Position numbers and translations under genes: made by a program. Below, in pieces: positions 1 through 64,000 of a stretch of DNA of 64,000 bases. Numbering within the stretch: position 1 is the first letter of the stretch; each line of letters begins with the position of its first letter. The stretch is taken from the NCBI GenBank assembly GCA_032161105.1, contig JAVHTD010000007.1. One strand, written 5' to 3'. The notes under the pieces were generated by a model that was not told the origin of the DNA, searched no databases, and saw nothing but the letters and a program-made list of their open reading frames with translations. The stretch is from Candidatus Thermosaccharophagus tengchongensis. GTDB taxonomy: Bacteria > Armatimonadota > Fervidibacteria > Fervidibacterales > Thermosaccharophagaceae.

Positions 1-409
1 GTTCAGGACGGCGTTGCGATATCTCCCAATTCTGGCAATAGGCGCATTCAATGTTGCATCCGGCTGTGGCGATTGAAAATGAGAGTGACGCCGGAAGGAA
101 GTGAAAGAATGGCTTCTTCTCAATTGGGTCTATATGCACAGCGCATGGGTTTGAATAAACAAGCGTGTAGTAAACCCCATCGCGATTCTCGCGCACACCG
201 CAGAAGCCGCGTTCGCGGTCGTCCACAACGCACTTCCTTGGGCACAAATCACAGCGCACCTTCTTCAAATTGAGCTTCGTATACCACATGGCTTCCTTCA
301 AATCGCCTTCCCATTTCTCCCGATGGCTCTGTTGTCCTTGCACATTGGTGACAAAAATTGAGCACGCAATGCAGCCCATGAACTTGCGCCTGTTCAATTT
401 ATCGTTCAT
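1..409 (-). CDS. AmmeMemoRadiSam-system radical SAM enzyme with twin-arginine leader (partial, runs off the window start)
   Basis: Not in the ORF track. Manual translation from ATG at 409 (GAAGGGGTG upstream): MNDKLNRRKFMGC...VRCDLCPRKC...RGFCGVREN...DPIEKKPFFHFLP...ATAGCNIECAYCQNWEISQ; CxxxCxxC plus DPIEKKP motif. Confidence 0.88.
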   Translation of the reverse strand, partial: MNDKLNRRKFMGCIACSIFVTNVQGQQSHREKWEGDLKEAMWYTKLNLKKVRCDLCPRKCVVDDRERGFCGVRENRDGVYYTLVYSNPCAVHIDPIEKKPFFHFLPASLSFSIATAGCNIECAYCQNWEISQRRPE

Positions 410-899
410 CAGCGACACCCCTTCTTCGCTTCTTCATCATGTAATTATAAACTGCCTCATTGACGCTCATTCGCGTGTGAGGAACTGAGTAAGCGCATCC
501 GTAGTTGTGGGCATTGGTGCAGCAATGCGATAAATTTATTCTTGGCAACTGTGGCTTTGCAAGAGGTCAGCTTGCGTGCAGTCACTCTGAGTGGCACTTG
601 CAAGAGGTTGCAAGCGCCGAAGTTGTGTGAATGAACCTGTTGAAGCGATCGGGACTTACCAGGTGGATGAGTTCATGAGTTAGCTGCATCAGATAAGCTC
701 GGATGGCGTCCTGATGAGTCGCTGCCTTCGCACCATTTCAGCTCAATCACTGTCTGCGAACGATAAACTTAAAGCCTCAAAAGCTCACAAGGCATTTTGT
801 GAAGCGCAGTCGCTGCAAGTGGTTGACCTACTGTGTCAAACATGGCAAACTGAAGTGACGGTTTCTCAAGACTTCGCAAACGAGGGAGGGTGCAACGAT

Positions 900-1280
900 A
901 TGGGGCAGGCTAATGTTACGGACGAGGAGCGGCTTTGGGCGATGTTGGGACATTTGTTGGCACTGTTAGGCTATGTGGCTTGGATCGGCGCATACATTGC
1001 CCCTTTGGTCATCTACCTCGTTTACAAGGATAAATCGCAGTTTGTCGCTTTCCATGCATTGCAATCTCTCTTCTTCCAATTATCGCTACTTGTGGTCGGT
1101 GTAGTTTGCGCCTTGCTTATCCTGACTATTGTGTTTGCCTGCGTCGCTATCCCTTTACTCATTTTAGTTTCAGTTGGAGCGTTGGTTTACATCATCGTTG
1201 CCGCAATCAAAGCCTATAATGGAGAACTTTTTGAGTATTGGCTTGTGGGCAAATGGGCGAGGCAAATTGTGGGGATTTGA
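900..1280 (+). CDS. DUF4870 / Tic20-like small membrane protein
   Basis: ATG at 900 after GGAGGG; EERLWAMLGHL...FVAFHALQSL motif and three hydrophobic helices. Confidence 0.8.
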   Translation: MGQANVTDEERLWAMLGHLLALLGYVAWIGAYIAPLVIYLVYKDKSQFVAFHALQSLFFQLSLLVVGVVCALLILTIVFACVAIPLLILVSVGALVYIIVAAIKAYNGELFEYWLVGKWARQIVGI

Positions 1281-1361
1281 TCCCAATATGCTCGGGAAAT
1301 TGTGCCAAGTTTGGTTCCGTCAAGAGCCACCTTTTGATTCCGAACTCGGGGTGACCGAGGG

Positions 1362-2675
1362 GTGAGATGTGCATATCTTGCGTCAGCATTGCTCACTTTT
1401 GCGGAGTGCAGCATTGCCCTTGCCTTGCTGTTTGAGGATGTTCGGTTCCATCAGCTTGCAAATGGCGTTCGTGTCATCCTTGACATTGTCCCGCAAAGTG
1501 ATCTCACGGCGATTGGCGTGTGCGTTCGCGCTGGCTCAAAGGACGAACCTGAGGATGCTCAAGGTGTGGCGCACTTGGTTGAACACCTCATCTTTAAGCG
1601 TGCGGGCATGAATGGTGGCTCAGGCACCCAACTTGGTGCGTTATGCATGGTAGCTAATGCTGAGACATCGTTTGACTATACCGCATTTTATTGCGCCCTT
1701 CATCGGGATATGCTTTACAAAGTGCTGAAGTTAATGTGCTCGGCGATTTTCTCCCCAGAATTTGACCAAAGCTCTTTGGAACTTGAAAAGAAAATTATCA
1801 AGCTTGAGCTTGCACAACGCAGTGAGGATCCACTTGAGCTGGCAAAAGCTCTCTCACAGTGGCTGCTTTTTCGGTCACATCCCTATGCTCACCCATTTAG
1901 CGATAGCGTTTGGAATGCTGAGCGCCTAACATTAAGCAAAGTGCTTCAATTCCATAGAGCAAACTACCTTCCTCAGAACATAACAGTGATATGTAGCGGT
2001 TCGTTTGACGAGCTGGCTGTTTTAAGGGAGATTATGGGGACATTTGGGGCTTTTAATCCTCCGTTAGTGAAATTTACCTCTCCTCCGACTCTGCGAGATA
2101 CTACTCGGGTGCCGGAGAATTCGCTCATTTTTGGGATTGAAATGCCCTTTAATGCCGTTTCAATGTCATTTCTCGCGCCGGGGGCAAGTGAACCAGAGGC
2201 ATTTGTAGCCGGTGAAGTTATAGCCAATTGCATTGGCGACCCGAATGTCGGAGAATTGGCAAGGTTTTTGGAAAAATATCCGAAAATTCCCGTGACCAGA
2301 TTCAGCGTATCCTTTGCCCCAAGAAGAAATCAATCTGCCCTTTCAATAAACTTGCTTTTGAGGGAAGGAAAGCATTCTGAAGTTGAGAGAGCAGTTCTGG
2401 ACTTGCTCAATTCATTCAAGAAAAATGGCATAAGTGGTGACGAACTTCTTAAATTTAAACGCTTGACCGAATTGCGTTTTAGGAAGCGTTGCAGTGATGT
2501 CCTCGGAAGAGTCAAAGTGCTTGCGGAAGCCGAGGGAATTGGGACATACAAAATTGCCACTAATTACATCAATTTTATTGAAAATTTGAGTAACGAGCAA
2601 TTCTTGGGCATCTTAAGGCGCATTTTTAGTCCAAACGGTTATGCAGTTGCAGCCATTTGCCAAAAAGCAAGATGA
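1362..2675 (+). CDS. M16 family (insulinase-like) zinc peptidase
   Basis: LANGVRV...AGSKDE...GVAHLVEHLIFK inverted HxxEH motif; NAETSFDYT; start uncertain. Confidence 0.8.
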   Translation: MRCAYLASALLTFAECSIALALLFEDVRFHQLANGVRVILDIVPQSDLTAIGVCVRAGSKDEPEDAQGVAHLVEHLIFKRAGMNGGSGTQLGALCMVANAETSFDYTAFYCALHRDMLYKVLKLMCSAIFSPEFDQSSLELEKKIIKLELAQRSEDPLELAKALSQWLLFRSHPYAHPFSDSVWNAERLTLSKVLQFHRANYLPQNITVICSGSFDELAVLREIMGTFGAFNPPLVKFTSPPTLRDTTRVPENSLIFGIEMPFNAVSMSFLAPGASEPEAFVAGEVIANCIGDPNVGELARFLEKYPKIPVTRFSVSFAPRRNQSALSINLLLREGKHSEVERAVLDLLNSFKKNGISGDELLKFKRLTELRFRKRCSDVLGRVKVLAEAEGIGTYKIATNYINFIENLSNEQFLGILRRIFSPNGYAVAAICQKAR

Positions 2676-2778
2676 ATATTTTTGGACAAATATTTGCCCC
2701 TAAAATTTTACAAATCTCCGTTTTGTGTTCAAATAAAATGCAAAATGTTGAACAAATTCGTGGCTGGGGTGATTGAAA

Positions 2779-3627
2779 ATGGCACGATGGTTAAAGTGCG
2801 GGCATTATACGATACCAATTGGGGAGAGAACGCTAATAATGGGCATACTTAATGTCACACCAGATTCATTCTCTGGAGATGGTATCTATGGGGATGTTCA
2901 AACTGCAGTTGATAAGGCAATGCGCATGGTAGAGGAGGGTGCCGATATCATAGATGTTGGTGGTGAGTCAACTCGTCCCGGCTCTATCCCTGTGCCAGTT
3001 GATGAGGAATTGAGGAGGGTAATCCCGGTAATTGAGCGGCTTGCTGATAAGGTTGAAATTCCAATCTCAATTGACACATATAAGCCACAGGTAGCTAAAG
3101 CTGCGATTGAGGCTGGTGCATGCATCGTCAACGACATTTATGGCTTGCGCAACAAGGGGTTAAACGAGGGAATGTTGCAAGTTATAGCCGATTATAAGCC
3201 GGCAGTGGTCATAATGCATATGCAAGGGACACCACAAACGATGCAGATAAACCCGAGATATGACGACTGCGTGAGGGAGATAAAGTCATTTCTTGAAACT
3301 CAAGCCAAAAAGGCAATGGAAGTCGGGCTTGAAAGGGAGCAAATCATTATTGACCCCGGGATCGGGTTTGGGAAGCTACTTGAGCATAATCTTGAAATAT
3401 TGCGCCGCTTGAGTGAGTTTAAGGGGCTTGGCTTTCCGGTGCTTGTTGGGACTTCGCGCAAGTCGTTTATAGGACAGGTGCTCAATTTGCCAGTTGAAAA
3501 GCGAATTTGGGGCACTGCTGCATCAGTGGCAGTTGCGATAGCAAATGGTGCTGACATTGTTCGGGTTCACGATGTGGCGGAAATGGTGCAGGTGGTGAGG
3601 GTCGCCGATGCGATTGTTAGGTCTTGA
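2779..3627 (+). CDS. folP: Dihydropteroate synthase
   Basis: IMGILNVTPDSFSGDG, GGESTRPG, DPGIGFGK, SRKSF, IVRVHDV motifs. Confidence 0.96.
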   Translation: MARWLKCGHYTIPIGERTLIMGILNVTPDSFSGDGIYGDVQTAVDKAMRMVEEGADIIDVGGESTRPGSIPVPVDEELRRVIPVIERLADKVEIPISIDTYKPQVAKAAIEAGACIVNDIYGLRNKGLNEGMLQVIADYKPAVVIMHMQGTPQTMQINPRYDDCVREIKSFLETQAKKAMEVGLEREQIIIDPGIGFGKLLEHNLEILRRLSEFKGLGFPVLVGTSRKSFIGQVLNLPVEKRIWGTAASVAVAIANGADIVRVHDVAEMVQVVRVADAIVRS

Positions 3628-3735
3628 GCATAATATACGCTACTGTAATGCATTTGAAGAATTTTTGGCAATATTTTGGGAAAGATGCCAAAATTTGTGC
3701 ATACATGGAGATGTTTAGCATTTCATTGTCATGGG

Positions 3736-3791
3736 TATAATGGTAATGGCGCTTGCACCTTCACAAACCTCAGGCTGAGGAGGTGATTGAG
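3736..3791 (+). promoter_or_regulatory. Putative -10 box (TATAAT) and SD-occluding 5' UTR hairpin of hsp20
   Basis: TATAAT at 3736-3741; CACCT (3756-60) pairs with AGGTG (3781-85) and CCTCA (3768-72) pairs with TGAGG (3776-80), covering the SD GAGGAGGTG. Confidence 0.5.
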
Positions 3792-4238
3792 ATGGCGAGG
3801 CGGATAACTGACATAGTGAGACTCTCCAACAGGATTGACCGGATGATTGACCGCTTGTTTGGACATTGGCTTGATAGATGGTTGGAGATGGCACCCGAAT
3901 TAGAGCTTGAGCATGTGCCACCCCTTGACCTTGCGGAGACAGACGATTCATACATTGCAAGGGTTGAAATACCCGGCGTCCGCAAGGACGACATTGAAGT
4001 CACCCTTCGAGGCAGGCGCCTGATAATACGAGGGAAGAAGCAGCGCGAGGAGCGTGAGGAGGGAGAGGGACTTATCCGAGTTGAGCGCTACCATGGCGAG
4101 TTCAGGAGGATAGTTACACTGCCCAGCGAAGTAGATGCTGATAATGCAAGTGCAACATACAAAGATGGTGTTCTTGAGATCCGGTTGCCAAAAATTGAGA
4201 AGGAAAAAGGGAAGCGCATAGAGATAAAGGCGGTGTAA
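3792..4238 (+). CDS. Hsp20/alpha-crystallin small heat shock protein
   Basis: PPLDLAET...EIPGV...ERYHGEFRR...ATYKDGVLEIRLPK...IEI; strong SD before ATG at 3792. Confidence 0.93.
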   Translation: MARRITDIVRLSNRIDRMIDRLFGHWLDRWLEMAPELELEHVPPLDLAETDDSYIARVEIPGVRKDDIEVTLRGRRLIIRGKKQREEREEGEGLIRVERYHGEFRRIVTLPSEVDADNASATYKDGVLEIRLPKIEKEKGKRIEIKAV

Positions 4239-4252
4239 GGGCGCATGCGGCA

Positions 4253-4283
4253 TGCGTCCCCGCCAATCCTTGGCGGGGACGCA
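4253..4283. repeat. Perfect 14-bp GC-rich inverted repeat between the hsp20 genes
   Basis: TGCGTCCCCGCCAA-TCC-TTGGCGGGGACGCA; followed by an A-run, so it lacks a canonical U-tail on either strand. Confidence 0.75.
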
Positions 4284-4343
4284 AAAACAAAACTAAGGCA
4301 CACAATCGTGAATTCCTGACGCTGAGGCAAGGAGGTGAGGCAT

Positions 4344-4787
4344 ATGGAGATTAGGCGCTGGAGACCATTCGCAGAACTTGAGAATCTCAGGCGAGAGTTT
4401 GACCGCATCTTCCGTGAGGCATTCAGGGAATTCTGGGGTGAGGAGCCGATAAGGCGCGGCGCTTGGGTGCCACCGGTGGATGTATGTGAGACCGAAAACG
4501 AGGTTATTGTGGCAGTAGAGTTGCCCGGGGTCAAAAAGGACGATGTCACAATTGAGTTGACGGATGATGTGCTCACGATTCGCGGGAAGAGGGAGCGTGA
4601 GCAAAGAGAAGGCGAGACCTATCACCTTATTGAGAGGGCATATGGTGAATTTGAGCGCCGCTTCAGCCTCGGCGTGCCAATTGACCGTGAACGCGTTGAG
4701 GCGGTTTTCAAGGACGGAGTGTTGACGATAAGGTTGCCGAAGGCTGAAGAGGTGCGCCCGCGCCGCGTGGAAATCAAGGTTGAGTAA
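4344..4787 (+). CDS. Hsp20/alpha-crystallin small heat shock protein
   Basis: WRPF...WVPPVDVCET...ELPGV...ERAYGEFERRF...FKDGVLTIRLPK; SD AAGGAGGTG before ATG at 4344. Confidence 0.95.
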   Translation: MEIRRWRPFAELENLRREFDRIFREAFREFWGEEPIRRGAWVPPVDVCETENEVIVAVELPGVKKDDVTIELTDDVLTIRGKREREQREGETYHLIERAYGEFERRFSLGVPIDRERVEAVFKDGVLTIRLPKAEEVRPRRVEIKVE

Positions 4788-4829
4788 GCGAGGTTTAACC
4801 GATATTGCCTGAATGCCTCACGGAGTGCA

Positions 4830-4859
4830 AAGGGGGCATGCCATCTGGCATGCCCCCTT
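4830..4859. terminator. Probable bidirectional terminator between convergent hsp20 and secF
   Basis: AAGGGGGCATGCC-ATCT-GGCATGCCCCCTT hairpin. Confidence 0.65.
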
Positions 4860-4916
4860 CTCATATGATGCCAATCATCGGCATGGATGCACACGCCGCC
4901 ATGAAGAAAATTCCAA

Positions 4917-6068
4917 TTAATGCCTCCTTTTCTTCCTCTTTTTCCTCCTCCTCTTGGCGTGCTGTGCAGTTAAAAGCGCATCCAGCGATGGTGATGTGGA
5001 TACGGCGATTGGTGCTGTTTCACCGCCCTCTTCATCCGGTGTGGAAGATGGCTGTGCTGCCTGAACTGGTTGAGGTGGTGTGGCAGATGGTTTTACAGCT
5101 GGGCGAACGACTTTAGCCACCTCTTTACCCAGCAACCTGCGCAAGATGATGACCACAGGCGTAGCTATAAAAATGGACGAATATCCTCCGGAAGTGATGC
5201 CAATTAACAATGGGAGCGCAAAATCCCTTGCGGCAATCCCGCCAAAGAGAAGTATCACCCAGAGCGGGAATTCGGTGGTTAAGAGTGTGTTTATGCAGCG
5301 AGCCATCGTCTCAATTATGCTGAGGTTGGCTACCTCGTAAAATGTCCATTCCCTGTATCGCTTCATATTTTCGCGAATCCGGTCAAAAATTATGACAGTG
5401 TCGTTGACTGAGTAACCGACAACGGTGAGCAGAACTGCAACGAATGGGCTGTTGATCATGATATGTGTGAAGGAGACAAAAGCAAGCACTGCAAGGACAT
5501 CATGAATTAGCGCAATTATGGCGGCTATAGCGAAAATTGGGTCATAACGCACCCAGATGTAGATGAGTATTCCGAGCAAGCCAAGCACAGTTGCCTTAAT
5601 TGCATTGGATTTCAACTCACGCCCGATGACCGGTCCGATCATCTCCATGCTCTCTTGCCTGACTCCCTTGAACATCCGCTCCATGACACGGTTGACAGTT
5701 TGCTCATGTTCTTTTGCTTGCTCCTCGTCTTTTGCCTGCGTGCGAATAGAAATTACATCGCCCTCCGAAACTTGGATAACTGTGCCATGCAAGCCCGCTT
5801 TGGCGAGTTCGGAGCGTATTTTTGCAGAGAGCCTCCTCTCTGCAGCAGCACCAATGGCTACTTTCCCGGGCAATTTGTAGGTAAATTCGGCACCGCCGGT
5901 GAAGTCCAAGCCGAAGTTTATCCATCCCGGAGTTAGCCCATGTGTCCACTGTGGCGGTATCATCCCAACAATGCCAAGAAGCATAACAATTCCACCGATT
6001 GTAAGCCATAGGCTGCTTTTCCCGGCAATGTCAATCCTTAGCGCAACTGACGCCTCTCTCCCCTTCAT
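4917..6068 (-). CDS. secF: Protein translocase subunit SecF
   Basis: GLDFTGG, IGPVIGREL, GYSVNDTVIIFDRIREN motifs; basic C-terminal tail. Confidence 0.96.
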   Translation of the reverse strand: MKGREASVALRIDIAGKSSLWLTIGGIVMLLGIVGMIPPQWTHGLTPGWINFGLDFTGGAEFTYKLPGKVAIGAAAERRLSAKIRSELAKAGLHGTVIQVSEGDVISIRTQAKDEEQAKEHEQTVNRVMERMFKGVRQESMEMIGPVIGRELKSNAIKATVLGLLGILIYIWVRYDPIFAIAAIIALIHDVLAVLAFVSFTHIMINSPFVAVLLTVVGYSVNDTVIIFDRIRENMKRYREWTFYEVANLSIIETMARCINTLLTTEFPLWVILLFGGIAARDFALPLLIGITSGGYSSIFIATPVVIILRRLLGKEVAKVVRPAVKPSATPPQPVQAAQPSSTPDEEGGETAPIAVSTSPSLDALLTAQHAKRRRKKRKKRRH

Positions 6069-6098
6069 GATGAGGTTTTCCCTCCTATCATCATGTGC

Positions 6099-8063
6099 TT
6101 AAGACTTGCTTCGGGCAACTTCATCAAGTCTTAAGACTTTTCTCACCCTTGGGTTGTCGGCTATAGTCAGGAACAAGTCACTCCTTTTTGCAGCGGATGT
6201 GTATGTGGCGCCTTCAAGCATTGCCTTAGTTGCAACAATGGCGCTAAACATGCTCGCAGCCACGCCTATGCCAAGCGTCAGCGCGAAGCCTTTCACAGGT
6301 CCAGTGCCAAAGTTATACAGAAAAACGCACGCAATCAATGTCGTCACATTGGCATCAAGGATGGCAGTCCATGCCCTATTAAATGCCACTTCAATCGCTG
6401 TGTGCAGTGTCCTTCCGGAGCGTAACTCCTCTTTCAGGCGCTCAAAAATGATGATGTTAGCATCAACAGCCATCCCAAGTGAGAGTAGGAAGCCGATTAC
6501 ACCGGGCAATGTTAATGTGGGTCGCCAACCGGCTATCGGCGCCGAGAATGCCGCAAGTATTAGCAGCCCGTAGAGCCCTAAGGCAATACAGGCAATCATC
6601 CCCGGAAGCCTGTAGTAAGCGACCATGAAAACCACGATCATGATTAGCCCGAGCACCCCAGCAATTGTTGACTTGTGAATGACATCCCTTCCGAGAGTTG
6701 GAGATACAGTCCGATTCCACACGACTGACACGGGCACAGGTAACGAACCAGCATCAAGGAGCACTTTCAAATTGCGCGCCTCCTCAAATGTGAATCTGCC
6801 GGTGATAATGCCGTGAGTGCTTATTCGGTCTCGTATGACCGGTGCGCTGATGCATTCTCTGTCAAACCATATCGCCAAATGCCTCCCGATGTTCCTTCCC
6901 GTCTCATATGCGAACTTCTTTGAGCTTGCCTTTTGCAAGGTGAACGCAACAGCTGGGCGATTCATCTCATCGTATGTGACTCTGCAAGGCGGTTTTAAGT
7001 CCTTGCCGGTTATCACGGTTCTTGACTCAAGGTAAACCTGCATTGGCGGTATCGTCTTACCCTGCTCATCCCTGAAGACGGTTTTACCGCCCTCTTCGCT
7101 CACCTTGTATTTCGTCGGGACAAGTTTCAGTTCAAGGACAGCAGTCCGCCCTATGAGCTTTATTGCCTCAGCGGCGTGCCTCACCCCCGGAAGCTCAACA
7201 ACTACCTTATCCTCGCCATGCCTGTAAATCTGCGCCTCTGCAACACCGTATCTGTCAATGCGCCTTCGTATAATCTCAATCACCGTGTCAACGACATCGG
7301 GCGAGAACGGATATAACTTCGGCTTAGCAGCTTCTCTCACATCACCAAGCACTTGCCTCAGTGCCGCTCCAATTAACCTTTCTTGGCGGTTTAACTCGCT
7401 TTTGCTTTTGGCTTGCGTCAGCACTGTTATGAACTGACCAGTTGCCTCATCAATTGCGAGCTCAAACTCATCAAGTCCCTTTTCCCTGAGAGCCGCAATT
7501 AGCTTGTGGCGGACCGGTATGCGCTTCTCTGGCTCCTTACCTATTGGTTGCGCAAGCTTGTATTGGAACTCAGCGCGCTTGCATTGAAGGACAACCCTTG
7601 CACCACCTTGAAGGTCAAGTCCGAGATTCAGTTTTGGCTTGGGCACAAGTATGTTAACCACACCGAGTTTGAGGAGTGGGCGCATACCGACTTCCCTTTG
7701 GCTGCCCTCAATCAAATGCGCCTTGGGAAATTTCTTCTCCATGAGCTTCAGGATGCGCTCACGCATCTTCAACGCACCGCCTTTGCTTTCAGCCTCTCCC
7801 CTCACTACAAGGATATGCTCGCCAACGAGTTCGGCATCCGTCATCTCAAGCTTCGCATTCATGAGCGCATCCTCAACGGCTTGGTCAAATGCCTGTCCCT
7901 TCGGAGCAAGCTTTGACGCCGGCTCTTCAAGCTCAAAACGCATCGTCAGCTCAACCCTGTATTCCTCAACATGCCCAATGCGTATTGGGCGGAAGGAGAT
8001 GAAGAAGGCAGCGAGCACCACACCGGCAACGAGCGCAAGCCGTTGCTTAACCCTCCTCGGCAT
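6099..8063 (-). CDS. secD: Protein translocase subunit SecD
   Basis: LGLDLQGG, IRRRIDRYGVAE, GSLPVP, GMAVDANIIIFERLKEE; start at 8063 or 8087. Confidence 0.96.
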   Translation of the reverse strand: MPRRVKQRLALVAGVVLAAFFISFRPIRIGHVEEYRVELTMRFELEEPASKLAPKGQAFDQAVEDALMNAKLEMTDAELVGEHILVVRGEAESKGGALKMRERILKLMEKKFPKAHLIEGSQREVGMRPLLKLGVVNILVPKPKLNLGLDLQGGARVVLQCKRAEFQYKLAQPIGKEPEKRIPVRHKLIAALREKGLDEFELAIDEATGQFITVLTQAKSKSELNRQERLIGAALRQVLGDVREAAKPKLYPFSPDVVDTVIEIIRRRIDRYGVAEAQIYRHGEDKVVVELPGVRHAAEAIKLIGRTAVLELKLVPTKYKVSEEGGKTVFRDEQGKTIPPMQVYLESRTVITGKDLKPPCRVTYDEMNRPAVAFTLQKASSKKFAYETGRNIGRHLAIWFDRECISAPVIRDRISTHGIITGRFTFEEARNLKVLLDAGSLPVPVSVVWNRTVSPTLGRDVIHKSTIAGVLGLIMIVVFMVAYYRLPGMIACIALGLYGLLILAAFSAPIAGWRPTLTLPGVIGFLLSLGMAVDANIIIFERLKEELRSGRTLHTAIEVAFNRAWTAILDANVTTLIACVFLYNFGTGPVKGFALTLGIGVAASMFSAIVATKAMLEGATYTSAAKRSDLFLTIADNPRVRKVLRLDEVARSKS

Positions 8064-8346
8064 AAGTGCTTCACCTCGGTTGTTCATGTTGTAGCTTTAT
8101 CGCCAATTGCATCATCATAAATCTCATGGCGGGGGTAAGCCAACTTGCGGGTTGGTCACCCACAGTTCACGCCGATCATGCCAATCCAATCTCACATCTG
8201 GCGGCGTCATCAAAATCATCATGCTGGGCAAACTTGTGTCGGCGTAAAACCACCTACATTGTAGCGCGCAATATTTCACTGAGGTTTCTCCTGCTGGCGG
8301 TGACGGCGACTAATTGAGATTGATTGAGTGAGGAGTGGAGTGGGAT

Positions 8347-9486
8347 ATGAGTCAAGTGAGCAATCGCATGCTTGATGAAAGCGAGAATGGCGAGGATGTT
8401 CACTGGATGCGTTTAGCCATCAAGCTTGCGAGGAGGATGAAGGGGCAAACATCACCCAATCCGTGCGTTGGTGCTGTGCTGGTGAAAGAAGGGAGATTGA
8501 TTTCCAGCGGTTATCACGAGGGCGCTGGCACGCCGCATGCCGAAGTGGTGGCGCTCAAGAATGCCGGGGAGAATGCGAAGGGTTGCACACTTTATGTCAC
8601 GCTTGAACCATGCTGCCACTACGGGCGCACGCCACCGTGCACGGATGCAATAATAGCTGCGGGCGTAAAGCGAGTTGTGGCTGCAACGCTTGACCCAAAT
8701 CCATTGGTTAATGGGAATGGCGTAAGGAAGCTGCTTGAAGCCGGAATTGAGGTCAAAGTTGGCGTCGTTGAAGATGAGGCAAAGAAGCTCATTGAGGACT
8801 TCGCAAAATACATCGCAACAAAGGTCCCATTTGTCACGCTCAAGCTTGCATCAAGCCTTGACGGGAAGATTGCCACAAAGCTCGGTGAGTCTCGTTGGAT
8901 AACATCAGAGCGGTCAAGACGCATTGCACAAAAGCTGCGAAGAGAGCACGCTGCTGTTCTGGTCGGAATCAACACAGTGTTAGCCGATGACCCACTCCTT
9001 CTGGTCAGGTCTAAAGGTGTTCGCCGCCAGCCAATACGGGTTGTCGTGGACAGCAAAGCGAGGCTGCCAACATCAAGTGCGCTGTGCAGGACGCTGAGTC
9101 AAGCGCCACTGTGGCTCGCCACAACGAAGCATGCCGACGCTGAGCGATTAGCTGAGCTTGAAACTCTGGGTGTGCGCACGCTCATCGTGGACGATGCCAA
9201 TGGGAGGGTTGATTTGAGGAGCCTGATGAGGAAACTTGGTGAGCTTGAGGTCATGAGCGTGCTGATTGAGGGAGGCGGCGAAATAGCTTGGTCGGCGTTG
9301 AAGGATGGCATAGTTGATAGGGTTGTGTGGTTCATAGCGCCGATGATCATTGGCGGTAGGGATGCAAAGGATGCGGTTGCCGGTGAGGGCGTTGAGAGGC
9401 TCTCAGAGGCTTTCAAGCTGTGCGATATCAAGGTGAGGCGCATTGGCAGCGACCTGATGATTGAAGGCAGATTGCATCGCGGCTGA
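8347..9486 (+). CDS. ribD: Bifunctional riboflavin pyrimidine deaminase/reductase
   Basis: PNPCVGAV, HAE, TLEPCCHYGRTPPC, SLDGKIA, EGGG motifs; start at 8335 or 8347. Confidence 0.96.
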   Translation: MSQVSNRMLDESENGEDVHWMRLAIKLARRMKGQTSPNPCVGAVLVKEGRLISSGYHEGAGTPHAEVVALKNAGENAKGCTLYVTLEPCCHYGRTPPCTDAIIAAGVKRVVAATLDPNPLVNGNGVRKLLEAGIEVKVGVVEDEAKKLIEDFAKYIATKVPFVTLKLASSLDGKIATKLGESRWITSERSRRIAQKLRREHAAVLVGINTVLADDPLLLVRSKGVRRQPIRVVVDSKARLPTSSALCRTLSQAPLWLATTKHADAERLAELETLGVRTLIVDDANGRVDLRSLMRKLGELEVMSVLIEGGGEIAWSALKDGIVDRVVWFIAPMIIGGRDAKDAVAGEGVERLSEAFKLCDIKVRRIGSDLMIEGRLHRG

Positions 9487-9562
9487 GCGGGCAAAACATT
9501 GCGTGCCGAATCATTGGCAGCTTGCTAACGGTATGCAAACTTCATCCGGGGGTAGTTGGAAA

Positions 9563-10228
9563 ATGTTTACGGGCATAGTTGAGGAAGTTGGGCAAGTCGT
9601 AGCAGTTGAGCGCATGGGTGGTGGCGCGAGACTCACCATCTCGGCTTCGGTTGTGATGGATGACTTGAAGGTTGGCGACAGCATATGCGTCAACGGGGCT
9701 TGCCTGACGGTCACACGGAGGTCCGCATCGCGCTTCCAAGTTGATGTGATGGAGGAAACCATGCTCCGCACTAACCTCGCTTTCCTGAGGGTGGGCGATA
9801 AGGTCAACTTGGAAAGGGCTCTTAAAGCCACTGATAGGTTGGGTGGGCATTTTGTTCAAGGGCATGTTGATGGCACTGGAGTTATAGCTGGCATACAGCG
9901 GATGCATCGCTCATGGGTGATGAAGATAAACTGTGATGAAGCATTGACGCGCTTCATGGTCCCAAAGGGGTCGGTGGCTGTTGATGGAGTTAGCTTGACG
10001 ACGGTGGATTGCGGCAGTGGTTGGTTCACAGTCGCATTGATACCGCACACGCTGAGTGCAACGACGCTCGGAATGAGGCGCGTTGGCGATGTGGTCAACA
10101 TTGAAGTTGACCTGCTTGCAAAATACCTGCACAAGCTGCTGCAATCGCACTTAGCGCTGCAAATGCAAAAGGGCAGTGAAAGGCTCATTGAGTTGCTTGG
10201 TGATTCACCACCTCACATTCGCCAGTAA
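9563..10228 (+). CDS. ribE: Riboflavin synthase (alpha subunit)
   Basis: Canonical N-terminus MFTGIVEE at ATG 9563; GDSICVNGACLT, GGHFVQGHVD. Confidence 0.96.
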   Translation: MFTGIVEEVGQVVAVERMGGGARLTISASVVMDDLKVGDSICVNGACLTVTRRSASRFQVDVMEETMLRTNLAFLRVGDKVNLERALKATDRLGGHFVQGHVDGTGVIAGIQRMHRSWVMKINCDEALTRFMVPKGSVAVDGVSLTTVDCGSGWFTVALIPHTLSATTLGMRRVGDVVNIEVDLLAKYLHKLLQSHLALQMQKGSERLIELLGDSPPHIRQ

Positions 10229-10260
10229 ACTGCAGGACGATGATTGGAAGGTGATGGCGC

Positions 10261-11472
10261 ATGCCGCGCTCCACAATTGAGGAGGCAATTGAGGCATTTA
10301 AGCGCGGTGAGTTCCTGATCATCGTTGACGATGAGGACAGGGAGAACGAGGGCGACTTAGTCATCGCAGCTGAGAAGGTTACACCCGAGGCAATTAACTT
10401 CATGCTCAAGCATGGGCGTGGTCTTGTGTGCCTCGCAATCATCGGGCAAAGGCTGGACGAACTCTGCATACCGCCAATGGTCTCAAACAACACCGACCCA
10501 TTTGGGTCTGCGTTTGCCGTTTCAGTTGATGCCCACCCGAAGTTCGGCGTTACAACCGGCATATCCGCGCATGACCGAGCCACAACAATAAAGGTCATCC
10601 TTGATCCGAATACGAAGCCATCGGACTTGACTCGTCCGGGACACATCTTCCCGCTGCGCTATAGGGAAGGGGGCGTGCTCAGGAGAGCCGGTCACACTGA
10701 GGCAGCTGTTGATATGGCAAAACTCGCCGGGCTATACCCAGCAGCAGTGATATGCGAGATATTGCGTGATGATGGCACTATGGCAAGGTTGCCCGACTTG
10801 GAGCGCCTATCCGATGAGCATGGAATCAAGCTCATCACGATAGCCGATTTGATTGCCTACAGGAGAAGGACGGAAAAGCTTGTCCGCAAAGTCGCAACAG
10901 CGCGCTTCCCGACCATCTTTGGTGAATTCACAATGCACGCTTTTGAGAGCCTGATTGATGGAACACCATACATTGCGCTTGTGATGGGCGAGATAAACCC
11001 AGATGAGCCAATACTTGTGAGGGTGCATTCGGCTTGCGTCACCGGGGACGCACTTTTCTCATTGCGGTGTGATTGCGGAATGCAACTTCGCTTGGCTCTT
11101 GAGAAGATAGCTCAAGAGGGTAGGGGAGTGCTCGTCTACATCTCGCAGCATGAAGGGCGCGGAATAGGCTTGCTCAACAAGCTTAAGGCATACGAGCTTC
11201 AGGACAAGGGGCTTGATACTGTTGATGCAAATCTGCACCTTGGCTATCCGCCGGATTTGCGAGACTACGGGCTTGGCGCTCAAGTGCTCTATGAGCTCGG
11301 CGTCCGCAAGATGAGGTTGATGACAAACAATCCATCAAAGAGGGCTGGTCTTTTGGGCTATGGGCTTGAAATAGTTGAGAGAGTCCCATTGGAAGTCAAG
11401 CCGAACAGCGCAAATAGGGATTACCTGCGCGCAAAGCGGGAGAAGCTCGGTCACATGATTGATGTTGAGTAG
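10261..11472 (+). CDS. ribBA: Bifunctional DHBP synthase / GTP cyclohydrolase II
   Basis: DDEDRENEGD, RAGHTEA, RVHSACVTGD...RCDCG, EGRGIGL, TNNP motifs. Confidence 0.97.
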   Translation: MPRSTIEEAIEAFKRGEFLIIVDDEDRENEGDLVIAAEKVTPEAINFMLKHGRGLVCLAIIGQRLDELCIPPMVSNNTDPFGSAFAVSVDAHPKFGVTTGISAHDRATTIKVILDPNTKPSDLTRPGHIFPLRYREGGVLRRAGHTEAAVDMAKLAGLYPAAVICEILRDDGTMARLPDLERLSDEHGIKLITIADLIAYRRRTEKLVRKVATARFPTIFGEFTMHAFESLIDGTPYIALVMGEINPDEPILVRVHSACVTGDALFSLRCDCGMQLRLALEKIAQEGRGVLVYISQHEGRGIGLLNKLKAYELQDKGLDTVDANLHLGYPPDLRDYGLGAQVLYELGVRKMRLMTNNPSKRAGLLGYGLEIVERVPLEVKPNSANRDYLRAKREKLGHMIDVE

Positions 11473-11539
11473 CGGCACATGAAATGCTCTCGCAAAGCTT
11501 GGAATACGCCGTATGCAAATGAACCAAAGCGTTGGTGTT

Positions 11540-12748
11540 CTATCGTGCCCATCCAACTTTGGTTAACAGGATGGCAGTGGCGAGGATTGAGAGCGCTGCA
11601 CAAACCATGAATGCCACAGTGGCTCCGAGCGCTTCCCACAAAGCCCCAAACAGCAAGCTGGCGGGTAGCATGCCCATCCCGATTACGAAATGAAAAATTC
11701 CATAACCGCTTCCGCGAAGATGCTCGCTGACTAAATCAGCCACAATGGCTCTTTCTGCGCCCTCCGTCATGGCGAAGTAAAGACCATAAACGGTGAACAG
11801 AAGCCATATGTGAGTTGGCGATGAGGCAACGCCAAAGCCGGCATAGACCAACGCATAGGTAAGCCAGCCGAGCGCAATTGCTTTTATTCGCCCTATCCTG
11901 TCCGAGAGCATGCCGCCATATACACTCAAGGCGCTTTTGATGATGTGCAGCCAAGTCCAGAGCATCGGAATCGCATACTCCGGCACGCCGCATTGGTTCG
12001 CACGAAGCAGCAAGAAGGCATCACTTGAGTTGCTCAGAGTGAATGCGAATACCGAAGCCAATAGCCAACGAAAGCGCGCATCAAATTGTGACAGGCAGAG
12101 GGAAATGGGCTTTGAGCTCACAGCCGATACTTGAACCTCGCTCGTCTGGCTTAGGCGTGGGTCGCTGACGCCAAACCACAGCACAAAGAGGGATATCAGC
12201 GCAGGCACTGAGGCGCACAGGAACACAAGCCTGTATTGCCCACCAAATAGCGCAAGCAGCGCAAAAGCCGACATAGGTCCTATTAGCGCTCCGAGATGAT
12301 CAAGCGACCTGTGGAATCCGAAAGCGGTTCCACGAATGCCTTCATTGCATGCATGTGCAATGAGTGCGTCCCTTGGTGATGTGCGTATTCCCTTCCCAAT
12401 CCTGTCTACGAAGCGCAGCAGAAGCACTTGGTAGGCTGCATTGACAAAAGCCATCAACGGACGAGTTGCCCCGGCAAGCGCATAGCCTATGAATGTCAAA
12501 AGCTTATGCTGCCTTATGATGTCAGCAAGCCAACCGGAAATGAGCTTGAGCAGGCTCGCCGTCGTTTCAGCGATGCCCTCTAACAGTCCAATGAAAGCAA
12601 ACGAAGCTTTGAGCTCATGCCTGAGGAATAGCGGGAGAAGCGGATAGAGCATCTCGCTGCTGGCGTCATTCAATAAGCTGACGATGGCGAGCACTTTGAC
12701 AGCTCTCGGCAGCTCCTTCGTGGCTCTGAGCAGTGCAATTGAGCGCAT
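11540..12748 (-). CDS. MFS transporter
   Basis: About 12 hydrophobic segments; DASSEM, DRIGKGIRTSPRDALI, GMLSDRIGR. Confidence 0.88.
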   Translation of the reverse strand: MRSIALLRATKELPRAVKVLAIVSLLNDASSEMLYPLLPLFLRHELKASFAFIGLLEGIAETTASLLKLISGWLADIIRQHKLLTFIGYALAGATRPLMAFVNAAYQVLLLRFVDRIGKGIRTSPRDALIAHACNEGIRGTAFGFHRSLDHLGALIGPMSAFALLALFGGQYRLVFLCASVPALISLFVLWFGVSDPRLSQTSEVQVSAVSSKPISLCLSQFDARFRWLLASVFAFTLSNSSDAFLLLRANQCGVPEYAIPMLWTWLHIIKSALSVYGGMLSDRIGRIKAIALGWLTYALVYAGFGVASSPTHIWLLFTVYGLYFAMTEGAERAIVADLVSEHLRGSGYGIFHFVIGMGMLPASLLFGALWEALGATVAFMVCAALSILATAILLTKVGWAR

Positions 12749-12835
12749 TATATTCAATCCCCTTTGATGACATTCGCGTTGAGCGCCCAAGCGAGGTTTG
12801 GGGCACACAGCAAGGAAGCATTCTTGTTTGGCTGC

Positions 12836-13447
12836 CTAAAGCTCTCGTATGCGTATGTTGCGCCAGTGTATCTCCGCTCCCTCAGATTGAAAGATGAGAT
12901 AGCCCTTTCTCGGCTCAGCATTTGCCCCTATAGCAATGACATGCCCGTTGACGCATGTCGCCACGAAACCGTTATAGTTGATGATGTGATACGAATTCCA
13001 CTCGCGCAGTTTTGCCGGGCGCTGCAAAACCGGCGTTGCATCCACTTTACCGCCGCTCACCCCAAATATTCTCCCAACTTCGGTGTGAAGCAGCTGAAAC
13101 TCAATGCCCTGCGGCCAGATCTTGTCGGGAAGAACCATCAAGAAGACGCCGCTGTTACCGGGCTCCATCATGCGATATTCAAACCGGAGGATGAAGTTGC
13201 CAAACTCCTTTTCAGTGCGCAGGTAGCCATTCGGTCTGCCAGTGCATATGATAATGCCATCTTCAACTCGCCATGTCTTTTGTGGGTCACCGCCGGGAAG
13301 GAATGGTATGAACCCACTCAGGTCTTTGCCATTAAACAGCGGTGTGAAGCCCTCTTCAGCCACCTGCGAAAATGCAATGTCAACCAACGCTCCAGCCCCA
13401 ACAAACGCCAAAGCTGTGAGCAATTCTCGCCGATTCACAACTTTCAC
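12836..13447 (-). CDS. DUF1080 (3-keto-disaccharide hydrolase-like) protein with Tat signal
   Basis: NRRELL leader; FTPLFNGKDLSG, GNSGVF, EWNSY, FQSEG...WRNIRIREL. Confidence 0.88.
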   Translation of the reverse strand: MKVVNRRELLTALAFVGAGALVDIAFSQVAEEGFTPLFNGKDLSGFIPFLPGGDPQKTWRVEDGIIICTGRPNGYLRTEKEFGNFILRFEYRMMEPGNSGVFLMVLPDKIWPQGIEFQLLHTEVGRIFGVSGGKVDATPVLQRPAKLREWNSYHIINYNGFVATCVNGHVIAIGANAEPRKGYLIFQSEGAEIHWRNIRIREL

Positions 13448-13799
13448 CCCCCCTTAGCGCACCATTAAGGGCTTGAATTGACCCCACACGATGTAAGTAT
13501 ACCACGCATCGCCGCGTCGGCGGGAGCAGCTTTAGCTATGCGCTTTCCACCCGCTGCAGAATATTAAGCGCATAGGAGTTGCGCAGCTCTGGATGCAGGG
13601 ATGGCTTTTAATCCATTCGCAGGGGCGCATGAAATGCGCCAAAAACAGGCGTGTATTAAGCGGGCGTATTTCACGCAACCCTGCATTTCCATCCGACCAT
13701 AATGGGATGATGACTTGCAGGAGAGGCTTTAGCCACAAAGAAGCTTATAAGTCAACTGCGCGAGTTCCAAAGCGCTCTCATATTTGGTGGTGCAACAAG

Positions 13800-14480
13800 A
13801 TGGGCGAGAGAATATGGCTTGCATGGAGCAGCGGAAAGGACTCAGCACTCACACTGCACATCATTCAACAGGATAGCAGGTGGAGCCATTTTGAAGTTTG
13901 CGCTCTGCTTTGCACCATCACCGAGGACTATGGGCGAGTCAGCATGCACGGTGTGCGCAGGGAGCTCGTGCTTGCCCAAGCCGAATCAATCGGCATACCA
14001 TTGGCTGAAGTGCTGATACCGGCAAAGTGCACCAATGATGCGTATGAGGAAGCCATGCGCACAGCCCTTGAAGCGGCTGCGAGGGACGGAATTGTTGGTG
14101 TTGCGTTTGGTGACATACACCTTTCGGATGTGCGTGAATACCGTGAGAGGCAAATGGCTCGTGTTGGCATGACGCCAGTATTTCCGCTGTGGGGGATGAA
14201 GCCGGGCGAGGTTGCGCTTAAGTTTTTGTCCCTCGGGTTTAAGGCGGTTGTCGTGTGCGTTGATTCAAAGCAACTTGATCCGGCGCTATGTGGTCGTGAA
14301 TATGATGAATCGTTCTTGAGCGAACTGCCGGAGCTGGTTGACCCGTGTGGCGAGAATGGCGAATTCCACACATTCGTTTACGACGGACCGACCTTTACAA
14401 AGCCGATTGAAATCCGGCGCGGCAGGGTGATCATGCGGGACGAGCGATTTGCATTCTGCGACCTAACTTTGGGCAGGTGA
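13800..14480 (+). CDS. PP-loop ATPase, diphthine-ammonia ligase (Dph6/MJ0570)-like family
   Basis: WSSGKDS PP-loop, MHGVR, FGDI, DPCGENGEFHTFV; ATG at 13800. Confidence 0.88.
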   Translation: MGERIWLAWSSGKDSALTLHIIQQDSRWSHFEVCALLCTITEDYGRVSMHGVRRELVLAQAESIGIPLAEVLIPAKCTNDAYEEAMRTALEAAARDGIVGVAFGDIHLSDVREYRERQMARVGMTPVFPLWGMKPGEVALKFLSLGFKAVVVCVDSKQLDPALCGREYDESFLSELPELVDPCGENGEFHTFVYDGPTFTKPIEIRRGRVIMRDERFAFCDLTLGR

Positions 14481-15526
14481 TGAGCGTGAGGGGTGACGAG
14501 CAGACTGTGGTTCTCAAGGAGGCGTCGTATTACGAGGTGCTCCCGGATGGTTCGGTTAAATGCGCTCTTGAGCCACGCCAGTGCATCATTCACGATGGAG
14601 AGAGGGGCTTCTGTGGAACAAGGCAAAACATAAAAGGCAAGCTTTGGTCATTGACCCACTCAAGAGTTGCCGTCGTTGACATTGAGATGCTTTACCATCA
14701 CCACATTTACCATGTCCTTCCGGGCGCATACTTTGTCACCGTCGGCACAGCCGGATGCAACATGAGCTGCCAATACTGTGAGACTGCCGCAATATCGCAG
14801 GCGACACCTGAGGCAGTGGAGAGCATACACGCAACACCACAAATGCTTATCGGGTTGGCGATTGAGCGCGGAGCTGTGGGGATACTGTTTGCTCACAACG
14901 AGCCAGTGGCAAGCTACGAATTCATGCTTGACACATTCAAGCTCGCAAAGGATTACAAGCTGCGCACTGCATGCCACACTGCCGCAAAGATATTCGCCAA
15001 ACCGCTCATTGAGCTGTGTCGCCACTTGGATGCCATCAACATTGACTTGAAGGCTTTTGACGAAGCCGTCTACGAAAGGCTATGTCAGGGAAGCCTTGAG
15101 ACGACGAAGGAGGCAATTGCTGTCATTTCAAAACTCGGCAATGTCTTCATTGAGGTGACCTACCCACTCGTGCCCGGATTTAATGATGAGCCGGAGCAAG
15201 TCAAGCGCATGTGTGAATGGCTGCTGAAGACAGCTGGAGATGAAGTGCCATTGCATTTCATTCGTTTCTTCCCGGCGCACAAGATGAAGGATGCCGCTCC
15301 AACGCCGATTGAACTCATCTATGAGCGCCGTGAGCTCGCAATGAAGATGGGTCTCAAGTATGTCTATGGTGGCAACCTTTTCGGCGACAAAGCCGAGTTC
15401 ACATACTGCGCCAAGTGCAAAGCTATAGTCATTGAGCGAGATGAGGAAGGCATCCCGACACTGCGTATGCGTTCAGGTAAGTGTGAAGCCTGCGGCAATG
15501 CCATCCCCGGAATATGGAAGGTTTAG
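14477..15526 (+). CDS. AmmeMemoRadiSam-type (PFL-activase-like) radical SAM enzyme, divergent paralog
   Basis: GCNMSCQYC cluster motif, NEP, NIDLKAF, LHFIRFFP, C-terminal CAKC and CEAC; overlaps the upstream stop (GTGATG). Confidence 0.85.
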   Translation: MMSVRGDEQTVVLKEASYYEVLPDGSVKCALEPRQCIIHDGERGFCGTRQNIKGKLWSLTHSRVAVVDIEMLYHHHIYHVLPGAYFVTVGTAGCNMSCQYCETAAISQATPEAVESIHATPQMLIGLAIERGAVGILFAHNEPVASYEFMLDTFKLAKDYKLRTACHTAAKIFAKPLIELCRHLDAINIDLKAFDEAVYERLCQGSLETTKEAIAVISKLGNVFIEVTYPLVPGFNDEPEQVKRMCEWLLKTAGDEVPLHFIRFFPAHKMKDAAPTPIELIYERRELAMKMGLKYVYGGNLFGDKAEFTYCAKCKAIVIERDEEGIPTLRMRSGKCEACGNAIPGIWKV

Positions 15527-15598
15527 TGGCTTTGGGGCGAGCGTGAACTTCCCCTTGTAAGTGGCGTATGGTGAGGGTGCATCCGTCAAATTGCACCA

Positions 15599-16765
15599 TC
15601 AGCGCCCGTGACAGACTGCGCAAGTCTCCTCTCGCTTGTGGCACTTTAGGCAAGCCGAACTTGGCTCAAAGCTTGCCACATCCTTGTGCTTGAGCGCGAA
15701 CCCCTCAGGATGCGGCAAGGGAACCCCGTGACATGCATCGCATGCATTCTTCCCGTGGCAGCGCTCACATAGCTTTTGCTCCTCCTTCTTCACCTTCGCG
15801 TGAGCCTTCCGATAATCCTTCGGATGCGGCATCGGTAAGCCATGGCAAGCATCACACCATGATTGCGTGTGGCAGCGCATGCAAAGGCTCGGGTTTAACT
15901 TTGCCTCTTTGTGCTTCCGCTCATATCCCTTCGGGTGGGGCATCTTGATGCCGTGGCATGCATCGCAGAATGAGCTTGAATGACACATCAGGCAGTTCTG
16001 TCCGGAAAGGTAAAGCTTGCCATGACGCTCAATGAAATCGGCTTTGGCGTGTGACGGTGGCTTTCTGACGATGTGGCACGCATCACAGAATGAGCGCTCA
16101 TGACATTGCAGGCATTGAGCTTCCTTACTGCTGGCAAGCGCCCCGTGCTTTGTGGCGAAGCCCTTCACATGGCTGGAGGGCTTGCGCGGCTTATGACATA
16201 GGTCGCAAAAGGTGTCACTGTGGCATTCCAAACATCGTTGCCTATCCTCTGTCTCGGTCGGGTGGCGCTCAAGCCAACCTTGGCTATGAGTTTTTGGCAG
16301 TGCCGTCTCGGGGCGTAAGTGGCACAGCGAACACTTTTTTGGGGCGCTCTTGCCATCATGGCATTCCAAGCACACATCCATTGGCACTGCGCCGTGTTTC
16401 GGATATTGCTGCCCAGCCTTGCGCCGCTTGATGTCCCTGTGACAATCGCTGCAATGAGCGCCTCGCTCAATGTGCTTCATGTGCGAAAACGCGATTCGGT
16501 AGGCGCTCTCACCGAGCGTGATGACATTATGGCACTCAAAGCACTCTAAACCATTGACGAGACGGAGGCGCTCATTAACCGGCTGTGAGCTGGCAAGCTG
16601 TTCAGTCCTGAATTGAAGCATGCTCTTTTCCGAATGGCGCCTGACAGCGCTCTCAACTTGGTGCATGTGTAGGATGAGCAATGCCGACAGCGCGCTCACA
16701 AGAACAATGGGTGCAAACATGAGCGCGAGTTTAAGCAGCGCGTAAGCAAATAGCCGTAGCTTCAC
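15599..16765 (-). CDS. Membrane-anchored multiheme cytochrome c with 16 CxxCH motifs
   Basis: 16 CxxCH counted; N-terminal hydrophobic helix; probable GTG start at 16765 (ORF track start 16813). Confidence 0.92.
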   Translation of the reverse strand: MKLRLFAYALLKLALMFAPIVLVSALSALLILHMHQVESAVRRHSEKSMLQFRTEQLASSQPVNERLRLVNGLECFECHNVITLGESAYRIAFSHMKHIERGAHCSDCHRDIKRRKAGQQYPKHGAVPMDVCLECHDGKSAPKKCSLCHLRPETALPKTHSQGWLERHPTETEDRQRCLECHSDTFCDLCHKPRKPSSHVKGFATKHGALASSKEAQCLQCHERSFCDACHIVRKPPSHAKADFIERHGKLYLSGQNCLMCHSSSFCDACHGIKMPHPKGYERKHKEAKLNPSLCMRCHTQSWCDACHGLPMPHPKDYRKAHAKVKKEEQKLCERCHGKNACDACHGVPLPHPEGFALKHKDVASFEPSSACLKCHKREETCAVCHGR

Positions 16766-16845
16766 CCCTCTAACCCCCAAACAGCAAAGTGCATGAGCAA
16801 CGCATTTACCCACATCAAATTGCGATTGTGCCCTTCGGGGCTGAT

Positions 16846-18468
16846 TCAGTCGCCCGAGATATGGCGCTCATATTCAAGGGCGTGTCTTTCCTTCAACTCC
16901 TTCAAGCTCATCTTGCCGGTGAGCCATACAAAGCTCATCGGGAAGACATCCGGGCGAAGGTGTGCAAAGTAAACATGGAAACAAAGGAGGGCAAATGTTG
17001 CGAGCACAGCCTCATGGCTGTGCAGCGCCTGTGCGATCTCAATGACCTGCGGCGATGTGCGTTCGGCGACGAATGGCGCCTGCCAGAGCATGAGCCCAGT
17101 TATGCCCATCATCAAAATGCCCCACCCTGCTGCCCAGTAAAGGAACTTCTCAACGAAGTTGTATCGCCCCATCTTCGGCGGCTCACGCCGTATGCGGAGC
17201 AGGAAGAGAAGCGAGTGATAAAAATCAACGAAGTCCTTGGTGGTCGGGAGCATCTCGGCTTGCCTGTTACCGCGAGCGAGTTGGGCGAACAAGTAGAGCA
17301 GGTGATAAGCGACAGCAAAGAGCATGACAATCCCAGCAGCTCGGTGTATGACGGCAGCGCTTTCAACTCCGCCAAGTAACCTCAAAAGCCGCCCCGAGAC
17401 AGGCGATGAGAAGCACTTAAGCGGCAAGCCAGTCAGCATCAGAACCATGACGCTGCTCATGAAGAGAAAGTGTTGGATGATTTGATGGACATTCCAGCGC
17501 TGCACATACCCCTTGAGCTCCCCGCACTCATTTCTGGAGGCACTGACACACCACAGCGCTGCCATCACAACGGCATCAAGCAGTGTGTATGCAAACATTG
17601 AAACGAGCACGATGATGACGAACCACTCAAAGAGCAAACTGATCCAATAGACTGCAGGTCGCTCATTTGGCGAAGCCAACCTGTGCGTAAATGTGAGGGC
17701 GAACTTTTCTCCGCCACCCTTGTGGCAGCTGCTGCACACGGATGCGCGCTTTGATGGGTGCATCGGTGAAGCTGGGTCGTTGGGCGGTAGTATGCTGTGA
17801 TGGCTATGGCATGTCATGCAACTCGGAGTGCGCCTGCTGCCAAGGCGCAGCTTCTTTCCGTGAAAGCTGCCGAGGTAAGTTGTGACTGTGTGCGGATTAA
17901 CTCCGTGTCGGAGCATCATCGCTTCGTTGGCATGGCACTTTGCGCATACCCATGCAACATTATCTGGGTGCGTCGGCGAGCGCTTGTCTTCGCTGCTGAG
18001 TATGTAATGGTTGCCATGACAATCAGTGCAAATCGGCGGCTCATTGCTGCCAGACAAAATACCCCTTGCATGTTCGCTTCGGCTGTATTGCTTAAACTCG
18101 CCGCTATGGCATTCAATGCACGCAACTAAAGCCGGCTGGGTGAGCTTTGGTAGGCGTCTTACAAAGGGCTCAAATCTCTCTTCGGCGCTGCTTCCCTTAC
18201 TGCACGCTTGCGAATTCACCGCAGGTTGATGTGAGCCACCCATCGGGCGCATGTTTGTATGGCAACTGACGCATTTGAATTTTCCGTGCACCGATGATGC
18301 GAACCTGTTTGGGTCAACATAGAGGCTTTGCGCCAATTCGCCCGGTAACTTTACATGGAGCTTTTTGTTTGCGTGGCATGTCACGCAATGCTCCTGTGGT
18401 GACGCGCATTCTCGCCACGACCACAGGGAGAGGATGATTGCGCACGCTGTCACCGATCTCCGAGTCAT
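16846..18468 (-). CDS. Multiheme cytochrome c (7 CxxCH) fused to a cytochrome b membrane domain (CbcL-like architecture)
   Basis: Signal-like N-terminus; CVTCH, CVSCH, CIECH, CTDCH, CAKCH, CMTCH, CSSCH; then TM helices with QH, IHR, LHSHEA, FHVY histidines and GRYNFVEK; ATG at 18468 after GAGGT. Confidence 0.9.
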   Translation of the reverse strand: MTRRSVTACAIILSLWSWRECASPQEHCVTCHANKKLHVKLPGELAQSLYVDPNRFASSVHGKFKCVSCHTNMRPMGGSHQPAVNSQACSKGSSAEERFEPFVRRLPKLTQPALVACIECHSGEFKQYSRSEHARGILSGSNEPPICTDCHGNHYILSSEDKRSPTHPDNVAWVCAKCHANEAMMLRHGVNPHTVTTYLGSFHGKKLRLGSRRTPSCMTCHSHHSILPPNDPASPMHPSKRASVCSSCHKGGGEKFALTFTHRLASPNERPAVYWISLLFEWFVIIVLVSMFAYTLLDAVVMAALWCVSASRNECGELKGYVQRWNVHQIIQHFLFMSSVMVLMLTGLPLKCFSSPVSGRLLRLLGGVESAAVIHRAAGIVMLFAVAYHLLYLFAQLARGNRQAEMLPTTKDFVDFYHSLLFLLRIRREPPKMGRYNFVEKFLYWAAGWGILMMGITGLMLWQAPFVAERTSPQVIEIAQALHSHEAVLATFALLCFHVYFAHLRPDVFPMSFVWLTGKMSLKELKERHALEYERHISGD

Positions 18469-18475
18469 CCCAACC

Positions 18476-19783
18476 TCACTCACCTGAATGCTCCTTATAA
18501 CCGCTTTCCAAACCATCCATAGCGCTGAGCAGCTCTGCGCACGCATCAATCACTCTTACTTCGTCCTCATCCATAGCCAATGTCTTGAGGCGCTCAATCA
18601 GCGGGTGAAGGAGGCGCTTAACCAAACGCCTCGTGAGCATATCAACCGTTTCTATCCCATCCACGCCGCGCACGGAAAGTTTGCCCATGAACTCGCTCAG
18701 TGTTTTTGAGCGCACTCGCTCCGCAGCTCTGAGCATGCTAACTATGGCTGGCTCAACTTGCTTTGAACGCCACCAGCGCCAGAAGGCTTCAACTTCCCTT
18801 TGGACAATTGCTTCGGCGAGCTGTGCTTCATGTTGGCGAAGCTTGCGGTATTCATCGGCTATGCTGGCAAGGCAGTCAATGTTAAAGAGCTTTAACCCAC
18901 CCAACTCGGCAACGCTTGGCTCAACATCCCTCGGCACGGCGAGGTCAATGATCAGCAGCTTCTTTGAGCCCCTCTTGCGGCTCACGAGCGCCCTTGCAAC
19001 CACATCTCGGCTCAAGACAAAGCTTGGAGAGCCAGTGCATGAGATAACGATGTCGGCACTCGGCAGCCAACATGGAAGTTCATCAAGCGGTATAGCTATA
19101 GCTCCAAACTGTGCAGCCACATCCGATGCCCGTTTGAGCGTCCTGTTTGCGATCACAATTTTACCAACGCCGCATTTCTTGAACAGGCGTAATGTGAGCA
19201 AGCCCATTTCTCCGAGCCCAATGAGCAGCAATGTCGCGTCGCCAAAGTCACCGTATTCTTGCTTTGCCATCTGAACTGCAGCGTGCGGTATTGAAGTTGC
19301 CCCTTCGGAGATGCGCGTCTCTGTGCGCACCTTCTTGCCGACGCTGAGGGCGTGCATGAATAGCTGTGAGAGGATTGCGCCACAGCACTTCATGCGCATG
19401 GCGAGCTCGTATGCATCCTTAATCTGCTTGAGTATCTGCGGCTCTCCGATGATCATTGAATCCAAGCCAGCTGCAACATGGAACAGATGAGCGCAAACAC
19501 CCTTGTCGCTGGCTACATAGAGTCCTGATACCAATTTCTCCCTCGGCATATGGTGTTGCTGACACAGGAACTCAACGAGCACCGCTGGGTCTGTGCCCTC
19601 AACGGCGGCATATATCTCGGCACGATTGCATGTGGAAAGGAGAACGACCTCATTTATCCCCTCAATTGAGCGCAGCGAGCGCAGCGCATGTGGCACATCA
19701 ACTTTGCACAGTGATAGCCGTTCACGCACATCAATTCCCATTGTGCGGTAGTTGCCACCAACAAGCACCAACTTAATCCCCAT
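18476..19783 (-). CDS. hemA: Glutamyl-tRNA reductase
   Basis: LSTCNRAEIY, AGLDSMIIGEPQILKQIK, IGLGEMG, IDLAVPRDVE; start uncertain (19783-19879). Confidence 0.95.
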   Translation of the reverse strand: MGIKLVLVGGNYRTMGIDVRERLSLCKVDVPHALRSLRSIEGINEVVLLSTCNRAEIYAAVEGTDPAVLVEFLCQQHHMPREKLVSGLYVASDKGVCAHLFHVAAGLDSMIIGEPQILKQIKDAYELAMRMKCCGAILSQLFMHALSVGKKVRTETRISEGATSIPHAAVQMAKQEYGDFGDATLLLIGLGEMGLLTLRLFKKCGVGKIVIANRTLKRASDVAAQFGAIAIPLDELPCWLPSADIVISCTGSPSFVLSRDVVARALVSRKRGSKKLLIIDLAVPRDVEPSVAELGGLKLFNIDCLASIADEYRKLRQHEAQLAEAIVQREVEAFWRWWRSKQVEPAIVSMLRAAERVRSKTLSEFMGKLSVRGVDGIETVDMLTRRLVKRLLHPLIERLKTLAMDEDEVRVIDACAELLSAMDGLESGYKEHSGE

Positions 19784-19999
19784 GCCGTTATGACGGGCAC
19801 TCATTTGCGCCATGTCATTCATCCAGCTTGTCACCCTAAGGTCACACCATTGCAAAGCTCGCAGCTGCATCCCGCACATGGTCTGAGGATGGGCAGCTTA
19901 ACGAATGCAGGATGGTTAAACAGCAAAGTCCATCAACCGAGTTACTGCCATTTGCAGGTTGCATCTTGCCACCCACCCCTGACCGCCGCCACGCTCATT

Positions 20000-22243
20000 T
20001 TAGCGCGAGCGTTGCAGCCGAATTTCAGCTCCGTCAATTTGATGGCTTACAAGTCGCCTCGGTGCCGCAAACGGAAACAATCCACCGAGCAAAATGAGAA
20101 TGCTGCTCAGGCGGAGCAAATTCATGAATGGCTTGATGCTCAATTCAACAAAAGCGTGCAATGAACTTGCTGACGCTTTCCGCCGCTCAACTGAGAGCCT
20201 TATCATCCCCTCATCGGCGTTCATTGCGAGTATGGAGAATGTCGCGCTTTTATCTGGCAAGCTGTCATCAACTCCCTCGCCTGAGCTCGTCAGCCCAGGC
20301 GAGACAGTGTGACGCTCCCCAGTTGCCACTTGATACACTTCAAGCACTGCCCTTGCAATGAACTCACCTTCGTGACCAAAGCGATGTCCTCTAACATCAA
20401 ACTTGACGAATCGTATGCTCATGCCGAATGCCCGTCTCTCCTCGCCCCTGCGCAGCACCAAGATGGCACGCTCAACATCCCACAGAAGCTCAATTGGAGA
20501 CGCATAGATGTCTTTGAACGGCAGCACCCTTATTTTCGGCTGGCGAACAATGCCGTATGGACTGTCGTAAATTCCGACTTGCATAATGTGCCTACGCCTG
20601 CCATGCTCAACTGTCAATGTCAATGTCAATTTGGCGCGATTGCCGCTTTGGCTCTCAATCACGCAACTAATCCTATGTCCAAGCGCGGTCTTGCTCTGCC
20701 CGCTTGCAAGCTTCAATGTTTGTGAGCGCTCAAACGATGCCGAAAGCGATATGCCAAGCATCAGCAAAGATATGCCGATATGGGATATGGAGCTCCCGAG
20801 ATGACGCCAATTGCGCTTGGTGATGCGCCAAAGCAAGTGAAGGTTGATTAGAGCAGCTGCAGTTGATGCCAGTGTGGCTGCAACATGAAATGGGTTCCGC
20901 ATGCCAAAGAGAAACGCAGCGGAAGCAGCTATGCACCCGAGCAAAAGCGGTATAGCAAGCAGCCGAGCGTTTACCCCGCTTTGGTAATATGCGTTAACGC
21001 TGAGCAGGAGTAGCAATGCCAATGCCATCGGTGCGAGCGCATGGTTGTAGAAGCTCGGGGAAGCGCCCAAGCTCACCCCAAATGGCTTTGTGAGGAGCGG
21101 GAGCGATGTCCCGAGTTCAACAATGCACGCCATAAGGGCGAGCAATAGAGCTGCGCACCACAGGGTGAAGTTGGTGGAGCGAATTGATGTCCATGCCGGT
21201 TTCCTTTCGCCGCTGTGCCAATGGCGAATTAGCATTGCGGCGCTGATGGCTGTGCAAGCGATAAGCCAGATGAAGATGATTGCGTTGGTTAAGCCGTGCG
21301 CTTCAGCAAAGACATGCACAGAGACTTCACGCAAGATGCCACTCCTTGTGATGAATGTCGCATAGATGACGCTCACATAGGTAAGCACGGAAAACAGAGC
21401 ACCCATCCTTTTAGCCGCGCCATTGCGCCTTTGAATCGCCAAGGTGTGGAGCAATGCCGTTAGCAACAGCCATGGCACAAGCGATGCGTTCTCAACCGGG
21501 TCCCAACCCCAATAGCCACCCCATCCGAGAACTTCATAGCTCCAGTATGCGCCGGCGATTATGCTTGCACCGATTATGAGCCACGCAAGCATTGTCCACC
21601 GATGCGCGAGATTGAGCGCCTCAAAATCTTCCGGCTCGCGCAGGAGCAGGAACGAGAGCGCATATGGTGCGGATGTGAGCGCGTAACCAAGGAACATTAG
21701 CGGCGGATGAATTGTCATCCAAAAGTTGCGCAGCAGTGGGTTAAGCCCGTGACCATCAATGGGTCTTTGTGGGAGCACTTCAAATGGGCTTTTGCAAGCC
21801 AGTGCCACAAGCAGAAACAGCTGTGCGAACGAAAGTAGCGCCACCGCGCATGGCGCGCCTTTGCCGAGCGAATTGGATGCTCTAATGAAAATGACCCCGA
21901 TGAGCAATCCGAACCATGCCCATAGCAACATTGAACCTTCCTGACCAGCCCAAAAAGCGCTCATGCGATATTGCAATGGCAAATCTCTGGAGGTGTGTGC
22001 AGCCACATAGGCAACTTCAAAGCGCAGGTCGCAAAGCAGCACCATAAGGATGGCTGAGGCAATGGTCGCACAGAGAAATGACAGCACCATGCTGATATGT
22101 GCCAGCCATCGCACACCAGTTGCGTTAGTTGCTTTGAGGCTTTGCAGCGCGCTTGCAATTGCGCTAACGATGAGCAATATGGTAGAGGCGTAAACCGTTG
22201 CCTTCCCAATGCTCGGCAGGACGAAAGCGGCATGCACATTCAA
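20000..22243 (-). CDS. ccmF: Cytochrome c heme lyase, CcmF/NrfE family
   Basis: FWAGQEGSMLLW, GLNPLL, IHPPLMFLGY, WSYEVLGWGGYWGWDPVENAS, TRSG...SVHVF. Confidence 0.93.
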   Translation of the reverse strand: MNVHAAFVLPSIGKATVYASTILLIVSAIASALQSLKATNATGVRWLAHISMVLSFLCATIASAILMVLLCDLRFEVAYVAAHTSRDLPLQYRMSAFWAGQEGSMLLWAWFGLLIGVIFIRASNSLGKGAPCAVALLSFAQLFLLVALACKSPFEVLPQRPIDGHGLNPLLRNFWMTIHPPLMFLGYALTSAPYALSFLLLREPEDFEALNLAHRWTMLAWLIIGASIIAGAYWSYEVLGWGGYWGWDPVENASLVPWLLLTALLHTLAIQRRNGAAKRMGALFSVLTYVSVIYATFITRSGILREVSVHVFAEAHGLTNAIIFIWLIACTAISAAMLIRHWHSGERKPAWTSIRSTNFTLWCAALLLALMACIVELGTSLPLLTKPFGVSLGASPSFYNHALAPMALALLLLLSVNAYYQSGVNARLLAIPLLLGCIAASAAFLFGMRNPFHVAATLASTAAALINLHLLWRITKRNWRHLGSSISHIGISLLMLGISLSASFERSQTLKLASGQSKTALGHRISCVIESQSGNRAKLTLTLTVEHGRRRHIMQVGIYDSPYGIVRQPKIRVLPFKDIYASPIELLWDVERAILVLRRGEERRAFGMSIRFVKFDVRGHRFGHEGEFIARAVLEVYQVATGERHTVSPGLTSSGEGVDDSLPDKSATFSILAMNADEGMIRLSVERRKASASSLHAFVELSIKPFMNLLRLSSILILLGGLFPFAAPRRLVSHQIDGAEIRLQRSR

Positions 22244-22379
22244 TCACCCTTAAAGCCGCCACTGAAGTTATGTGCCTTCGCATTTTGGCGGTTCAAAACA
22301 TTGCATGTGATTTGAGATTGGTTACCCACTGCTTGTTTCAATTCGCTGCGGTGCAATGAGAGTTGCATCGGCTTCAATG

Positions 22380-23702
22380 TCACTCCATCCGAAAATAAGG
22401 GCGATGCTGCGGCGCGAGGTAGCGCTCAACATATTCACCCCATGGCTTCCTGTAAGTTCGGCAGATGTGTTTGTTGGCTTCCTCGTCACCAATTATTAGC
22501 TCGTTTTTGCTATCCCAACGGATGACTCTCCCAAGCTTAAACGCTATGTTCACAAGGTGCAGGGCACTGGTTGAGAGATGTCCCCACTCAATTGGCGCTA
22601 CTGTTTGCTGGCGGCTCTTAACGCAGTCAAGGAAGTTGCGCACATGTGGTGGATGTAGCGGAGAGCCGCCGCTTTTTACAGGTTCTGCCCTGCCCGGCTC
22701 CGGTATCAGTTCAAATCCCTCCCGAGTTAACACGAGCGTCCCATTAGTGCCGTAAAAGGCTATCCCGTATCCTCTCCCCTCAATCGGGCGTGCGCTTGTA
22801 TGGTAGACGGATGCTTGCACATAAAAGTCGCCGTAGTCAAGGAAAGCATCCTGCGTGTCCGGCGTTTCCCTGTTATCTTGGAGCGCATACTTGCCGCCGA
22901 CCGACATGACTGCCCTTGGGGCAGTCACGCCAAGTATCCAGTGAACTGTATCAATGTGATGAATTGTCCATGCGAGCATGAACCCACCGGAGTAATCCCA
23001 AAAGAACCAATAGCCGGGCGCATTGCACCTATTTCGGTTGAACTTTCGGTATGGGGCCGGCCCAAGCCACATATCCCAATCAACGCCTGCTGGCGTGTCT
23101 TCATCCGGTGGGTTGCCGATGCCGAAAGGTGTTTCGTTCCACGCATTCCAGACACGCACCCTCGTTATTTTCCCGATGGCGCCTTTGCGTATCAAATCCC
23201 TTGCTGCAGCGTAATGGGCACCGCTCAACTGTTGTGTGCCGTGTTGCGTAATTCGGTTGAAGCGCTTTGCCGCATTCACTGCTGCTCTCCCTTCGGCTAT
23301 GTTATGGCTCAGTGGCTTTTCAACATACACATCTTTTCCCGCCTCGCATGCTGCAATTGTTTGGATAGAATGCCAGTGGTCTGGTGTGGCTATAAAGACG
23401 GCGTCAATGTCCTTTCGGTCAAGCAGCTGCCTGAAGTCTTTGTATGGGGTCGCCTTCCCGTCGGTCATTTTGACGGCTGCTGCGAGCCTATCGTCCTTTA
23501 CATCGCAAACTGCCGCTACGACTACATCCGGGTTAGCCATTGCAACCCTCATGAGTCCTTGTCCCATGCCACCAACGCCGATGAAGCCAAGAACTACCTT
23601 TTCATTTGCGCCGAATAGTGAAGTGGAGCGTGTGGTCAAAAAGAGCGCGCCGACTCCGATGAACTCTCGCCTTGAGAGCTTTGACATGCCACCTTCCACC
23701 AT
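22380..23702 (-). CDS. Gfo/Idh/MocA family oxidoreductase with Tat signal
   Basis: SRREFIG leader; IGVGGMG, ATPDHWH, YVEKP, WDMWLGPAP; start at 23702 or 23687. Confidence 0.92.
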   Translation of the reverse strand: MVEGGMSKLSRREFIGVGALFLTTRSTSLFGANEKVVLGFIGVGGMGQGLMRVAMANPDVVVAAVCDVKDDRLAAAVKMTDGKATPYKDFRQLLDRKDIDAVFIATPDHWHSIQTIAACEAGKDVYVEKPLSHNIAEGRAAVNAAKRFNRITQHGTQQLSGAHYAAARDLIRKGAIGKITRVRVWNAWNETPFGIGNPPDEDTPAGVDWDMWLGPAPYRKFNRNRCNAPGYWFFWDYSGGFMLAWTIHHIDTVHWILGVTAPRAVMSVGGKYALQDNRETPDTQDAFLDYGDFYVQASVYHTSARPIEGRGYGIAFYGTNGTLVLTREGFELIPEPGRAEPVKSGGSPLHPPHVRNFLDCVKSRQQTVAPIEWGHLSTSALHLVNIAFKLGRVIRWDSKNELIIGDEEANKHICRTYRKPWGEYVERYLAPQHRPYFRME

Positions 23703-24115
23703 GAGCCATCACCTCACTGCAGCGCGTGGAGTTTTAAACTCACCGCGTTTTGCGCCATAGCTATCTTGCTTTGATGCCGCTATCATTGTAACCCCGTCTG
23801 GGAAGGAAATCAAAAGGAGAGGAAGCCACGCTGAACTTAAAGTGAGCTTATGAGCAGGCTCGTCACCAGTTGGTTGTCACCGTCGCTCTTGACTTGGTCA
23901 GCGGGTCAATGCACACCCATTACGATGCCCGCATCATTATGGGCACGAAAACCTCAGTGAGTGATAAGCCGCCATATGATATGTGACAGGCATTTTGCCC
24001 ACCACGACCCCTTAAAGGGTGCCGCTGTGTTGAATAAGGGCTCAGAGTGGGCTTTGAACGCTGCTTTCCGTGTCAGCTATGCCTACGCGGATTAACTGAG
24101 CGTGGATAGCAACAT

Positions 24116-24165
24116 GGCATGGGCATCCCGCCCACGAGAAATTTCATGGGCAAGATGCCCATGCC
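24116..24165. repeat. REP-like inverted doublet
   Basis: GGCATGGGCATCCCGCCCACGA-GAAATT-TCATGGGCAAGATGCCCATGCC; the arms are mutually inverted and each is internally palindromic. Confidence 0.7.
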
Positions 24166-24193
24166 GCTTGCAAAGGGAAAACTACCGACGGCT

Positions 24194-25891
24194 TTAAGGG
24201 GTAACGGTGCCCCTCTTGCCGGCGATGCGAGCCTCAAGACCATCAACGGGCGTCAATTCAGCGTTTAGGAAATCTTGGATAGTTCGGTTAGTCACAACAG
24301 CACCGACTTCCCAAGGGACTTGACTGCCGGCTGGAATGCCCCAACTGTTGTTCCAGCCACTTAAGCCGCTTAGGTCAGGCAAAGTGTAACTTGTTTGCCC
24401 GCCAAGCCAACCGGCGCTCAAGCCGACAAACCAGGAGCGAGAAAATGCCTGAATTGCTTGTCGGGAGCGCTTTTTCGGTCGTGAAAGTTGTGGGTTACTG
24501 ACCAAGCGTTGGCGAAGGTCTATCCCACCACCCTCTCCGAATTGGGCAAAATAGGCTTGCGCTCCTGAATAGGCATCCCAACTCGCAGTGAAGCGGGTAT
24601 AAGGTGTCGTCGCTGCTACCCTCACAGAAGCGTTGCCAAAGGGAGAAGGTAAAGTGACAGAAAGATTGGTCGGCGCTTTGAAGTAGCGCTCAATTAGCCG
24701 AGTGGTGGTGCCAGTCTCAGCTGTTGCGGATAGGTTATGGATATCATTTCCAAACTGCTTGGCAGTTGGAACGGCAGCAAAGGGGAACTGGATGGTTGGA
24801 GGGGGGACTTCAAATCCACCACCAGTCCAGGCTCTGGTTCCGTTGTGGCTTATGAAGGACACCTCACCGCCAGCCAGTTCTCCTGATGAAACGCCATTAA
24901 TGACAGCATTATGGGTTTCAGGCACAAAGGCTTCAGAGCTGTTGAAGTCAATGTTGATGGTTGTGTTCCCTGATATGACAACATCGTGCTGGATGAGCCC
25001 CTTGTTTGGAGTAGGCCCCCCTGGGAACCTAAGTGCAATCAAGTCATAGGTGCCAGGTGGGACTTGCAATGAGTAGGTGTTGGAAGGGGGAAAGACAGAA
25101 GCATATGAGTTACCCATATAGACCACTGCTCCAGCACCTTCAAGACCACCGATCGTTCCCGAGACAGTGACGGTGTTAGCGGAAGGCGCTTCTTCACTAA
25201 CCAAGTTGATTTGCGAAAGTTCGTTGACGGTGGCGTGGATGATGTTGACTTCCACTTCGGTCATCCCATCAGGCCCAGATGGTCTGACAAACACAACCGC
25301 CAATCCATATCTGCCATTGGGGGCACGAATGGTGAGAGTGTATTGAGGCGCAATGGTCGTTTCAATTCGTTGCCAAGGACCGTCTCCATCTTGGAAAGCG
25401 ATAAAGTCAGGTGGAGCCTGTTGCCTGCCTCGGTAAGTCCGGACCACAACCGTCCCTGTAGTGATTCCCGACATCACAATCTCCAAGTTGGTTCGCTGAC
25501 CTTCGGCAAGGGTCGCTGTCCCGCTGCCTGCAGCCACTGTCTGGTTGTTGTTGTCTTTTGCTTCCGCAGTGACACGCTTGAAACCAACAGGTAGGTTAGG
25601 ATAGACCTTCGTTACGACAGTTTGATTTTGGGGTCGAGGGATGGAATCTCGGATGGGGTTTACTAACCCATCGCCTGTAATGGTAACATCTACCTTCACC
25701 GCTGAGGGCGGTATGACACGGGATTTGCTCCAATCAATCGTCAGCACTATTTCTCCTGTGCGATTGCTTCCGATGTTGCTACTACTTTTAGCGCTGGGCG
25801 CTTTGCTACCGCCACACCCAGCGATGATGAACGCCATTGCTGCCACGACCGTCAGGCTAATTCCAATCACCCAAAGGGTTCGCCTTTTCAT
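24194..25891 (-). CDS. Hypothetical beta-rich lipoprotein (565 aa)
   Basis: SD GGAGGTG; basic N-region, hydrophobic core and lipobox IAGC followed by GGS; Thr/Val/Gly-rich beta-strand pattern. Confidence 0.8.
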   Translation of the reverse strand: MKRRTLWVIGISLTVVAAMAFIIAGCGGSKAPSAKSSSNIGSNRTGEIVLTIDWSKSRVIPPSAVKVDVTITGDGLVNPIRDSIPRPQNQTVVTKVYPNLPVGFKRVTAEAKDNNNQTVAAGSGTATLAEGQRTNLEIVMSGITTGTVVVRTYRGRQQAPPDFIAFQDGDGPWQRIETTIAPQYTLTIRAPNGRYGLAVVFVRPSGPDGMTEVEVNIIHATVNELSQINLVSEEAPSANTVTVSGTIGGLEGAGAVVYMGNSYASVFPPSNTYSLQVPPGTYDLIALRFPGGPTPNKGLIQHDVVISGNTTINIDFNSSEAFVPETHNAVINGVSSGELAGGEVSFISHNGTRAWTGGGFEVPPPTIQFPFAAVPTAKQFGNDIHNLSATAETGTTTRLIERYFKAPTNLSVTLPSPFGNASVRVAATTPYTRFTASWDAYSGAQAYFAQFGEGGGIDLRQRLVSNPQLSRPKKRSRQAIQAFSRSWFVGLSAGWLGGQTSYTLPDLSGLSGWNNSWGIPAGSQVPWEVGAVVTNRTIQDFLNAELTPVDGLEARIAGKRGTVTP

Positions 25892-25944
25892 CTCTCTTCA
25901 CCTCCTGAGTTTTTTCGGCATAGGACGCCGTTTTTCACCACCAA

Positions 25945-26008
25945 TGTAGGGCATGGGCTCTGCCCCATGCCGACTTCTTTCGGCGCAAGACAGAGCCTGC
26001 GCCCTACA
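25945..26008. repeat. GTAG-type REP doublet (REPIN-like)
   Basis: Left arm TGTAGGGCATGGGCTCTGCCCCATGCCG; reverse complement of the right arm TGTAGGGCGCAGGCTCTGTCTTGCGCCG; 8-nt spacer. Confidence 0.75.
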
Positions 26009-26019
26009 TAGGATGTCTT

Positions 26020-27672
26020 CTATCGTTGACGAATAGTCAATCCCAATTCGCCCGGCGCACGGACATGAACGGTCACATCCGCTTGGGCTGATTCATAAGT
26101 TGTTTCAGCTTCATAAGTTGTTTCAGCGTGGATGGTGATATCGGTGTTAGGTTGTGTCGCCGTCAGTGTGACCATTGCAATGCCGTTTTGGTCAGTCACT
26201 GCTGAGCCAGCGCTTAACTGTCCGCCTTGACCAGCGGTAATGCTGAATTTGACCGTTGCGCCTCTTATGAATTGCCCAGCATCTGTTTGAACTTGGGCAA
26301 GGATAGTTGCCCGCTCGCCGGCGTTGATGGCGGGCGGAATAGCACTGAGGGCAAGGCGAAGTTGGAAAGTGCCCGTGACGACAAAGCCGGCGGCTCCTTG
26401 AGGGGTCTGGTCAAAAGCGTCAATGTAGTCAGTGCCTAAGGTGTATTTGCCGTCTTGATCCATGTCAATGATGACATCATACCTGCCTGGAACCAAAGGT
26501 GGTATCCACACGGGATAGAGATACTGGTTCCCGCAGGCATACCGCAATATGTCCTGTTCGGGTCGCCCCGTTACATCAACGAGAGGGTCGCCATTCTGCC
26601 AATTGTCCTTGTGCAAGACGATGTATTTGCGAACCATTTGGCAAGGTGCCAGGGGACGCCAAGGAGGGTTAACCCAGACAGTGACGGTCTCGTTATCATT
26701 AAACTGGTCTTTGAATATCCCCTGCTGGTCAGAGGCTAACTCTACCCTTAAATGTTGCACTTGCCTGCCTCTTGATGCCGATTGAACGGTGAAGCCAGTG
26801 CCAATGAAGCCGTTTACGACATCGGTGCCAGCGTCAAATTTACCGTTGCCATTGACATCCACGACGACATCAAAGTCGCCATCAGTCTGCCTTGTTCCTA
26901 ACCTTTGCGCTGACGCCCAAACCGTCGTTCGTGGCAGATTGCCATTAGCGTCGGTTGTGACAGTTTCCGCCCCGCCACTTTCATCTGTCAGTTGGTCTCC
27001 ATTCTGCCAGTTGTCTTTGTCTCTGACGACGAACAGCTTAACTTGCTGATTGGCAGGGAAACCAAAGCCCTCAACCAGAACTGGTTCACCTACAAGGACT
27101 GACCCCATCGGATAGTGGGGTGGATTGCCCGCCAAGATGTTGACAAATCCTTGCCCCGCTTGTCGGCTCCGTGGTGAGTGAAGGCGTGACGACAGAATTT
27201 CAAACCGCAAAAGGGCAGCAAGCAAGCGCCCAGTTGACCCAACGGCTCGGAATTCGTAAGTTCCGCTGGCATCTATCGGTTGACCAGTTCGGGGATCAAC
27301 GCCGATGTCCCAAAGAGGGATAGGTGGGATATTTCCACTCCGGTCAGCGGTTAACTGGAAGATGATAGGTTCTCCAGTCGTTGGGTCAGTAAGAGGGACA
27401 CCGTTACGCAAGACTTGAATCTCCACAAGTTGCCCTGGCGTGAAACCGGAGAAAGAACTAAACACTGTTGGGCGGGCATCAAGGGGCAAATCGGGGACGC
27501 CATTGTTGTTAGTGTCACGAACGGCGCGCCCTGAAGCATCGGTGAGCGGACCGACTTGTGGTGCTGGACCTCCCCCACCACAACCTGAAAAGAAAACCGC
27601 TCCGACAAGCCCTAATGCTGCGAGGAGTATTAACCCACGCTCCCATACAACAACTCTCCGCTTCCGACTCAT
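26020..27672 (-). CDS. Hypothetical lipoprotein with an internal duplicated domain and a C-terminal bacterial Ig-like (Big_1-like) domain
   Basis: SD AAGGAGG; lipobox FSGC followed by GGGG; two KDNWQNGD repeats; C-terminal ATILAQV...GATVKF...TDQNGIAMVTLTA. Confidence 0.8.
   Translation of the reverse strand: MSRKRRVVVWERGLILLAALGLVGAVFFSGCGGGGPAPQVGPLTDASGRAVRDTNNNGVPDLPLDARPTVFSSFSGFTPGQLVEIQVLRNGVPLTDPTTGEPIIFQLTADRSGNIPPIPLWDIGVDPRTGQPIDASGTYEFRAVGSTGRLLAALLRFEILSSRLHSPRSRQAGQGFVNILAGNPPHYPMGSVLVGEPVLVEGFGFPANQQVKLFVVRDKDNWQNGDQLTDESGGAETVTTDANGNLPRTTVWASAQRLGTRQTDGDFDVVVDVNGNGKFDAGTDVVNGFIGTGFTVQSASRGRQVQHLRVELASDQQGIFKDQFNDNETVTVWVNPPWRPLAPCQMVRKYIVLHKDNWQNGDPLVDVTGRPEQDILRYACGNQYLYPVWIPPLVPGRYDVIIDMDQDGKYTLGTDYIDAFDQTPQGAAGFVVTGTFQLRLALSAIPPAINAGERATILAQVQTDAGQFIRGATVKFSITAGQGGQLSAGSAVTDQNGIAMVTLTATQPNTDITIHAETTYEAETTYESAQADVTVHVRAPGELGLTIRQR
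26092..26127. repeat. Exact 18-bp tandem duplication (in-frame AETTYE x2)
   Basis: TTCATAAGTTGTTTCAGC occurs twice in tandem. Confidence 0.95.
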
Positions 27673-27775
27673 CTCACATCGCCTCCTTTTGTGCTCTTTC
27701 ACTACCGCAAGAAGAAGGGAAAACTACAGACCACCATCACCTCCATGCTCTCGTGATGAGCTTGATGCTTAAATA

Positions 27776-27853
27776 CTAACCCAATACCCCAGCCAAGCAG
27801 ATGCACAACAGGGTTAGCAAGGCAACAGTCTGTTTAACCACCCTTACCTCCAT
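27776..27853 (-). pseudogene. 25-codon ORF resembling an isolated signal peptide (gene remnant or small membrane peptide)
   Basis: Purine-rich SD region (GGGAGGAGAGAGGTG) then MEVRVVKQTVALLTLLCICLAGVLG*. Confidence 0.4.
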
Positions 27854-27883
27854 CACCTCTCTCCTCCCAACCAAGAGTTCAAA

Positions 27884-27914
27884 GGTTTTTGACGGGTCTT
27901 GTTTATCAAAAACC
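27884..27914 (-). terminator. Possible terminator after the GH98-like gene
   Basis: GGTTTTTGA...TCAAAAACC inverted repeat immediately after the stop codon, with a short U-run on the minus strand. Confidence 0.45.
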
Positions 27915-27916
27915 GC

Positions 27917-29446
27917 TTACCTCACATGAACCTCTATCAACCTGTAAGTGGCAAGGGGAATCTTCACATTCTCTCCGTCCTTCGCCTTCCCTATCATCTC
28001 CCCCGTTTCTCTGTCGTAAAGGGAATACTCCTTGTAGCCGAGGAAAAGGCGCAAAGAAATTTCCACCTTTGGAGGCTCTTTCTCCACAGAGTTTATCAGC
28101 CATAGAAGGAATTTTCCCCTGCTTACCCTCGTCAACACACCATATGCCTTCCCCACTTTGAGAGGCAAAGGGCTCTTCTCGGCAAGGGATAGGATGAGGC
28201 TTCTGCTCTCGGGATGAGAGTAGGATTTCCCCTCGTAGTATATCTGCGAACCGTCGCTCTCCAAAACATGGCTAAACCTACCCCGAGGGACTGAAGCGTT
28301 TGTGGGAAAGAGGACGAGAATTCCGTAGGGGGTCTCAGGGATCAAGCCATCTTGGTATATCCTCTCGTTATAGAAGTAGCGGGGGATGTAGGATTCGGGT
28401 GTTTCTTTGAGCCAAGGGGCAGATTCAAAAAGCGCTAAGCCTTTCTGATTGAGAAGTTTGATGGCTATGGGGGAGAAGGAAAGGATTTCGTCCCGAGAAG
28501 GTATCCTTATCTTCCCGCTCCTGTAAAGTTCTATGAAGGGCTTTATCCCTTTCTTGTAGATTGGAGCGAGAGACCAAGTTCCCCATTCCCAAATCATCTG
28601 CATGTGTTCAAATTGGATGTAAGTTGCTCCCAAGCTGGCAGCTTGAAGACACATTCGGAAGATCACATCGGGAGGACAAGTTTGTATTGGACCATATCCT
28701 GCATCACGCCACCACCAATCCTGTGCGGAGAAGCCCCACTCCTTCGCTAAGCCTCCCAACCACATCCCAAGGCAGGCGCCTAAGTTGAGAGTTTCAGCCC
28801 TTGGGTCATTTGTCTCGTGAAGGGGAACTATGACATCCGAGTAATCCTTGTTGAAAAGTTTCGCCCATCCATCAGTGTCCACCATGCTAAAGCCCCACCA
28901 ACCCATCCCTTTCGTCCCATCGCGGGAGTGCTCAGCCCAAACCATCTTCCGCTTGTATTCTCTGCAAAGGTTGCGAAAGGAAATTAGGTCGTTGAGGTAA
29001 TTCCATCCGTGACCAGCGTTGAGGGGTTCACTCAGATAAACCCCCTTGCAAGTGCGGGGAGCAATCTTGAAAACTTTCTCACAAGTTGAGAGGGTGATCA
29101 ATGGGGGAGTAGGTCCAGCGATTTGAAGGAAGAAGTTGATACCCCTTTCCTCACACCCCTTGGCTATTTCCACTATCTGCTCAGAAGAGCTCCCACCCTT
29201 TTTGACGCCGGGAGCCCCTTCCTCCTCAAAGGCTAAAAGGAGCGCAGGGTTGGGATCGTCTTTTATCTGACTCCACAATCTTGACAAGTAGTCAATGGTT
29301 GCCTCCTTCCAATCCGCTCTTTTGAGTAACCCCAAGTAGCCGGGAGAGTAGATAGAGTAGATGAGATGGAGTTGAGAACTTGTCAAGCCGTTGAGGGAGA
29401 AAAGGACAAGAAGGATCGGAATGAAGAATGGCACATACCCTCTCAT
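27917..29446 (-). CDS. Secreted putative glycoside hydrolase, GH98-like catalytic domain
   Basis: Signal peptide from ATG 29446; motifs GVYLSE, MVWAEH, LGMWLGGLAKEWG...DWWW, GATYIQFEH, IPSRDEI recall GH98 enzymes. Confidence 0.5.
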   Translation of the reverse strand: MRGYVPFFIPILLVLFSLNGLTSSQLHLIYSIYSPGYLGLLKRADWKEATIDYLSRLWSQIKDDPNPALLLAFEEEGAPGVKKGGSSSEQIVEIAKGCEERGINFFLQIAGPTPPLITLSTCEKVFKIAPRTCKGVYLSEPLNAGHGWNYLNDLISFRNLCREYKRKMVWAEHSRDGTKGMGWWGFSMVDTDGWAKLFNKDYSDVIVPLHETNDPRAETLNLGACLGMWLGGLAKEWGFSAQDWWWRDAGYGPIQTCPPDVIFRMCLQAASLGATYIQFEHMQMIWEWGTWSLAPIYKKGIKPFIELYRSGKIRIPSRDEILSFSPIAIKLLNQKGLALFESAPWLKETPESYIPRYFYNERIYQDGLIPETPYGILVLFPTNASVPRGRFSHVLESDGSQIYYEGKSYSHPESRSLILSLAEKSPLPLKVGKAYGVLTRVSRGKFLLWLINSVEKEPPKVEISLRLFLGYKEYSLYDRETGEMIGKAKDGENVKIPLATYRLIEVHVR

Positions 29447-30177
29447 CTTTTGTCTACACCTCGACAGCGCCAAGTTACTATTGAAATGCTCAACCAAACC
29501 ACCTTCCATCAATGGCAATGGACAGAAAGACACACAATGGCATAAACGCATTCAATAGCATGTGCCGTTGGAGGCGTAGTCGGCATCAGCCGCAGTTCTC
29601 TGTGGGGTTATCCTAAGCTGTGGGGTAGATTGGGCATGCTTGCTTACCACTTCGCCATTGAGGATGTTAGTCAAGCGTCAACTTGACCCACCCAACTTGC
29701 ATGCCTTACCCACACCGCCAGCCTTTGCCTTGAGCCATTATCAAACTCTTTAGCAGCTCGCTGACCATGAGCGAGCTCAGTGATGTTTCTAAACTCCAAG
29801 ATGGCTCAAAAGGCTAACGCCATTGCTCGCCTCTCGCTCTCCTCTCCATCGCACCGTTCGGTTTTCAATGTCCAATCACAGCCGCCTTTTGATTGCACCA
29901 CAAAGTCGCTTGCTGTTAAGCATTGCCTCGCTCAGCAATCCGTTACACAGTATAACGCACCTTGCGGATTTGACTCCACCTGCCATCCTCAACCAAGTTT
30001 GTTCTTTCACTTCCAGAGTGCCATCGCATTGGCACTATGCATTACAACGCCTTCTACATTCAAGGAACTTAGTAACTTGCCACCCGTGCACTATTGGCAC
30101 CACTGCAAAGTGGAAAGCCACCCTATGCCACTACATGAGCGCGATGAGCCAAAATTCTATGCAGCTGCTCAAAGGGG

Positions 30178-30741
30178 GTGAAAGTCGTGGTCACAAGGGA
30201 ACAGGCATGGCAGTGGGTTTGTGAGTGGGTGAGTAATGAACACCTGCGCAAGCATTTGCTTGCCGTTGAGGCTGCAATGCGCCATTATGCGCGCATCTAC
30301 GGTGAGGATGAGGAGATGTGGGGGCTTGCTGGGTTGCTCCACGACATTGACTATGAACGCCATCCTGAGGCAACAGAGCACCCGCGTGTTGGCGCTCAGT
30401 TCTTGCGCCAGAGTGGCGTTCCGGAGGAAGTCGTTGAGGCAATACTTGGACATGCAAATTGGACTGGCGTTGCACGCAACTCACTTATGGCAAAAGCGCT
30501 CTATGCTTGTGATGAGCTTACGGGCTTGCTTGTGGCTACAGCGCTCGTCATGCCGAATAAGAAACTTTCGGAAGTGAGGGTGGATTCTGTGCTGCGCAAA
30601 ATGAAGGACAAGTCGTTTGCGAGGAAGATTGACAGGCAGGCAATCATTGATGGTGCAAATGAGCTTGGCGTGCCACTTGAGGAACATATCGCCAATGTGT
30701 TGACTGCAATGCAAGGCATTGCAGAGCAGCTTGGGCTTTGA
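30178..30741 (+). CDS. HD (HDIG-type) domain phosphohydrolase
   Basis: KHLLAVEAAM, GLLHDIDYE, ILGHA, ACDELTG, KDKSFA. Confidence 0.88.
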   Translation: MKVVVTREQAWQWVCEWVSNEHLRKHLLAVEAAMRHYARIYGEDEEMWGLAGLLHDIDYERHPEATEHPRVGAQFLRQSGVPEEVVEAILGHANWTGVARNSLMAKALYACDELTGLLVATALVMPNKKLSEVRVDSVLRKMKDKSFARKIDRQAIIDGANELGVPLEEHIANVLTAMQGIAEQLGL

Positions 30742-30763
30742 TGGGCAACTGTTGGGGGTGATA

Positions 30764-31648
30764 ATGATGGACAGAAGGAGCTTTCTGATCGGTATGGCTG
30801 CATGCCTCAGTGGGAAGGCTTTGAGCACCATTGAAGGTGGTGAGGAGAAATTGAGCTCGCCAACTCAACTTGTGCCCATCGGGAAAACCGGGATTAAAGC
30901 GACACTCGTTGGCATAGGCACCGGGATGCGCGGTTGGATGCGCCAATCAAACCACACGCGCATGGGGAAAGAAGCGTTTATCAAGTTGATCAGGCACGCA
31001 TACGATAGGGGCATCAGGTTTTTTGATGTGGCAGACCTGTATGGGACGCACACATTCTTGCGCGATGCAATTAAGGGCATACCGAGAGAGAGCATCGTTA
31101 TCCAGTCAAAGATTTGGTTCCGAAGGGAGGGCTTACCGGAGCATGTCACAGATGCTGCGGAGGCGCTTGAGCGTTTTCGGAGGGAGCTTGATACGGATTA
31201 CATTGACATCGTGCTTTTGCATTGCACCACCGATGGCAATTGGCTTGACCAATTGAAGCAGATGCGTGACCAACTCTCGGAAGCGAAGGAGAGGGGCATT
31301 ATCAAAGCGCATGGAACATCCTCACACAGCGTTGATGCGCTTAAGGCATCGCTTGCCTCCAATTGGGTTGATGTGCAACTTGCCCGCATAAACCACATGG
31401 GAAGTCACATGGATGGCAAGCCTGAAGATATAGCCGACCTGTTGCGCAAGATGCGCTCTGCAGGCAAGGGAGTTGTCGGGATGAAGATCTTCGGTGAGGG
31501 CACTTTCAAGACGAAGGAACAACGCTGGGCGAGCCTACATTTCGTGCTGACACAGCGTTGCGTGGACGCATTCATAATCGGCTTTGAGCGCCCGAGCGAA
31601 ATTGATGAGACGCTCAAAATGGTTGAGGAGATACTTTCCTCAATCTGA
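30764..31648 (+). CDS. Aldo/keto reductase with Tat signal
   Basis: MDRRSFL leader; IGKTGI, FDVADLYGTH, DYIDIVLLHC, GMKIFGEG. Confidence 0.88.
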   Translation: MMDRRSFLIGMAACLSGKALSTIEGGEEKLSSPTQLVPIGKTGIKATLVGIGTGMRGWMRQSNHTRMGKEAFIKLIRHAYDRGIRFFDVADLYGTHTFLRDAIKGIPRESIVIQSKIWFRREGLPEHVTDAAEALERFRRELDTDYIDIVLLHCTTDGNWLDQLKQMRDQLSEAKERGIIKAHGTSSHSVDALKASLASNWVDVQLARINHMGSHMDGKPEDIADLLRKMRSAGKGVVGMKIFGEGTFKTKEQRWASLHFVLTQRCVDAFIIGFERPSEIDETLKMVEEILSSI

Positions 31649-31723
31649 TGGCGCAACAAAGCTAAAGTGACTTCAAAGATATGAGACCGACGGGCGAGAT
31701 GAGAAGGTGGGTGGTGATTCGGT

Positions 31724-34700
31724 ATGGCTTTTGGACGCGATCACAATGGCTTAATGTTTTGGTGCATGCTTGTGGTGGCGCTTATGGTTTTCTCATCAAA
31801 TGTGGATTGCTCAAACTCGGACAGCAATGTAAGCGGTAAGCTTTGGCGGGTTGACCTGAGTGGCGAGTGGAAATTCAAAGCCGGCGATGATGAGCGATAT
31901 GCATTGCCGCAGTTTGATGACTCAAAGTGGGAGACACTACACGCACCGGCTTTGTGGGATGGTCAAGGTTACGCCGACTATGATGGCTATGGATGGTATC
32001 GCAAATGGTTCTTCGTCCCGAAAGAGCTGAAGGGGCGCGAATTGCTCTTTGAACACGGTGGCGTGGATGATGACGATTGGGTTTACATCAATGGCGTGAA
32101 GGTTGGAGAGGGGAAGGGATGCTACATCCCGCGCAGCTACATCATCCCGGCAAGGCTCATAAACTACGGTGGGCAAAACTTGATTGCGATCCGAATTTAT
32201 GATGGCGCTATGGGCGGTGGATTAGCCAGAGGACCGTTAGGGGTGAGGGTGGTGAAGTTGAGTGACCGCATGGCAGTGGAAGGCGTGCGCATAGCCGGCA
32301 AGGTGGGCAGCAAAACGATGACATTGACCATGTGGTTGGTGTGCAAGGATGGAAGGCAACATAAGCCGAAGTTGAGCGTAAGCGTAATTGACCACTTCCT
32401 GAGGAAGCGCTTCCATCATTCGCTTGAGAGCTTCGTCCAGCCGGGAGAACGGAAGGAATTGTCGTTTCGCTTTGATGGTGGCGATAGCAAGGACTACCGA
32501 GTGCAAGTTGAAATGGCGGAGGGCAATGAGCGAGATGAGTGTTTCTTTCACATCTTGAGCGACATGACCGTTGGCATGCGCCCGACAATAGTCCTTTCCG
32601 GGGATTGGGAGATGACGCTCCCATCGGATGATAAGCTCCTTTTCCCGCCATCTGGCAAATGGCAACCCATTAAAGTCCCAATGCTTAGCTGGGGCGGTTG
32701 GAGCGGGAAAAACCACAGGGCATGGTTTAGGAGGACATTTGAGCTTCCGAGTGAGTTTTCAAACAAGCGCATCATTTTGCGCTTTGAGGCTGTAGCGCAT
32801 CATGCTGTGGTCTATGTGAACGGCAAGATGGTTGGTGAGCATTTGGGCGGCTTTGAACCATTTGAGTTTGACATAACTGAGGTTGCCCGCCCGGGCGCGG
32901 AGAATGAATTGCTCGTTGGCGTGACTGATTGGATTGCCGGGTTGGTTGAGGGCATCGTGCCGCCGGATGACCCCGAAAAGATGCCCAAGGATTCAATGTT
33001 AATACCATACGGCAGTCGCCCGCATGCAAGGCGTGGCATATGGGACGATGTGTTCGTGTATGCCAGAGATGCCCTGCACATTGCCGATGGGTTTATCATC
33101 ACATCCGTGCGCAATAGGGCTTTGACGGTCAAAGTTAGGTTGCGTAACGACACGGACAACGCCACAACGGTTGAGCTGATTGGCGATGTATACGATGGCG
33201 ATATCAGAATGCTCTCGCTGCCAAGAAGATTGGTAACAGTTCCGGGGCACGGCAGCGTTGAGGTTGAATGCAGTTTGCCTGTGCCGCTTGAGGTTGATAG
33301 TGCTGGTAAGAGTGCGAGCAAAGCTTTCAAGTTATGGTTTCCACACGAGCCATATCTTTATCGCATGGCACTTCAGCTGTTCAAGGACGGGCGAAGGATT
33401 GATGAGCTTAACCTGCGCTTCGGCTTCCGAGAGGTTTGGATTGACGGAATCAATTACCGTCTCAATGGGCGCGTGTTCAAGCTGCGCGGTTTAGGTTGCC
33501 CTCCGATTGCTGCAACGCGTGAGGAGATACGGCGATATTATCTTGAGCGTTTGAAAGCCAACTTCACGCTCGTTCGCTTTCATATGCAACCGCGCCAAAG
33601 GCACTTCTATGAGATAGCTGACGAGGTTGGCATGTGCGTCAAGGACGAATCGGCATTTTACTGCGCTGCAAATGTTTATGCCCTTGGCGATGAGCGCCTT
33701 TGGCGAAATTTAAGGGAGCACATAACTGGTATGGTGATGCGCTCCCGCAATCACCCATCATTGCTGATTTGGAGCGTTGAAAATGAGATACTTCACTGTG
33801 GTGGTATGCGAGTTAAGGGCACAGATGAGCGCATCTACGAACTCGGCAAACTCATAATGGAGCTTGACCCGACGAGACCAATTGAATTTGAGGGTGATGG
33901 CGATGTAAATGGGCGTGCGCTAACGATTAACATTCACTATCCGAGGGAGTTCGGTTGCCACGATCACAACCTTTTCCCGAACGATGCCTACTGGCTCGGC
34001 AAAGAGGGAAATGACAGGTGGCCGCGTGAGCTCATCTGGAAGCGCGACAAACCGCTAATCATTGGCGAGTTCTGCTATTATCCATACAGCCGTCCGCCGG
34101 GCGGCGTTTCCATCTTCCTTGGAGATGCGGTGTATGAGAGCCGAGAAGCCGAAAGGGAGGCGCATAGGATTGGCGTCAGGATGCTGTGCGATGGCACAAG
34201 GCGTTCGGGCGTTGCAGGGCTTAATCCTTGGGTGGATGATTTGCGCTATAGCATTGAATGCCTCAAGCCGATTGCAGCCACACTTGACCGATACGACAGG
34301 ACATTCCTCTCGGGCGAGATCGTAGAACGGGACATCGCTGTCCATAACGATACCTTGCACAGGCGCAAACTCATTCTGACTGCTTCAGTCAGAGTCGGCA
34401 ATGCCACAGTGGCGCGGCGGACATTCAACTTGGATATGGATGCGGGCGAGATGCGCCTCGTCAAGTTTTCGTGGCGAATGCCGAATGTGAATGCGCGAAC
34501 CGCTGCATCGCTGAGGCTGACCATACAGGATGGAGCGCAGGTTGCATTTGATGAGGAGCACAAACTCTGGGTCTTTCCGAGAGCACGGTTGCAAGCTATT
34601 AATGGCTTGCGAGTCGCCCTGTTTGACCCAGTTGGCGAGACAGCCAGAGCTCTCACCGAGGTTGGCTTGCGCCCTAAAGTGCTGAGCAGCTTGGATGGCG

Positions 34701-35833
34701 ACATGCGCCAGCTGTTTGACTTGCTCCTCATCGGTAAAGGCGCGGCTGAAACAAGCACATTCAAACTCGGTGTAAATGCCCTGCTCAAGTTCGTCCACGA
34801 CGGCGGGATCGCGTTTTTCTTTGAACAGACATCGCAACCTGCGTGGCTGCCGATACAATTGCGCTTGGACGAACGCAGAGCTGCCACTATGGCTTACATC
34901 AGATGTGCATCACATCCGCTGCTTAAGGGGATGCATCCGGATGACTTTAAGTGGTGGCGTGGCGACCACATCGTTGCGCGCTCATTGTTTGTAAAGCCAT
35001 CACAAGGTGCGTTCCGAATATTGGTTGAGTGTGGCGGTAGGGGTGGTTTGCGTTGGACGCCGCTTGTTGAATTGCTGCACGGAAATGGTGTGCTGGTAAT
35101 GTGCCAACTTGATGTGACTGCAAAGATCCGGGTTGAGCCAGTGGCTCAAAATCTAATCTCCAACTTGCTCTCATATGCTGCTTCATTTAAGCCGCTCCGA
35201 AAGAGGCGCATCGGTGTTATCTCGGTGCAAGGTTCACCGATGCTGAGGGTGATGAAGGAAGTCGGCATCGCGTTTGATGATTTGACGCAGCACCTTGGCA
35301 CTACCAAATTTGATGCCTATGAAGTGCTCGTGATTGATGGCGGTGCGCTTGAGCTGTGCAAGGGGCGGTTGGATGAGTTGCGCTCTTTCATCAGCCGTGG
35401 CGGCATCGTCTGGATACGCCAACCGCAATCGGTTGAGTTACTACGCCAAGTAGCTCCGCATATTGTCGGATTGAGGAAGCAGAAGCTCAATGGGAGAGTT
35501 GTGAAGGTGGGCGATGACGAGCTGCTTTCCAGCATCAGCAACTCAGACCTGTTTTGGTATCGTGAGGATTGCTGGTATGCTGATTGGGAGGGGCGCGGCA
35601 GCGGATTAATCGGCGATCCAGCTGACAGCGTCATTGAGCTTACAGGTGGTGATGAAGCGAAGGCACTCACGCAACCGTGTGCATTGGCTAAGGTGCAGAT
35701 TGGGAATGGCATCCTGCTCATTGACACTTTGAACCTCACAGATCCGCCAAGCGATGTCCGAGATAAAGCCACGCGCATATTCTCAGTGCTGCTGACAAAC
35801 TTGTGCACTTATCCGGCTGTGCAAGGGCGTTAA
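31724..35833 (+). CDS. Large secreted GH2 family glycoside hydrolase (1369 aa)
   Basis: Signal peptide; two DLSG-W sugar-binding domains; FGFREVWIDG; RNHPSLLIWSVENE (acid/base) and PLIIGEF (nucleophile). Confidence 0.88.
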   Translation: MAFGRDHNGLMFWCMLVVALMVFSSNVDCSNSDSNVSGKLWRVDLSGEWKFKAGDDERYALPQFDDSKWETLHAPALWDGQGYADYDGYGWYRKWFFVPKELKGRELLFEHGGVDDDDWVYINGVKVGEGKGCYIPRSYIIPARLINYGGQNLIAIRIYDGAMGGGLARGPLGVRVVKLSDRMAVEGVRIAGKVGSKTMTLTMWLVCKDGRQHKPKLSVSVIDHFLRKRFHHSLESFVQPGERKELSFRFDGGDSKDYRVQVEMAEGNERDECFFHILSDMTVGMRPTIVLSGDWEMTLPSDDKLLFPPSGKWQPIKVPMLSWGGWSGKNHRAWFRRTFELPSEFSNKRIILRFEAVAHHAVVYVNGKMVGEHLGGFEPFEFDITEVARPGAENELLVGVTDWIAGLVEGIVPPDDPEKMPKDSMLIPYGSRPHARRGIWDDVFVYARDALHIADGFIITSVRNRALTVKVRLRNDTDNATTVELIGDVYDGDIRMLSLPRRLVTVPGHGSVEVECSLPVPLEVDSAGKSASKAFKLWFPHEPYLYRMALQLFKDGRRIDELNLRFGFREVWIDGINYRLNGRVFKLRGLGCPPIAATREEIRRYYLERLKANFTLVRFHMQPRQRHFYEIADEVGMCVKDESAFYCAANVYALGDERLWRNLREHITGMVMRSRNHPSLLIWSVENEILHCGGMRVKGTDERIYELGKLIMELDPTRPIEFEGDGDVNGRALTINIHYPREFGCHDHNLFPNDAYWLGKEGNDRWPRELIWKRDKPLIIGEFCYYPYSRPPGGVSIFLGDAVYESREAEREAHRIGVRMLCDGTRRSGVAGLNPWVDDLRYSIECLKPIAATLDRYDRTFLSGEIVERDIAVHNDTLHRRKLILTASVRVGNATVARRTFNLDMDAGEMRLVKFSWRMPNVNARTAASLRLTIQDGAQVAFDEEHKLWVFPRARLQAINGLRVALFDPVGETARALTEVGLRPKVLSSLDGDMRQLFDLLLIGKGAAETSTFKLGVNALLKFVHDGGIAFFFEQTSQPAWLPIQLRLDERRAATMAYIRCASHPLLKGMHPDDFKWWRGDHIVARSLFVKPSQGAFRILVECGGRGGLRWTPLVELLHGNGVLVMCQLDVTAKIRVEPVAQNLISNLLSYAASFKPLRKRRIGVISVQGSPMLRVMKEVGIAFDDLTQHLGTTKFDAYEVLVIDGGALELCKGRLDELRSFISRGGIVWIRQPQSVELLRQVAPHIVGLRKQKLNGRVVKVGDDELLSSISNSDLFWYREDCWYADWEGRGSGLIGDPADSVIELTGGDEAKALTQPCALAKVQIGNGILLIDTLNLTDPPSDVRDKATRIFSVLLTNLCTYPAVQGR

Positions 35834-35858
35834 GTATCCGTTTGGTAGGTGATGGAGC

Positions 35859-37178
35859 GTGGACGATTATAAGACGGTCAAGAGCTTTTCGGCGCAATCT
35901 CGGCGTGATTTCATCAAGTCATCCGTGGCTGCGCCGGCTATTGTGCTTGGGGTTTTGAATGTAAGCAGCGCTGGCGTGTATGTTGCCGGGAGCGATGTCA
36001 TACGCGTTGGTGTCATAGGCTGTGGTGGGAGGGGAGCGGGTGCTGCCGTTGATGCCATGGCTGCAGATAGTGGCGTGCGCATAGTTGCGCTTGCTGACCT
36101 GTTTGAGAGCCGAGTGCGAGAGAAGATGCAGCTTCTGAAGGAGCGCAATCCAAAGCAAGTGCTCGTTGATAACGACCATTGTTTTGTTGGCTTTGATGCA
36201 TATAAGCATGTGATTGAGTGCAGCGATGTTGTCCTAATTGCGTGCGCTTCAAAGTTTCACCCATTTTATGTGCACTCTGCTGTTGAAGCCGGTAAGCATG
36301 TCTTTGTTGAAAAGCCGCCGGCAATAGACCCAGCTGGTGTGAAGCTGCTTTCGGAGGCTTGTGAATTAGCCAAGAAGAGGGGGCTCTGCGTCGTTTCCGG
36401 GTTGCAGAGCCGATACCATCATGGATATCGTGAAGCCATACAGCGTGTGCATGATGGCGCAATCGGCGATATCGTTGCGATTGAGGAGAATTTCCTCCGC
36501 GCACCATACGGTGTTGTGCACCGCCAGCCATGGATGAACGAGCTGCAATTCCAGTTGATGAATTGGTATCACTTCAGTTGGCTATCGGGTGACGATGTTG
36601 TCCAATCGCTCATTCACAACCTTGATAGAGCAACATGGGCATTGAGAGAGCAAGCACCTGTTAGGGCGCATGGCATGGGAGGGCGTTCAGCATGGTTTGA
36701 AGAGGCTGCTGGAAATGTGTTTGACCATCATTCAGTCGTTTATGAATATGCAAACGGTGTGCGAGTGTATGCCTTCTGCAGGACGCAGGTTGGATGTTAC
36801 AACGAGGTCTCAAGCAAGATCTTTGGCACGAAGGGCGTGTGCTATCTGACGGATATGCGCATTGATGGCGAGACGAAATGGCGTTACGAAGGTCCGCCGT
36901 GCAATCCATACCTTGAAGAGCACAAAGCGCTGTTTAGCGCCATACGCTCTGGGAAACCCATTGTCAACGATTACATGGTCCGTTCAACGCTCGTTTCAAT
37001 CATGGGTCAGATTGCATGTTACACTGGGCAACGCATCTCGTGGGAACAGGTTGAGAAGTCAAACTTCCACTATCCACCCAAGCCCGAGGAGTGCAGTTTT
37101 GACATGGAGCCGCCCGTGAAGCCGGGTCGTGATGGGCTTTATCCCGTCCCAATACCGGGTGTTACGAAGCTCATTTGA
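35859..37178 (+). CDS. Gfo/Idh/MocA family oxidoreductase with Tat signal
   Basis: SRRDFIK leader; IGCGGRGAGA, HVFVEKP, NWYHFSWLSGD...HNLD. Confidence 0.9.
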   Translation: MDDYKTVKSFSAQSRRDFIKSSVAAPAIVLGVLNVSSAGVYVAGSDVIRVGVIGCGGRGAGAAVDAMAADSGVRIVALADLFESRVREKMQLLKERNPKQVLVDNDHCFVGFDAYKHVIECSDVVLIACASKFHPFYVHSAVEAGKHVFVEKPPAIDPAGVKLLSEACELAKKRGLCVVSGLQSRYHHGYREAIQRVHDGAIGDIVAIEENFLRAPYGVVHRQPWMNELQFQLMNWYHFSWLSGDDVVQSLIHNLDRATWALREQAPVRAHGMGGRSAWFEEAAGNVFDHHSVVYEYANGVRVYAFCRTQVGCYNEVSSKIFGTKGVCYLTDMRIDGETKWRYEGPPCNPYLEEHKALFSAIRSGKPIVNDYMVRSTLVSIMGQIACYTGQRISWEQVEKSNFHYPPKPEECSFDMEPPVKPGRDGLYPVPIPGVTKLI

Positions 37179-37275
37179 GCGCTACGGATTTCCGAGCTAA
37201 AATAAAAATTTGTGGGATTGCCCGTGCCAAGTGAGTATATTTAACCTGGCTTGCAGCGCGGGGGTGAACGCGTTT

Positions 37276-38178
37276 ATGGCAGAACAGAAGACAACGATCC
37301 CTCAGGAGATTCAAGAGCTTGCGAGGATAGTTGAAGGCGATGGCGGGCAGGTGCTCGCTATCTATCAAGAGCCATATGCAAATGCGTGGCAGCTCTTCGT
37401 CATGTTGCCGATGGAAAAAGTGAAGCCAACTCCATATCAGCGTGACCTATCCGACAACCATGTTGAACGCCTCATGGATGTGATAAGAACTGTAGGGCGC
37501 TTTTTAGACCCAATCGTTGCTATACGGGCGCCGAACGGCGAATATTGGACGCCAAACGGAAACCATAGGCGTGCAGCGCTTGAAGCCCTCGGAAAAAAGA
37601 TGATACCAGCCATCCTCCTGCCAGAGGCTGAGGTGGCTTTTCAAATACTGGCACTCAATACGGAGAAGGCGCATAACTTGAAGGAGAAGTCGCTTGAGGT
37701 CATACGCATGTATCGCGGGTTGATTGAGGGAACAGTCTCAGAGAGCACACCTGAACTGCGCGAGGTTGATGTGGCATTCCATTTTGAGGAAGCATACTAT
37801 GCCACTCTCGGCTTAATCTATGAGAGGTCAAAATCGTTCAGCGGCGGTCCATACACGAGCTTGCTGAAGAAGGTTGATAGGTTCCTTGACCTGCCGTTGC
37901 GTGAGGCATATGAGGTGAGAGAACAGCGCTCACAGAGGTTGGAGGAAGTGGACAAATTGGTCATTGATATAGTTCGCAGGCTAAAGGAAAAGGGCATAGC
38001 GCATCCATTCGTCAAGCACTATGTGGTATCGCAATGCAACCCTATAGGCAGGGCTCGCAAGGTCACAATGGAATACGATGAGGCGATTGATAAGCTGGCG
38101 CAAAACCTCCGTGAGTTTAATGTTGATAAAGTCAGGATAGAGGATATTGCACGAGTTGCCGCTGCTACCGAACTTTGA
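37276..38178 (+). CDS. ParB/sulfiredoxin N-terminal domain protein (orphan)
   Basis: PTPYQRDLS...FLDPIVA...TPNGNHRRAAL (variant of the GxxR motif), LNTEKAHNLKEK. Confidence 0.78.
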   Translation: MAEQKTTIPQEIQELARIVEGDGGQVLAIYQEPYANAWQLFVMLPMEKVKPTPYQRDLSDNHVERLMDVIRTVGRFLDPIVAIRAPNGEYWTPNGNHRRAALEALGKKMIPAILLPEAEVAFQILALNTEKAHNLKEKSLEVIRMYRGLIEGTVSESTPELREVDVAFHFEEAYYATLGLIYERSKSFSGGPYTSLLKKVDRFLDLPLREAYEVREQRSQRLEEVDKLVIDIVRRLKEKGIAHPFVKHYVVSQCNPIGRARKVTMEYDEAIDKLAQNLREFNVDKVRIEDIARVAAATEL

Positions 38179-38237
38179 AGCCCGTCATCGTAAGGCACAT
38201 CCATCGGGTGCGAGATGAATGACGGAGTGAGGACTAA

Positions 38238-40385
38238 ATGCACATTATGGCGGCTCCAGTAAGCAGGCTGGGCTCCCGCTTTACGCTCGTCTTTGACCCA
38301 TGGGCACATCAGGTCCTTCACTCGGCACTCGGCAGGTGGCTTGATTTCCCAACCGACTTTGCGGTTGGGATTGAAAGCGATGGCGTGTGCAAAGCGTTGC
38401 CTTTCACAAAGCGCTTTGAGCACTTTGAGGTGGTTGAACAGGAATTGCGCATGTGCGGTGTGTCCTTCACGGGGCGCTCGCTGCAACTTGGGCTCGGGTT
38501 GAAGATGGAGGTCATCTCTCCATTCTACCCGGAGGATGAGTGGGTATCGCTTGCGCCCTTTTTCTTCTTCAGGCTCAATGTCTTTCCCGTTGAGCGCCTC
38601 TTTTGGTCGTCAGCGGAGAGAGCACCAAAGCGTGGGAGAGTCTTCCTACAGCTGCGCCGAGATGGATTGCGCATAAAGCCGTCTTTTGACAGGCTCAAAC
38701 TTTCATACGAGGTGCCGATGAGGATATGGCGCGGCGAACGCTATCGCCCAATCAATGGAAATGTTGGAGAAGATGTATGGAGGTGTGAAGAGCGCATACT
38801 GCCACTCTCTCCCGAGGCAAGGCTTTCTGAGGAGGGAATTGAATTTGAGTTTGACTTGACAGATGCTTCAAGGTCGCAATTTGAGGTTTTGTGGTGCGCA
38901 TATGTTGATGAGCCAGTGCTGAACATATTCGGCGAGCCAGCTTCCTTCAAATACATCTGGCTTTTTAGCGATGTTGATTCGTTGGCTCACTTCGCCAGCG
39001 CCAATCGGAACGAAATTCTCCGAAAGACGGATTTGTTTGAGAGCTTGTTTGGAGATGCAGCATTGAGCAAGTCACAAGCTGACCTTATAAAGTTCGCCTT
39101 CCAAAACTTCCTGCTGAACACTTGGTGGGTTGTGCGTGAGGATGGCAGCGACTGGTTTAGCGTATGGGAGGGCTCTTGCCATTACCACAGCACGGTTGAT
39201 GTGGAGTATAACTGTGCCATCGTTTACCTGTCGCTCTGGCATGAGTTGCTTGAGATGCTTATTAACGAGTGGTCGTGCTTTGAAATGCGTGACGAGGTTG
39301 GGAGCTACATAGCGCATGACATGGGACAAGGGCTTGAGGTTGGCAAGCAGGGATACCCACACCCAATGCAAGTTGAAGAGAACGCCAACTTCATCCTGAT
39401 GCTGTTTTGCCTATGGCGTTGGACTGGAAATGATGAGCTCATTGAGCGCCACCATGAGCTGTGCAAGCGCTTGACTGCATACTTTGAGCGCAGTGACACG
39501 ACTGGCAATGGTTTCCCAAATGTCGGTGTGGCGAATACGATTGATGACGCATCCCCAGCTGTTCAGTATGCCCGTGAGCAAACTTATCTTGCCGTTAAAA
39601 CGCTTTGTGCATGCCATGCGGCTTCAATCATGGCTGAGAGCTTGGGCGATTGTGAGTGGGCATCTCAATGCCGAGGAATAGTTGAACGCATACGAAAGAC
39701 GCTTGATGAACAAGCTTGGCTTGGCGACCATTACGCAGTTTGCCTTGAGAGGACTATGGATGGGCTTGTTGATGTGTGGAGTGGCGAGCAGCTGAGCGGT
39801 GAGATGCTTGGATGGGACGCATACTCAATCTACACAGCCAATGGTTTGCTCTATTTGCTTTTGTGCGGTGAGTTGCCCCCAATCAACATGGAGAGGGTGA
39901 GCACCGACTTGGTGAATTCCTATGTCATGTCACTGAGCGAATACGGATGCACGCATACGAGTGCAGACTTAACCAATGTCTGGGTGTCACAAAATTTGTG
40001 GCGTGACTTCGTCGCCTCATACTTGGGCGTGAACTTGCCCGATAACTCCAGCCGTTACTTCTCCCTTCAGGAGCTCATGAACACTGGCTCGCTCACCAAG
40101 GGCTTCATTGACACCCACTTTGCTAACAACCTTTGCTTCTATCCCCGTGGCATTACCTCAATCGGCTATTTGCTTTCGCTATGCGGGTTGCAAATTGACA
40201 GGCACAGGGGCTTAGTAAAGCTCAAGCGGCGTGCGCCATACCCGTGCCGCATACCGCTGTTGCCGCTCGCCGATTGGCGTGAGGGGGTTATACCATTCGC
40301 TGTTTACGAACTTGTGGATGGCGAGATAAGAGGGCGTATAATTGGCGAGCAAGCGCTCATCGGATTAAGGGTTGAATGGGTTTGA
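38238..40385 (+). CDS. Six-hairpin glycosidase-like protein (DUF4965 / glutaminase-A-like, GH52-related)
   Basis: WEGSC...STVDV, IAHDMG, MQVEENANF, NTIDD motifs; no signal peptide. Confidence 0.65.
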   Translation: MHIMAAPVSRLGSRFTLVFDPWAHQVLHSALGRWLDFPTDFAVGIESDGVCKALPFTKRFEHFEVVEQELRMCGVSFTGRSLQLGLGLKMEVISPFYPEDEWVSLAPFFFFRLNVFPVERLFWSSAERAPKRGRVFLQLRRDGLRIKPSFDRLKLSYEVPMRIWRGERYRPINGNVGEDVWRCEERILPLSPEARLSEEGIEFEFDLTDASRSQFEVLWCAYVDEPVLNIFGEPASFKYIWLFSDVDSLAHFASANRNEILRKTDLFESLFGDAALSKSQADLIKFAFQNFLLNTWWVVREDGSDWFSVWEGSCHYHSTVDVEYNCAIVYLSLWHELLEMLINEWSCFEMRDEVGSYIAHDMGQGLEVGKQGYPHPMQVEENANFILMLFCLWRWTGNDELIERHHELCKRLTAYFERSDTTGNGFPNVGVANTIDDASPAVQYAREQTYLAVKTLCACHAASIMAESLGDCEWASQCRGIVERIRKTLDEQAWLGDHYAVCLERTMDGLVDVWSGEQLSGEMLGWDAYSIYTANGLLYLLLCGELPPINMERVSTDLVNSYVMSLSEYGCTHTSADLTNVWVSQNLWRDFVASYLGVNLPDNSSRYFSLQELMNTGSLTKGFIDTHFANNLCFYPRGITSIGYLLSLCGLQIDRHRGLVKLKRRAPYPCRIPLLPLADWREGVIPFAVYELVDGEIRGRIIGEQALIGLRVEWV

Positions 40386-40430
40386 TGAGCAAATCACAGC
40401 CGAAGTTACCCCTGTGGTTAGCGTGGTGGT

Positions 40431-41378
40431 TTATGTTGTGCCGCTCGCTTTTGACCACGCTTCATAAAAGACACGCTTTGTTGCCGCAAGCACCATCTGC
40501 CAGTCCTGCCCCTCCAACGGCTTTATCTCAAATGTGAACCACGGGAGTTTCGTCGGGACGCTGCGCCTGAGATACCCACTGTAGATTAGCGCCTCAATGA
40601 AGATGCGCAGCTCCTCAACATCATTCTCACTGCCAGCTACACCAAATGGCGGATGTTGGTCGCCATACAGCGGATGACCAACTTGCTTCACACAGTTCCC
40701 AGCGTGAACATGTATCAAGTGTTCCCCGAGGGCAGCCATGCAATCCTCTGGTGTCTCATTCAACAGCGGCAAGTGGCTTAAGTCAACGCATATTCCGAAG
40801 TTGTCCACTTGTTCCTTCACTCTCTCGGCGACTTCAGCTGCATCTGTGCTCGGACCGATGAGGCGCTTCCTATCAACATCCCTGTCAAACGATTCAAGCG
40901 TTATAGTGAGCGGCTTGCGATCGTTTGGTGCTTTTTCCTGTGCGTATCGGCATACGGTGACGATTGTATCAACGAGGTTGTCCAATGCTTTACCTTTTTC
41001 CTGTTCGCCTGGGTAAGGTCCGCTTAGCATAGCCATTATGGCTGCACCGAGTTCATAGGCTTCATCAACGGCACTTTTGAGAGCCTCAATCGCTGTTAAG
41101 CGTTCAGCATCATCGGGCGAATTAGGGTTGAGGTTGTTCCACAGTATGATCGGCTGAGCGGCATAGCCAACTTCCATGTGCGCATCTTCAAGCAATTTCC
41201 TGACCTGTTTGCGCATCTGTGCATCAGCAATGTGCGTCAGCTCAACCACTTGGAAAAATTCATCGTTTGCGATGATGCGAATTGTCTCAAGAGCGGCATT
41301 TGGATCACGAGCTGCGTGCGGGAATGCCATAAAGTGCACCAACCCAATGTGTATGCTCCCCTGCCACAGGTGTGCCAT
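40431..41378 (-). CDS. Sugar phosphate isomerase/epimerase (xylose isomerase-like TIM barrel)
   Basis: LESFD, VDLSHLP, HVHAGNC, GDQHP, FEIKP metal-ligand pattern. Confidence 0.8.
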   Translation of the reverse strand: MAHLWQGSIHIGLVHFMAFPHAARDPNAALETIRIIANDEFFQVVELTHIADAQMRKQVRKLLEDAHMEVGYAAQPIILWNNLNPNSPDDAERLTAIEALKSAVDEAYELGAAIMAMLSGPYPGEQEKGKALDNLVDTIVTVCRYAQEKAPNDRKPLTITLESFDRDVDRKRLIGPSTDAAEVAERVKEQVDNFGICVDLSHLPLLNETPEDCMAALGEHLIHVHAGNCVKQVGHPLYGDQHPPFGVAGSENDVEELRIFIEALIYSGYLRRSVPTKLPWFTFEIKPLEGQDWQMVLAATKRVFYEAWSKASGTT

Positions 41379-41575
41379 CTTCCTCCCCCCTTGATGCGGT
41401 GTTCACGCCCTCATTCACACGCATCTAAGCTTACGATGCGGGTGCCTTATCGGCGCTGCGTCATACTTAATGTGACAACATTGCGATGGTGAAGTAAATC
41501 CACATTGCATTAAGGGCTCGTTAAGCCTCTCGCAGATGATGCAGATTGCGCGCCATTGCAGAGGAGGGAAGGGAG

Positions 41576-42721
41576 ATGCAATATCGTAAACTCGGACAAA
41601 CGGGGCTTACTGTGTCTGCGCTGGGCTTCGGGTGCATGCGCTTGCCCAAGCTAAAAGACGATCCAAGAGTGGTTGACAGGGATGCGTCAGTGGCGCTCTT
41701 CTTGAGAGCTTATGAGCTTGGCGTGAACTTCTTTGACACCGCATACCTCTATGATGGCGGTGACAGCGAGCGTGCTTTGGGCGAGTTTCTGAAGCATGTG
41801 CCCCGTGAGAAGGTTATCATACAGGACAAGAACCCAGTTGGACACCAGTGGTGGCAAATCCCCGGAAATGAGGCGCCAGCATCGCTGTGGCGAAGATGCC
41901 TTGAGGAAATGCTTGAAAGGCTTGGCACCGACTACATTGATGTGTGTCTCTTCCATGACACGCAGATGGTCGCATTCCGCATACTCGTGAAGGCTCAAAA
42001 CGGTTTGCTCCAAGAGGCGCTCAAAGCCAAGGAGGAGGGTTTGATAAAGCACATCGGATTTTCATCGCACGATACGCCATACAACATCATCCGCATGATT
42101 GAGATGTCTGATGGCGCCATTGAATCCATCGTCATCCAATACAACTTGCTTGATAGGCGCAATGAGCCGGTGATTGACTACTGCCGAAAGAACGGCATTG
42201 GTGTTGCCATAATGGGACCAATTGGCGGCGGCAGGCTAATCCATCCATCCGAGATTTATCAAAAGGCGCTCGGGGTGAAAAGCACGCCGGAGTTGGCGCT
42301 CAGATTCGTGCTCTCAAACCCCGGCGTAAGCACCGCCATGTCGGGCATGAACAGCCTTGAACAGCTTGAGCAAAATGCAGCTGTTGCATCGGATACAAAA
42401 CAACTCTCACAGCAGGAGCTTGAGTTGATTGACCGTTTGCAGAGGGAGAATGAGCGCCTGCTCAATCTGTATTGCACTGGCTGCAGCTATTGCATGCCCT
42501 GCCCAAATGGTGTGAATATACCCGGCAACTTCGCTGCCATGATAACGCTGCGCGTTCATGGGTTGAGGGAATTAGCCATACAGCAGTATAGGGCACTCGG
42601 TGAAGCAATTGCCGAAGCCTGTGTCGGATGCGGTGAGTGCATCGGGAAATGCCCACAGCAAATTGACATACCAAACCGCCTCAAGGAAGTGGCGGAGACA
42701 TTCGCGGCGCTGCGCAAGTGA
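41576..42721 (+). CDS. Aldo/keto reductase with C-terminal 4Fe-4S dicluster domain
   Basis: MQYRKLGQTG...LGFGCMRLP, FDTAYLY; CTGCSYCMPCP and CVGCGECIGKCP. Confidence 0.92.
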   Translation: MQYRKLGQTGLTVSALGFGCMRLPKLKDDPRVVDRDASVALFLRAYELGVNFFDTAYLYDGGDSERALGEFLKHVPREKVIIQDKNPVGHQWWQIPGNEAPASLWRRCLEEMLERLGTDYIDVCLFHDTQMVAFRILVKAQNGLLQEALKAKEEGLIKHIGFSSHDTPYNIIRMIEMSDGAIESIVIQYNLLDRRNEPVIDYCRKNGIGVAIMGPIGGGRLIHPSEIYQKALGVKSTPELALRFVLSNPGVSTAMSGMNSLEQLEQNAAVASDTKQLSQQELELIDRLQRENERLLNLYCTGCSYCMPCPNGVNIPGNFAAMITLRVHGLRELAIQQYRALGEAIAEACVGCGECIGKCPQQIDIPNRLKEVAETFAALRK

Positions 42722-42730
42722 GCCGTCACT

Positions 42731-44296
42731 TTAATTTGGGCAAGAACCCGACCGCTTGCGTTGTGAGAGCAATTGGGGCATGATCTCGTCCAGAAGATGG
42801 AGGGCATCTTCCCTCGTTTTCACCCTCCCCGCAATTTGTGCCCTTTTAACTATGCGTAGTGCTTCCCCGACAAGCGGACCTTGCGATATGCCATATCGTC
42901 TCATCACATCGTGCCCGCTGATCAACTTCGGGTAAGCTTGCATTTCTTTAAGGCGCTCATTAACCCTGATCAGCTCAAGAAGCACCCTCATATGGTCTAT
43001 CATTTGCTCGGGCGTCATTTCAGCACCGCGTGTTGCGAGCATGTCCGCAAGCGAAACAAGAATGACAGTCACTCCGATGCGCTCGTCACCCCTCATCCAA
43101 AAGCGCCTTAGAGCCCTCTCCGATGGCGCTTTATCCTTCGCAAGCCAAATCGGTTGCATATGCCTTCTCACAGCTTGAACGATGAGGTGTGTTTCAGCCT
43201 TGCTCAGCTTAAACCGAGCGCAAATTTGCTCGGCAAGTTCAGCACCAATCGCATCATGCTTGAAGAAGCACAGGTCGCCGTTCTCATCGCGGCGCATCGT
43301 CATCGGTTTACCAATGTCATGCAGCAGCACTGCCATCTTTAGGGCAAACAGGTTGGTGCGGCGCTCAACGAGCGGTTGGGAATAGCGCTCAATATACGGT
43401 TTCAGCGCATCGTATAATGCCGCTCCTATATCCCTCCATTCGTCCTCAATCCAATCCTCCCCGCCAACGAGCAGCTCAACGAATTTAAGTGCCTCAACCG
43501 AGTGCCTAAATCCGTCAAGGTGATGGTAGCCTTCCGCAGGAACAAGCTTTAAACTCTCAACCTCCGGCAGCACGCTTGAAAGCAAATTGCATTCATTCAT
43601 CAAGCTGATCATGAAGGAGCCACTTTGGCTCTGAAGCGTCAGCGCAAACTCATCTCGTATCCGCTCCCATGAGCATCTCAATATGAGGTTGCTATGCGCT
43701 TTTATGGCGTTGAGCACGCTACCGTGTATTCCGAATCCGAGTGTGGCGGCGAACCGAAAAGCCCGCAACATGCGCACCGGGTCGTCGTTAATTAACTTGG
43801 CTTCAAGCCCACTATGCATCCTGATGATGCGGTGAATGAGGTCGTCATAGCACGGTGAGGTTTTCGGAAACTGCACATCGGCTTCAATTGCCTTCCCAGC
43901 TCGCCTTATCGTCTCAACCGGGATTGCCATGGAGTTCACAGTGAAGTCGCGGTTTAATAGGTCGTCTTCAAGCGTCGTCCTGATGGCGGTCATATCAACC
44001 TGCAAAACTCTGTCACAGCAGCGCTTTACCACCCTTGCCGTCTTTGGCTCCTCGTGCAGCGGGACAAACTTTCCACCAAGGGCGTTAGCAAGCGCGATGC
44101 CATATGCGAACGGGTCTGCGCTCACCGCTATGTCAATGTCGTCCGAAACGATGCCCAGAAATAGGTCACGGACAAATCCGCCCACGATGTAAGCCTTCGC
44201 ATTCAGCTGCTCGGAGACCGATGAAAGGCAAGTTATGGCATTCCAATGTTCTTCGGGCAGCTCAATGGGCGTGAGTTTCATTGTGCACAGCGCCAT
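42731..44296 (-). CDS. CCA-adding tRNA nucleotidyltransferase / poly(A) polymerase family with HD domain
   Basis: VGGFVRD, DIDIA, DLLNRDFTVNSMA, DDPVRMLRAFRF, LLHDIGKP. Confidence 0.88.
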   Translation of the reverse strand: MALCTMKLTPIELPEEHWNAITCLSSVSEQLNAKAYIVGGFVRDLFLGIVSDDIDIAVSADPFAYGIALANALGGKFVPLHEEPKTARVVKRCCDRVLQVDMTAIRTTLEDDLLNRDFTVNSMAIPVETIRRAGKAIEADVQFPKTSPCYDDLIHRIIRMHSGLEAKLINDDPVRMLRAFRFAATLGFGIHGSVLNAIKAHSNLILRCSWERIRDEFALTLQSQSGSFMISLMNECNLLSSVLPEVESLKLVPAEGYHHLDGFRHSVEALKFVELLVGGEDWIEDEWRDIGAALYDALKPYIERYSQPLVERRTNLFALKMAVLLHDIGKPMTMRRDENGDLCFFKHDAIGAELAEQICARFKLSKAETHLIVQAVRRHMQPIWLAKDKAPSERALRRFWMRGDERIGVTVILVSLADMLATRGAEMTPEQMIDHMRVLLELIRVNERLKEMQAYPKLISGHDVMRRYGISQGPLVGEALRIVKRAQIAGRVKTREDALHLLDEIMPQLLSQRKRSGSCPN

Positions 44297-44305
44297 TTGT
44301 TTGAT

Positions 44306-45970
44306 TCACCCCTGCGGCAACTCTATCGCGCATGAACCGGAAACGGGCATCGCAACGATATAACGAGGTTCTAAACACCTCGGTTCGTAGTAGCGCTCAA
44401 TCATCGCCTCAAGAAGCTTATGGAGGGATTCCTCCCTCACCAACGCCATGATGCATCCTCCCAAGCCGGCACCGCAAAGCTGTGCGCCTAAAACGCCCTC
44501 CACGCTGTTCGCAACATCAACCATGAAGTCAATTGATGGAGTGCTGCACCTGTAACTGCCCGGTTGACGCCAGATCTCCGCGCCCTCAACCTCTCCGGTT
44601 GGCTCTGTCCTGCATGCCCTGATTAACCTCTTAAGGTGTGCATCACTGCACTTGCTCGCATACTTCCTCATTCGCCCCTCATCGTCCATCCTTGCAACCC
44701 TGTCACCGTCATGCGATATGTTGATGAGTAGCCCGAATTCATCAATGCGCCCCTCCGAGAACAACTTTGCCGTGCGCCTGCTGCGCTCGCATTCGGAGAC
44801 GCCAAATAGGCAAACGCCCCTTATTGGGTAGCCGTCTTTCGGTGGTGTGTGCATTGAGGCTATCCTCAATGCCCGTTCATGCCAATTTGGAGAAAGTTGA
44901 CTCAGTATGTCGTAAAGCGAAGCCTTGAGTGGCAGCTCAAGGAGAAGCTTATAAACATCTGCCGTGCTTCCAACAACCTGAGGATTGATGTCGCTGAATT
45001 GCTTGAGGGCGTCTTGAAATTCAGGATGGCGATCCAAGATGAGCATAAAGCCGAACTCATAGCAGGCGACGCGCTGATTGAAGATGTCGCGGGCGTTGCC
45101 AGCCTTGTGCGCGAATTCGTGCGAGTGAAACACGACCACCTTGTAGCCACCCGGAAACGGGCTGTAGGTTACAGATAATGGGTTCGTCGTTATGTGGGAC
45201 ACATATCCGGCTTTTGCGCACTTTATCGCCGCATGGTCGCCGGCACCACCCCTTGTCCCGACATACCATTCGCCATAACCGCACAGCTTGACGAACTCCT
45301 CGTTGTCCTTGAAGCGGCATTCGTTGAGCGAAAGCAAGGCTTCGCATGCCACCATAAACAGCGCAGATGAAGATGCAAGACCACCCGATGGCGGAACATC
45401 ACCATACACCAAGATGTCCATCCCTTTGAGCGGCGGGCTCAGCGAGCCATCGCTTAAGCGGAAGCGCTCTTGAAGCATGACCGCAGCGCCCTTGATGTAA
45501 TCACTCCAATGGGCTGGCTCTCCCATCTTTCGCCGCTCCTCAACTTGCGCCATAGTCCAGCTGTCCCACTCTGAGATGCTTGCAAGCTTGCGCGGCGGGA
45601 GCAACTCGGCAATCCTGAAATGCCTTGCGGTGTATTTGTGAGCCTCAACATTGTGTGCGTTTATAGCATCATCATCCCTTGGCGCAGCTACAGCAATGAG
45701 TTCGGCGCTGAGCGCAATCGGATTAACTGTTCCGCCGCGATGGTCAATGTGGCGCCCCATCAGGTTTAACCTTCCCGGAGCTCTTGCGAGTATGGCTCTC
45801 CTTCCGTGCCCAAAGAGCCTTGCAGCGCTCTCCAGCAAAAGTTTGAAGGCGCAACGGCGCTCGTTCAGTATGCCATCATCGTTCCCATAGAACATTTGCA
45901 TGTGGCTCTTGAAGCCATGTTCGTCGGAAACGAAATTGAGCCATTGCTCCACCGTCATGAGCTTCCTCAT
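44306..45970 (-). CDS. GHMP sugar kinase, galactokinase-like
   Basis: APGRLNLMGRHIDH, PPSGGLASSSA, GAQLCGAGLGGC; start uncertain (45958-45997). Confidence 0.85.
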   Translation of the reverse strand: MRKLMTVEQWLNFVSDEHGFKSHMQMFYGNDDGILNERRCAFKLLLESAARLFGHGRRAILARAPGRLNLMGRHIDHRGGTVNPIALSAELIAVAAPRDDDAINAHNVEAHKYTARHFRIAELLPPRKLASISEWDSWTMAQVEERRKMGEPAHWSDYIKGAAVMLQERFRLSDGSLSPPLKGMDILVYGDVPPSGGLASSSALFMVACEALLSLNECRFKDNEEFVKLCGYGEWYVGTRGGAGDHAAIKCAKAGYVSHITTNPLSVTYSPFPGGYKVVVFHSHEFAHKAGNARDIFNQRVACYEFGFMLILDRHPEFQDALKQFSDINPQVVGSTADVYKLLLELPLKASLYDILSQLSPNWHERALRIASMHTPPKDGYPIRGVCLFGVSECERSRRTAKLFSEGRIDEFGLLINISHDGDRVARMDDEGRMRKYASKCSDAHLKRLIRACRTEPTGEVEGAEIWRQPGSYRCSTPSIDFMVDVANSVEGVLGAQLCGAGLGGCIMALVREESLHKLLEAMIERYYEPRCLEPRYIVAMPVSGSCAIELPQG

Positions 45971-46117
45971 GGTCGCTGCACCTACCAAAAGCTTCACAAC
46001 CCTGATGGTGATGACTTTACCTTAAGCATCATAGCCGCGAAGTGCGGGCTTGTTCAACCCACATGTGGCTGCTCTCCCTATCAACGAATCACAGCTTGCA
46101 TCATAATTGCATTTGCC

Positions 46118-46549
46118 ATGGAGGGTAAGAAGACCACAGATGCATATTCGCTGTTGCGCACGCACAAGATGCGCGTTACTGCGGTTCGCAAGGCAGTGAT
46201 TGAAGAACTCAGCGACATGCGGCACAGCGACGCCAAAGAGCTCTTCAGAAGGCTTGCCGCACGCGGAATCAGCAGGGCATCTGTGTATCGCACGCTTTCA
46301 CTGCTTGAACGCATGGGTATCGTTTCAAAGGCGCTTTACGGCGAGCGCCATAGCCACTATGAACTCACATGCATGCGACAGCCACATGACCACCTCGTCT
46401 GCATGCAGTGCGGGCGCGTCATTGAATTTGAATGTCCAGAGATTGAGCGCCTTCAAGCCAGAGTCATAAAGGAGCACGGGTTTAAGTTTGTGGAGCGCGT
46501 CTTTGAGATACGGGGGATATGCCAAAAGTGCCGCCAGAGGGGAAAATAA
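46118..46549 (+). CDS. fur: Fur family transcriptional regulator
   Basis: RVTAVR, ISRASVYRTL, HDHLVCMQCG, GICQKC; the Fur/Zur/PerR subfamily cannot be resolved. Confidence 0.88.
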   Translation: MEGKKTTDAYSLLRTHKMRVTAVRKAVIEELSDMRHSDAKELFRRLAARGISRASVYRTLSLLERMGIVSKALYGERHSHYELTCMRQPHDHLVCMQCGRVIEFECPEIERLQARVIKEHGFKFVERVFEIRGICQKCRQRGK

Positions 46550-46604
46550 TCGCCCGATGAGCTATACACTCATAGCGTGCCGGCGCAGTGGTAGCTCGCT
46601 TAAA

Positions 46605-47555
46605 TCACACTCGTGAGTTTGAAAATGGCTCCGGCAAAGGGAAGCGCATCTCCTCATGAGCAAACTCAACTTCATCAACTTGAGTTTCAAATTGGCTCAG
46701 CTGGCGCAGCCTCTCAACAACGCCCATAACTATTTGCTCCGGCGTTGATGCGCTTGCGGTGATGCCTATAACACTCAACCCCTCAAGCTGAGCTACATCA
46801 ATGTCACCCGCATCCTCAACGAGGAATGCCATCGTGCCGCTTTCTATGGCAACTTCGCATAGCCTCTGTGCATTTGAGCTGTTATGTGAACCCACAACGA
46901 GTATGCCGTCGCACATTTGAGCCAACAGCTTAACTGCGTTCTGCCTGTTTTGAGTCGCATAGCAGATGTCCCACGATGGCGGCGCTTCAAGGTGTGGAAA
47001 GCGCCTTCGCAGCGCCTCAACCACAACCTTTGCAGCATCAATGCTCAGAGTCGTTTGGGTTAAGTAGACGACCTTTTCCGGGTTGGGCAAGTTTATGCTT
47101 TCAACATCGCACGGCTCACTCACAACCACAGTTTGTTCCGGCGCTTCACCAACCGTTCCTTCAACCTCATCATGCCCCTTGTGCCCTATGAGCACGATTG
47201 AATATCCCTTTTTCGCATACTTCCTTACCTCCGCATGCACCTTGCTGACGAGTGGGCATGTGGCATCAATGACCCTCAACCTCTTTTGCATTGCCCTCTC
47301 TCGGACGGATGGCGAGACACCGTGAGCGCTAAAGATGATGAGGGCACCATCGGGGACTTCCTCCACTGAGTGGACAAACACAGCACCACTTCGGCGCAAC
47401 TCCTCAACGACATGTTTATTGTGGACAATCTGTCGGTGGACATAAACTGGATGCGGGAATTCGCTCAGTGCCCTCTTGACCGTCTCAATTGCCCGCACAA
47501 CTCCAGCACAAAAGCCCCTTGGCTTCGCAAGCAAGATGCGACGGAGCTCCAACAT
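46605..47555 (-). CDS. ispH: 4-hydroxy-3-methylbut-2-enyl diphosphate reductase
   Basis: PRGFCAGV, IVHN, SAHG, DATCPLV, QTT, ICYATQNRQ, SSN motifs. Confidence 0.97.
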   Translation of the reverse strand: MLELRRILLAKPRGFCAGVVRAIETVKRALSEFPHPVYVHRQIVHNKHVVEELRRSGAVFVHSVEEVPDGALIIFSAHGVSPSVRERAMQKRLRVIDATCPLVSKVHAEVRKYAKKGYSIVLIGHKGHDEVEGTVGEAPEQTVVVSEPCDVESINLPNPEKVVYLTQTTLSIDAAKVVVEALRRRFPHLEAPPSWDICYATQNRQNAVKLLAQMCDGILVVGSHNSSNAQRLCEVAIESGTMAFLVEDAGDIDVAQLEGLSVIGITASASTPEQIVMGVVERLRQLSQFETQVDEVEFAHEEMRFPLPEPFSNSRV

Positions 47556-47744
47556 GCCACATGCCCCCAATTCCCTCCGAGCGGAGGGCAGCTCTTCTTC
47601 AACTTTAAAGTTGCCACAGCTTTTGGTTTGCCGCCAAAATGTGAGTGGCAATGTCAATGTATACGCACACCGGAATGCGATAGGATGAGGGATTTGCGAA
47701 TGTGATAGGATGCCTGCCGACTTTGGAGGGTGAACTGAACGAGC

Positions 47745-49016
47745 ATGCAAATGTGCCCTGAGTGCAGTGCTGACAATTTGGATGGGGCTATCGTGTGCTC
47801 AAAATGCGGTGCACAGCTGCGCGGTTTGCTCGGCTCACTGACGGTGCTTAACAATCGCTACCGTGTGCTCAGGGTTCTCGGATGCGGCGGAATGGGCGCC
47901 GTGTATCTTGCCGAAGATATAGCCCTCTATGGGCGGAAGGTCGCCATCAAGGAAAACCTTGACACCTCACACGAGGGCAAGAGGCAATTTGAGACCGAAG
48001 CGAGAATCCTATCAACGCTGTCGCACCCGAATCTGCCAAGGGTCTTTGACTTCTTCACATCCGGCGGAAAGCAGTATGTCGTCATGGACTACATCGCCGG
48101 AGAAGACTTGCTCAAACTCGTTGAGCGCAATGGACCGCAGGAACTTGAGGAAGCGTTGAAGTGGTTCTGGCAGGTGTGCGATGCCGTTGAGTATCTTCAC
48201 AGCCAATCACCACCGGTGATACACCGAGACATAAAACCGAGCAACATCAAGATACAGCCCGATGGCAGGGCAATACTTGTTGACTTTGGGATTGCCAAAT
48301 TCTACCGTCCGGGACAAAAGACGGCTGTCGGTGCACAGGCGGTCACTCCCGGCTTTTCACCGATTGAGCAGTATGGGAAAGGCATCACTGACCAGCGCTC
48401 CGATGTCTATTCACTTGCAGCCACATTTTACTTTGCCCTGACAGGTGTTGTGCCACCGGAGGCAATTGAGAGGTTGACACACAACAAGCAGCTCGTCCCG
48501 ATGAGCAGCATCAACCCAGATGTCACCGAGCCGATTGAACGCGCTGTTGAGAAAGCACTGAGGCTGCACCCGAGTGAACGCTACTCAAGCGTGCGTGAGT
48601 TTAGAGAGGCAATTCGCATCGCAGTGGCACAACCAAAACGAAGCACATTGCCATATGGCAGCCATCAATACGGTGGAGGAGTGCCAACGAGTCACCGAGG
48701 CAAGCGTGGAAGAGGCGGGTGGCAAGCGCCGCGTAATCCAATGCCACACCCGACGCAATTTGGAGACCAACTTGGATGCCTATTTCAACTCCTTGAGATG
48801 CTCATTTGGCTGTTCATCGCGTGGAGCTTCGGGTGCTGCATAACTGTCCTTGTTTTCTACCTGCTCACTGCCTTCGGATTTGCGTGGGGCTTGAGCTCTT
48901 TCATCGTGACCGGCAACCTGCTTCCGATGCTGATTTTCTCCCTCTGGCTTCTGATGTTGATGCAAATAGCCCGCACCGCACGCAAGGCTCGCGGGAGGTA
49001 TGGCAGAGGACCGTGA
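47745..49016 (+). CDS. Hanks-type Ser/Thr protein kinase with N-terminal zinc ribbon and C-terminal membrane helices
   Basis: CPEC...CSKC; LGCGGMGAVY, VAIKE, HRDIKPSN, DFG, TPGFSPIEQ, SDVYSL; hydrophobic C-terminus. Confidence 0.93.
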   Translation: MQMCPECSADNLDGAIVCSKCGAQLRGLLGSLTVLNNRYRVLRVLGCGGMGAVYLAEDIALYGRKVAIKENLDTSHEGKRQFETEARILSTLSHPNLPRVFDFFTSGGKQYVVMDYIAGEDLLKLVERNGPQELEEALKWFWQVCDAVEYLHSQSPPVIHRDIKPSNIKIQPDGRAILVDFGIAKFYRPGQKTAVGAQAVTPGFSPIEQYGKGITDQRSDVYSLAATFYFALTGVVPPEAIERLTHNKQLVPMSSINPDVTEPIERAVEKALRLHPSERYSSVREFREAIRIAVAQPKRSTLPYGSHQYGGGVPTSHRGKRGRGGWQAPRNPMPHPTQFGDQLGCLFQLLEMLIWLFIAWSFGCCITVLVFYLLTAFGFAWGLSSFIVTGNLLPMLIFSLWLLMLMQIARTARKARGRYGRGP

Positions 49017-50403
49017 GAATTTGTCCGTGCGTGTTGGGGGTGAGCCTATGACAGGCTCAATTGCGCTGTCTTACAAGCTGAGCAACAGCGTTGTGCCGTC
49101 AGATGGCAATGTGCGCTTGCTCTATTTGCTTCTCAAGGCTGATGCAACTAATGCCGCTCCATTGGAAGTGCCAATGGCACTCGTGGCTATCATTGATAGG
49201 AGCGAATCAATGATGCTCCCGATGCTCACTGAGGAGCAACTAAATGAGCTTCGCCGAAAGGGTCTTGTGAGGAGCACCGAAAGGGATGGCGTTCAAGTTT
49301 GGGAGTTCCGTGGCTTCATGCTCCCGCCGGAACTGCGCGATGCGCCTCGCCCATTTGATTTCGTCAAGCGCTCCATGCGCTCCATTATTGAACGCCTTCA
49401 AAGCTACGACGAATTTGCGCTCGTCGCATTCGCCGCCGAGGCAAAAGTTGTGTTGCCGATGCGCTTGGGAAGGATGCGTGAGGAGATGCTCTCTGCGCTT
49501 GATGCTGTTGAGAGGTTGCAGCTCGGTGAGGAGACGATGATGTCAAAGGCGATGGAGCTGGCGCATGAACAACTTGCACCGAGGTTGAGCGAACCAAAGT
49601 TGCACCGTGTCATTATCATCAGCGATGGCTATGCCCGTGATGAAAATCAATGCATTGATGTGGGCAGACGCATGGCAGATGACGGAATCAGGATAACTAC
49701 GATGGGCGTCGGGGTGAATTTCAACGAGGAGTTGATGGTCAAGCTCGCAGACATGTCCGGCGGCGAGGCGTTCTTCGTGCCGGATCCATCGCAGATACCC
49801 AATGTGCTTGAGGGTGAGCTTTCTCAATCAAGGTTGGTTGCCCTTAGACAAGCTTCATTCAGGCTGCGCTTTGCAAGGGGCGTTGAAGTTCGCAAGGCAT
49901 ACAGGGTGCGTCCAGCAATCACGCCGATTGAGCGGATGTATTCCAGCGGGAGCCATGAGGTTGAACTCCATGTTGGCGATTTGCCACTCGGTGTGAGTGA
50001 TTTGCTGCTTGAGTTGCTCATCCCGCCGAGGGGAGATGGTGTTTATCGCATTGCTCAAGTCTGGCTCAGCAGCGTTACGGATTGTGGAAGGAGCAACATT
50101 TCAAATGTGGATGTGGTGATACGATATCAGAGTGGGGCAACGCATACCCAGCCGGATGAGGAAGTGATGCGTGTGGTCTCCTTAGTCAGCGCTGCGGAGT
50201 TGCAAACGAGGGCGCTGCAAGATTTGAGGGCTGGAGATGCAGCTTCAGCCACACTCAAGCTCAGCACTGCAAAAACGCGCCTGTTAAATGCCGGAGCAAA
50301 CACGAAGCACATTGACGAGTTGCTCTCCGAAATTGAGAAGCACAGGAAGGCATCGCCGCACGCTACGAAGAGGTTGAGATACGAAACGCGCCGCCTTTCA
50401 TAG
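49000..50403 (+). CDS. von Willebrand factor A (vWA) domain protein
   Basis: MIDAS elements DRSES, T and ISDG; GVGVNFNEELM; C-terminal TKRLRYETRRL; start at 49000 or 49048. Confidence 0.88.
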   Translation: MAEDRENLSVRVGGEPMTGSIALSYKLSNSVVPSDGNVRLLYLLLKADATNAAPLEVPMALVAIIDRSESMMLPMLTEEQLNELRRKGLVRSTERDGVQVWEFRGFMLPPELRDAPRPFDFVKRSMRSIIERLQSYDEFALVAFAAEAKVVLPMRLGRMREEMLSALDAVERLQLGEETMMSKAMELAHEQLAPRLSEPKLHRVIIISDGYARDENQCIDVGRRMADDGIRITTMGVGVNFNEELMVKLADMSGGEAFFVPDPSQIPNVLEGELSQSRLVALRQASFRLRFARGVEVRKAYRVRPAITPIERMYSSGSHEVELHVGDLPLGVSDLLLELLIPPRGDGVYRIAQVWLSSVTDCGRSNISNVDVVIRYQSGATHTQPDEEVMRVVSLVSAAELQTRALQDLRAGDAASATLKLSTAKTRLLNAGANTKHIDELLSEIEKHRKASPHATKRLRYETRRLS

Positions 50404-50423
50404 GCTGCGGGAGGTGATGAAAC

Positions 50424-51185
50424 CTGAGCCAGAACACCGGTCAAAAGTTATGTCACAAGTGCGGCACGCCAAACAGGCTTGATGCCAAGTTCTGTAAGAA
50501 TTGCGGCTCGCCATTGATGCAGGGACAGCCGTCAGTGGTGAAGGGCAGGGCAATTGAAACCGTCAAGAATGTGGCTACGCTCGGGATGCGCATCGCCTAC
50601 AGGGAGCTGTTTGAACCGCAGCCGATGCTTGCCGGAACTGTTAAGGGTGTGAGCGTCAACGAAACCGCTGAAGTAAAGTTTGAGCCAATGTGGCTGCTTG
50701 TCATTTTCGCGTGGCTAATTGGGTTGTCACTTGCATTTGCGCCGCGAGCCATTAGTGGTTTTTTGCTCCTGTGCATAGCCTGTATTGTTCTCTTGGTCCT
50801 TTCATGGCGCTCATCGGGTGCGTCATATGTTTCGGCGCTCTCTTGGTTGGCGTTGGGTAATGTCCTCTCAAAGGGCGATGCCAAAGTCACAGCCGTCAAA
50901 ATGAGAGTGCAGGATAAGTCCGGAAGAGAGGTTGAGGTCACTCTCGTTGGTGAGCCAGTTGGAATTGCGCCCGGTGTTGGAGAGCAGGTTCAAGTCTGGG
51001 GGGTGTATGAGGATAGCGCAAGAACAAGGATGAGGGCTTGGAAGGTGCAAGTTGTGGACGCCGGCGAGGGAAAGCATGTTGAGCCTTTGCGAACGCATCG
51101 TTTGCTTCCGCTCATCCCAATGCTGCTGTTTCCATATCTTGGGTTTGCGCTGCTTGCCCTGCTGCGCCTTTTGACCGGAAGATGA
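50424..51185 (+). CDS. Zinc-ribbon membrane protein, probable CTG start
   Basis: Frame open from 50421 encodes CHKCGTPNRLDAKFCKNCG upstream of the ORF-track start (50514); SD GGAGGTG lies 7 nt before CTG at 50424; TM helices and a small beta-rich domain follow. Confidence 0.72.
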   Translation: MSQNTGQKLCHKCGTPNRLDAKFCKNCGSPLMQGQPSVVKGRAIETVKNVATLGMRIAYRELFEPQPMLAGTVKGVSVNETAEVKFEPMWLLVIFAWLIGLSLAFAPRAISGFLLLCIACIVLLVLSWRSSGASYVSALSWLALGNVLSKGDAKVTAVKMRVQDKSGREVEVTLVGEPVGIAPGVGEQVQVWGVYEDSARTRMRAWKVQVVDAGEGKHVEPLRTHRLLPLIPMLLFPYLGFALLALLRLLTGR

Positions 51186-51342
51186 CGACACAAGTTGAGC
51201 TGTTTCAAGGTCTTGCCAGAAAGCTGCCCGAGTTAACTGAGGGGTTGTTTTCCCCGTGTGTTTGAATCGGCTCTTCGGTCATTCTCCGGAAGGAGAAACT
51301 TTGCTTTGCTGCTCAAGCGAGAGTGGGATTAAAGTGAGGTGA

Positions 51343-52656
51343 GTGCAGCTGATGCACCAAAGCGCGGAAGAGCGTTTGCATGGCAGGCTGAGGTTCGGGA
51401 TCAAACTCGGCTTAGAGCGAATAATGAAGATGCTTGAGCTTGCGCGCAACCCGCAGGATGGCTTCAAAGCCGTGATCGTTGGCGGGACAAATGGTAAAGG
51501 CTCAGTCAGCCACATGTTAGCAAAGGTGCTCTCAAAATGCGGTTACAAGGTCGGTCTATACACATCGCCGCATTTGGTGAGCTATAGGGAAAGGATACGG
51601 GTTGATGGGGTGCCCATCTCGGAAGATGACTTTGAACGGCTGGCAGGCTATGCTGAGGAGATTGCGAGGATGGTTGAGCGGGATGAGGGGTTAGATACCC
51701 CGACTGAGTTTGAGCTGCTCACATTGATGGCATGTCAGCACTTCGCCAATGAACATGTTGACATCGCTGTCATGGAAGTCGGGCTTGGTGGAAGATACGA
51801 TGCCACGAACGCGCTCTCTCCGATACTCTCAATCTTGACCATCGTCTCACTTGATCACACCGATAGACTCGGCAAGACGCATCTGGAGATAGCCAGCGAC
51901 AAGATCGGGATAACTCGCCCCGGTGTCCCGTTGGTTACTGCCGAACACAAGTTCAGCGTGCTCAGCTTCATTCAGTCTCATTGCTACCTCCACAGCATAC
52001 CACTCAAGGTGGTCGGCAGGGATGTGCGCTGGAGGAAGCTCTCGGCTTCATACGATGGCATCTGTGGCGATTACAAGACATGGCAATCCGACTACCCTGA
52101 ATTGAAGTGCTCACTTGGTGGCGATTTCCAATTCCCTAACTTGGGATGCGTTGTTGCGGCTGTTGAGCTGTTGCGCCAGATGGGCTGGTCAATCTCGGAG
52201 GAAGGGATGCGCGCTGGCGTCGGCAATGTGAGGTGCTACGGCAGGCTTGATGTCCTTCGGCACAACCCGCTTATCGTCGCTGATGGAGCTCATAATCCTG
52301 CTGCGGCAGTTTCCCTTAGCAGGGCGCTCAGGACGCTATTCTCTTACGGGAGGCTTGGATTGGTCATCGGCGTTATGGGCGATAAGGATGTGCATGGCAT
52401 TCTCGGCGCTCTTGTCCCGCTCGCCGATGCCGTATTTGCAACGCAGGCTCAAAGCGAGAGGGCACTGAAAGCGAGCGAGCTTTCAAAAGCGGCTTTGAGA
52501 TGGGGTAAGCCAGTATATGCTTTTGAGAGCGTCAGGGAAGCATACGAGGCTGCAATTGGGTGGGCTGAAGAGGGCGATATGATTTGTGTCACCGGCTCAA
52601 TCTATGTGCTCGGTGAGCTGCCTGAATACCAGCAGCTGGCTCTTCAGGCAATCTGA
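51343..52656 (+). CDS. folC: Bifunctional folylpolyglutamate synthase / dihydrofolate synthase
   Basis: GTNGKGS, YTSPHL, EVGLGGRYDATN, DGAHNP, VTGSIY. Confidence 0.95.
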   Translation: MQLMHQSAEERLHGRLRFGIKLGLERIMKMLELARNPQDGFKAVIVGGTNGKGSVSHMLAKVLSKCGYKVGLYTSPHLVSYRERIRVDGVPISEDDFERLAGYAEEIARMVERDEGLDTPTEFELLTLMACQHFANEHVDIAVMEVGLGGRYDATNALSPILSILTIVSLDHTDRLGKTHLEIASDKIGITRPGVPLVTAEHKFSVLSFIQSHCYLHSIPLKVVGRDVRWRKLSASYDGICGDYKTWQSDYPELKCSLGGDFQFPNLGCVVAAVELLRQMGWSISEEGMRAGVGNVRCYGRLDVLRHNPLIVADGAHNPAAAVSLSRALRTLFSYGRLGLVIGVMGDKDVHGILGALVPLADAVFATQAQSERALKASELSKAALRWGKPVYAFESVREAYEAAIGWAEEGDMICVTGSIYVLGELPEYQQLALQAI

Positions 52657-52693
52657 GCATAGCAGCTGCATCGGCATGATAGGGGTGGGTGTG

Positions 52694-53512
52694 ATGAAAG
52701 TGGGAATGGTGGCATTCCCAAAGGAAGTTGAGGGTTACATAATGTGGGCTGCTGAGAACGGCTTTGAGCATGTTGAGATTGACCTATACAGCAAGCCTCA
52801 ATGGTTGGAGAGATTTCACGGGGAGCGTGTTAGGCGCCTCAGGAGCTTGATTTGCAGCACAGGGGTGAGCGTAAGCCTGCATGCACCATACACTTTGAAC
52901 TTGGCTGAACCGCTGCCATACTTTCGGACTTATATGCTCAAGTATGCTGAGAGGTTGATGGAGCTTGCCGAATCCATCGGCGCGCTTTGGGTATGCGTTC
53001 ATCTGGGGTATGCGGTTGGCATTCCATCTTTAGTGGAGTTGCGCTCTGAGGCGCTTGAGAGGGCGTGCGGCAGCATAGAGCATTTGCTCAACCTTTGTGA
53101 GCGTTACGGGGTGGTGCTTGCCATTGAGAACTTGAATCCCCTCCCACAGGATGGTGAGCTCATCTTCCTATGTGACAACTTGGAGGAGATGCAACATGTG
53201 CTTGAGAGCTTTAATTCACCGATGCTGCGCATGGTGCTTGATGCTGGACATGCGAATTTAGCCGAGGGTGTCGTTGAGTATGTGCACAGGCTTCACCGGT
53301 TCATCGTTGGGATACATGTGCATGACAATGATGGGCAGCACGATAGCCATTGCCTACCCGGAAGTGGCACGCTCCCATGGGATGAATTCATCATGACCTT
53401 GAAATCGGTCGGCTTCCTTGGTCCACTCAACATTGAGCTATTTGAGGACAGTGATAAGCTTGAGGCGAAGCGGTTTATTGAGGGCTTACTTCAAAAGCAC
53501 GGGATGAGGTGA
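52694..53512 (+). CDS. Sugar phosphate isomerase/epimerase (AP endonuclease 2 TIM barrel)
   Basis: SLHAP, AIENL, LDAGHA, IHVHDNDGQHDSH, NIE metal ligands. Confidence 0.85.
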   Translation: MKVGMVAFPKEVEGYIMWAAENGFEHVEIDLYSKPQWLERFHGERVRRLRSLICSTGVSVSLHAPYTLNLAEPLPYFRTYMLKYAERLMELAESIGALWVCVHLGYAVGIPSLVELRSEALERACGSIEHLLNLCERYGVVLAIENLNPLPQDGELIFLCDNLEEMQHVLESFNSPMLRMVLDAGHANLAEGVVEYVHRLHRFIVGIHVHDNDGQHDSHCLPGSGTLPWDEFIMTLKSVGFLGPLNIELFEDSDKLEAKRFIEGLLQKHGMR

Positions 53513-53524
53513 CGGAATCTGAGG

Positions 53525-55453
53525 GTGATTATAGCTGCTTCTGGCAGACCACGCGGTTACATCGGCATCCCCGATGGCGTAAATTCTACAGCCGCTTTTG
53601 CTGTGAGCGAATTGTGCCGATACCTTGAATGCATATGCGGCAGCAAGTTTGATGTTCGCCCCATATGCAACTCGGCTCAGCCACCTAAGGGCTGCATCAT
53701 CGCACTTCGCCTAACCCAAACACAGGCACACACTGGCGAAGCTATAAAGCACGGTGATGCCTATTCGGTGACCATTGGAAGTGAGGGAATAACATTGCGC
53801 TCAGCAAGTGAGCGCGGCTTGCTTTATGCCGTCTATGAACTGCTTGAGCTCATTGGGTGCAGATGGGTGTTGCCATCAAAGCTATGTGAGCGCATACCGA
53901 GAAAGGTTGATATCGTTCTCCCGGTGCTTGGCACGATCTCCCGTGAGCCATCGTTTGATGTGCGAGGGTTCATTGAGGATCCAAAGCATGTTCCATTTGG
54001 AGATGAGCGAATGTTAAAGCTGCATGTTTCAGAGGTCACATCGTTTATTGATTGGCTTGGCAAAATGCGCCTCAACAGCTTTCTACCGCACAGGGTAGAA
54101 CCGGATGATGTGCTCAGAATCATATTGCCGATGATGAAGGAGCGTGGCATTCAGCGCGAAGTTGGTGGGCATATCATCCCGAGCCTCTTGCCGAGGGAGC
54201 TGTTTTGCGCTCGCCCGGAATTGTTTCGAATGAACTCGGACGGAAAGCGCTCACCCGATGGAAACCTTTGTCCATCAAGCGATGAGGCGCTTTCCATAGT
54301 GGCATCAAATGCTGCGAAGCTTGTGGCATCAACTGGTTCACCATTCCTTCACCTGTGGGGTGAGGACTTGATCAAGGGTGGATGGTGTTATTGCCATGCA
54401 TGCTCGCGCATGACGCCTCAGGAGCAATACTTGCGCGTTTGTGAGGTTGTCTCATCAGTGCTTCGCCAAAGCGGCTTAAAAGCCGATGTTGGCTACCTCG
54501 CATATCACGACACGCTTATACCGACCTTCTCAAAAGTGGGTGAGCCGCTGTGGTTCGTTTATGCGCCGAGGGAGAGATGCTATGCTCACGCCATCAATGA
54601 CGAACGCTGCGAAATCAATAAAGGCTACTACGATGCATTGTGCATGCTCTTTGAGGCATTTGACGGGCGCGGCTATGTCTTTGAATACTACGGTGATGCC
54701 CTTCTTTTTAGCTCCCTCATGATGCCGATGACTGAGGTAGTGAGGATGGACTTGAGGGCTTACTCAGGGCTCGGCATAAAGCGAATCACATGTTTATCAT
54801 TCGGCGGATACAGTTGGTGGGCGTATGGCTTAAACTTGAACGCTTTCGCAAAGATGGCTTGGAACGCAAACTACTGCTGGCATCTCAACGAGTATTTTGA
54901 GGCGCTGTATGGCGGCTATGGTGAGGCTGCGGCTTCAATTTACGAGCGCGTTGAGTCGGCGATGCAACCGCTGGCTGAGTATCATGACATCATGCACGGG
55001 TTGGTGAAGGACTTCAATGATGCACTTGAGCGCGCTAAGAGGGTGGAGGCTGCCATATCGGTTTTGAGCGAATGCCACAGAGACGCTTTGGAGCTGTGGC
55101 GTCAAATGTGTAGAGATAATGAGAAGGAACTTGCGGCGATGTGGCTGGGCGATGTGGAATTGATGCGCACAACGATTTTGATGCTCATGCTCCTGTTGCA
55201 CATCCTTGAGAGGAAAAGCAACGCCGAGTATGCGGTTGGAGTCCTCGCGGAGTTATCAAAGCGTTCTCGGTTGGCAGCACGGCAGCTGAGGATGCACCCA
55301 TCAGGGATGGAGAAGTTGATACGATCAATCGCTGCAAAGCTCTCGCCAAGCAATAAAAACATACACGAGCTTTTCCTCGGCACTTGGGGATGCATTGGTG
55401 CGCCGAAATATCTTAAGCGCACGGTTGAGCGCATGATCAATTTGGAGCGATGA
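53525..55453 (+). CDS. DUF4838 domain putative glycoside hydrolase
   Basis: N-terminal GH20/GH67-like domain (RGLLYAVYELLELIGCRW, PSFDVRG); GH...LLP, NLCPS, WCYCHAC, LAYHDT, FEYY. Confidence 0.72.
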   Translation: MIIAASGRPRGYIGIPDGVNSTAAFAVSELCRYLECICGSKFDVRPICNSAQPPKGCIIALRLTQTQAHTGEAIKHGDAYSVTIGSEGITLRSASERGLLYAVYELLELIGCRWVLPSKLCERIPRKVDIVLPVLGTISREPSFDVRGFIEDPKHVPFGDERMLKLHVSEVTSFIDWLGKMRLNSFLPHRVEPDDVLRIILPMMKERGIQREVGGHIIPSLLPRELFCARPELFRMNSDGKRSPDGNLCPSSDEALSIVASNAAKLVASTGSPFLHLWGEDLIKGGWCYCHACSRMTPQEQYLRVCEVVSSVLRQSGLKADVGYLAYHDTLIPTFSKVGEPLWFVYAPRERCYAHAINDERCEINKGYYDALCMLFEAFDGRGYVFEYYGDALLFSSLMMPMTEVVRMDLRAYSGLGIKRITCLSFGGYSWWAYGLNLNAFAKMAWNANYCWHLNEYFEALYGGYGEAAASIYERVESAMQPLAEYHDIMHGLVKDFNDALERAKRVEAAISVLSECHRDALELWRQMCRDNEKELAAMWLGDVELMRTTILMLMLLLHILERKSNAEYAVGVLAELSKRSRLAARQLRMHPSGMEKLIRSIAAKLSPSNKNIHELFLGTWGCIGAPKYLKRTVERMINLER

Positions 55454-55578
55454 ATGCAGTGCCTGTGGTGACGCACCCTGATGTGAGTGATTGACATGAT
55501 GGCGTAAATGAGGCAATCTACTTTGTGTGGATGAGCATCCCATGCTGATGAAGGCTTGGCGAAGGTGATTAGAGCATC

Positions 55579-57000
55579 ATGCGATCCTTGAAGGAAGGGT
55601 TTAATTTGGGCGCAAGTTTGATAAGTGGAATCCTCAAAACAGCCCTTTTGATTTTGACCCTCACTTTGAAGCTGCAGTGTGCCGAAGGGGCTACAAAAGT
55701 TTATGTGCTTGACTTGAAAGATGTCGTCATCACTCAAGTGACTGTAGATGTCATTCGTGACTCACTTGAGAGAGCACGCTCCGAACAAGCTCAATGCCTT
55801 GTCATTCAACTCTCAACTAACGGTGGCATGGTTGAGGCAACACAGGACATCATTGAGGAACTTTTGAACGCTCCCATCCCGGTCGTGGTTTATGTTTCGC
55901 CGCGCGGCGCAAGGGCATTCTCCGCTGGGACTTTCATACTCATTGCCGGGCATATTGCCGCGATGGCACCTGCGACATCAACTGGTGCAGCACACCCTGT
56001 CACCATACCGCTAACCCCCCCACCATCGGGAGAGGGGGAAGCGAAGAGGCAAAAGGACGCAGAGGCAATCATGCTTGATAAACTCACCAATGCGCTGGTG
56101 GGCACGGCAAAGGCGGTTGCTGAGGAGAGGAAGCGAAGGTTTGAATGGGCTGAGCGCGTCATACGAAATAGCGAAGCCCTTACAGCTAATGAGGCGTTGA
56201 AGCTCGGTTTGATTGACTTGATAGCGGAAGACCTGGATGACCTGCTTTTGAAAATTGACGGGCGTGAGGTAAAGGTCGGGAGAAACAATGTGAAGCTCCA
56301 CACGAAGGGCGCAATCGTGGAGCACATCCAAAGGACGACGAGGCAAAGGTTTCTTGAGACATTGAGCCATCCGAACATCGCTTACATCCTGCTCCTCGTT
56401 GCGACATTTTGCTTCCTGATAGAAGTTTACAATCCGGGGGCGATAATTCCGGCGGTGATCGGCTCCATAGCCTTTCTCCTCTTCCTTTACTCCTCAACGC
56501 TTCTCCCTGTAAACTGGGTTGGAGTGTTGCTCATACTGCTCAGCATGGCATTTTTTGTAGCCGAGCTGTTTGTTGTGAGTCATGGCGCACTCACAGCTGG
56601 TGGGCTGATATCGCTCGCCCTCGGTGGCTATATGCTTATTGATGTGCGCAATCCGCAGTTTTGGGGTGTGGCTCTGAGGGTTTCCGCGTCGGTGATCGTG
56701 AGCACAGTGGCTTTGTTTGGCGGGTTTATAACGCTCGTCATCTGGAAGGCTATTAGTGCTCATATGAAGAAGGTCATCGTTGGTGCAGAGGGCATGATCG
56801 GGAGAGTTGCAGTAGCCCATACTGCGCTCACGCCGAGAGGGACGGTCTTAATGGATGGTTCGTTTTGGAATGCCGAATCCGTTAACGGGTATGTGAGGGC
56901 AGGTGAAAGGGTTGAAGTTGTAGCGGTTGATGGGTTGCTGCTCAGGGTGCGCCGAGTGAATGCTGATGCCTCAAGGAGAAACCTTTCTAACAGCTCTTGA
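55579..57000 (+). CDS. nfeD: NfeD family membrane-bound serine protease (long form)
   Basis: STNGG, VYVSPRGARAFSAG, GAAHPV; TM block; C-terminal OB domain GAEGMIG...WNAES. Confidence 0.9.
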   Translation: MRSLKEGFNLGASLISGILKTALLILTLTLKLQCAEGATKVYVLDLKDVVITQVTVDVIRDSLERARSEQAQCLVIQLSTNGGMVEATQDIIEELLNAPIPVVVYVSPRGARAFSAGTFILIAGHIAAMAPATSTGAAHPVTIPLTPPPSGEGEAKRQKDAEAIMLDKLTNALVGTAKAVAEERKRRFEWAERVIRNSEALTANEALKLGLIDLIAEDLDDLLLKIDGREVKVGRNNVKLHTKGAIVEHIQRTTRQRFLETLSHPNIAYILLLVATFCFLIEVYNPGAIIPAVIGSIAFLLFLYSSTLLPVNWVGVLLILLSMAFFVAELFVVSHGALTAGGLISLALGGYMLIDVRNPQFWGVALRVSASVIVSTVALFGGFITLVIWKAISAHMKKVIVGAEGMIGRVAVAHTALTPRGTVLMDGSFWNAESVNGYVRAGERVEVVAVDGLLLRVRRVNADASRRNLSNSS

Positions 57001-57103
57001 GAGATGCACAATTGAGTTAAAGTCGGTTAGACGGTCTACAACGACGGTGTTGTGTTGGAGTTGGGATTGACATTGCGCCAACAAATCTTGGAGGTGAAGG
57101 AAG

Positions 57104-57916
57104 GTGGAAGCATTTGAACGGTTGATATTTCATGTTGTGTTCGTGGCTGGTGCGTTCGTTATCGTCCTTCTCTCGCAAGCGATTAAGATAGTTCAGGAGT
57201 GGGAGAGGGGCGTAATATTGAGGCTTGGCAGGTTCCACGCAGTCAAAGGTCCTGGGCTGTTCCTCATCATACCGTTCATTGACAGGATGATCAAAATTGA
57301 CCTGCGTGTCTTCGTGATGGATGTCCCAAAGCAGGATGTCATCACGCGAGACAATGTTCCGGTGAAGGTCAATGCTGTAGTTTACTTTCAAGTGATGAAC
57401 CCGGCGTGGGCTGTTACAAGGGTTGAAAATTATGTCGCTGCGACACAGCAGCTTTCCCAAACGAGGTTGCGAAGTGTCCTTGGAGAGAGTGAGCTTGATG
57501 ATTTGCTTGCAAGGCGCGTGGAGCTAAATAGGCGTTTGCAGCAGATCATTGACGAACAGACCGACCCGTGGGGAATTAAGGTCATCGCCGTTGAGATAAA
57601 GGATGTTGAGTTACCAGCAGGTATGCAGAGGGCAATGGCAAGGCAAGCCGAAGCCGAAAGGGAGAGACGTGCGAAGGTCATTAATGCTCAGGGAGAGCTG
57701 CAGGCAGCGGAGCAATTGGCACAGGCTGCTGAGATAATGGGACGCCACCCAAACGCCCTCCAATTGCGTTACTTGCAGACGCTCTCTGAGATCGCTTCAG
57801 AGAAAGCTACAGTTGCCGTTGTCCCAATCCCCATTGACCTGCTAACGCCCTTCTTGGCGGGCGTCGGTGAGCGCATAGCCCAAGCAAGAGGTATTGCTGC
57901 CTCGTCTTCTGAATGA
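57104..57916 (+). CDS. SPFH/band-7 (stomatin-like, slipin) protein
   Basis: [55 protein letters not shown]. Confidence 0.94.
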
Positions 57917-57968
57917 TTGAATAGCTATGGATGCAGTTTGTCGTGGCGAGAGAGGCGGTGCATAATTC

Positions 57969-58358
57969 ATGCGCTATTCACCCACAAGGAAAGCATTGTT
58001 GCGTGATATACGGCTTAGGCAATGGAAGGCACAATTCAAACAGTGGTTGAAACTGGCGGTGGTATCAAGTTGGAATGCGATTTTGAGTTCCGCAAGGTGG
58101 CTGTGGAATGTTATCGGTGTGAAGGCGCAGGATGCACACATTATTGCGCTCGTCAGCAAAAGGCATGATGAGCTTTACAGGCTTGGGGAGAGGTGTTATG
58201 AGCTTTATCGCCGTGGCAGTCTGATGCACGACGATTTGCTTGCCCACTTGAGGCGGATTGAGATGCTGGACGCGCAGATAAGCGTTTGGGAGATTGAACG
58301 AAGGGGGTTACTTCCAACGGATAAGGAATCAAGCCGACATAACAGCCAGGATGAATGA
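57969..58358 (+). CDS. Hypothetical helical protein
   Basis: ORF with GAGG upstream, co-oriented in the gene run; amphipathic helices; no family recognised. Confidence 0.55.
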   Translation: MRYSPTRKALLRDIRLRQWKAQFKQWLKLAVVSSWNAILSSARWLWNVIGVKAQDAHIIALVSKRHDELYRLGERCYELYRRGSLMHDDLLAHLRRIEMLDAQISVWEIERRGLLPTDKESSRHNSQDE

Positions 58359-58399
58359 AATTGAATGTGTAATGCAATGCCCTGATGCCGTAGGGAGGG

Positions 58400-58933
58400 G
58401 TGTCAATGCAATCATTCAATTCATCATCTTCGTCATACGAAGCTAACTCGGACAGGCTTGAGGAATTCCGAAGGCGCTTAATGACGCTGCTCTCGCCTTA
58501 TCGTGGCAAGGTAGGTTATGGCAACCTCCGCCATGAGGAGAGGGAATGGGAGGGTGAGAATGGCAGGGTCATAAGCTTCGTGTTAGTTTACGAAACTCCT
58601 GGTGGGTCAACCAACCAGATAACTGTGACTTACAGCGAGGATAAGGGGTTTGCGCTTCTTAACGGCGACCCGCCTGAGGAGAGCTACTTTTCCTCACCCG
58701 AGGAAGTGTTGAAGGTCATTGAGGAGATGGTTAAACAAATACCGCAGCAGCGCAGTGAAAGGCTTAAGGCAACGGTTGAGCAATGGGTGGCAAGCGGCAA
58801 ATCACTGCATGAGTTGCTTCAGGAAATAAACAGGCTTGTCAGGAGCGAGTTCAAGGGTGGCAGCATCACGCATCAAGAGTTGAAGATGGCGATTCAATAT
58901 TGCATCCAACTCTCTTCGGGGATGCGTGAATAA
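58400..58933 (+). CDS. Hypothetical protein
   Basis: SD GGGAGGGG; protein-like composition; start at 58400 or 58406. Confidence 0.65.
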   Translation: MSMQSFNSSSSSYEANSDRLEEFRRRLMTLLSPYRGKVGYGNLRHEEREWEGENGRVISFVLVYETPGGSTNQITVTYSEDKGFALLNGDPPEESYFSSPEEVLKVIEEMVKQIPQQRSERLKATVEQWVASGKSLHELLQEINRLVRSEFKGGSITHQELKMAIQYCIQLSSGMRE

Positions 58934-59141
58934 GAGCCCATGAAGTCTTGCGGTTGAGTGCGCGAGACAGTCACAAGCTGCCTATAGAGCCGTTTTAACC
59001 CCTGTGAAAGGAATGCTTGCAAGAGAATGCCGAATGTTTAAGCGTTGCCTACGGGTTGTGCAATTGGGCTTTTCCCCTCAGCGATAGCTTAGGTGAGGGA
59101 AGCAAAGCTTGTTTGGGTGGCGAGGGTGCGGGTGCATCATC

Positions 59142-59828
59142 ATGCCCAGATGGCATCATCAGTGGGAACAAAGAGAGAGGCATTTTGAGAGGTTGCGCAT
59201 CCGCATGGTTCAGACACAGCTTCGTGCTCGCGGTATAAAGGATGAGCGTGTCCTAAAAGCCTTCTTGAAGGTGCCGAGGCATAAGTTTGTTCTCCCTGAA
59301 GATGTGGAAGAAGCCTACGAAGACCATCCGCTGCCTATAGGGTTTGGTCAGACTATCTCTCAGCCGTTTATGGTGGCGACTATGACAGAGGCATTAAACC
59401 TTTGCGGCGACGAGATAGCCCTTGAAATAGGCGCTGGCTCAGGTTACCAAGCCGCCATACTTGGGGAGCTTTGCAAAGAGGTCTACGCAGTTGAACGCAT
59501 ACCGGAGTTGGCTGAGCGCGCCAAGAAAAACCTTGAAGCGCTCGGATATACAAATGTTCACATAGTTGTAGGCGATGGCACACTTGGGCTACCTGAACAT
59601 GCACCATATGATGCCATAGTTGTTTCAGCTGCAGCCCCGGATATACCGCCCACCCTGATTGAGCAGCTTGCCGACGGTGGACGGCTCGTCATTCCGGTTG
59701 GCTCACAATATTCGCAGATGCTCATTCGTGTGACGAAGACGGGCAGCAAAGTGGACTACGAGGAGATTTGCCCTTGCGTCTTCGTTCCTCTGGTGGGCGA
59801 ATACGGATGGCGTGAAAACGCTGTATAG
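59142..59828 (+). CDS. pcm: Protein-L-isoaspartate O-methyltransferase
   Basis: VPRHKFV, AYEDHPLPIGFGQTISQP, LEIGAGSGYQAA, GDGTLG, FVPLVG. Confidence 0.96.
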   Translation: MPRWHHQWEQRERHFERLRIRMVQTQLRARGIKDERVLKAFLKVPRHKFVLPEDVEEAYEDHPLPIGFGQTISQPFMVATMTEALNLCGDEIALEIGAGSGYQAAILGELCKEVYAVERIPELAERAKKNLEALGYTNVHIVVGDGTLGLPEHAPYDAIVVSAAAPDIPPTLIEQLADGGRLVIPVGSQYSQMLIRVTKTGSKVDYEEICPCVFVPLVGEYGWRENAV

Positions 59829-59869
59829 CATTCAGAATGCTCGGCGGATATCTTCAAAGTGAAGCAGCC

Positions 59870-60721
59870 ATGCGCAGGATGACGATTAAAAGCGAAATTG
59901 AGTTTTGCGGCATCGGAATACACAGCGGTGAGTTTGCGAAGGTGAAGCTTGTCCCATCAACGAGACCGGCTGAGGCGCTTCAAACCGGCATAATTTTTTT
60001 GAGGGATGGGGTTGCCATACCAGCTCACCTTGCTTTCGTTTCATCCTCGCGGCGGTGCGTGGTGCTATCAAGCAATGGGGTGAGCATAAGCACTGTTGAA
60101 CATTTGCTGGCAGCGCTGTGGGCGTTCGGGATTACAGATGTGCACATACATGTTGATGGTCCAGAGGTGCCGATTGGCGAAGGTGATGCAATGCACTGGG
60201 TGAGGTTGTTGAATGAGGCTGGGGTTCTGGAACTACCGTATGAGAGGGAATTGATTCGCATCACGGAGCCAATCAAAGTGTGCGGTGTGAGGGAGGGTTC
60301 ATACGCATTGGCAGTGCCAAGCGATAAACTATGCGTGCATTACACTTTCAAGCATGAGCGACCGTTTATCGGGACGCAGGTTTTCTCAAGCTGTGACCTT
60401 AGGGGTTCATTCGCGAGCGAAATTGCGCCGGCTCGCACCTTCGGGTTTGTTGAAGAGATTGAAGAACTGAGGCGAGTTGGGTTGGGCTGCGGCGGTTCGC
60501 TGCAAAATTGTTTGGTCATTTTCCATGACGGTTATTCTGCACCGCTAAGGTTTGAGAACGAACTTGTAAGGCATAAGGTGCTTGACTTACTGGGCGACTT
60601 AGCGCTGTTGGGAGTGGAGTTGATTGCGCAGATTGAGGTCTGCATGGGTGGGCACGACTTACACCTGCAGTTAATGAGGCACATATGGGAGAGGGTGATG
60701 AGGGATGAAAACGGAGCTTAA
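59870..60721 (+). CDS. lpxC: UDP-3-O-acyl-N-acetylglucosamine deacetylase
   Basis: GIGIHSG, TVEHLLAAL, IAPARTFG, RHKVLDLLGDL, GGH. Confidence 0.93.
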   Translation: MRRMTIKSEIEFCGIGIHSGEFAKVKLVPSTRPAEALQTGIIFLRDGVAIPAHLAFVSSSRRCVVLSSNGVSISTVEHLLAALWAFGITDVHIHVDGPEVPIGEGDAMHWVRLLNEAGVLELPYERELIRITEPIKVCGVREGSYALAVPSDKLCVHYTFKHERPFIGTQVFSSCDLRGSFASEIAPARTFGFVEEIEELRRVGLGCGGSLQNCLVIFHDGYSAPLRFENELVRHKVLDLLGDLALLGVELIAQIEVCMGGHDLHLQLMRHIWERVMRDENGA

Positions 60722-61205
60722 GGTTGAGGAGATACTCCCGCACCGCTATCCATTCCTGTTCATTGACAGGATAGTTGAGCTCATACCGGGCAGGCGAGCC
60801 GTCGCCGAGAAGAATGTCTCAATCAACGAATCCTACTTTCAAGGGCATTTCCCGGGATACCCAGTCATGCCTGGAGTGTTGATTCTTGAGGCGATGGCTC
60901 AAACAAGCGGGCTGATAATACTCAGCATGCAAGAGCACAGGGGAAAGATAGGATTGCTTGCGGGCATGGAGAAGGTGAGGATACGCCGCCCGGTGTTTCC
61001 CGGGGACAAGTTGGTGACGCATGCCGAATTCGTCAACGCAAAAAGCAACATATGCTTCATAGATGCCAAAGCGTATGTTGACGGCGAGCTCGTAGCCGAG
61101 TGCAGGTTTATCATGGCACTTCAAGGCAGCCAGATACTTCAGGGTAATAAGTCGGCTGTAGAGAAGCCCGATGCACAACGCTGTTCTGAGGAGGACAGCA
61201 TCTAA
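60705..61205 (+). CDS. fabZ: 3-hydroxyacyl-ACP dehydratase
   Basis: LPHRYPFLFID, FQGHFP...PGVLILEAMAQ. Confidence 0.96.
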   Translation: MKTELKVEEILPHRYPFLFIDRIVELIPGRRAVAEKNVSINESYFQGHFPGYPVMPGVLILEAMAQTSGLIILSMQEHRGKIGLLAGMEKVRIRRPVFPGDKLVTHAEFVNAKSNICFIDAKAYVDGELVAECRFIMALQGSQILQGNKSAVEKPDAQRCSEEDSI

Positions 61206-61308
61206 AGCACATCGGCAAAACTTAAAAGCAGCACGGCTGTCTAAGGGTTGTGAAGGCGCACAGAGCAACGAGAGATGTTGAGCCTACAATTCGGGCATCA
61301 TAGCGGGA

Positions 61309-62217
61309 GTGTTGATGATGGATGAAGTAAACAACGGCGAACTAATCGCGTTTGATGAAGTTGGGTTGATAGAGCATGCCGTTGGACATGAGGAAGGGCA
61401 TGCTGAAACGGAGCGCAAGAGAATCATTCACCCGACTGCCATTGTGAGCCCAAAGGCCGAAATTGGTGAGGGCGTCGTTATAGGTCCGTATGCAATCATT
61501 GAGGATGATGTGTTCATCGGTGATGGGACGATAATTGAAGCCTATGTGGTGGTGAAGCGCTGGACATATATAGGCAAAAACAACCACATCTACCCGGGCA
61601 CAGTCCTCGGTGGTGAACCTCAGGATGTTAAGTTTTCGGGGGAGCGCAGTCACTTGATCATCGGCGACAACAATGTGATACGGGAGCATGTGACAATACA
61701 CCGTTCAACTGGCGAGGATAACGCCACACGCATCGGGAACAACTGCATGATCATGGCTTATTGCCACATCGGGCACAATTGCGTTGTGGGAGATTATGTG
61801 AACATTGCAAGCTACACTGGCATAAGCGGACATGCAGTGATTGAAGATCACGCGATGCTTGGCGGGATGGTCGGTGTGCATCAATACACCACGATCGGTC
61901 GCCTCGCAATGATTGGCGGCATGTCAAAGGTTGTTCAAGACATACCGCCATTCATGCTCGCCGACGGACGCCCAGCACAAGTGAAGGGAATTAACAAGGT
62001 TGGATTGGCAAGGGATGGAGTGCCGCCGGATGTGCGCATGGATTTGCACCGCGCATATAAACTCCTATACCGGTCGAGCTTGAACACCACTCAGGCGATT
62101 GAGGTCATCATGAGGGAGCTAAAGCCGAGCCACGAGTTGATTTACCTTCTGGAGTTCATCAAGCGCATTGGCGAAGGTAGGGCTGGAAGGCAGAGGGACA
62201 AACGAAAGGCTCTATAA
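61309..62217 (+). CDS. lpxA: Acyl-ACP--UDP-GlcNAc O-acyltransferase
   Basis: IHPTAIV, hexapeptide repeats, [19 protein letters not shown]; start between 61309 and 61318. Confidence 0.93.
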
Positions 62218-62263
62218 GCTTCGGCTCCGAATACCCATTGGTGCGACAACCCACATTGGCGCT

Positions 62264-63586
62264 ATGGCTGGACAAGGTGCAGACAACGAAGGTTTTGAGG
62301 GATGCCAACTGCCGCCTCAAAGAAAGCTTCGCATATTCATATCGGTTGGGGATGCCTCGGCTGATCTTTACGCCTCACTGCTCGTTGAGGAGATGCGCTG
62401 CAGGGAAATGCCGCTTGAGTTTTGGGGCATAGGCGGACCCAGGATGAGGGGGAATGGTGTCATCCTGCTTGCTGAGACAACGAAGCACAGCGCCATTGGA
62501 TTATTTGCAGCGCTGCCACACTTGCTTCCCATGTGGAGCATTTTCAGGCGGACAATTTCATGGCTCAAGGAACACCGCCCGGATGCGCTTGTTGCAATTG
62601 ATTTCGGTGCGGTCAACAGGAGATTGAGCAAGCTTGCAGCTGATATGGGCATCCCGACCGTTTATTACATCCCACCCGGGTTCTGGACGAAGAACATGAA
62701 AGCGGTGCAGCGTTACATCCACCCAAAGGTCATCTATGTCCCCATTTATGACTGGCAAAGGGATATGCTGCTCAAAGCCGGTGCTGATGCAAGGCAGGTT
62801 GTTTATCTCGGTCATCCGCTCGTTGATGCTATGCCAGATAGCCTAACGCGTGAGGGAGCGGAAAAGAAATTGGGCTTATCGCACAAAGCGAGGTGGGACA
62901 GACCCGTCAGAATTGCATTGCTTCCCGGGAGCAGGATATGCGAGGTAGAAAACAACATCGGTGTCATGGTTGAAGCAGTCCATCATGCCGCCCGTTTAAC
63001 TGGGCTCAGCGAAGTTGAGTTGCTTTGCTCAATCTCTCCGACAGTGGAGCGGGACAGAGTTGTGAAAGCATTAAAACGGGCTGTGGGGCATCGTTGGAAA
63101 ATTCGCGCGCTCACATTCAACGGCATGACACATGAGGTTTTACTGGCTTCAGATGCAGCCGTTGCTGTAACGGGCACTGTCACGCTTGAGGCAGCTTTGC
63201 TTGGCGTCCCAACCATCGCGATATTTGCGGCGAACTGGCTGAGCAGGCTCAACGCCATCATCATACACAAGCTGAGTTTGCCGTTTTCTGAATGGGGATT
63301 TGTCGCGTTGCCAAACAGGTTGCTTGGGAGGAAGGTCATGCCAGAATTTGCATTGTGGGATTGCACGCCAACGGCGATTGGTGAGCAACTCGCAGCGTGG
63401 CTTGCCAATCCGATGGCTGCCGAAATGGTTGCCAATGAACTCTTGCAAGTGCGCAAGCTGCTCGGCGAGAAGGGAACATCAAGACGAGTCGCTGAACTGA
63501 TCATTCAGCACGCTTCACATGCCTTAAAGCCAACTGAGGTGGCTCACAGCACATGGGACATATCTGGCGATGGTCAAATGCGATAG
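62264..63586 (+). CDS. lpxB: Lipid-A-disaccharide synthase
   Basis: ISVGDASADL, GIGGPRM, YYIPP.FW, GHPLVD, LLPGSR, GTVTLEAA, LPN; start uncertain. Confidence 0.88.
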   Translation: MAGQGADNEGFEGCQLPPQRKLRIFISVGDASADLYASLLVEEMRCREMPLEFWGIGGPRMRGNGVILLAETTKHSAIGLFAALPHLLPMWSIFRRTISWLKEHRPDALVAIDFGAVNRRLSKLAADMGIPTVYYIPPGFWTKNMKAVQRYIHPKVIYVPIYDWQRDMLLKAGADARQVVYLGHPLVDAMPDSLTREGAEKKLGLSHKARWDRPVRIALLPGSRICEVENNIGVMVEAVHHAARLTGLSEVELLCSISPTVERDRVVKALKRAVGHRWKIRALTFNGMTHEVLLASDAAVAVTGTVTLEAALLGVPTIAIFAANWLSRLNAIIIHKLSLPFSEWGFVALPNRLLGRKVMPEFALWDCTPTAIGEQLAAWLANPMAAEMVANELLQVRKLLGEKGTSRRVAELIIQHASHALKPTEVAHSTWDISGDGQMR

Positions 63587-64000
63587 TCAAGTTTAAAGCT
63601 GCGCTTGGAAGCCTTCGCAGCGAGGCGCTCTTTCGCCTCCTTGTGGAGTTTAAGCCGTATTGGAAGCGGTTGCTGTTTGCGCTCGCCTTTATCGCCCTCT
63701 CTGAGGGGCTGAGGTTGTATCTCGTTTGGCTCACACAGGACCTGCTTAAGCCGATGGTCTACCAGGGATTCAAAGAGCAGCGTTGCGATCCATTGATTGA
63801 GCTGCTCAAGAGGGCTTTGTCGCTGTTTGAGCTATCCCCACGATATGCCCAACTTGCATCAATATGCATCGCCATCATCGTGTTCGCCTTCCTAAGGGGG
63901 CTCTTCACATTCGCGCATACATTCATAGCCAATCAGGTTTGTCAGAAGGTCGTGGTCAACCTGCGCCAAAAGCTTTATGCACATATGCAGCGCCTCTCGC
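63553..64000 (+). CDS. ABC transporter, MsbA-like (partial, runs off the window end)
   Basis: Not in the ORF track. Manual translation MGHIWRW...FKPYWKRLLFAL...QKVVVNLRQKLYAHMQRLS matches an ABC exporter TM domain; follows lpxB. Confidence 0.8.
   Translation, partial: MGHIWRWSNAIVKFKAALGSLRSEALFRLLVEFKPYWKRLLFALAFIALSEGLRLYLVWLTQDLLKPMVYQGFKEQRCDPLIELLKRALSLFELSPRYAQLASICIAIIVFAFLRGLFTFAHTFIANQVCQKVVVNLRQKLYAHMQRLS

Follow-up and report, generated by a model that had tools for sequence, protein, structure and literature searches.

A cytochrome pair behind hemA in an Armatimonadota genus, the probable menaquinol outlet of its respiratory chain

Background

Homologues of CbcL, MtoC and MtrH are widespread, often adjoin genes for c-type cytochromes and have been proposed to link the quinone pool with periplasmic cytochromes; the main text of the survey that describes them does not mention Armatimonadota (PMC6295460). 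A protein of this type is encoded in the 64,000-nt stretch of DNA from Candidatus Thermosaccharophagus tengchongensis (Armatimonadota) analysed here, referred to throughout as the window. A preliminary description put the gene cluster around it forward as a candidate for an undescribed system. That does not hold for its b/c fusion, which belongs to a very widespread family published, in that survey, as CbcL/MtoC/MtrH homologues (PMC6295460). A description of the putative operon itself was not found in the literature on hemA and ccmF with multihemes or on Armatimonadota multihemes. What sets the locus apart is its genomic context: a cytochrome pair behind hemA, with no other recognisable menaquinol oxidiser found in the genome.

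Results and Discussion

Organisation of the locus

Four adjacent minus-strand genes occupy positions 15599-22243, in the reading order ccmF, hemA, bc7 (seven-heme c/cytochrome b fusion) and c16 (sixteen-heme cytochrome):

20000..22243, minus strand: ccmF, 747-aa ORF, predicted System I heme lyase
19880..19999, minus strand: ccmF-hemA spacer, 120 nt up to the first ATG of hemA, or as much as 216 nt with M33 (19783) as the hemA start
18476..19879, minus strand: hemA, 467-aa ORF, predicted glutamyl-tRNA reductase
16846..18468, minus strand: bc7, 540 aa with the ATG at 18468 as start (longest ORF 16846-18549, 567 aa)
15599..16813, minus strand: c16, longest ORF 404 aa, 388 aa with the GTG at 16765 as start

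The hemA stop is 7 nt from the bc7 start (...GAG TGA ggttggg ATG...), and the cytochromes carry 23 CxxCH motifs, 16 in c16 and 7 in bc7. Gene arrangement, gap and motif total were all as first described when ORFs, motif counts and the sequence itself were checked. CxxxCH, CxxxxCH and CxxCK motifs are absent from bc7 and c16. The start of c16 is probably the GTG at 16765, giving 388 aa, which is also the length of its closest homologues. Because the same arrangement recurs on independent assemblies, an assembly artefact is ruled out for the four genes.

No molybdoenzyme, hydrogenase or porin gene was found among the scanned ORFs of the 64-kb window, in keeping with the earlier remark that no catalytic subunit adjoins the cluster. 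The closest Fe-S protein, an AmmeMemoRadiSam radical-SAM enzyme, is unrelated and encoded on the opposite strand (14477-15526). The upstream neighbour, 22380-23702, is a GFO/IDH/MocA-type gene; its product has a twin-arginine leader and matches glycoside 3-dehydrogenase weakly (148.8 bits vs a cut-off of 750). Rfam gave no match within 15000-24500, and a scan for promoters and terminators returned 5 and 9 sites, respectively, against 5.7 and 9.1 expected from shuffled sequence. The ccmF-hemA spacer, 120-216 nt long, could carry its own promoter; no promoter or terminator signal there exceeds the shuffled expectation.

ccmF and hemA

The 747-aa protein is classed by its domains as a CcmF heme lyase of System I. 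Cytochrom_C_asm (PF01578, 122 bits) and CcmF_C (40.8 bits) each score above the Pfam cut-off, the WWD motif reads WGGYWGWD at residue 241, and the partners CcmC and CcmE are present in the genome, encoded by ccmC-ccmE on contig C11, away from ccmF. The TIGR00353 score, 240 bits, is under the subfamily cut-off. PF01578 genes in this genome (G000) number only two, the present ccmF and the ccmC on C11. CcmE carries CPSRY, the CxxxY variant. The search for further ccm genes thus succeeded for ccmC and ccmE and not for CcmH, which was not found in the genome. A special NrfE-type lyase for CxxCK heme was ruled out for ccmF, there being no CxxCK in these proteins and no NrfA.

The 467-aa protein is predicted to be the glutamyl-tRNA reductase HemA, with an equivalog match to TIGR01035 of 393 bits (cut-off 209.55) and the domains GlutR_N, Shikimate_DH and GlutR_dimer. 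GlutR_N begins at ORF residue 40, and the true start of hemA probably lies at 19783-19813. These identities, and those of the b/c fusion and the 16-heme cytochrome, agree with the first reading of the four genes when judged by Pfam and NCBIfam.

Both ccmF and hemA are sole copies in the genome, 35 of the 41 relatives have a single hemA match each, and hemB is on another contig than hemA. The ancestral Armatimonadota order is ccmC-ccmE-ccmF-sirC-hemA-hemX-hemC; a sirC-like gene stands between ccmF and hemA in three genomes (G009, G027 and G030). At 6 of the 12 hemA loci retrieved, from five other Armatimonadota families, ccmF and hemA adjoin each other without any cytochrome gene. The two are the cell's ordinary genes for heme attachment and heme synthesis, and their adjacency is ancestral in the phylum.

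The cytochrome pair

The bc7 protein comprises a signal peptide, seven periplasmic bis-His c hemes, an extra transmembrane helix and a four-helix diheme cytochrome b of FdnI/HydC type. Pfam returns Cytochrome_C7 and Ni_hydr_CYTB (PF01292, 37.1 bits, cut-off 30.1); TIGR01583 reaches 62 bits only, against a cut-off of 116. Across 120 homologues all seven CxxCH motifs and seven distal His of the c domain are 88-100% conserved and His333, His375, His483 and His498 of the b domain 100% conserved, four His that fit two b hemes. A search with the family profile finds E. coli FdnI (1kqf_C), aligned along its full length (E 5e-10), and HmcA (1h29; E 6e-11), the latter with the c domain. With a multiheme N-terminal and a HydC/FdnI-like diheme b C-terminal domain, bc7 is assigned to the CbcL/MtoC/MtrH-type fusions; its seven CxxCH motifs and FdnI-type b domain also support the likeness to CbcL drawn in the preliminary description. 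A role in electron transfer between quinone pool and periplasm is predicted from this homology. A locus search with a query alignment of 10 sequences places the family at more than 605 loci in many phyla. The number of c hemes among the 120 homologues has its mode at 11 and its minimum at 7, the number in bc7.

The c16 protein has one N-terminal transmembrane helix and 16 c hemes, the first four of which precede six diheme repeats (C..CH-x4-C..CH), and Pfam returns Cytochrome_C7. Among the four congeneric species, 58% of alignment columns are invariant, vs 32/32 Cys and 32/35 His; since this Cys/His invariance far exceeds that of the columns, the predicted heme motifs are far beyond chance. 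Its homologues are mostly NapC/NirT-type multihemes of 600-700 aa, annotated NapC/NirT (PF03264). In the alignment, two CxxCH motifs directly follow the helix in the long relatives P0139 and P0127; none is found there in c16 and the short relatives. The helix followed directly by hemes 1 and 2, the quinol site of NapC/NirT, is thus not seen in c16, whose PF03264 match (22.4 bits, cut-off 24.1) is under the cut-off and covers profile positions 104-168 only. Homology to HmcA was not detected either, with no NF045713 match (NCBIfam) and no HmcA among the PDB matches. Judged by this alignment, c16 is derived from the long NapC/NirT-type multihemes, minus two membrane-proximal hemes.

Distribution and synteny

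The four-gene order occurs in 4/4 species genomes of the genus and on three metagenome contigs, and bc precedes c16 in all four genomes. Outside the genus hemA was found beside a bc homologue at 0/80 genome loci and 0/45 non-genus metagenome loci; the synteny looked for in relatives is therefore present within the genus and absent elsewhere. The metagenome scan returned same-genus close relatives only (99, 63 and 61% identity), and the relatives of 45-47% identity (P0007, P0008) lie outside the set that it recovered. The sequencing runs that contain the stretch are all hot-spring DNA data sets. Among the lineages examined, the cytochrome pair behind hemA is confined to this genus.

Spacing between hemA and bc7 is 7 nt in the window and 6 nt in one relative, and the genes overlap by 4 nt in two others. 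The gap from bc7 to c16 measures 32-80 nt. This tight spacing in the genus's four species is the one ground for regarding hemA and the cytochrome genes as probably co-transcribed. Collinearity in the genus spans the whole region, from ribBA to GFO, and therefore genus synteny alone does not show a functional link to hemA.

Comparable cytochrome pairs lie in other settings. In genome G033 a bc8 gene is followed, with a 4-nt overlap, by one for a 28-heme NapC/NirT-type protein, and on metagenome contig L139 a bc gene is followed by a c16-like gene. In the sister family a homologous pair lies behind a Rieske gene; one partner carries c16-type repeats joined to a bc1/b6-type cytochrome b (a cytochrome b::multiheme fusion), and its neighbour is an 11-heme bc fusion. 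COX genes lie beside this cluster in at least one genome (one retrieved locus). In other phyla the bc family is mostly without an adjoining known reductase. The lack of a known respiratory partner, stressed in the first account, hence extends to most homologues in other phyla and not to the sister family with its Rieske/cytochrome b.

Respiratory inventory of the genus

Absences are drawn from draft genomes of 44-170 contigs, G000 being 97% complete and three congeners 96-98%. COX1, PF00033 cytochrome b and cytochrome bd were not found in any of the four. In G000, Rieske, COX2 and NosZ (blastp), Sdh/Frd and NrfA were not found, and Rnf/Nqr gave nothing above cut-off. The porin-cytochrome route considered at the outset gained no support, with no match to MtrB/PioB (PF11854) in G000. 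The sole Succ_DH_flav_C protein is NadB; it is the FAD_binding_2 protein adjoining nuo, rejected as a fumarate reductase on its NadB score (537 bits vs a cut-off of 453). The 340-aa neighbour of a DmsE-like tetraheme was rejected as a porin; by eye it has a Tat leader, looks soluble and has no barrel.

A nuoACDHJKLMN cluster is present, with nuoB/I/E/F/G missing from the cluster and NuoB-like genes present in the genome, as is MenA (TIGR00751, 103.5 bits vs a cut-off of 102.15). Multiheme ORFs (at least 4 motifs) hold 40 CxxCH sites genome-wide, 23 of them in bc7 and c16, which makes a link to hemA rational. A ThuA-tetraheme fusion is encoded on contig C29 of G000. Because Nuo genes and MenA are present and oxidases, bc1-type cytochrome b, fumarate reductase and NrfA were not found, the pair is the only recognisable menaquinol-oxidising candidate.

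Proposed role and alternatives

The locus is probably best explained as ordinary ccmF and hemA genes followed by a cytochrome pair, likely on a shared transcript with hemA, that serves as the menaquinol-oxidising respiratory outlet. The pair may be the cell's sole outlet for respiratory electrons. A two-gene inner-membrane cytochrome module would have come to sit right behind hemA in the genus. The FdnI-like diheme b domain of bc7 would exchange electrons with menaquinol/menaquinone, and the seven periplasmic c hemes would hand them to c16, a putative membrane-anchored 16-heme wire. The latter appears to have shed the hemes that form the quinol site in its NapC/NirT ancestors and for that reason would depend on bc7. 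From the pair, electrons would pass to an acceptor in the periplasm or outside the cell; neither an outer-membrane conduit nor a terminal reductase at which the chain could end came to light in the genome. Gene identities, conservation of the heme ligands, copy number, phylogenetic distribution and synteny were observed; the physical pairing of bc7 with c16, the direction of flow, the acceptor and co-transcription with hemA are inferred. The quinone site of bc7 presumably faces the cytoplasm, as FdnI homology leads us to expect, and in formate dehydrogenase-N the FdnI-type architecture works inward. Outward flow from such a site would therefore dissipate, not build, membrane potential. A more far-reaching version is doubtful: that the genus has discarded all canonical terminal oxidases and reductases and respires through a minimal two-protein, 23-heme conduit in the inner membrane, a 7-heme CbcL-type quinol oxidase with a 16-heme anchored wire, and with heme synthesis coupled to it by placing the conduit translationally behind hemA. 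Electrons could then go to minerals outside the cell, humics, flavins or a mat partner, or into the scavenging of daytime O2.

Flow in the opposite direction is unlikely. The pair would then take electrons from periplasmic donors and reduce menaquinone in a pmf-generating redox loop like that of formate dehydrogenase-N, the proposed donors being sugar dehydrogenases of the GFO/IDH/MocA type that are exported by Tat, for example the upstream gene product, or the ThuA-tetraheme fusion. The FdnI-type b domain agrees with this, as do the leader and the weak glycoside 3-dehydrogenase match of the 22380-23702 product and the existence of the ThuA fusion. According to the published family survey, quinol-oxidising and quinone-reducing members cannot be told apart by any sequence feature (PMC6295460). 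However, no enzyme was found in the genome that would re-oxidise the resulting menaquinol, only 2/4 genus genomes encode the ThuA-cytochrome fusion at full length, and the GFO adjacency was not seen outside the genus.

The preliminary description had proposed a self-contained module dedicated to an extracellular conduit or capacitor, for which its own CcmF and HemA would increase the supply of heme. The hemA-bc7 spacing, tight in 4/4 genus genomes, and the standing of bc7 and c16 as the genome's largest heme c sink would suit such a module, but copy number and phylogenetic distribution largely refute it and leave it quite improbable: the two heme genes are single-copy, their adjacency is older than the cytochromes, ccmC-ccmE and hemB are located elsewhere, no porin-cytochrome or MtrB gene was found in the genome, and no hemA outside the genus adjoins a bc homologue in the loci counted above. 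It is hardly credible that the pair is an evolutionary leftover of a Rieske/cytochrome b-multiheme complex, with little or no function since the loss of aerobic respiration. The Rieske gene, fusions and COX of the sister family point that way, together with the smaller genus versions (7 vs 11 hemes, cytochrome b part missing) and smaller genomes (2.4-3.4 Mb). Against decay, all 23 CxxCH, the Cys and His of c16 counted above and the four b-heme His are kept despite residue differences of 23-39% between species, with no frameshifts and no internal stops.

If the menaquinol outlet proposed here is the only one, it offers a simple natural test of the minimum link between quinone pool and periplasm, one b/c fusion plus one anchored wire. 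The route by which a fermenting degrader of polysaccharides sheds respiratory electrons in a diel oxic/anoxic mat would become clear as well. The diheme-repeat wire sits on a bc1/b6-type cytochrome b, a NapC/NirT head or a bare anchor according to lineage, which suggests that multiheme respiratory modules evolve through exchange of their membrane heads. The hemA linkage would be a modest, testable case of cofactor supply coupled to the main cofactor consumer; coupling of heme synthesis to a conduit behind hemA would, if true, be a form of regulation for which the other lineages examined offer no counterpart.

Comparison with known systems

The Rieske/cytochrome b complex of the sister family, with its fused multiheme c, shares with the present locus c16-type diheme repeats adjoining a bc fusion. 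It differs in that the window's genus yielded no Rieske or cytochrome b gene, has the pair behind hemA and shows the opposite gene order. The Desulfovibrio Hmc complex likewise combines a 16-heme periplasmic cytochrome with a membrane cytochrome b, and the bc7 c domain resembles HmcA, whereas c16 has no HmcA match and Fe-S subunits of HmcB-F type are absent here. With NapC/NirT/NrfH/CymA and their long multiheme relatives c16 shares the N-terminal membrane anchor and heme-packing motifs; unlike them it lacks the first two hemes by the helix, and six diheme repeats account for 12 of its 16 hemes. E. coli FdnI (1kqf chain C) aligns to the bc7 family profile over the whole chain, with four invariant His, but bc7 is without an FdnG/FdnH partner and has instead a fused 7-heme c domain and one more transmembrane helix. 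By its published architecture, as given in the survey, Geobacter sulfurreducens CbcL resembles bc7 in joining a periplasmic multiheme c to a HydC/FdnI-like diheme b (PMC6295460). CbcL has nine hemes vs seven in bc7, which comes from Armatimonadota and stands in a probable hemA operon.

Organization of the cytochrome locus

The window corresponds to positions 47523-111522 of contig C7 in a genome of 2.74 Mb and 44 contigs that is 97% complete. Its closest named protein relatives come from Armatimonadota MAGs, and DNA near-identical to the stretch occurs solely in hot-spring metagenome data sets. ORF calls and domain matches confirmed four consecutive minus-strand ORFs: ccmF, hemA, bc7 (a 7-heme c domain fused to an FdnI-type cytochrome b) and c16 (a membrane-anchored 16-heme cytochrome).

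Genes of the cluster and its upstream neighbor
22380-23702, minus strand (as the cluster), GFO/IDH/MocA oxidoreductase with Tat signal, directly upstream of ccmF
20000-22243, minus strand, ccmF; Cytochrom_C_asm and CcmF_C above cut-offs, WGGYWGWD motif
18476-19879, minus strand, hemA; TIGR01035 at 393 bits (cut-off 209.55)
16846-18468, minus strand, bc7; b/c fusion, 7 CxxCH
15599-16813, minus strand, c16; 16-heme cytochrome, 16 CxxCH

As first described, motif counting gives 23 CxxCH across the two cytochromes (7 in bc7, 16 in c16), the hemA stop lies 7 nt before the bc7 ATG, and the ORFs scanned in the 64-kb window include no Mo-enzyme, hydrogenase or porin gene near the cluster. A purine-rich stretch precedes the bc7 ATG, and genes downstream of c16 are convergent. 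The GFO/IDH/MocA gene is 84-89% identical within the genus, above the conservation of the cluster's four genes, and gives a weak glycoside 3-dehydrogenase match (148.8 bits, cut-off 750). A riboflavin operon (ribD, ribE, ribBA) with a divergent MFS transporter, at 8335-12808 of the window and 3-7 kb from the cytochromes, is collinear across the genus.

The two cytochromes

bc7 begins with a cleavable-looking signal peptide, followed by its seven CxxCH motifs, one hydrophobic segment (270-310) and an FdnI/HydC-type cytochrome b domain (PF01292 and TIGR01583 matches). Aligned with its 120 best homologues, bc7 shows 88-100% conservation at each of the seven motifs and at seven other His; the b domain has four invariant residues, His333, 375, 483 and 498, and alignments A1 and A2 agree. 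The family profile covers E. coli FdnI from end to end (1kqf_C, E 5e-10), and HmcA is matched by the c part of the profile (E 6e-11). Heme number varies among these 120 (7 in 9 proteins, 9 in 12, 11 in 46, 13 in 26 and 17 in 14), seven being the minimum.

c16 carries a single membrane helix at its N-terminus and 16 CxxCH, the last twelve forming six C..CH-x4-C..CH repeats of about 40 residues each. Its homologues are mostly 600-700 aa with a NapC/NirT N-terminus, and it is descended from such long proteins. In alignment A3 the long forms have two hemes after the helix that are absent from c16 and its short relatives, which places c16 outside NapC/NirT; judged by homology, it falls outside HmcA as well. 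The Pfam NapC/NirT model scores c16 narrowly below cut-off, matching only with its C-terminal part. Because of the missing hemes and this partial match, c16 is read as an anchored wire that lacks its own quinol site. When c16 from the genus's four species is aligned, 58% of columns are invariant, yet all 32 Cys and 32 of the 35 His are; this precisely covers the ligands of 16 bis-His hemes and indicates clear purifying selection.

Distribution and synteny

Homologues of bc7 were found in 28 of 41 genomes, with 3/3 congeners, 19/20 members of the sister family f2 and 5/17 from other families. All three congeners keep the block ribBA ... rSAM, c16-bc7-hemA-ccmF-GFO, their cytochromes carrying 16 and 7 motifs; the gap between hemA and bc7 is 6 nt in one congener, and in the other two the genes overlap by 4 nt. 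Three same-genus metagenome contigs show the same arrangement. In G033, from another family, the gene for an 8-heme fusion overlaps by 4 nt with the one after it, whose 28-heme product has a complete NapC/NirT head; the order is that of the window.

In f2 (loci from G004, G007, G009, G021 and G005) the order is a Rieske gene, an ~830-aa cytochrome b::multiheme protein and an ~690-aa bc fusion. The ~830-aa protein, with 17 CxxCH, joins cytochrome b/b6 to a subunit IV-like part, a monoheme c and about 16 heme repeats, the repeats matching c16 at 32% identity (E 1e-33); the ~690-aa protein fuses 11 c hemes to an FdnI-like b domain. Together the three adjacent genes appear to encode a bc-type complex into which heme wires are built. 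This set lies at L023:4777-9910 (G004), also in loci L024, L025 and L031 and partly in L030; 13 f2 genomes and G036 have cytochrome b frames 814-859 aa in length. In G005 CopD-COX2-COX1 stand between the two cytochrome genes, and G009 has two bc copies with a NosZ-like gene nearby. hemA and ccmF are located away from the bc loci in these f2 genomes.

Species-representative genomes contain more than 605 confirmed loci of the bc family; neighborhoods were counted in 80 of them, mostly of Acidobacteriota, with NC10, Chloroflexota, Ignavibacteria, Opitutaceae, Bacteroidota, Gemmatimonadota and further groups. A b-domain ORF was called in 74/80 and is fused to at least 5 CxxCH in 73/80. Another ORF with at least 4 hemes lies within 2 genes in 47/80, making further multihemes a general partner of the bc fusion; a c16-like ORF does so in 3/80. 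Matches to Rieske occur in 7/80, to ccmF in 1/80, and to hemA, COX1, COX2 or NosZ in 0/80. The four-gene order of the preliminary description is thus kept in the genus, and its hemA link is genus-specific (0/80 loci outside the phylum). Clustering with a known complex is seen in f2 (Rieske/cytochrome b, COX) but is not general across the 80 loci. In Acidobacteriota and some other loci a 9-13-heme bc fusion is immediately followed by a conserved 6-heme protein of ~500-550 aa, not c16-like, noted by eye in at least 25/80 (e.g. L058, L060, L061, L069, L071, L079, L093-L095, L100-L106).

ccmF and hemA

The window's genome has two Cytochrom_C_asm genes, the cluster's ccmF and a ccmC on contig C11 that is followed by ccmE; hemB is on contig C20. 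hemA was found in 35/41 genomes and is single-copy in this genome and each of the other 34. Twelve hemA neighborhoods were fetched from other Armatimonadota, and ORF labelling recovered hemA in 10; ccmF lies at most a few genes upstream in 6 of these 10 (G005, G009, G027, G028, G030 and G033), representing five families. None of these loci contains a multiheme gene, so the ccmF-hemA adjacency is older than, and independent of, the cytochromes. The dedicated heme supply at first proposed is therefore not borne out: ccmF, the genome's sole CcmF, and single-copy hemA are housekeeping genes.

By Pfam domains the order in G027 is ccmC-ccmE-ccmF-sirC-like-hemA-hemX-like (PF01578)-hemC, which is the fuller ancestral biogenesis order. 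This cluster spans L049:2480-11398, and its hemC is followed by a FAD_binding_2/Succ_DH_flav_C gene, read here as nadB. In the window's genus ccmC-ccmE no longer adjoin ccmF, and the interval between ccmF and hemA has no sirC-like gene. A search of the window's genome found no third PF01578 gene, and the hemX-like gene seems to have been lost; bc7-c16 occupy the position held elsewhere by hemX and hemC. CcmH was not found in this genome, and the system for cytochrome c maturation is of the streamlined variant. CcmE carries CPS[RK]Y, with Cys replacing the usual His, in 5/5 Armatimonadota genomes examined (L007:7069-8339 on C11; L043, L044, L049, L053); the relevant part of PMC9084895 documents a CxxxY variant in archaea and Desulfovibrio.

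Respiratory setting and electron flow

COX1, PF00033 cytochrome b and cytochrome bd were not found in this genome or the three congeners (96-98% complete); f2 has them in 17/20, 15/20 and 13/20 genomes (bd matches partial). Within the window's genome, blastp found no Rieske, COX2 or NosZ-like protein, NrfA and MtrB/PioB were not found, Rnf/Nqr gave nothing above cut-off, and Succ_DH_flav_C occurs only in NadB. MenA is present. The nuo cluster, nuoA-C-D-H-J-K-L-M-N (L041:7928-17253, contig C2), itself lacks nuoB, nuoI and nuoEFG; three NuoB-like genes lie on other contigs, and NuoE/F-like genes lie beside an FdhA-like gene (L039). There is also a membrane group-4 NiFe-hydrogenase-like cluster with a molybdopterin subunit. 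Since the other families were not found, bc7/c16 is the sole recognizable candidate for menaquinol re-oxidation, an argument from absence in draft genomes and the most interesting point of this analysis.

The remaining ORFs with at least 4 CxxCH have five, four, four and four motifs and look membrane-anchored or periplasmic. A tetraheme cytochrome c::ThuA fusion (L006:6275-7549, contig C29) is full-length only here and in G003 among the 41 genomes, the others having ThuA alone. At L004:2755-7213 a membrane-anchored tetraheme, its C-terminus matching the 'UshA-like' cytochrome family, has an ApbE flavin transferase three genes away. Large DUF6785/DUF6784 membrane proteins adjoin a DmsE-like tetraheme here (L005:2004-10369, contig C16) and bc fusions in G009 (L025:5208-7199).

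Gene identities, heme-ligand conservation, topology elements, copy numbers and phylogenetic distribution are observed, and the electron path is inferred: bc7 would exchange electrons with the menaquinone pool via two b hemes and pass them to its own seven c hemes. c16, anchored beside it, would add 16 hemes to the chain, into the periplasm. Flow would be outward: electrons from Nuo would enter menaquinol and reach an acceptor by way of bc7 and c16. By analogy with FdnI the quinone site of bc7 presumably faces the cytoplasm, so that outward flow would consume membrane potential, leaving net conservation to Nuo. Electrons may instead pass inward through bc7 to the quinone pool, and the published survey of the b/c fusion family (PMC6295460) likewise found no feature telling the two directions apart. 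The genes hemA, bc7 and c16 would be co-translated, and heme synthesis would rise alongside its main consumer, bc7/c16, which hold 23 of the 40 CxxCH sites of multiheme ORFs genome-wide.

Comparison with known systems

Literature on hemA and ccmF with multihemes, and on Armatimonadota multihemes, yielded no description of the operon; its individual parts are already familiar. Judged by architecture, bc7 fits the CbcL/MtoC/MtrH kind, inner-membrane b/c fusion cytochromes. Geobacter CbcL, as the pertinent section of PMC6295460 describes it, has nine CX2CH and a HydC/FdnI-like membrane half. bc7 shares this layout, the comparison being one of described architectures, but has seven motifs. New are the minimal form, the position behind hemA, c16's loss of the quinol head, and what appears to be a role as the only quinol outlet.

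Follow-up and report, generated by a model that had tools for sequence, protein, structure and literature searches.

Two adjacent genes on the minus strand of the window, the 64,000-nucleotide stretch of Candidatus Thermosaccharophagus tengchongensis DNA analysed here, encode lipoproteins that we call B and A. The evidence supports that A and B form a real, co-conserved lipoprotein system. The explanation that we prefer, and that we give about an even chance of being right, is a pair of envelope lipoproteins in which B has a reactive Cys/Sec centre and the Arg-rich loops would be cut by an Arg-specific protease. B looks like the Cys form of an apparently unlisted selenoprotein family.

The B-A cassette and its two lipoproteins

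Both open reading frames encode lipoproteins, as the earlier note had claimed: hydrophobic signal peptides precede C31 of B and C26 of A, and each lipobox Cys is followed by a run of Gly residues (Table 1). B starts at the ATG at position 27672, which has a GGAGG 9 nt upstream, and a GTG at 27702 is formally possible as a start. The two proteins are otherwise unrelated, again as had been claimed, since the signal peptides were the sole part aligned in a profile-profile comparison. At 11 of the 12 close loci (L001 to L012, with L008 as the exception) and also at L016, A directly follows B on the same strand. No flanking gene family is common to more than 3 of 10 loci, and only the B-A pair is syntenic. 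All close homologues that carry a phylum-level name belong to the Armatimonadota, with a few rows named only "bacterium" and one B-family match labelled as a Bathyarchaeia MAG. B-then-A is a two-gene cassette with a patchy distribution across mostly hot-spring Armatimonadota, and the order kept at these loci bears out the view that A and B are one system.

Table 1. Positions in the window of genes A and B and their features
Feature	Position	Strand	Remark
Gene B	26020..27672	-	550-aa lipoprotein; D1-D3 macroglobulin-like beta-sandwiches, then Big_1, then free tail
B lipobox Cys31 (FSG-C31-GGGG)	27580..27582	-	Invariant (n=23 sequences)
B loop 1, SPRSRQA (166-172), D1/D2 boundary	27157..27177	-	Predicted disordered; pLDDT <50 at 162-172
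B loop 2, ASRGRQV (299-305), D2/D3 boundary	26758..26778	-	R-Q in 10/23 sequences, nearer relatives only
B domain D3 (300-436), Cys-bearing beta-sandwich	26365..26775	-	Alignment A3
B Cys380 codon TGC (motif A-C-G-N-Q)	26533..26535	-	Column TGA in 6/37 related loci
B Big_1, intimin/invasin-type Ig (436-540)	26053..26367	-	Pfam and fold
B C-terminal tail GELGLTIRQR (541-550)	26023..26052	-	Conserved, outside the Big_1 fold
G+C-rich hairpin	25950..25971	.	Inside the 128-nt B-A spacer
Gene A	24194..25891	-	565-aa lipoprotein (P0001), about six beta-sandwich domains
A lipobox Cys26 (IAG-C26-GGS)	25814..25816	-	Invariant (n=21 sequences)
A first strand GEIVLTIDW and loop SKSRVIPP (46-62)	25706..25756	-	W54, R58, I60, P61 invariant
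A YRGRQ (153-157)	25421..25435	-	Only R154 conserved; exact motif in 1/21 sequences
A core (161-565)	24197..25411	-	Common to stand-alone lipoproteins in other lineages
A disordered insertion (454-482) with KKRSRQA (473-479)	24446..24532	-	Predicted pLDDT <50

A has no family match in Pfam or NCBIfam. In its model (pLDDT 82.1, pTM 0.80), domain 1 (44-131) is FN3-like with Z of about 8, domain 3 (236-319) is CarboxypepD_reg/transthyretin-like with Z 8.9, and the C-terminal strand (553-563) is integral to its own domain. A belongs to a widespread family of lipoproteins, as its core recurs in stand-alone lipoproteins of Gemmatimonadota, Holophagaceae, Myxococcota, Deinococcota and Roseateles, and it gained two N-terminal domains and the Arg-rich disordered loop only when paired with B. 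The model of B (pLDDT 76.1, pTM 0.68) is all-beta except for short helices. D2 is a Cys-less paralogous repeat of D3, and the D3 profile (alignment A3) matches both repeats, in the case of D2 at residues ~208-292 of P0002. Pfam Big_1 (PF02369) matches residues 448-523 of B (E 2.6e-11; 43.9 bits, gathering cut-off 34.9), and the comparison of this domain with intimin D00-D0 gave Z 14.8 and rmsd 1.8 over 98 aligned residues. Big_1 is the part of B that is like intimin and invasin, and it is only one domain among several; unlike those proteins, B is lipid-anchored and has neither a beta-barrel anchor nor a C-type lectin tip.

The Cys380 column and the module shared with C11 peptidases

C380, in the motif C-x-N, is the sole invariant Cys of B apart from that of the lipobox. 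At the DNA level, the 31 loci (out of 37) that do not have TGA at this column have TGC or TGT and no other codon, and 9 of 35 B-family protein matches end exactly before it. In all six TGA loci the frame stays open after the TGA for 167 to 169 codons, up to the conserved tail, and a hairpin with a stem of 7 to 8 bp and the loop CGUGU is found 13 to 35 nt past the UGA. Such geometry is that expected of a SECIS element. The mean dG of the hairpin is -9.1 in the six TGA loci against -4.2 in the 31 Cys loci, a difference to be read with two limits in mind: coding for the conserved P-V-W residues constrains part of the hairpin core, and the Sec-form DNA sequences available number only six. selB scored above cut-off in four of five genomes and is in pieces in the fifth, and tRNA-Sec is present in all five (73-81 bits). 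Sec and Cys forms are interspersed within one clade of 17 rows, with at least three changes on the tree, and the copy in the window has Cys. The TGA column in relatives, the open frame, the hairpin, selB and tRNA-Sec are together the reason why we consider B to be a Cys-containing member of a selenoprotein family, in which the UGA of part of the orthologues is most likely inserted as selenocysteine. Alternatively, this UGA could be decoded as Cys by tRNA-ReC-like tRNAs, which are reported in Armatimonadota (PMC13582414).

B resembles the selenoprotein families with Cys homologues that are tabulated in PMC13188914 in having a UGA at an invariant Cys, a hairpin, selB and tRNA-Sec. It differs from them in its beta-sandwich fold, its C/U-x-N motif and its being an extracytoplasmic lipoprotein. 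The main text of PMC13188914 mentions no Armatimonad, lipoprotein, periplasmic, Ig-like/immunoglobulin, macroglobulin, beta-sandwich or Big_1/PF02369 case, and B matched none of the NCBIfam selenoprotein models. Sec at the Cys380 column would mark C380 as a redox-active or nucleophilic residue, so that, if this reading is true, the centre of B is redox-active or nucleophilic. Across the wide family, specificity for the Cys-type domain is limited to two residues, C380 and N382, and E is commoner than Q at position +3 from the Cys. No His or Asp is conserved alongside the Cys in the wide family, which makes a classical Cys-His hydrolase site less likely.

The D3 profile found 693 representatives at E<=0.001, and in 14 of the 38 that were scanned a Peptidase_C11 domain follows immediately after the Cys domain. 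Residues ~10-434 of B align to these C11-fused proteins with E values of 1e-51 to 1e-72, and the fused relatives are likewise lipoproteins. On alignment, the homology between B and lipoprotein C11 peptidases (MEROPS C11, PF03415; for example P0084, P0082 and L138:5011-8136) covers the first ~430 residues of B and the N-terminal part of the peptidases. These peptidases share with B the lipobox followed by a Gly run, the homologous domains D1-D2-D3 and an invariant C-x-N in D3. In B, the position of the peptidase is occupied by Big_1 and the conserved free tail. Neither A nor B matched PF03415, and no C11 gene is adjacent to the B-A pair. C11 peptidases are encoded in all five genomes that have the pair versus 3 of 14 control genomes. 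In this genome, one such peptidase (G000:C18:20867-22261) carries a lipobox-like signal, and one of the fusions, L138:5011-8136, occurs in an Armatimonadota genome that also carries the B-A pair. Peptidases of this clostripain family are Arg-specific. A search for gingipain C25 gave no match anywhere, controls included. At the five loci examined, the C11-fused proteins had no A-like neighbour. Unlike B, they have no Arg-Gln loops, so the shared module alone does not tie the loops to C11 peptidases.

Foldseek matched B best to MG chains, those of complement C3/C5 and of the alpha-2-macroglobulin of Salmonella (E 1.7e-10 to 2.6e-8), which raises the possibility that B is a protease trap or inhibitor, similar to a bacterial alpha-2-macroglobulin or a free-standing prodomain. 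Here the Arg loops would be bait, or inhibitory, for C11-type peptidases, the C-x-N-Q Cys/Sec would capture or block the protease, either through a covalent adduct or through a mixed (selenyl)sulfide formed with its catalytic Cys, and A would be a co-regulated accessory or a protected substrate. Bacterial alpha-2-macroglobulins are lipoproteins, as is B, and the C-G-N-Q of B resembles the C-G-E-Q thioester motif. Moreover, the location of the B module N-terminal to the C11 domain in its fused relatives is the place of a prodomain. Tandem beta-sandwiches that may be of the MG type are a possible common feature of B, the alpha-2-macroglobulins of Salmonella (4u4j) and E. coli (4zjh) and C3/C5, and an exposed, protease-sensitive-looking loop together with a Cys in a C-x-x-Q context offers a loose analogy. 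However, B is a quarter as large, lacks a helical thioester domain (TED) and has no A2M Pfam match or other sequence-family match to these proteins. The TM-scores are low (at most 0.28 for the query), and superposition on MG structures by VIA gave Z 9-10.6 but with an rmsd of 7-19. The preference for E at +3, with only C and N being specific, and the missing Arg loops of the C11-fused relatives also speak against a trap, which we consider quite unlikely.

The first strand of A, the tail of B and the likeness to type V pilins

The earlier note had compared the pair with type V pilins: a cut after Arg behind the first strand of A, with GELGLTI of B as donor strand, would give an appendage that acts as a fibre or adhesin. 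PMC13655056 describes type V pili as confined to the class Bacteroidia, and FimA/Mfa1 as cleaved at Arg46/Arg49 in the beta1-beta2 loop, a place comparable to that of R58 of A. FimA/Mfa1 are, like A and B, lipoprotein precursors made of beta-sandwich domains, and in A the Arg is about as far from the lipobox as in those pilins, with Cys26, the first strand (45-53) and then the invariant R58 in the next loop (GEIVLTIDWSKSRVIPP, residues 46-62). The C-terminal strand of B is conserved and unstructured, the N-terminal domains of A are restricted to A proteins paired with B, and the genomes encode Arg-specific clan CD peptidases (C11). A pattern formulated post hoc, GE[ILV].[ILV]T[ILV], occurs four times in 2,119 open reading frames, and two of these are the strands of A and B.

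Against this, the lineage is Armatimonadota and not Bacteroidia, and neither P_gingi_FimA (PF06321) nor Mfa_like_1 (PF13149) matched A or B (E<=1) or the 97.4%-complete genome, while the same profiles detected Bacteroides thetaiotaomicron as a control. The analogy also fails at the operon, because conservation is limited to two genes and there is no set of stalk, anchor and tip. A has about six beta-sandwich domains in its model compared with two in pilins, and the pilin structures 3up6, 4qdg and 3liu gave Z 7.0-7.3 against A, level with generic FN3 domains. By lineage, Pfam families and operon content, the pair does not belong to the type V pilus family.

The earlier note would count folds that are complete without strand exchange as evidence against itself, and both models are complete in this way, with strand 45-53 of A placed within domain 1 (pLDDT ~75) and Big_1 of B ending at ~540. 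In this supposedly removable strand V49 is nearly invariant and W54 invariant, as for a permanent core strand, and at the matching position B has G, N or Q. The C-terminus of A is itself an integral strand, and a free C-terminal strand exists in B only. The claim that B ends in an isolated strand holds in that the tail is conserved (G541 invariant; R538, A539, L543 and R548 at least 90% conserved, n=23) and lies outside the last domain, but it is modelled without secondary structure (pLDDT 46). An appendage similar to a type V pilus is in our view very improbable.

Arginine-rich loops as candidate cut sites

All the strings on which the earlier note was built (WSKSRVIPP, YRGRQ, KKRSRQA, SPRSRQA, ASRGRQV and GELGLTIRQR) were found in A or B, and the four occurrences of R-[S/G]-R-Q over the two proteins are far above chance. 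Composition-preserving shuffles of both proteins gave a mean of 0.033 and reached four in 0 of 200,000 trials. Conservation in homologues divides the four. R170 of B loop 1 is invariant and Q171 is kept in at least 90% of the sequences (n=23), with RQ in 28 of 30 loci, and columns 475-478 of A (n=21) have R-Q in 15 sequences, an Arg-rich variant in 5 and no loop in 1; B loop 2 and YRGRQ of A are not conserved in this way. The insertion of A is confined to A proteins paired with B, where [RK].RQ was present in 8 of 12 paired rows and 0 of 66 unpaired ones, and the other 4 paired rows have Arg-rich variants there. The loop 1 motif is absent in C11-fused and other distant relatives of B. The Arg-Gln loops are predicted to be disordered and occur only in B-type proteins and B-paired A proteins; around B loop 2 the mean pLDDT of the 10-residue blocks is ~64-66.

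The proposal of a lineage-specific processing signal thus finds support in the two motifs that are family-wide, pair-specific and in disordered loops, and not in the other two; a lineage-specific signal for processing or docking would be expected to look like the former. It does not extend to the lipoproteins of the genome in general. In 2,119 crude open reading frames R[SG]RQ was found 25 times, which is no enrichment over the 17.7 expected. SR.IP was found 8 times, with 10.9 expected, and R.RQ does not occur in any of the 35 further candidate lipoproteins.

This missing genome-wide signal, together with the Sec evidence (TGA column, protein ends, hairpin, selB and tRNA-Sec), would also fit a purely redox or metal(loid)/sulfur-handling lipoprotein. 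In that case the C380/Sec thiol would be a catalytic or binding site for peroxide, disulfide/persulfide or metal, the loops flexible basic linkers that touch, for example, anionic envelope polymers, and A a scaffold. Sec/Cys pairs reportedly mark catalytic redox cysteines in most cases. However, B has neither a thioredoxin-like nor another known redox fold, and its single Cys has no resolving partner. Furthermore, R170-Q171 is conserved family-wide within a loop of variable length, beyond what a linker needs, and the loops strictly co-occur with B-A pairing. We regard this alternative as doubtful.

The Arg-rich loops are, from their sequence and distribution, probably sites for an Arg-specific protease. 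In the explanation that we prefer, A and B would be cell-envelope beta-sandwich lipoproteins that work together, with Cys380, in an exposed loop of the third macroglobulin-like domain of B, as the reactive centre. An Arg-specific envelope protease, for which the C11 lipoprotein peptidase encoded elsewhere in the genome is a candidate, would cut A and B at exposed sites in their conserved Arg-Gln loops and perhaps also at SR|xIPP, which follows the first strand of A. Such cleavage may detach the distal domains from the lipid anchors, or it may activate the pair, and the tail of B and the extra N-terminal domains of A may form the A-B contact. The P1' residue differs between the sites, being Q in the loops and V, I, L, F or Y after R58.

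A conserved lipoprotein pair and its predicted folds

B and A, the two neighbouring genes under study, encode a conserved lipoprotein pair. Each has a GGAGG box 9 nt 5' of its ATG, and each protein starts with a signal peptide and a lipobox Cys followed by a Gly-rich stretch (FSG-C31-GGGG in B, IAG-C26-GGS in A), as the earlier note had described. That note also took the two proteins to be otherwise unrelated, and we agree, as the signal peptides are the sole part that a profile-profile comparison finds in common. In 11 of the 12 close public loci (the exception is L008) B is the gene immediately upstream of A, and so it is in L016, an uncultured genome in which three to four A-like paralogues follow B in a row. 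The gap between the genes is 128 nt in the window and usually 13-25 nt in related loci. The long spacer contains a G+C-rich hairpin of 8 bp, which is not an obvious terminator for this pair because its T-run is on the + strand.

At E<=0.001 the databases hold 33 relatives of A and 35 of B. Where a close relative is named to phylum level, it is an Armatimonadota MAG; for a few rows the label is just 'bacterium', and a single B-family match is labelled as a Bathyarchaeia MAG. The B-type domain is present in 19 of 301 sampled Armatimonadota genomes and in none of three other genomes of the window's genus, and therefore the pair is a patchy accessory cassette. We found no flanking gene family common to more than 3 of 10 loci, and no third gene (protease, sortase or redox partner) is kept beside the pair. 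The neighbours in the window are a carrageenase-like protein, a Tat-type Gfo/Idh/MocA oxidoreductase and a CcmF-like protein; the first of these, a 544-aa product encoded upstream of the pair, matches the lambda-carrageenase middle domain (PF25290, E 9.8e-11) and is not a conserved neighbour. Near-identical pieces of the stretch 24194-27702 (23-36% of sampled words) occur, outside the likely source run, in hot-spring metagenome runs from several studies; no RNA run is among those listed.

The model of A (pLDDT 82.1, pTM 0.80) is a row of about six beta-sandwiches, of which domain 1 (44-131) is FN3-like (Z about 8) and domain 3 (236-319) resembles CarboxypepD_reg/transthyretin-like domains (Z 8.9, rmsd 2.2-2.7, 75 aligned). 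In a Foldseek search the model of B (pLDDT 76.1, pTM 0.68) came closest to MG-domain chains from complement C3/C5 and from Salmonella alpha-2-macroglobulin (E 1.7e-10 to 2.6e-8, TMq <=0.28), and its residues 436-540 fold as Big_1 (against intimin, Z 14.8, rmsd 1.8, 98 aligned). Pfam and NCBIfam gave no match for A and Big_1 alone for B, and PDB sequence searches with A, B and a profile of D3, the third macroglobulin-like domain of B (300-436), returned nothing at E <0.1. In the ESM Atlas the top score for D3 was an uninformative 0.76, and the core of A matched unnamed Myxococcota clusters at 0.92-0.93. Six distant A-like lipoproteins had no Pfam match above the cut-off. The C-terminal part of the B profile also matched about 30 weak Big_1-like repeats in a giant ORF (3,966 aa) of the window's genome.

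Coordinates of the gene pair and associated features (L, related loci in public genomes; G000, contigs of the window's own genome)
Feature	Location	Strand	Remark
Gene B	window 26020-27672	-	550 aa
Gene A	window 24194-25891	-	565 aa
B-A spacer hairpin	window 25950-25971		8 bp
Carrageenase-like gene	window 27917-29551	-	544 aa
Recoded TGA in B orthologue	L001 598-600
Recoded TGA in B orthologue	L003 4694-4696
Recoded TGA in B orthologue	L005 7387-7389
Recoded TGA in B orthologue	L084 2125-2127
Recoded TGA in B orthologue	L088 401-403
Recoded TGA in B orthologue	L089 405-407
B orthologue with in-frame TAG	L012 6250-7920		codon 189 of translated stretch
B with A-like paralogues	L016 1247-9278
Main tRNA-Sec-like match	G000:C23:35896-35989		75.9 bits
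Second tRNA-Sec-like match	G000:C12:43400-43492		50.8 bits
C11 peptidase gene	G000:C18:20867-22261	-	464 aa, lipobox-like signal (..PQLGC)
C11 peptidase gene	G000:C12:48242-51226	+
ORF with five RSRQ	G000:C12:5535-6194	+	219 aa
ORF with Big_1-like repeats	G000:C14:3-11903	+	3,966 aa

Recoding of Cys380 by UGA in part of the B orthologues

Some B genes in related loci look split, with a single in-frame TGA precisely at the column of Cys380, the sole invariant Cys of B besides that of the lipobox. UGA recodes this residue in some B orthologues. Over 37 loci the codon at this column is TGA in 6 and TGC or TGT in the other 31, and the site reads MRFA-TGA-ANQY compared to RYA-C-GNQY in the window, whose own B is a Cys form. 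All six TGA loci remain open for 167-169 codons up to the conserved tail, and all six have a hairpin of 7-8 bp with the loop CGUGU 13-35 nt 3' of the codon. The mean dG of this hairpin is -9.1 in the TGA loci versus -4.2 in the 31 Cys forms, with a stem that is partly dictated by conserved P-V-W codons. A tRNA-Sec was found in five of five genomes (73-81 bits), and selB scored above the cut-off in four of them and is fragmented in the fifth. Within the clade of 17 rows to which the window belongs, Sec and Cys forms are intermingled, so that the tree needs at least three Sec/Cys changes, of which well-supported branches force only one.

Nine of the 35 database B proteins stop exactly before the Cys380 column (363-384 aa, without Big_1), and these are artefacts because gene callers truncate at the recoded TGA. 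Another B orthologue, in L012, has an in-frame TAG elsewhere, which is probably due to a broken copy or an assembly error and not to recoding. The accessible text of PMC13582414 reports tRNA-ReC-like tRNAs, able to read such a UGA as Cys, in Armatimonadota. The window's genome has, besides its main tRNA-Sec-like match, a second one that is barely above the gathering score and could be a tRNA of the kind described in that text, or a long-arm tRNA.

No NCBIfam model matches the B family. Keyword searches did not turn it up in the accessible text of a 2026 review of prokaryotic selenoproteomes (PMC13188914) or, with fewer keywords, in that of the BSepDB paper, and either may still list it. If the Sec/Cys site is confirmed, B would add a selenoprotein family with an unusual fold (a beta-sandwich), place (lipid-anchored and extracytoplasmic) and motif (U/C-x-N), and there would be reason for gene callers to cease truncating B-type genes at UGA. 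For C380 we infer a role as a redox or nucleophilic centre.

The module common to B and clostripain-family peptidases

A D3 profile of 22 sequences, searched among 1.84 billion proteins, matched 693 representatives at E<=0.001. The 145 relatives listed gave 274 domain matches, and the Cys is present in 76 of these. Among these relatives only C380 and N382 are specific to Cys-type domains; the other conserved residues, namely the W, the Y-D and the D-x-x-x-x-G-x-Y-x-x-G-x-D run, are common to Cys-type domains and Cys-less repeats. A classical Cys-His-Asp site in D3 was rejected, as the residues that set the Cys-type domains apart include neither His nor Asp.

Pfam was run on 38 of the 145 listed relatives, mostly longer ones with a Cys-type domain, and Peptidase_C11 (the clostripain family) stands directly behind the Cys domain in 14 of them. 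Other partners are Glucodextran_B/Big_7 (five), Big_1 (four), beta-helix/NosD (two) and single cases of CBM96, RCC1 and a T9SS tail, and 11 relatives are without a Pfam match. The front of B is homologous to the front of lipoprotein C11 peptidases: about residues 10-434 match the N-termini of the C11-fused proteins at E 1e-51 to 1e-72, and in these proteins, as in B, a lipobox and a run of Gly stand at the start. One of the fusions, of 1,041 aa, comes from an Armatimonadota genome that contains the B-A pair as well.

Peptidases of the C11 family cleave after Arg. Two C11 genes, both without the module, are present in the window's genome, and their products are candidate Arg-specific envelope proteases. 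A C11 gene is present in five of five genomes with the pair versus 3 of 14 control genomes. A rival explanation makes B a protease trap or an inhibitor resembling a prodomain. If the Sec/Cys site is confirmed, many lipoprotein clostripain-like peptidases would have a reactive Cys in a previously undescribed N-terminal module, which would offer a handle on the control or targeting of these proteases.

Type V pili and the pair-specific Arg-Gln loops

The earlier note had proposed that A and B are type V pilin-like subunits, cleaved after Arg and polymerised by strand exchange. According to the accessible text of PMC13655056, type V pili occur only in the class Bacteroidia and have stalk, anchor and accessory subunits; the pilins are lipoprotein precursors with an anchor strand and C-terminal donor strands, consist of an NTD and a CTD that are both transthyretin-like sandwiches, and are cleaved at an Arg of the loop between beta1 and beta2 (Arg46 in FimA, Arg49 in Mfa1). 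Of these defining features A and B clearly share only the lipoprotein nature; the position of R58 in A is a fair analogy to Arg46 and Arg49, and lineage, sequence family and operon content are all unmatched. FimA/Mfa Pfam models, which were positive in a B. thetaiotaomicron control, matched nothing in A, in B or anywhere in the window's genome (97.4% complete). The pilins 3up6, 4qdg and 3liu reach Z 7.0-7.3 against the A model, level with many FN3 domains, and the gingipain C25 profile was silent in the genome as well as in the controls, so that it carries no information. With a lineage outside Bacteroidia and only two conserved genes, the pilin proposal is unlikely, and a pilus-like appendage is the reading that fares weakest on membership tests. 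For pilus biology the outcome is negative, as there is no evidence here of type V pili outside Bacteroidia.

The first strand of A (45-53) sits within domain 1 in the model, and from this and the other model results both predicted folds are complete without strand exchange, one of the outcomes that the earlier note had named as refuting. The likeness between the end of B (GELGLTI) and this strand (GEIVLTI) stood in part: the pattern, defined post hoc, occurs four times in the proteome and two of these are the strands in question, but V49 and W54 of A are conserved in the manner of core residues, and the position in B that corresponds to V49 is G, N or Q. The model gives B a spare conserved strand, a predicted free C-terminal tail. 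It is without secondary structure (pLDDT <50 for 545-550, mean 46 for 541-550); G541 never varies, and conservation is 90% or more at R538, A539, L543 and R548. This tail and the added N-terminal domains of A may mediate the A-B partnership. Predicted as a complex, A(43-565) and B(74-550) scored 0.00 in both runs, without controls, which speaks neither for nor against binding.

The strings quoted in the earlier note were all found in A and B, and the four R[SG]RQ motifs in their 1,115 residues greatly exceed what chance would give (shuffle mean 0.033; none of 200,000 shuffles reached four). As a genome-wide signal, R[SG]RQ and SR.IP were rejected: among 2,119 crude ORFs neither is enriched (25 seen versus 17.7 expected, and 8 versus 10.9), and R.RQ is absent from the 35 other candidate lipoproteins. 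One 219-aa ORF has five RSRQ in a repetitive R/Q/H/L-rich translation; this is probably a DNA repeat translated in the wrong frame and not a related protein.

Conservation of the motifs in homologs was uneven. In the first loop of B (SPRSRQA), R170 is invariant and Q171 nearly so in 23 sequences of variable loop length, and RQ is present in 28 of 30 loci; for the KKRSRQA loop of A, 15 of 21 sequences show R-Q at the aligned position, five have an Arg-rich variant and one lacks the loop. The second B motif, SRGRQ, is retained in only 10 of 23 sequences, and R154 is the one conserved residue of YRGRQ in A. W54, R58, I60 and P61 of A are invariant.

The Arg-Gln loops are specific to the pair and predicted to be disordered (pLDDT <50 for A 454-482 and for B 162-172, the latter without secondary structure). 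Residues 161-565 of A have distant lipoprotein relatives in Gemmatimonadota, Holophagaceae, Myxococcota, Deinococcota and Roseateles, with no adjoining B. In a 78-row alignment the Arg-rich insertion is present in 12 of 12 B-paired rows ([RK].RQ in eight, variants in four) and in none of the 66 unpaired rows, which also lack domains 1-2 of A. The B loops are found in Big_1-type relatives and are absent from C11-fused and other relatives, and five other module-bearing proteins of Armatimonadota have no A-like neighbour.

We infer that an envelope protease specific for Arg processes these loops, or that they act as docking motifs. Cleavage at R|Q would give an N-terminal pyroglutamate; by this analogy we searched for a glutaminyl cyclase (PF05096), which was not found in the window's genome. 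It is conceivable, though in our judgement unlikely, that B represents a new extracytoplasmic selenoprotein family of macroglobulin-like beta-sandwich fold, in which a C/U-x-N redox switch or nucleophile governs Arg-specific clostripain-type proteolysis, by the attached C11 domain in the fused relatives and by cutting of the Arg-Gln loops in the B-A cassette. This would yield a surface assembly derived from lipoproteins and matured by a protease, with an origin separate from that of the type V pili of Bacteroidia. In another rival explanation B has a purely redox or metal-binding role and its linkers are inert. The pair-specific Arg-Gln loops lend themselves to a simple test of whether a lineage has its own processing or docking signal.
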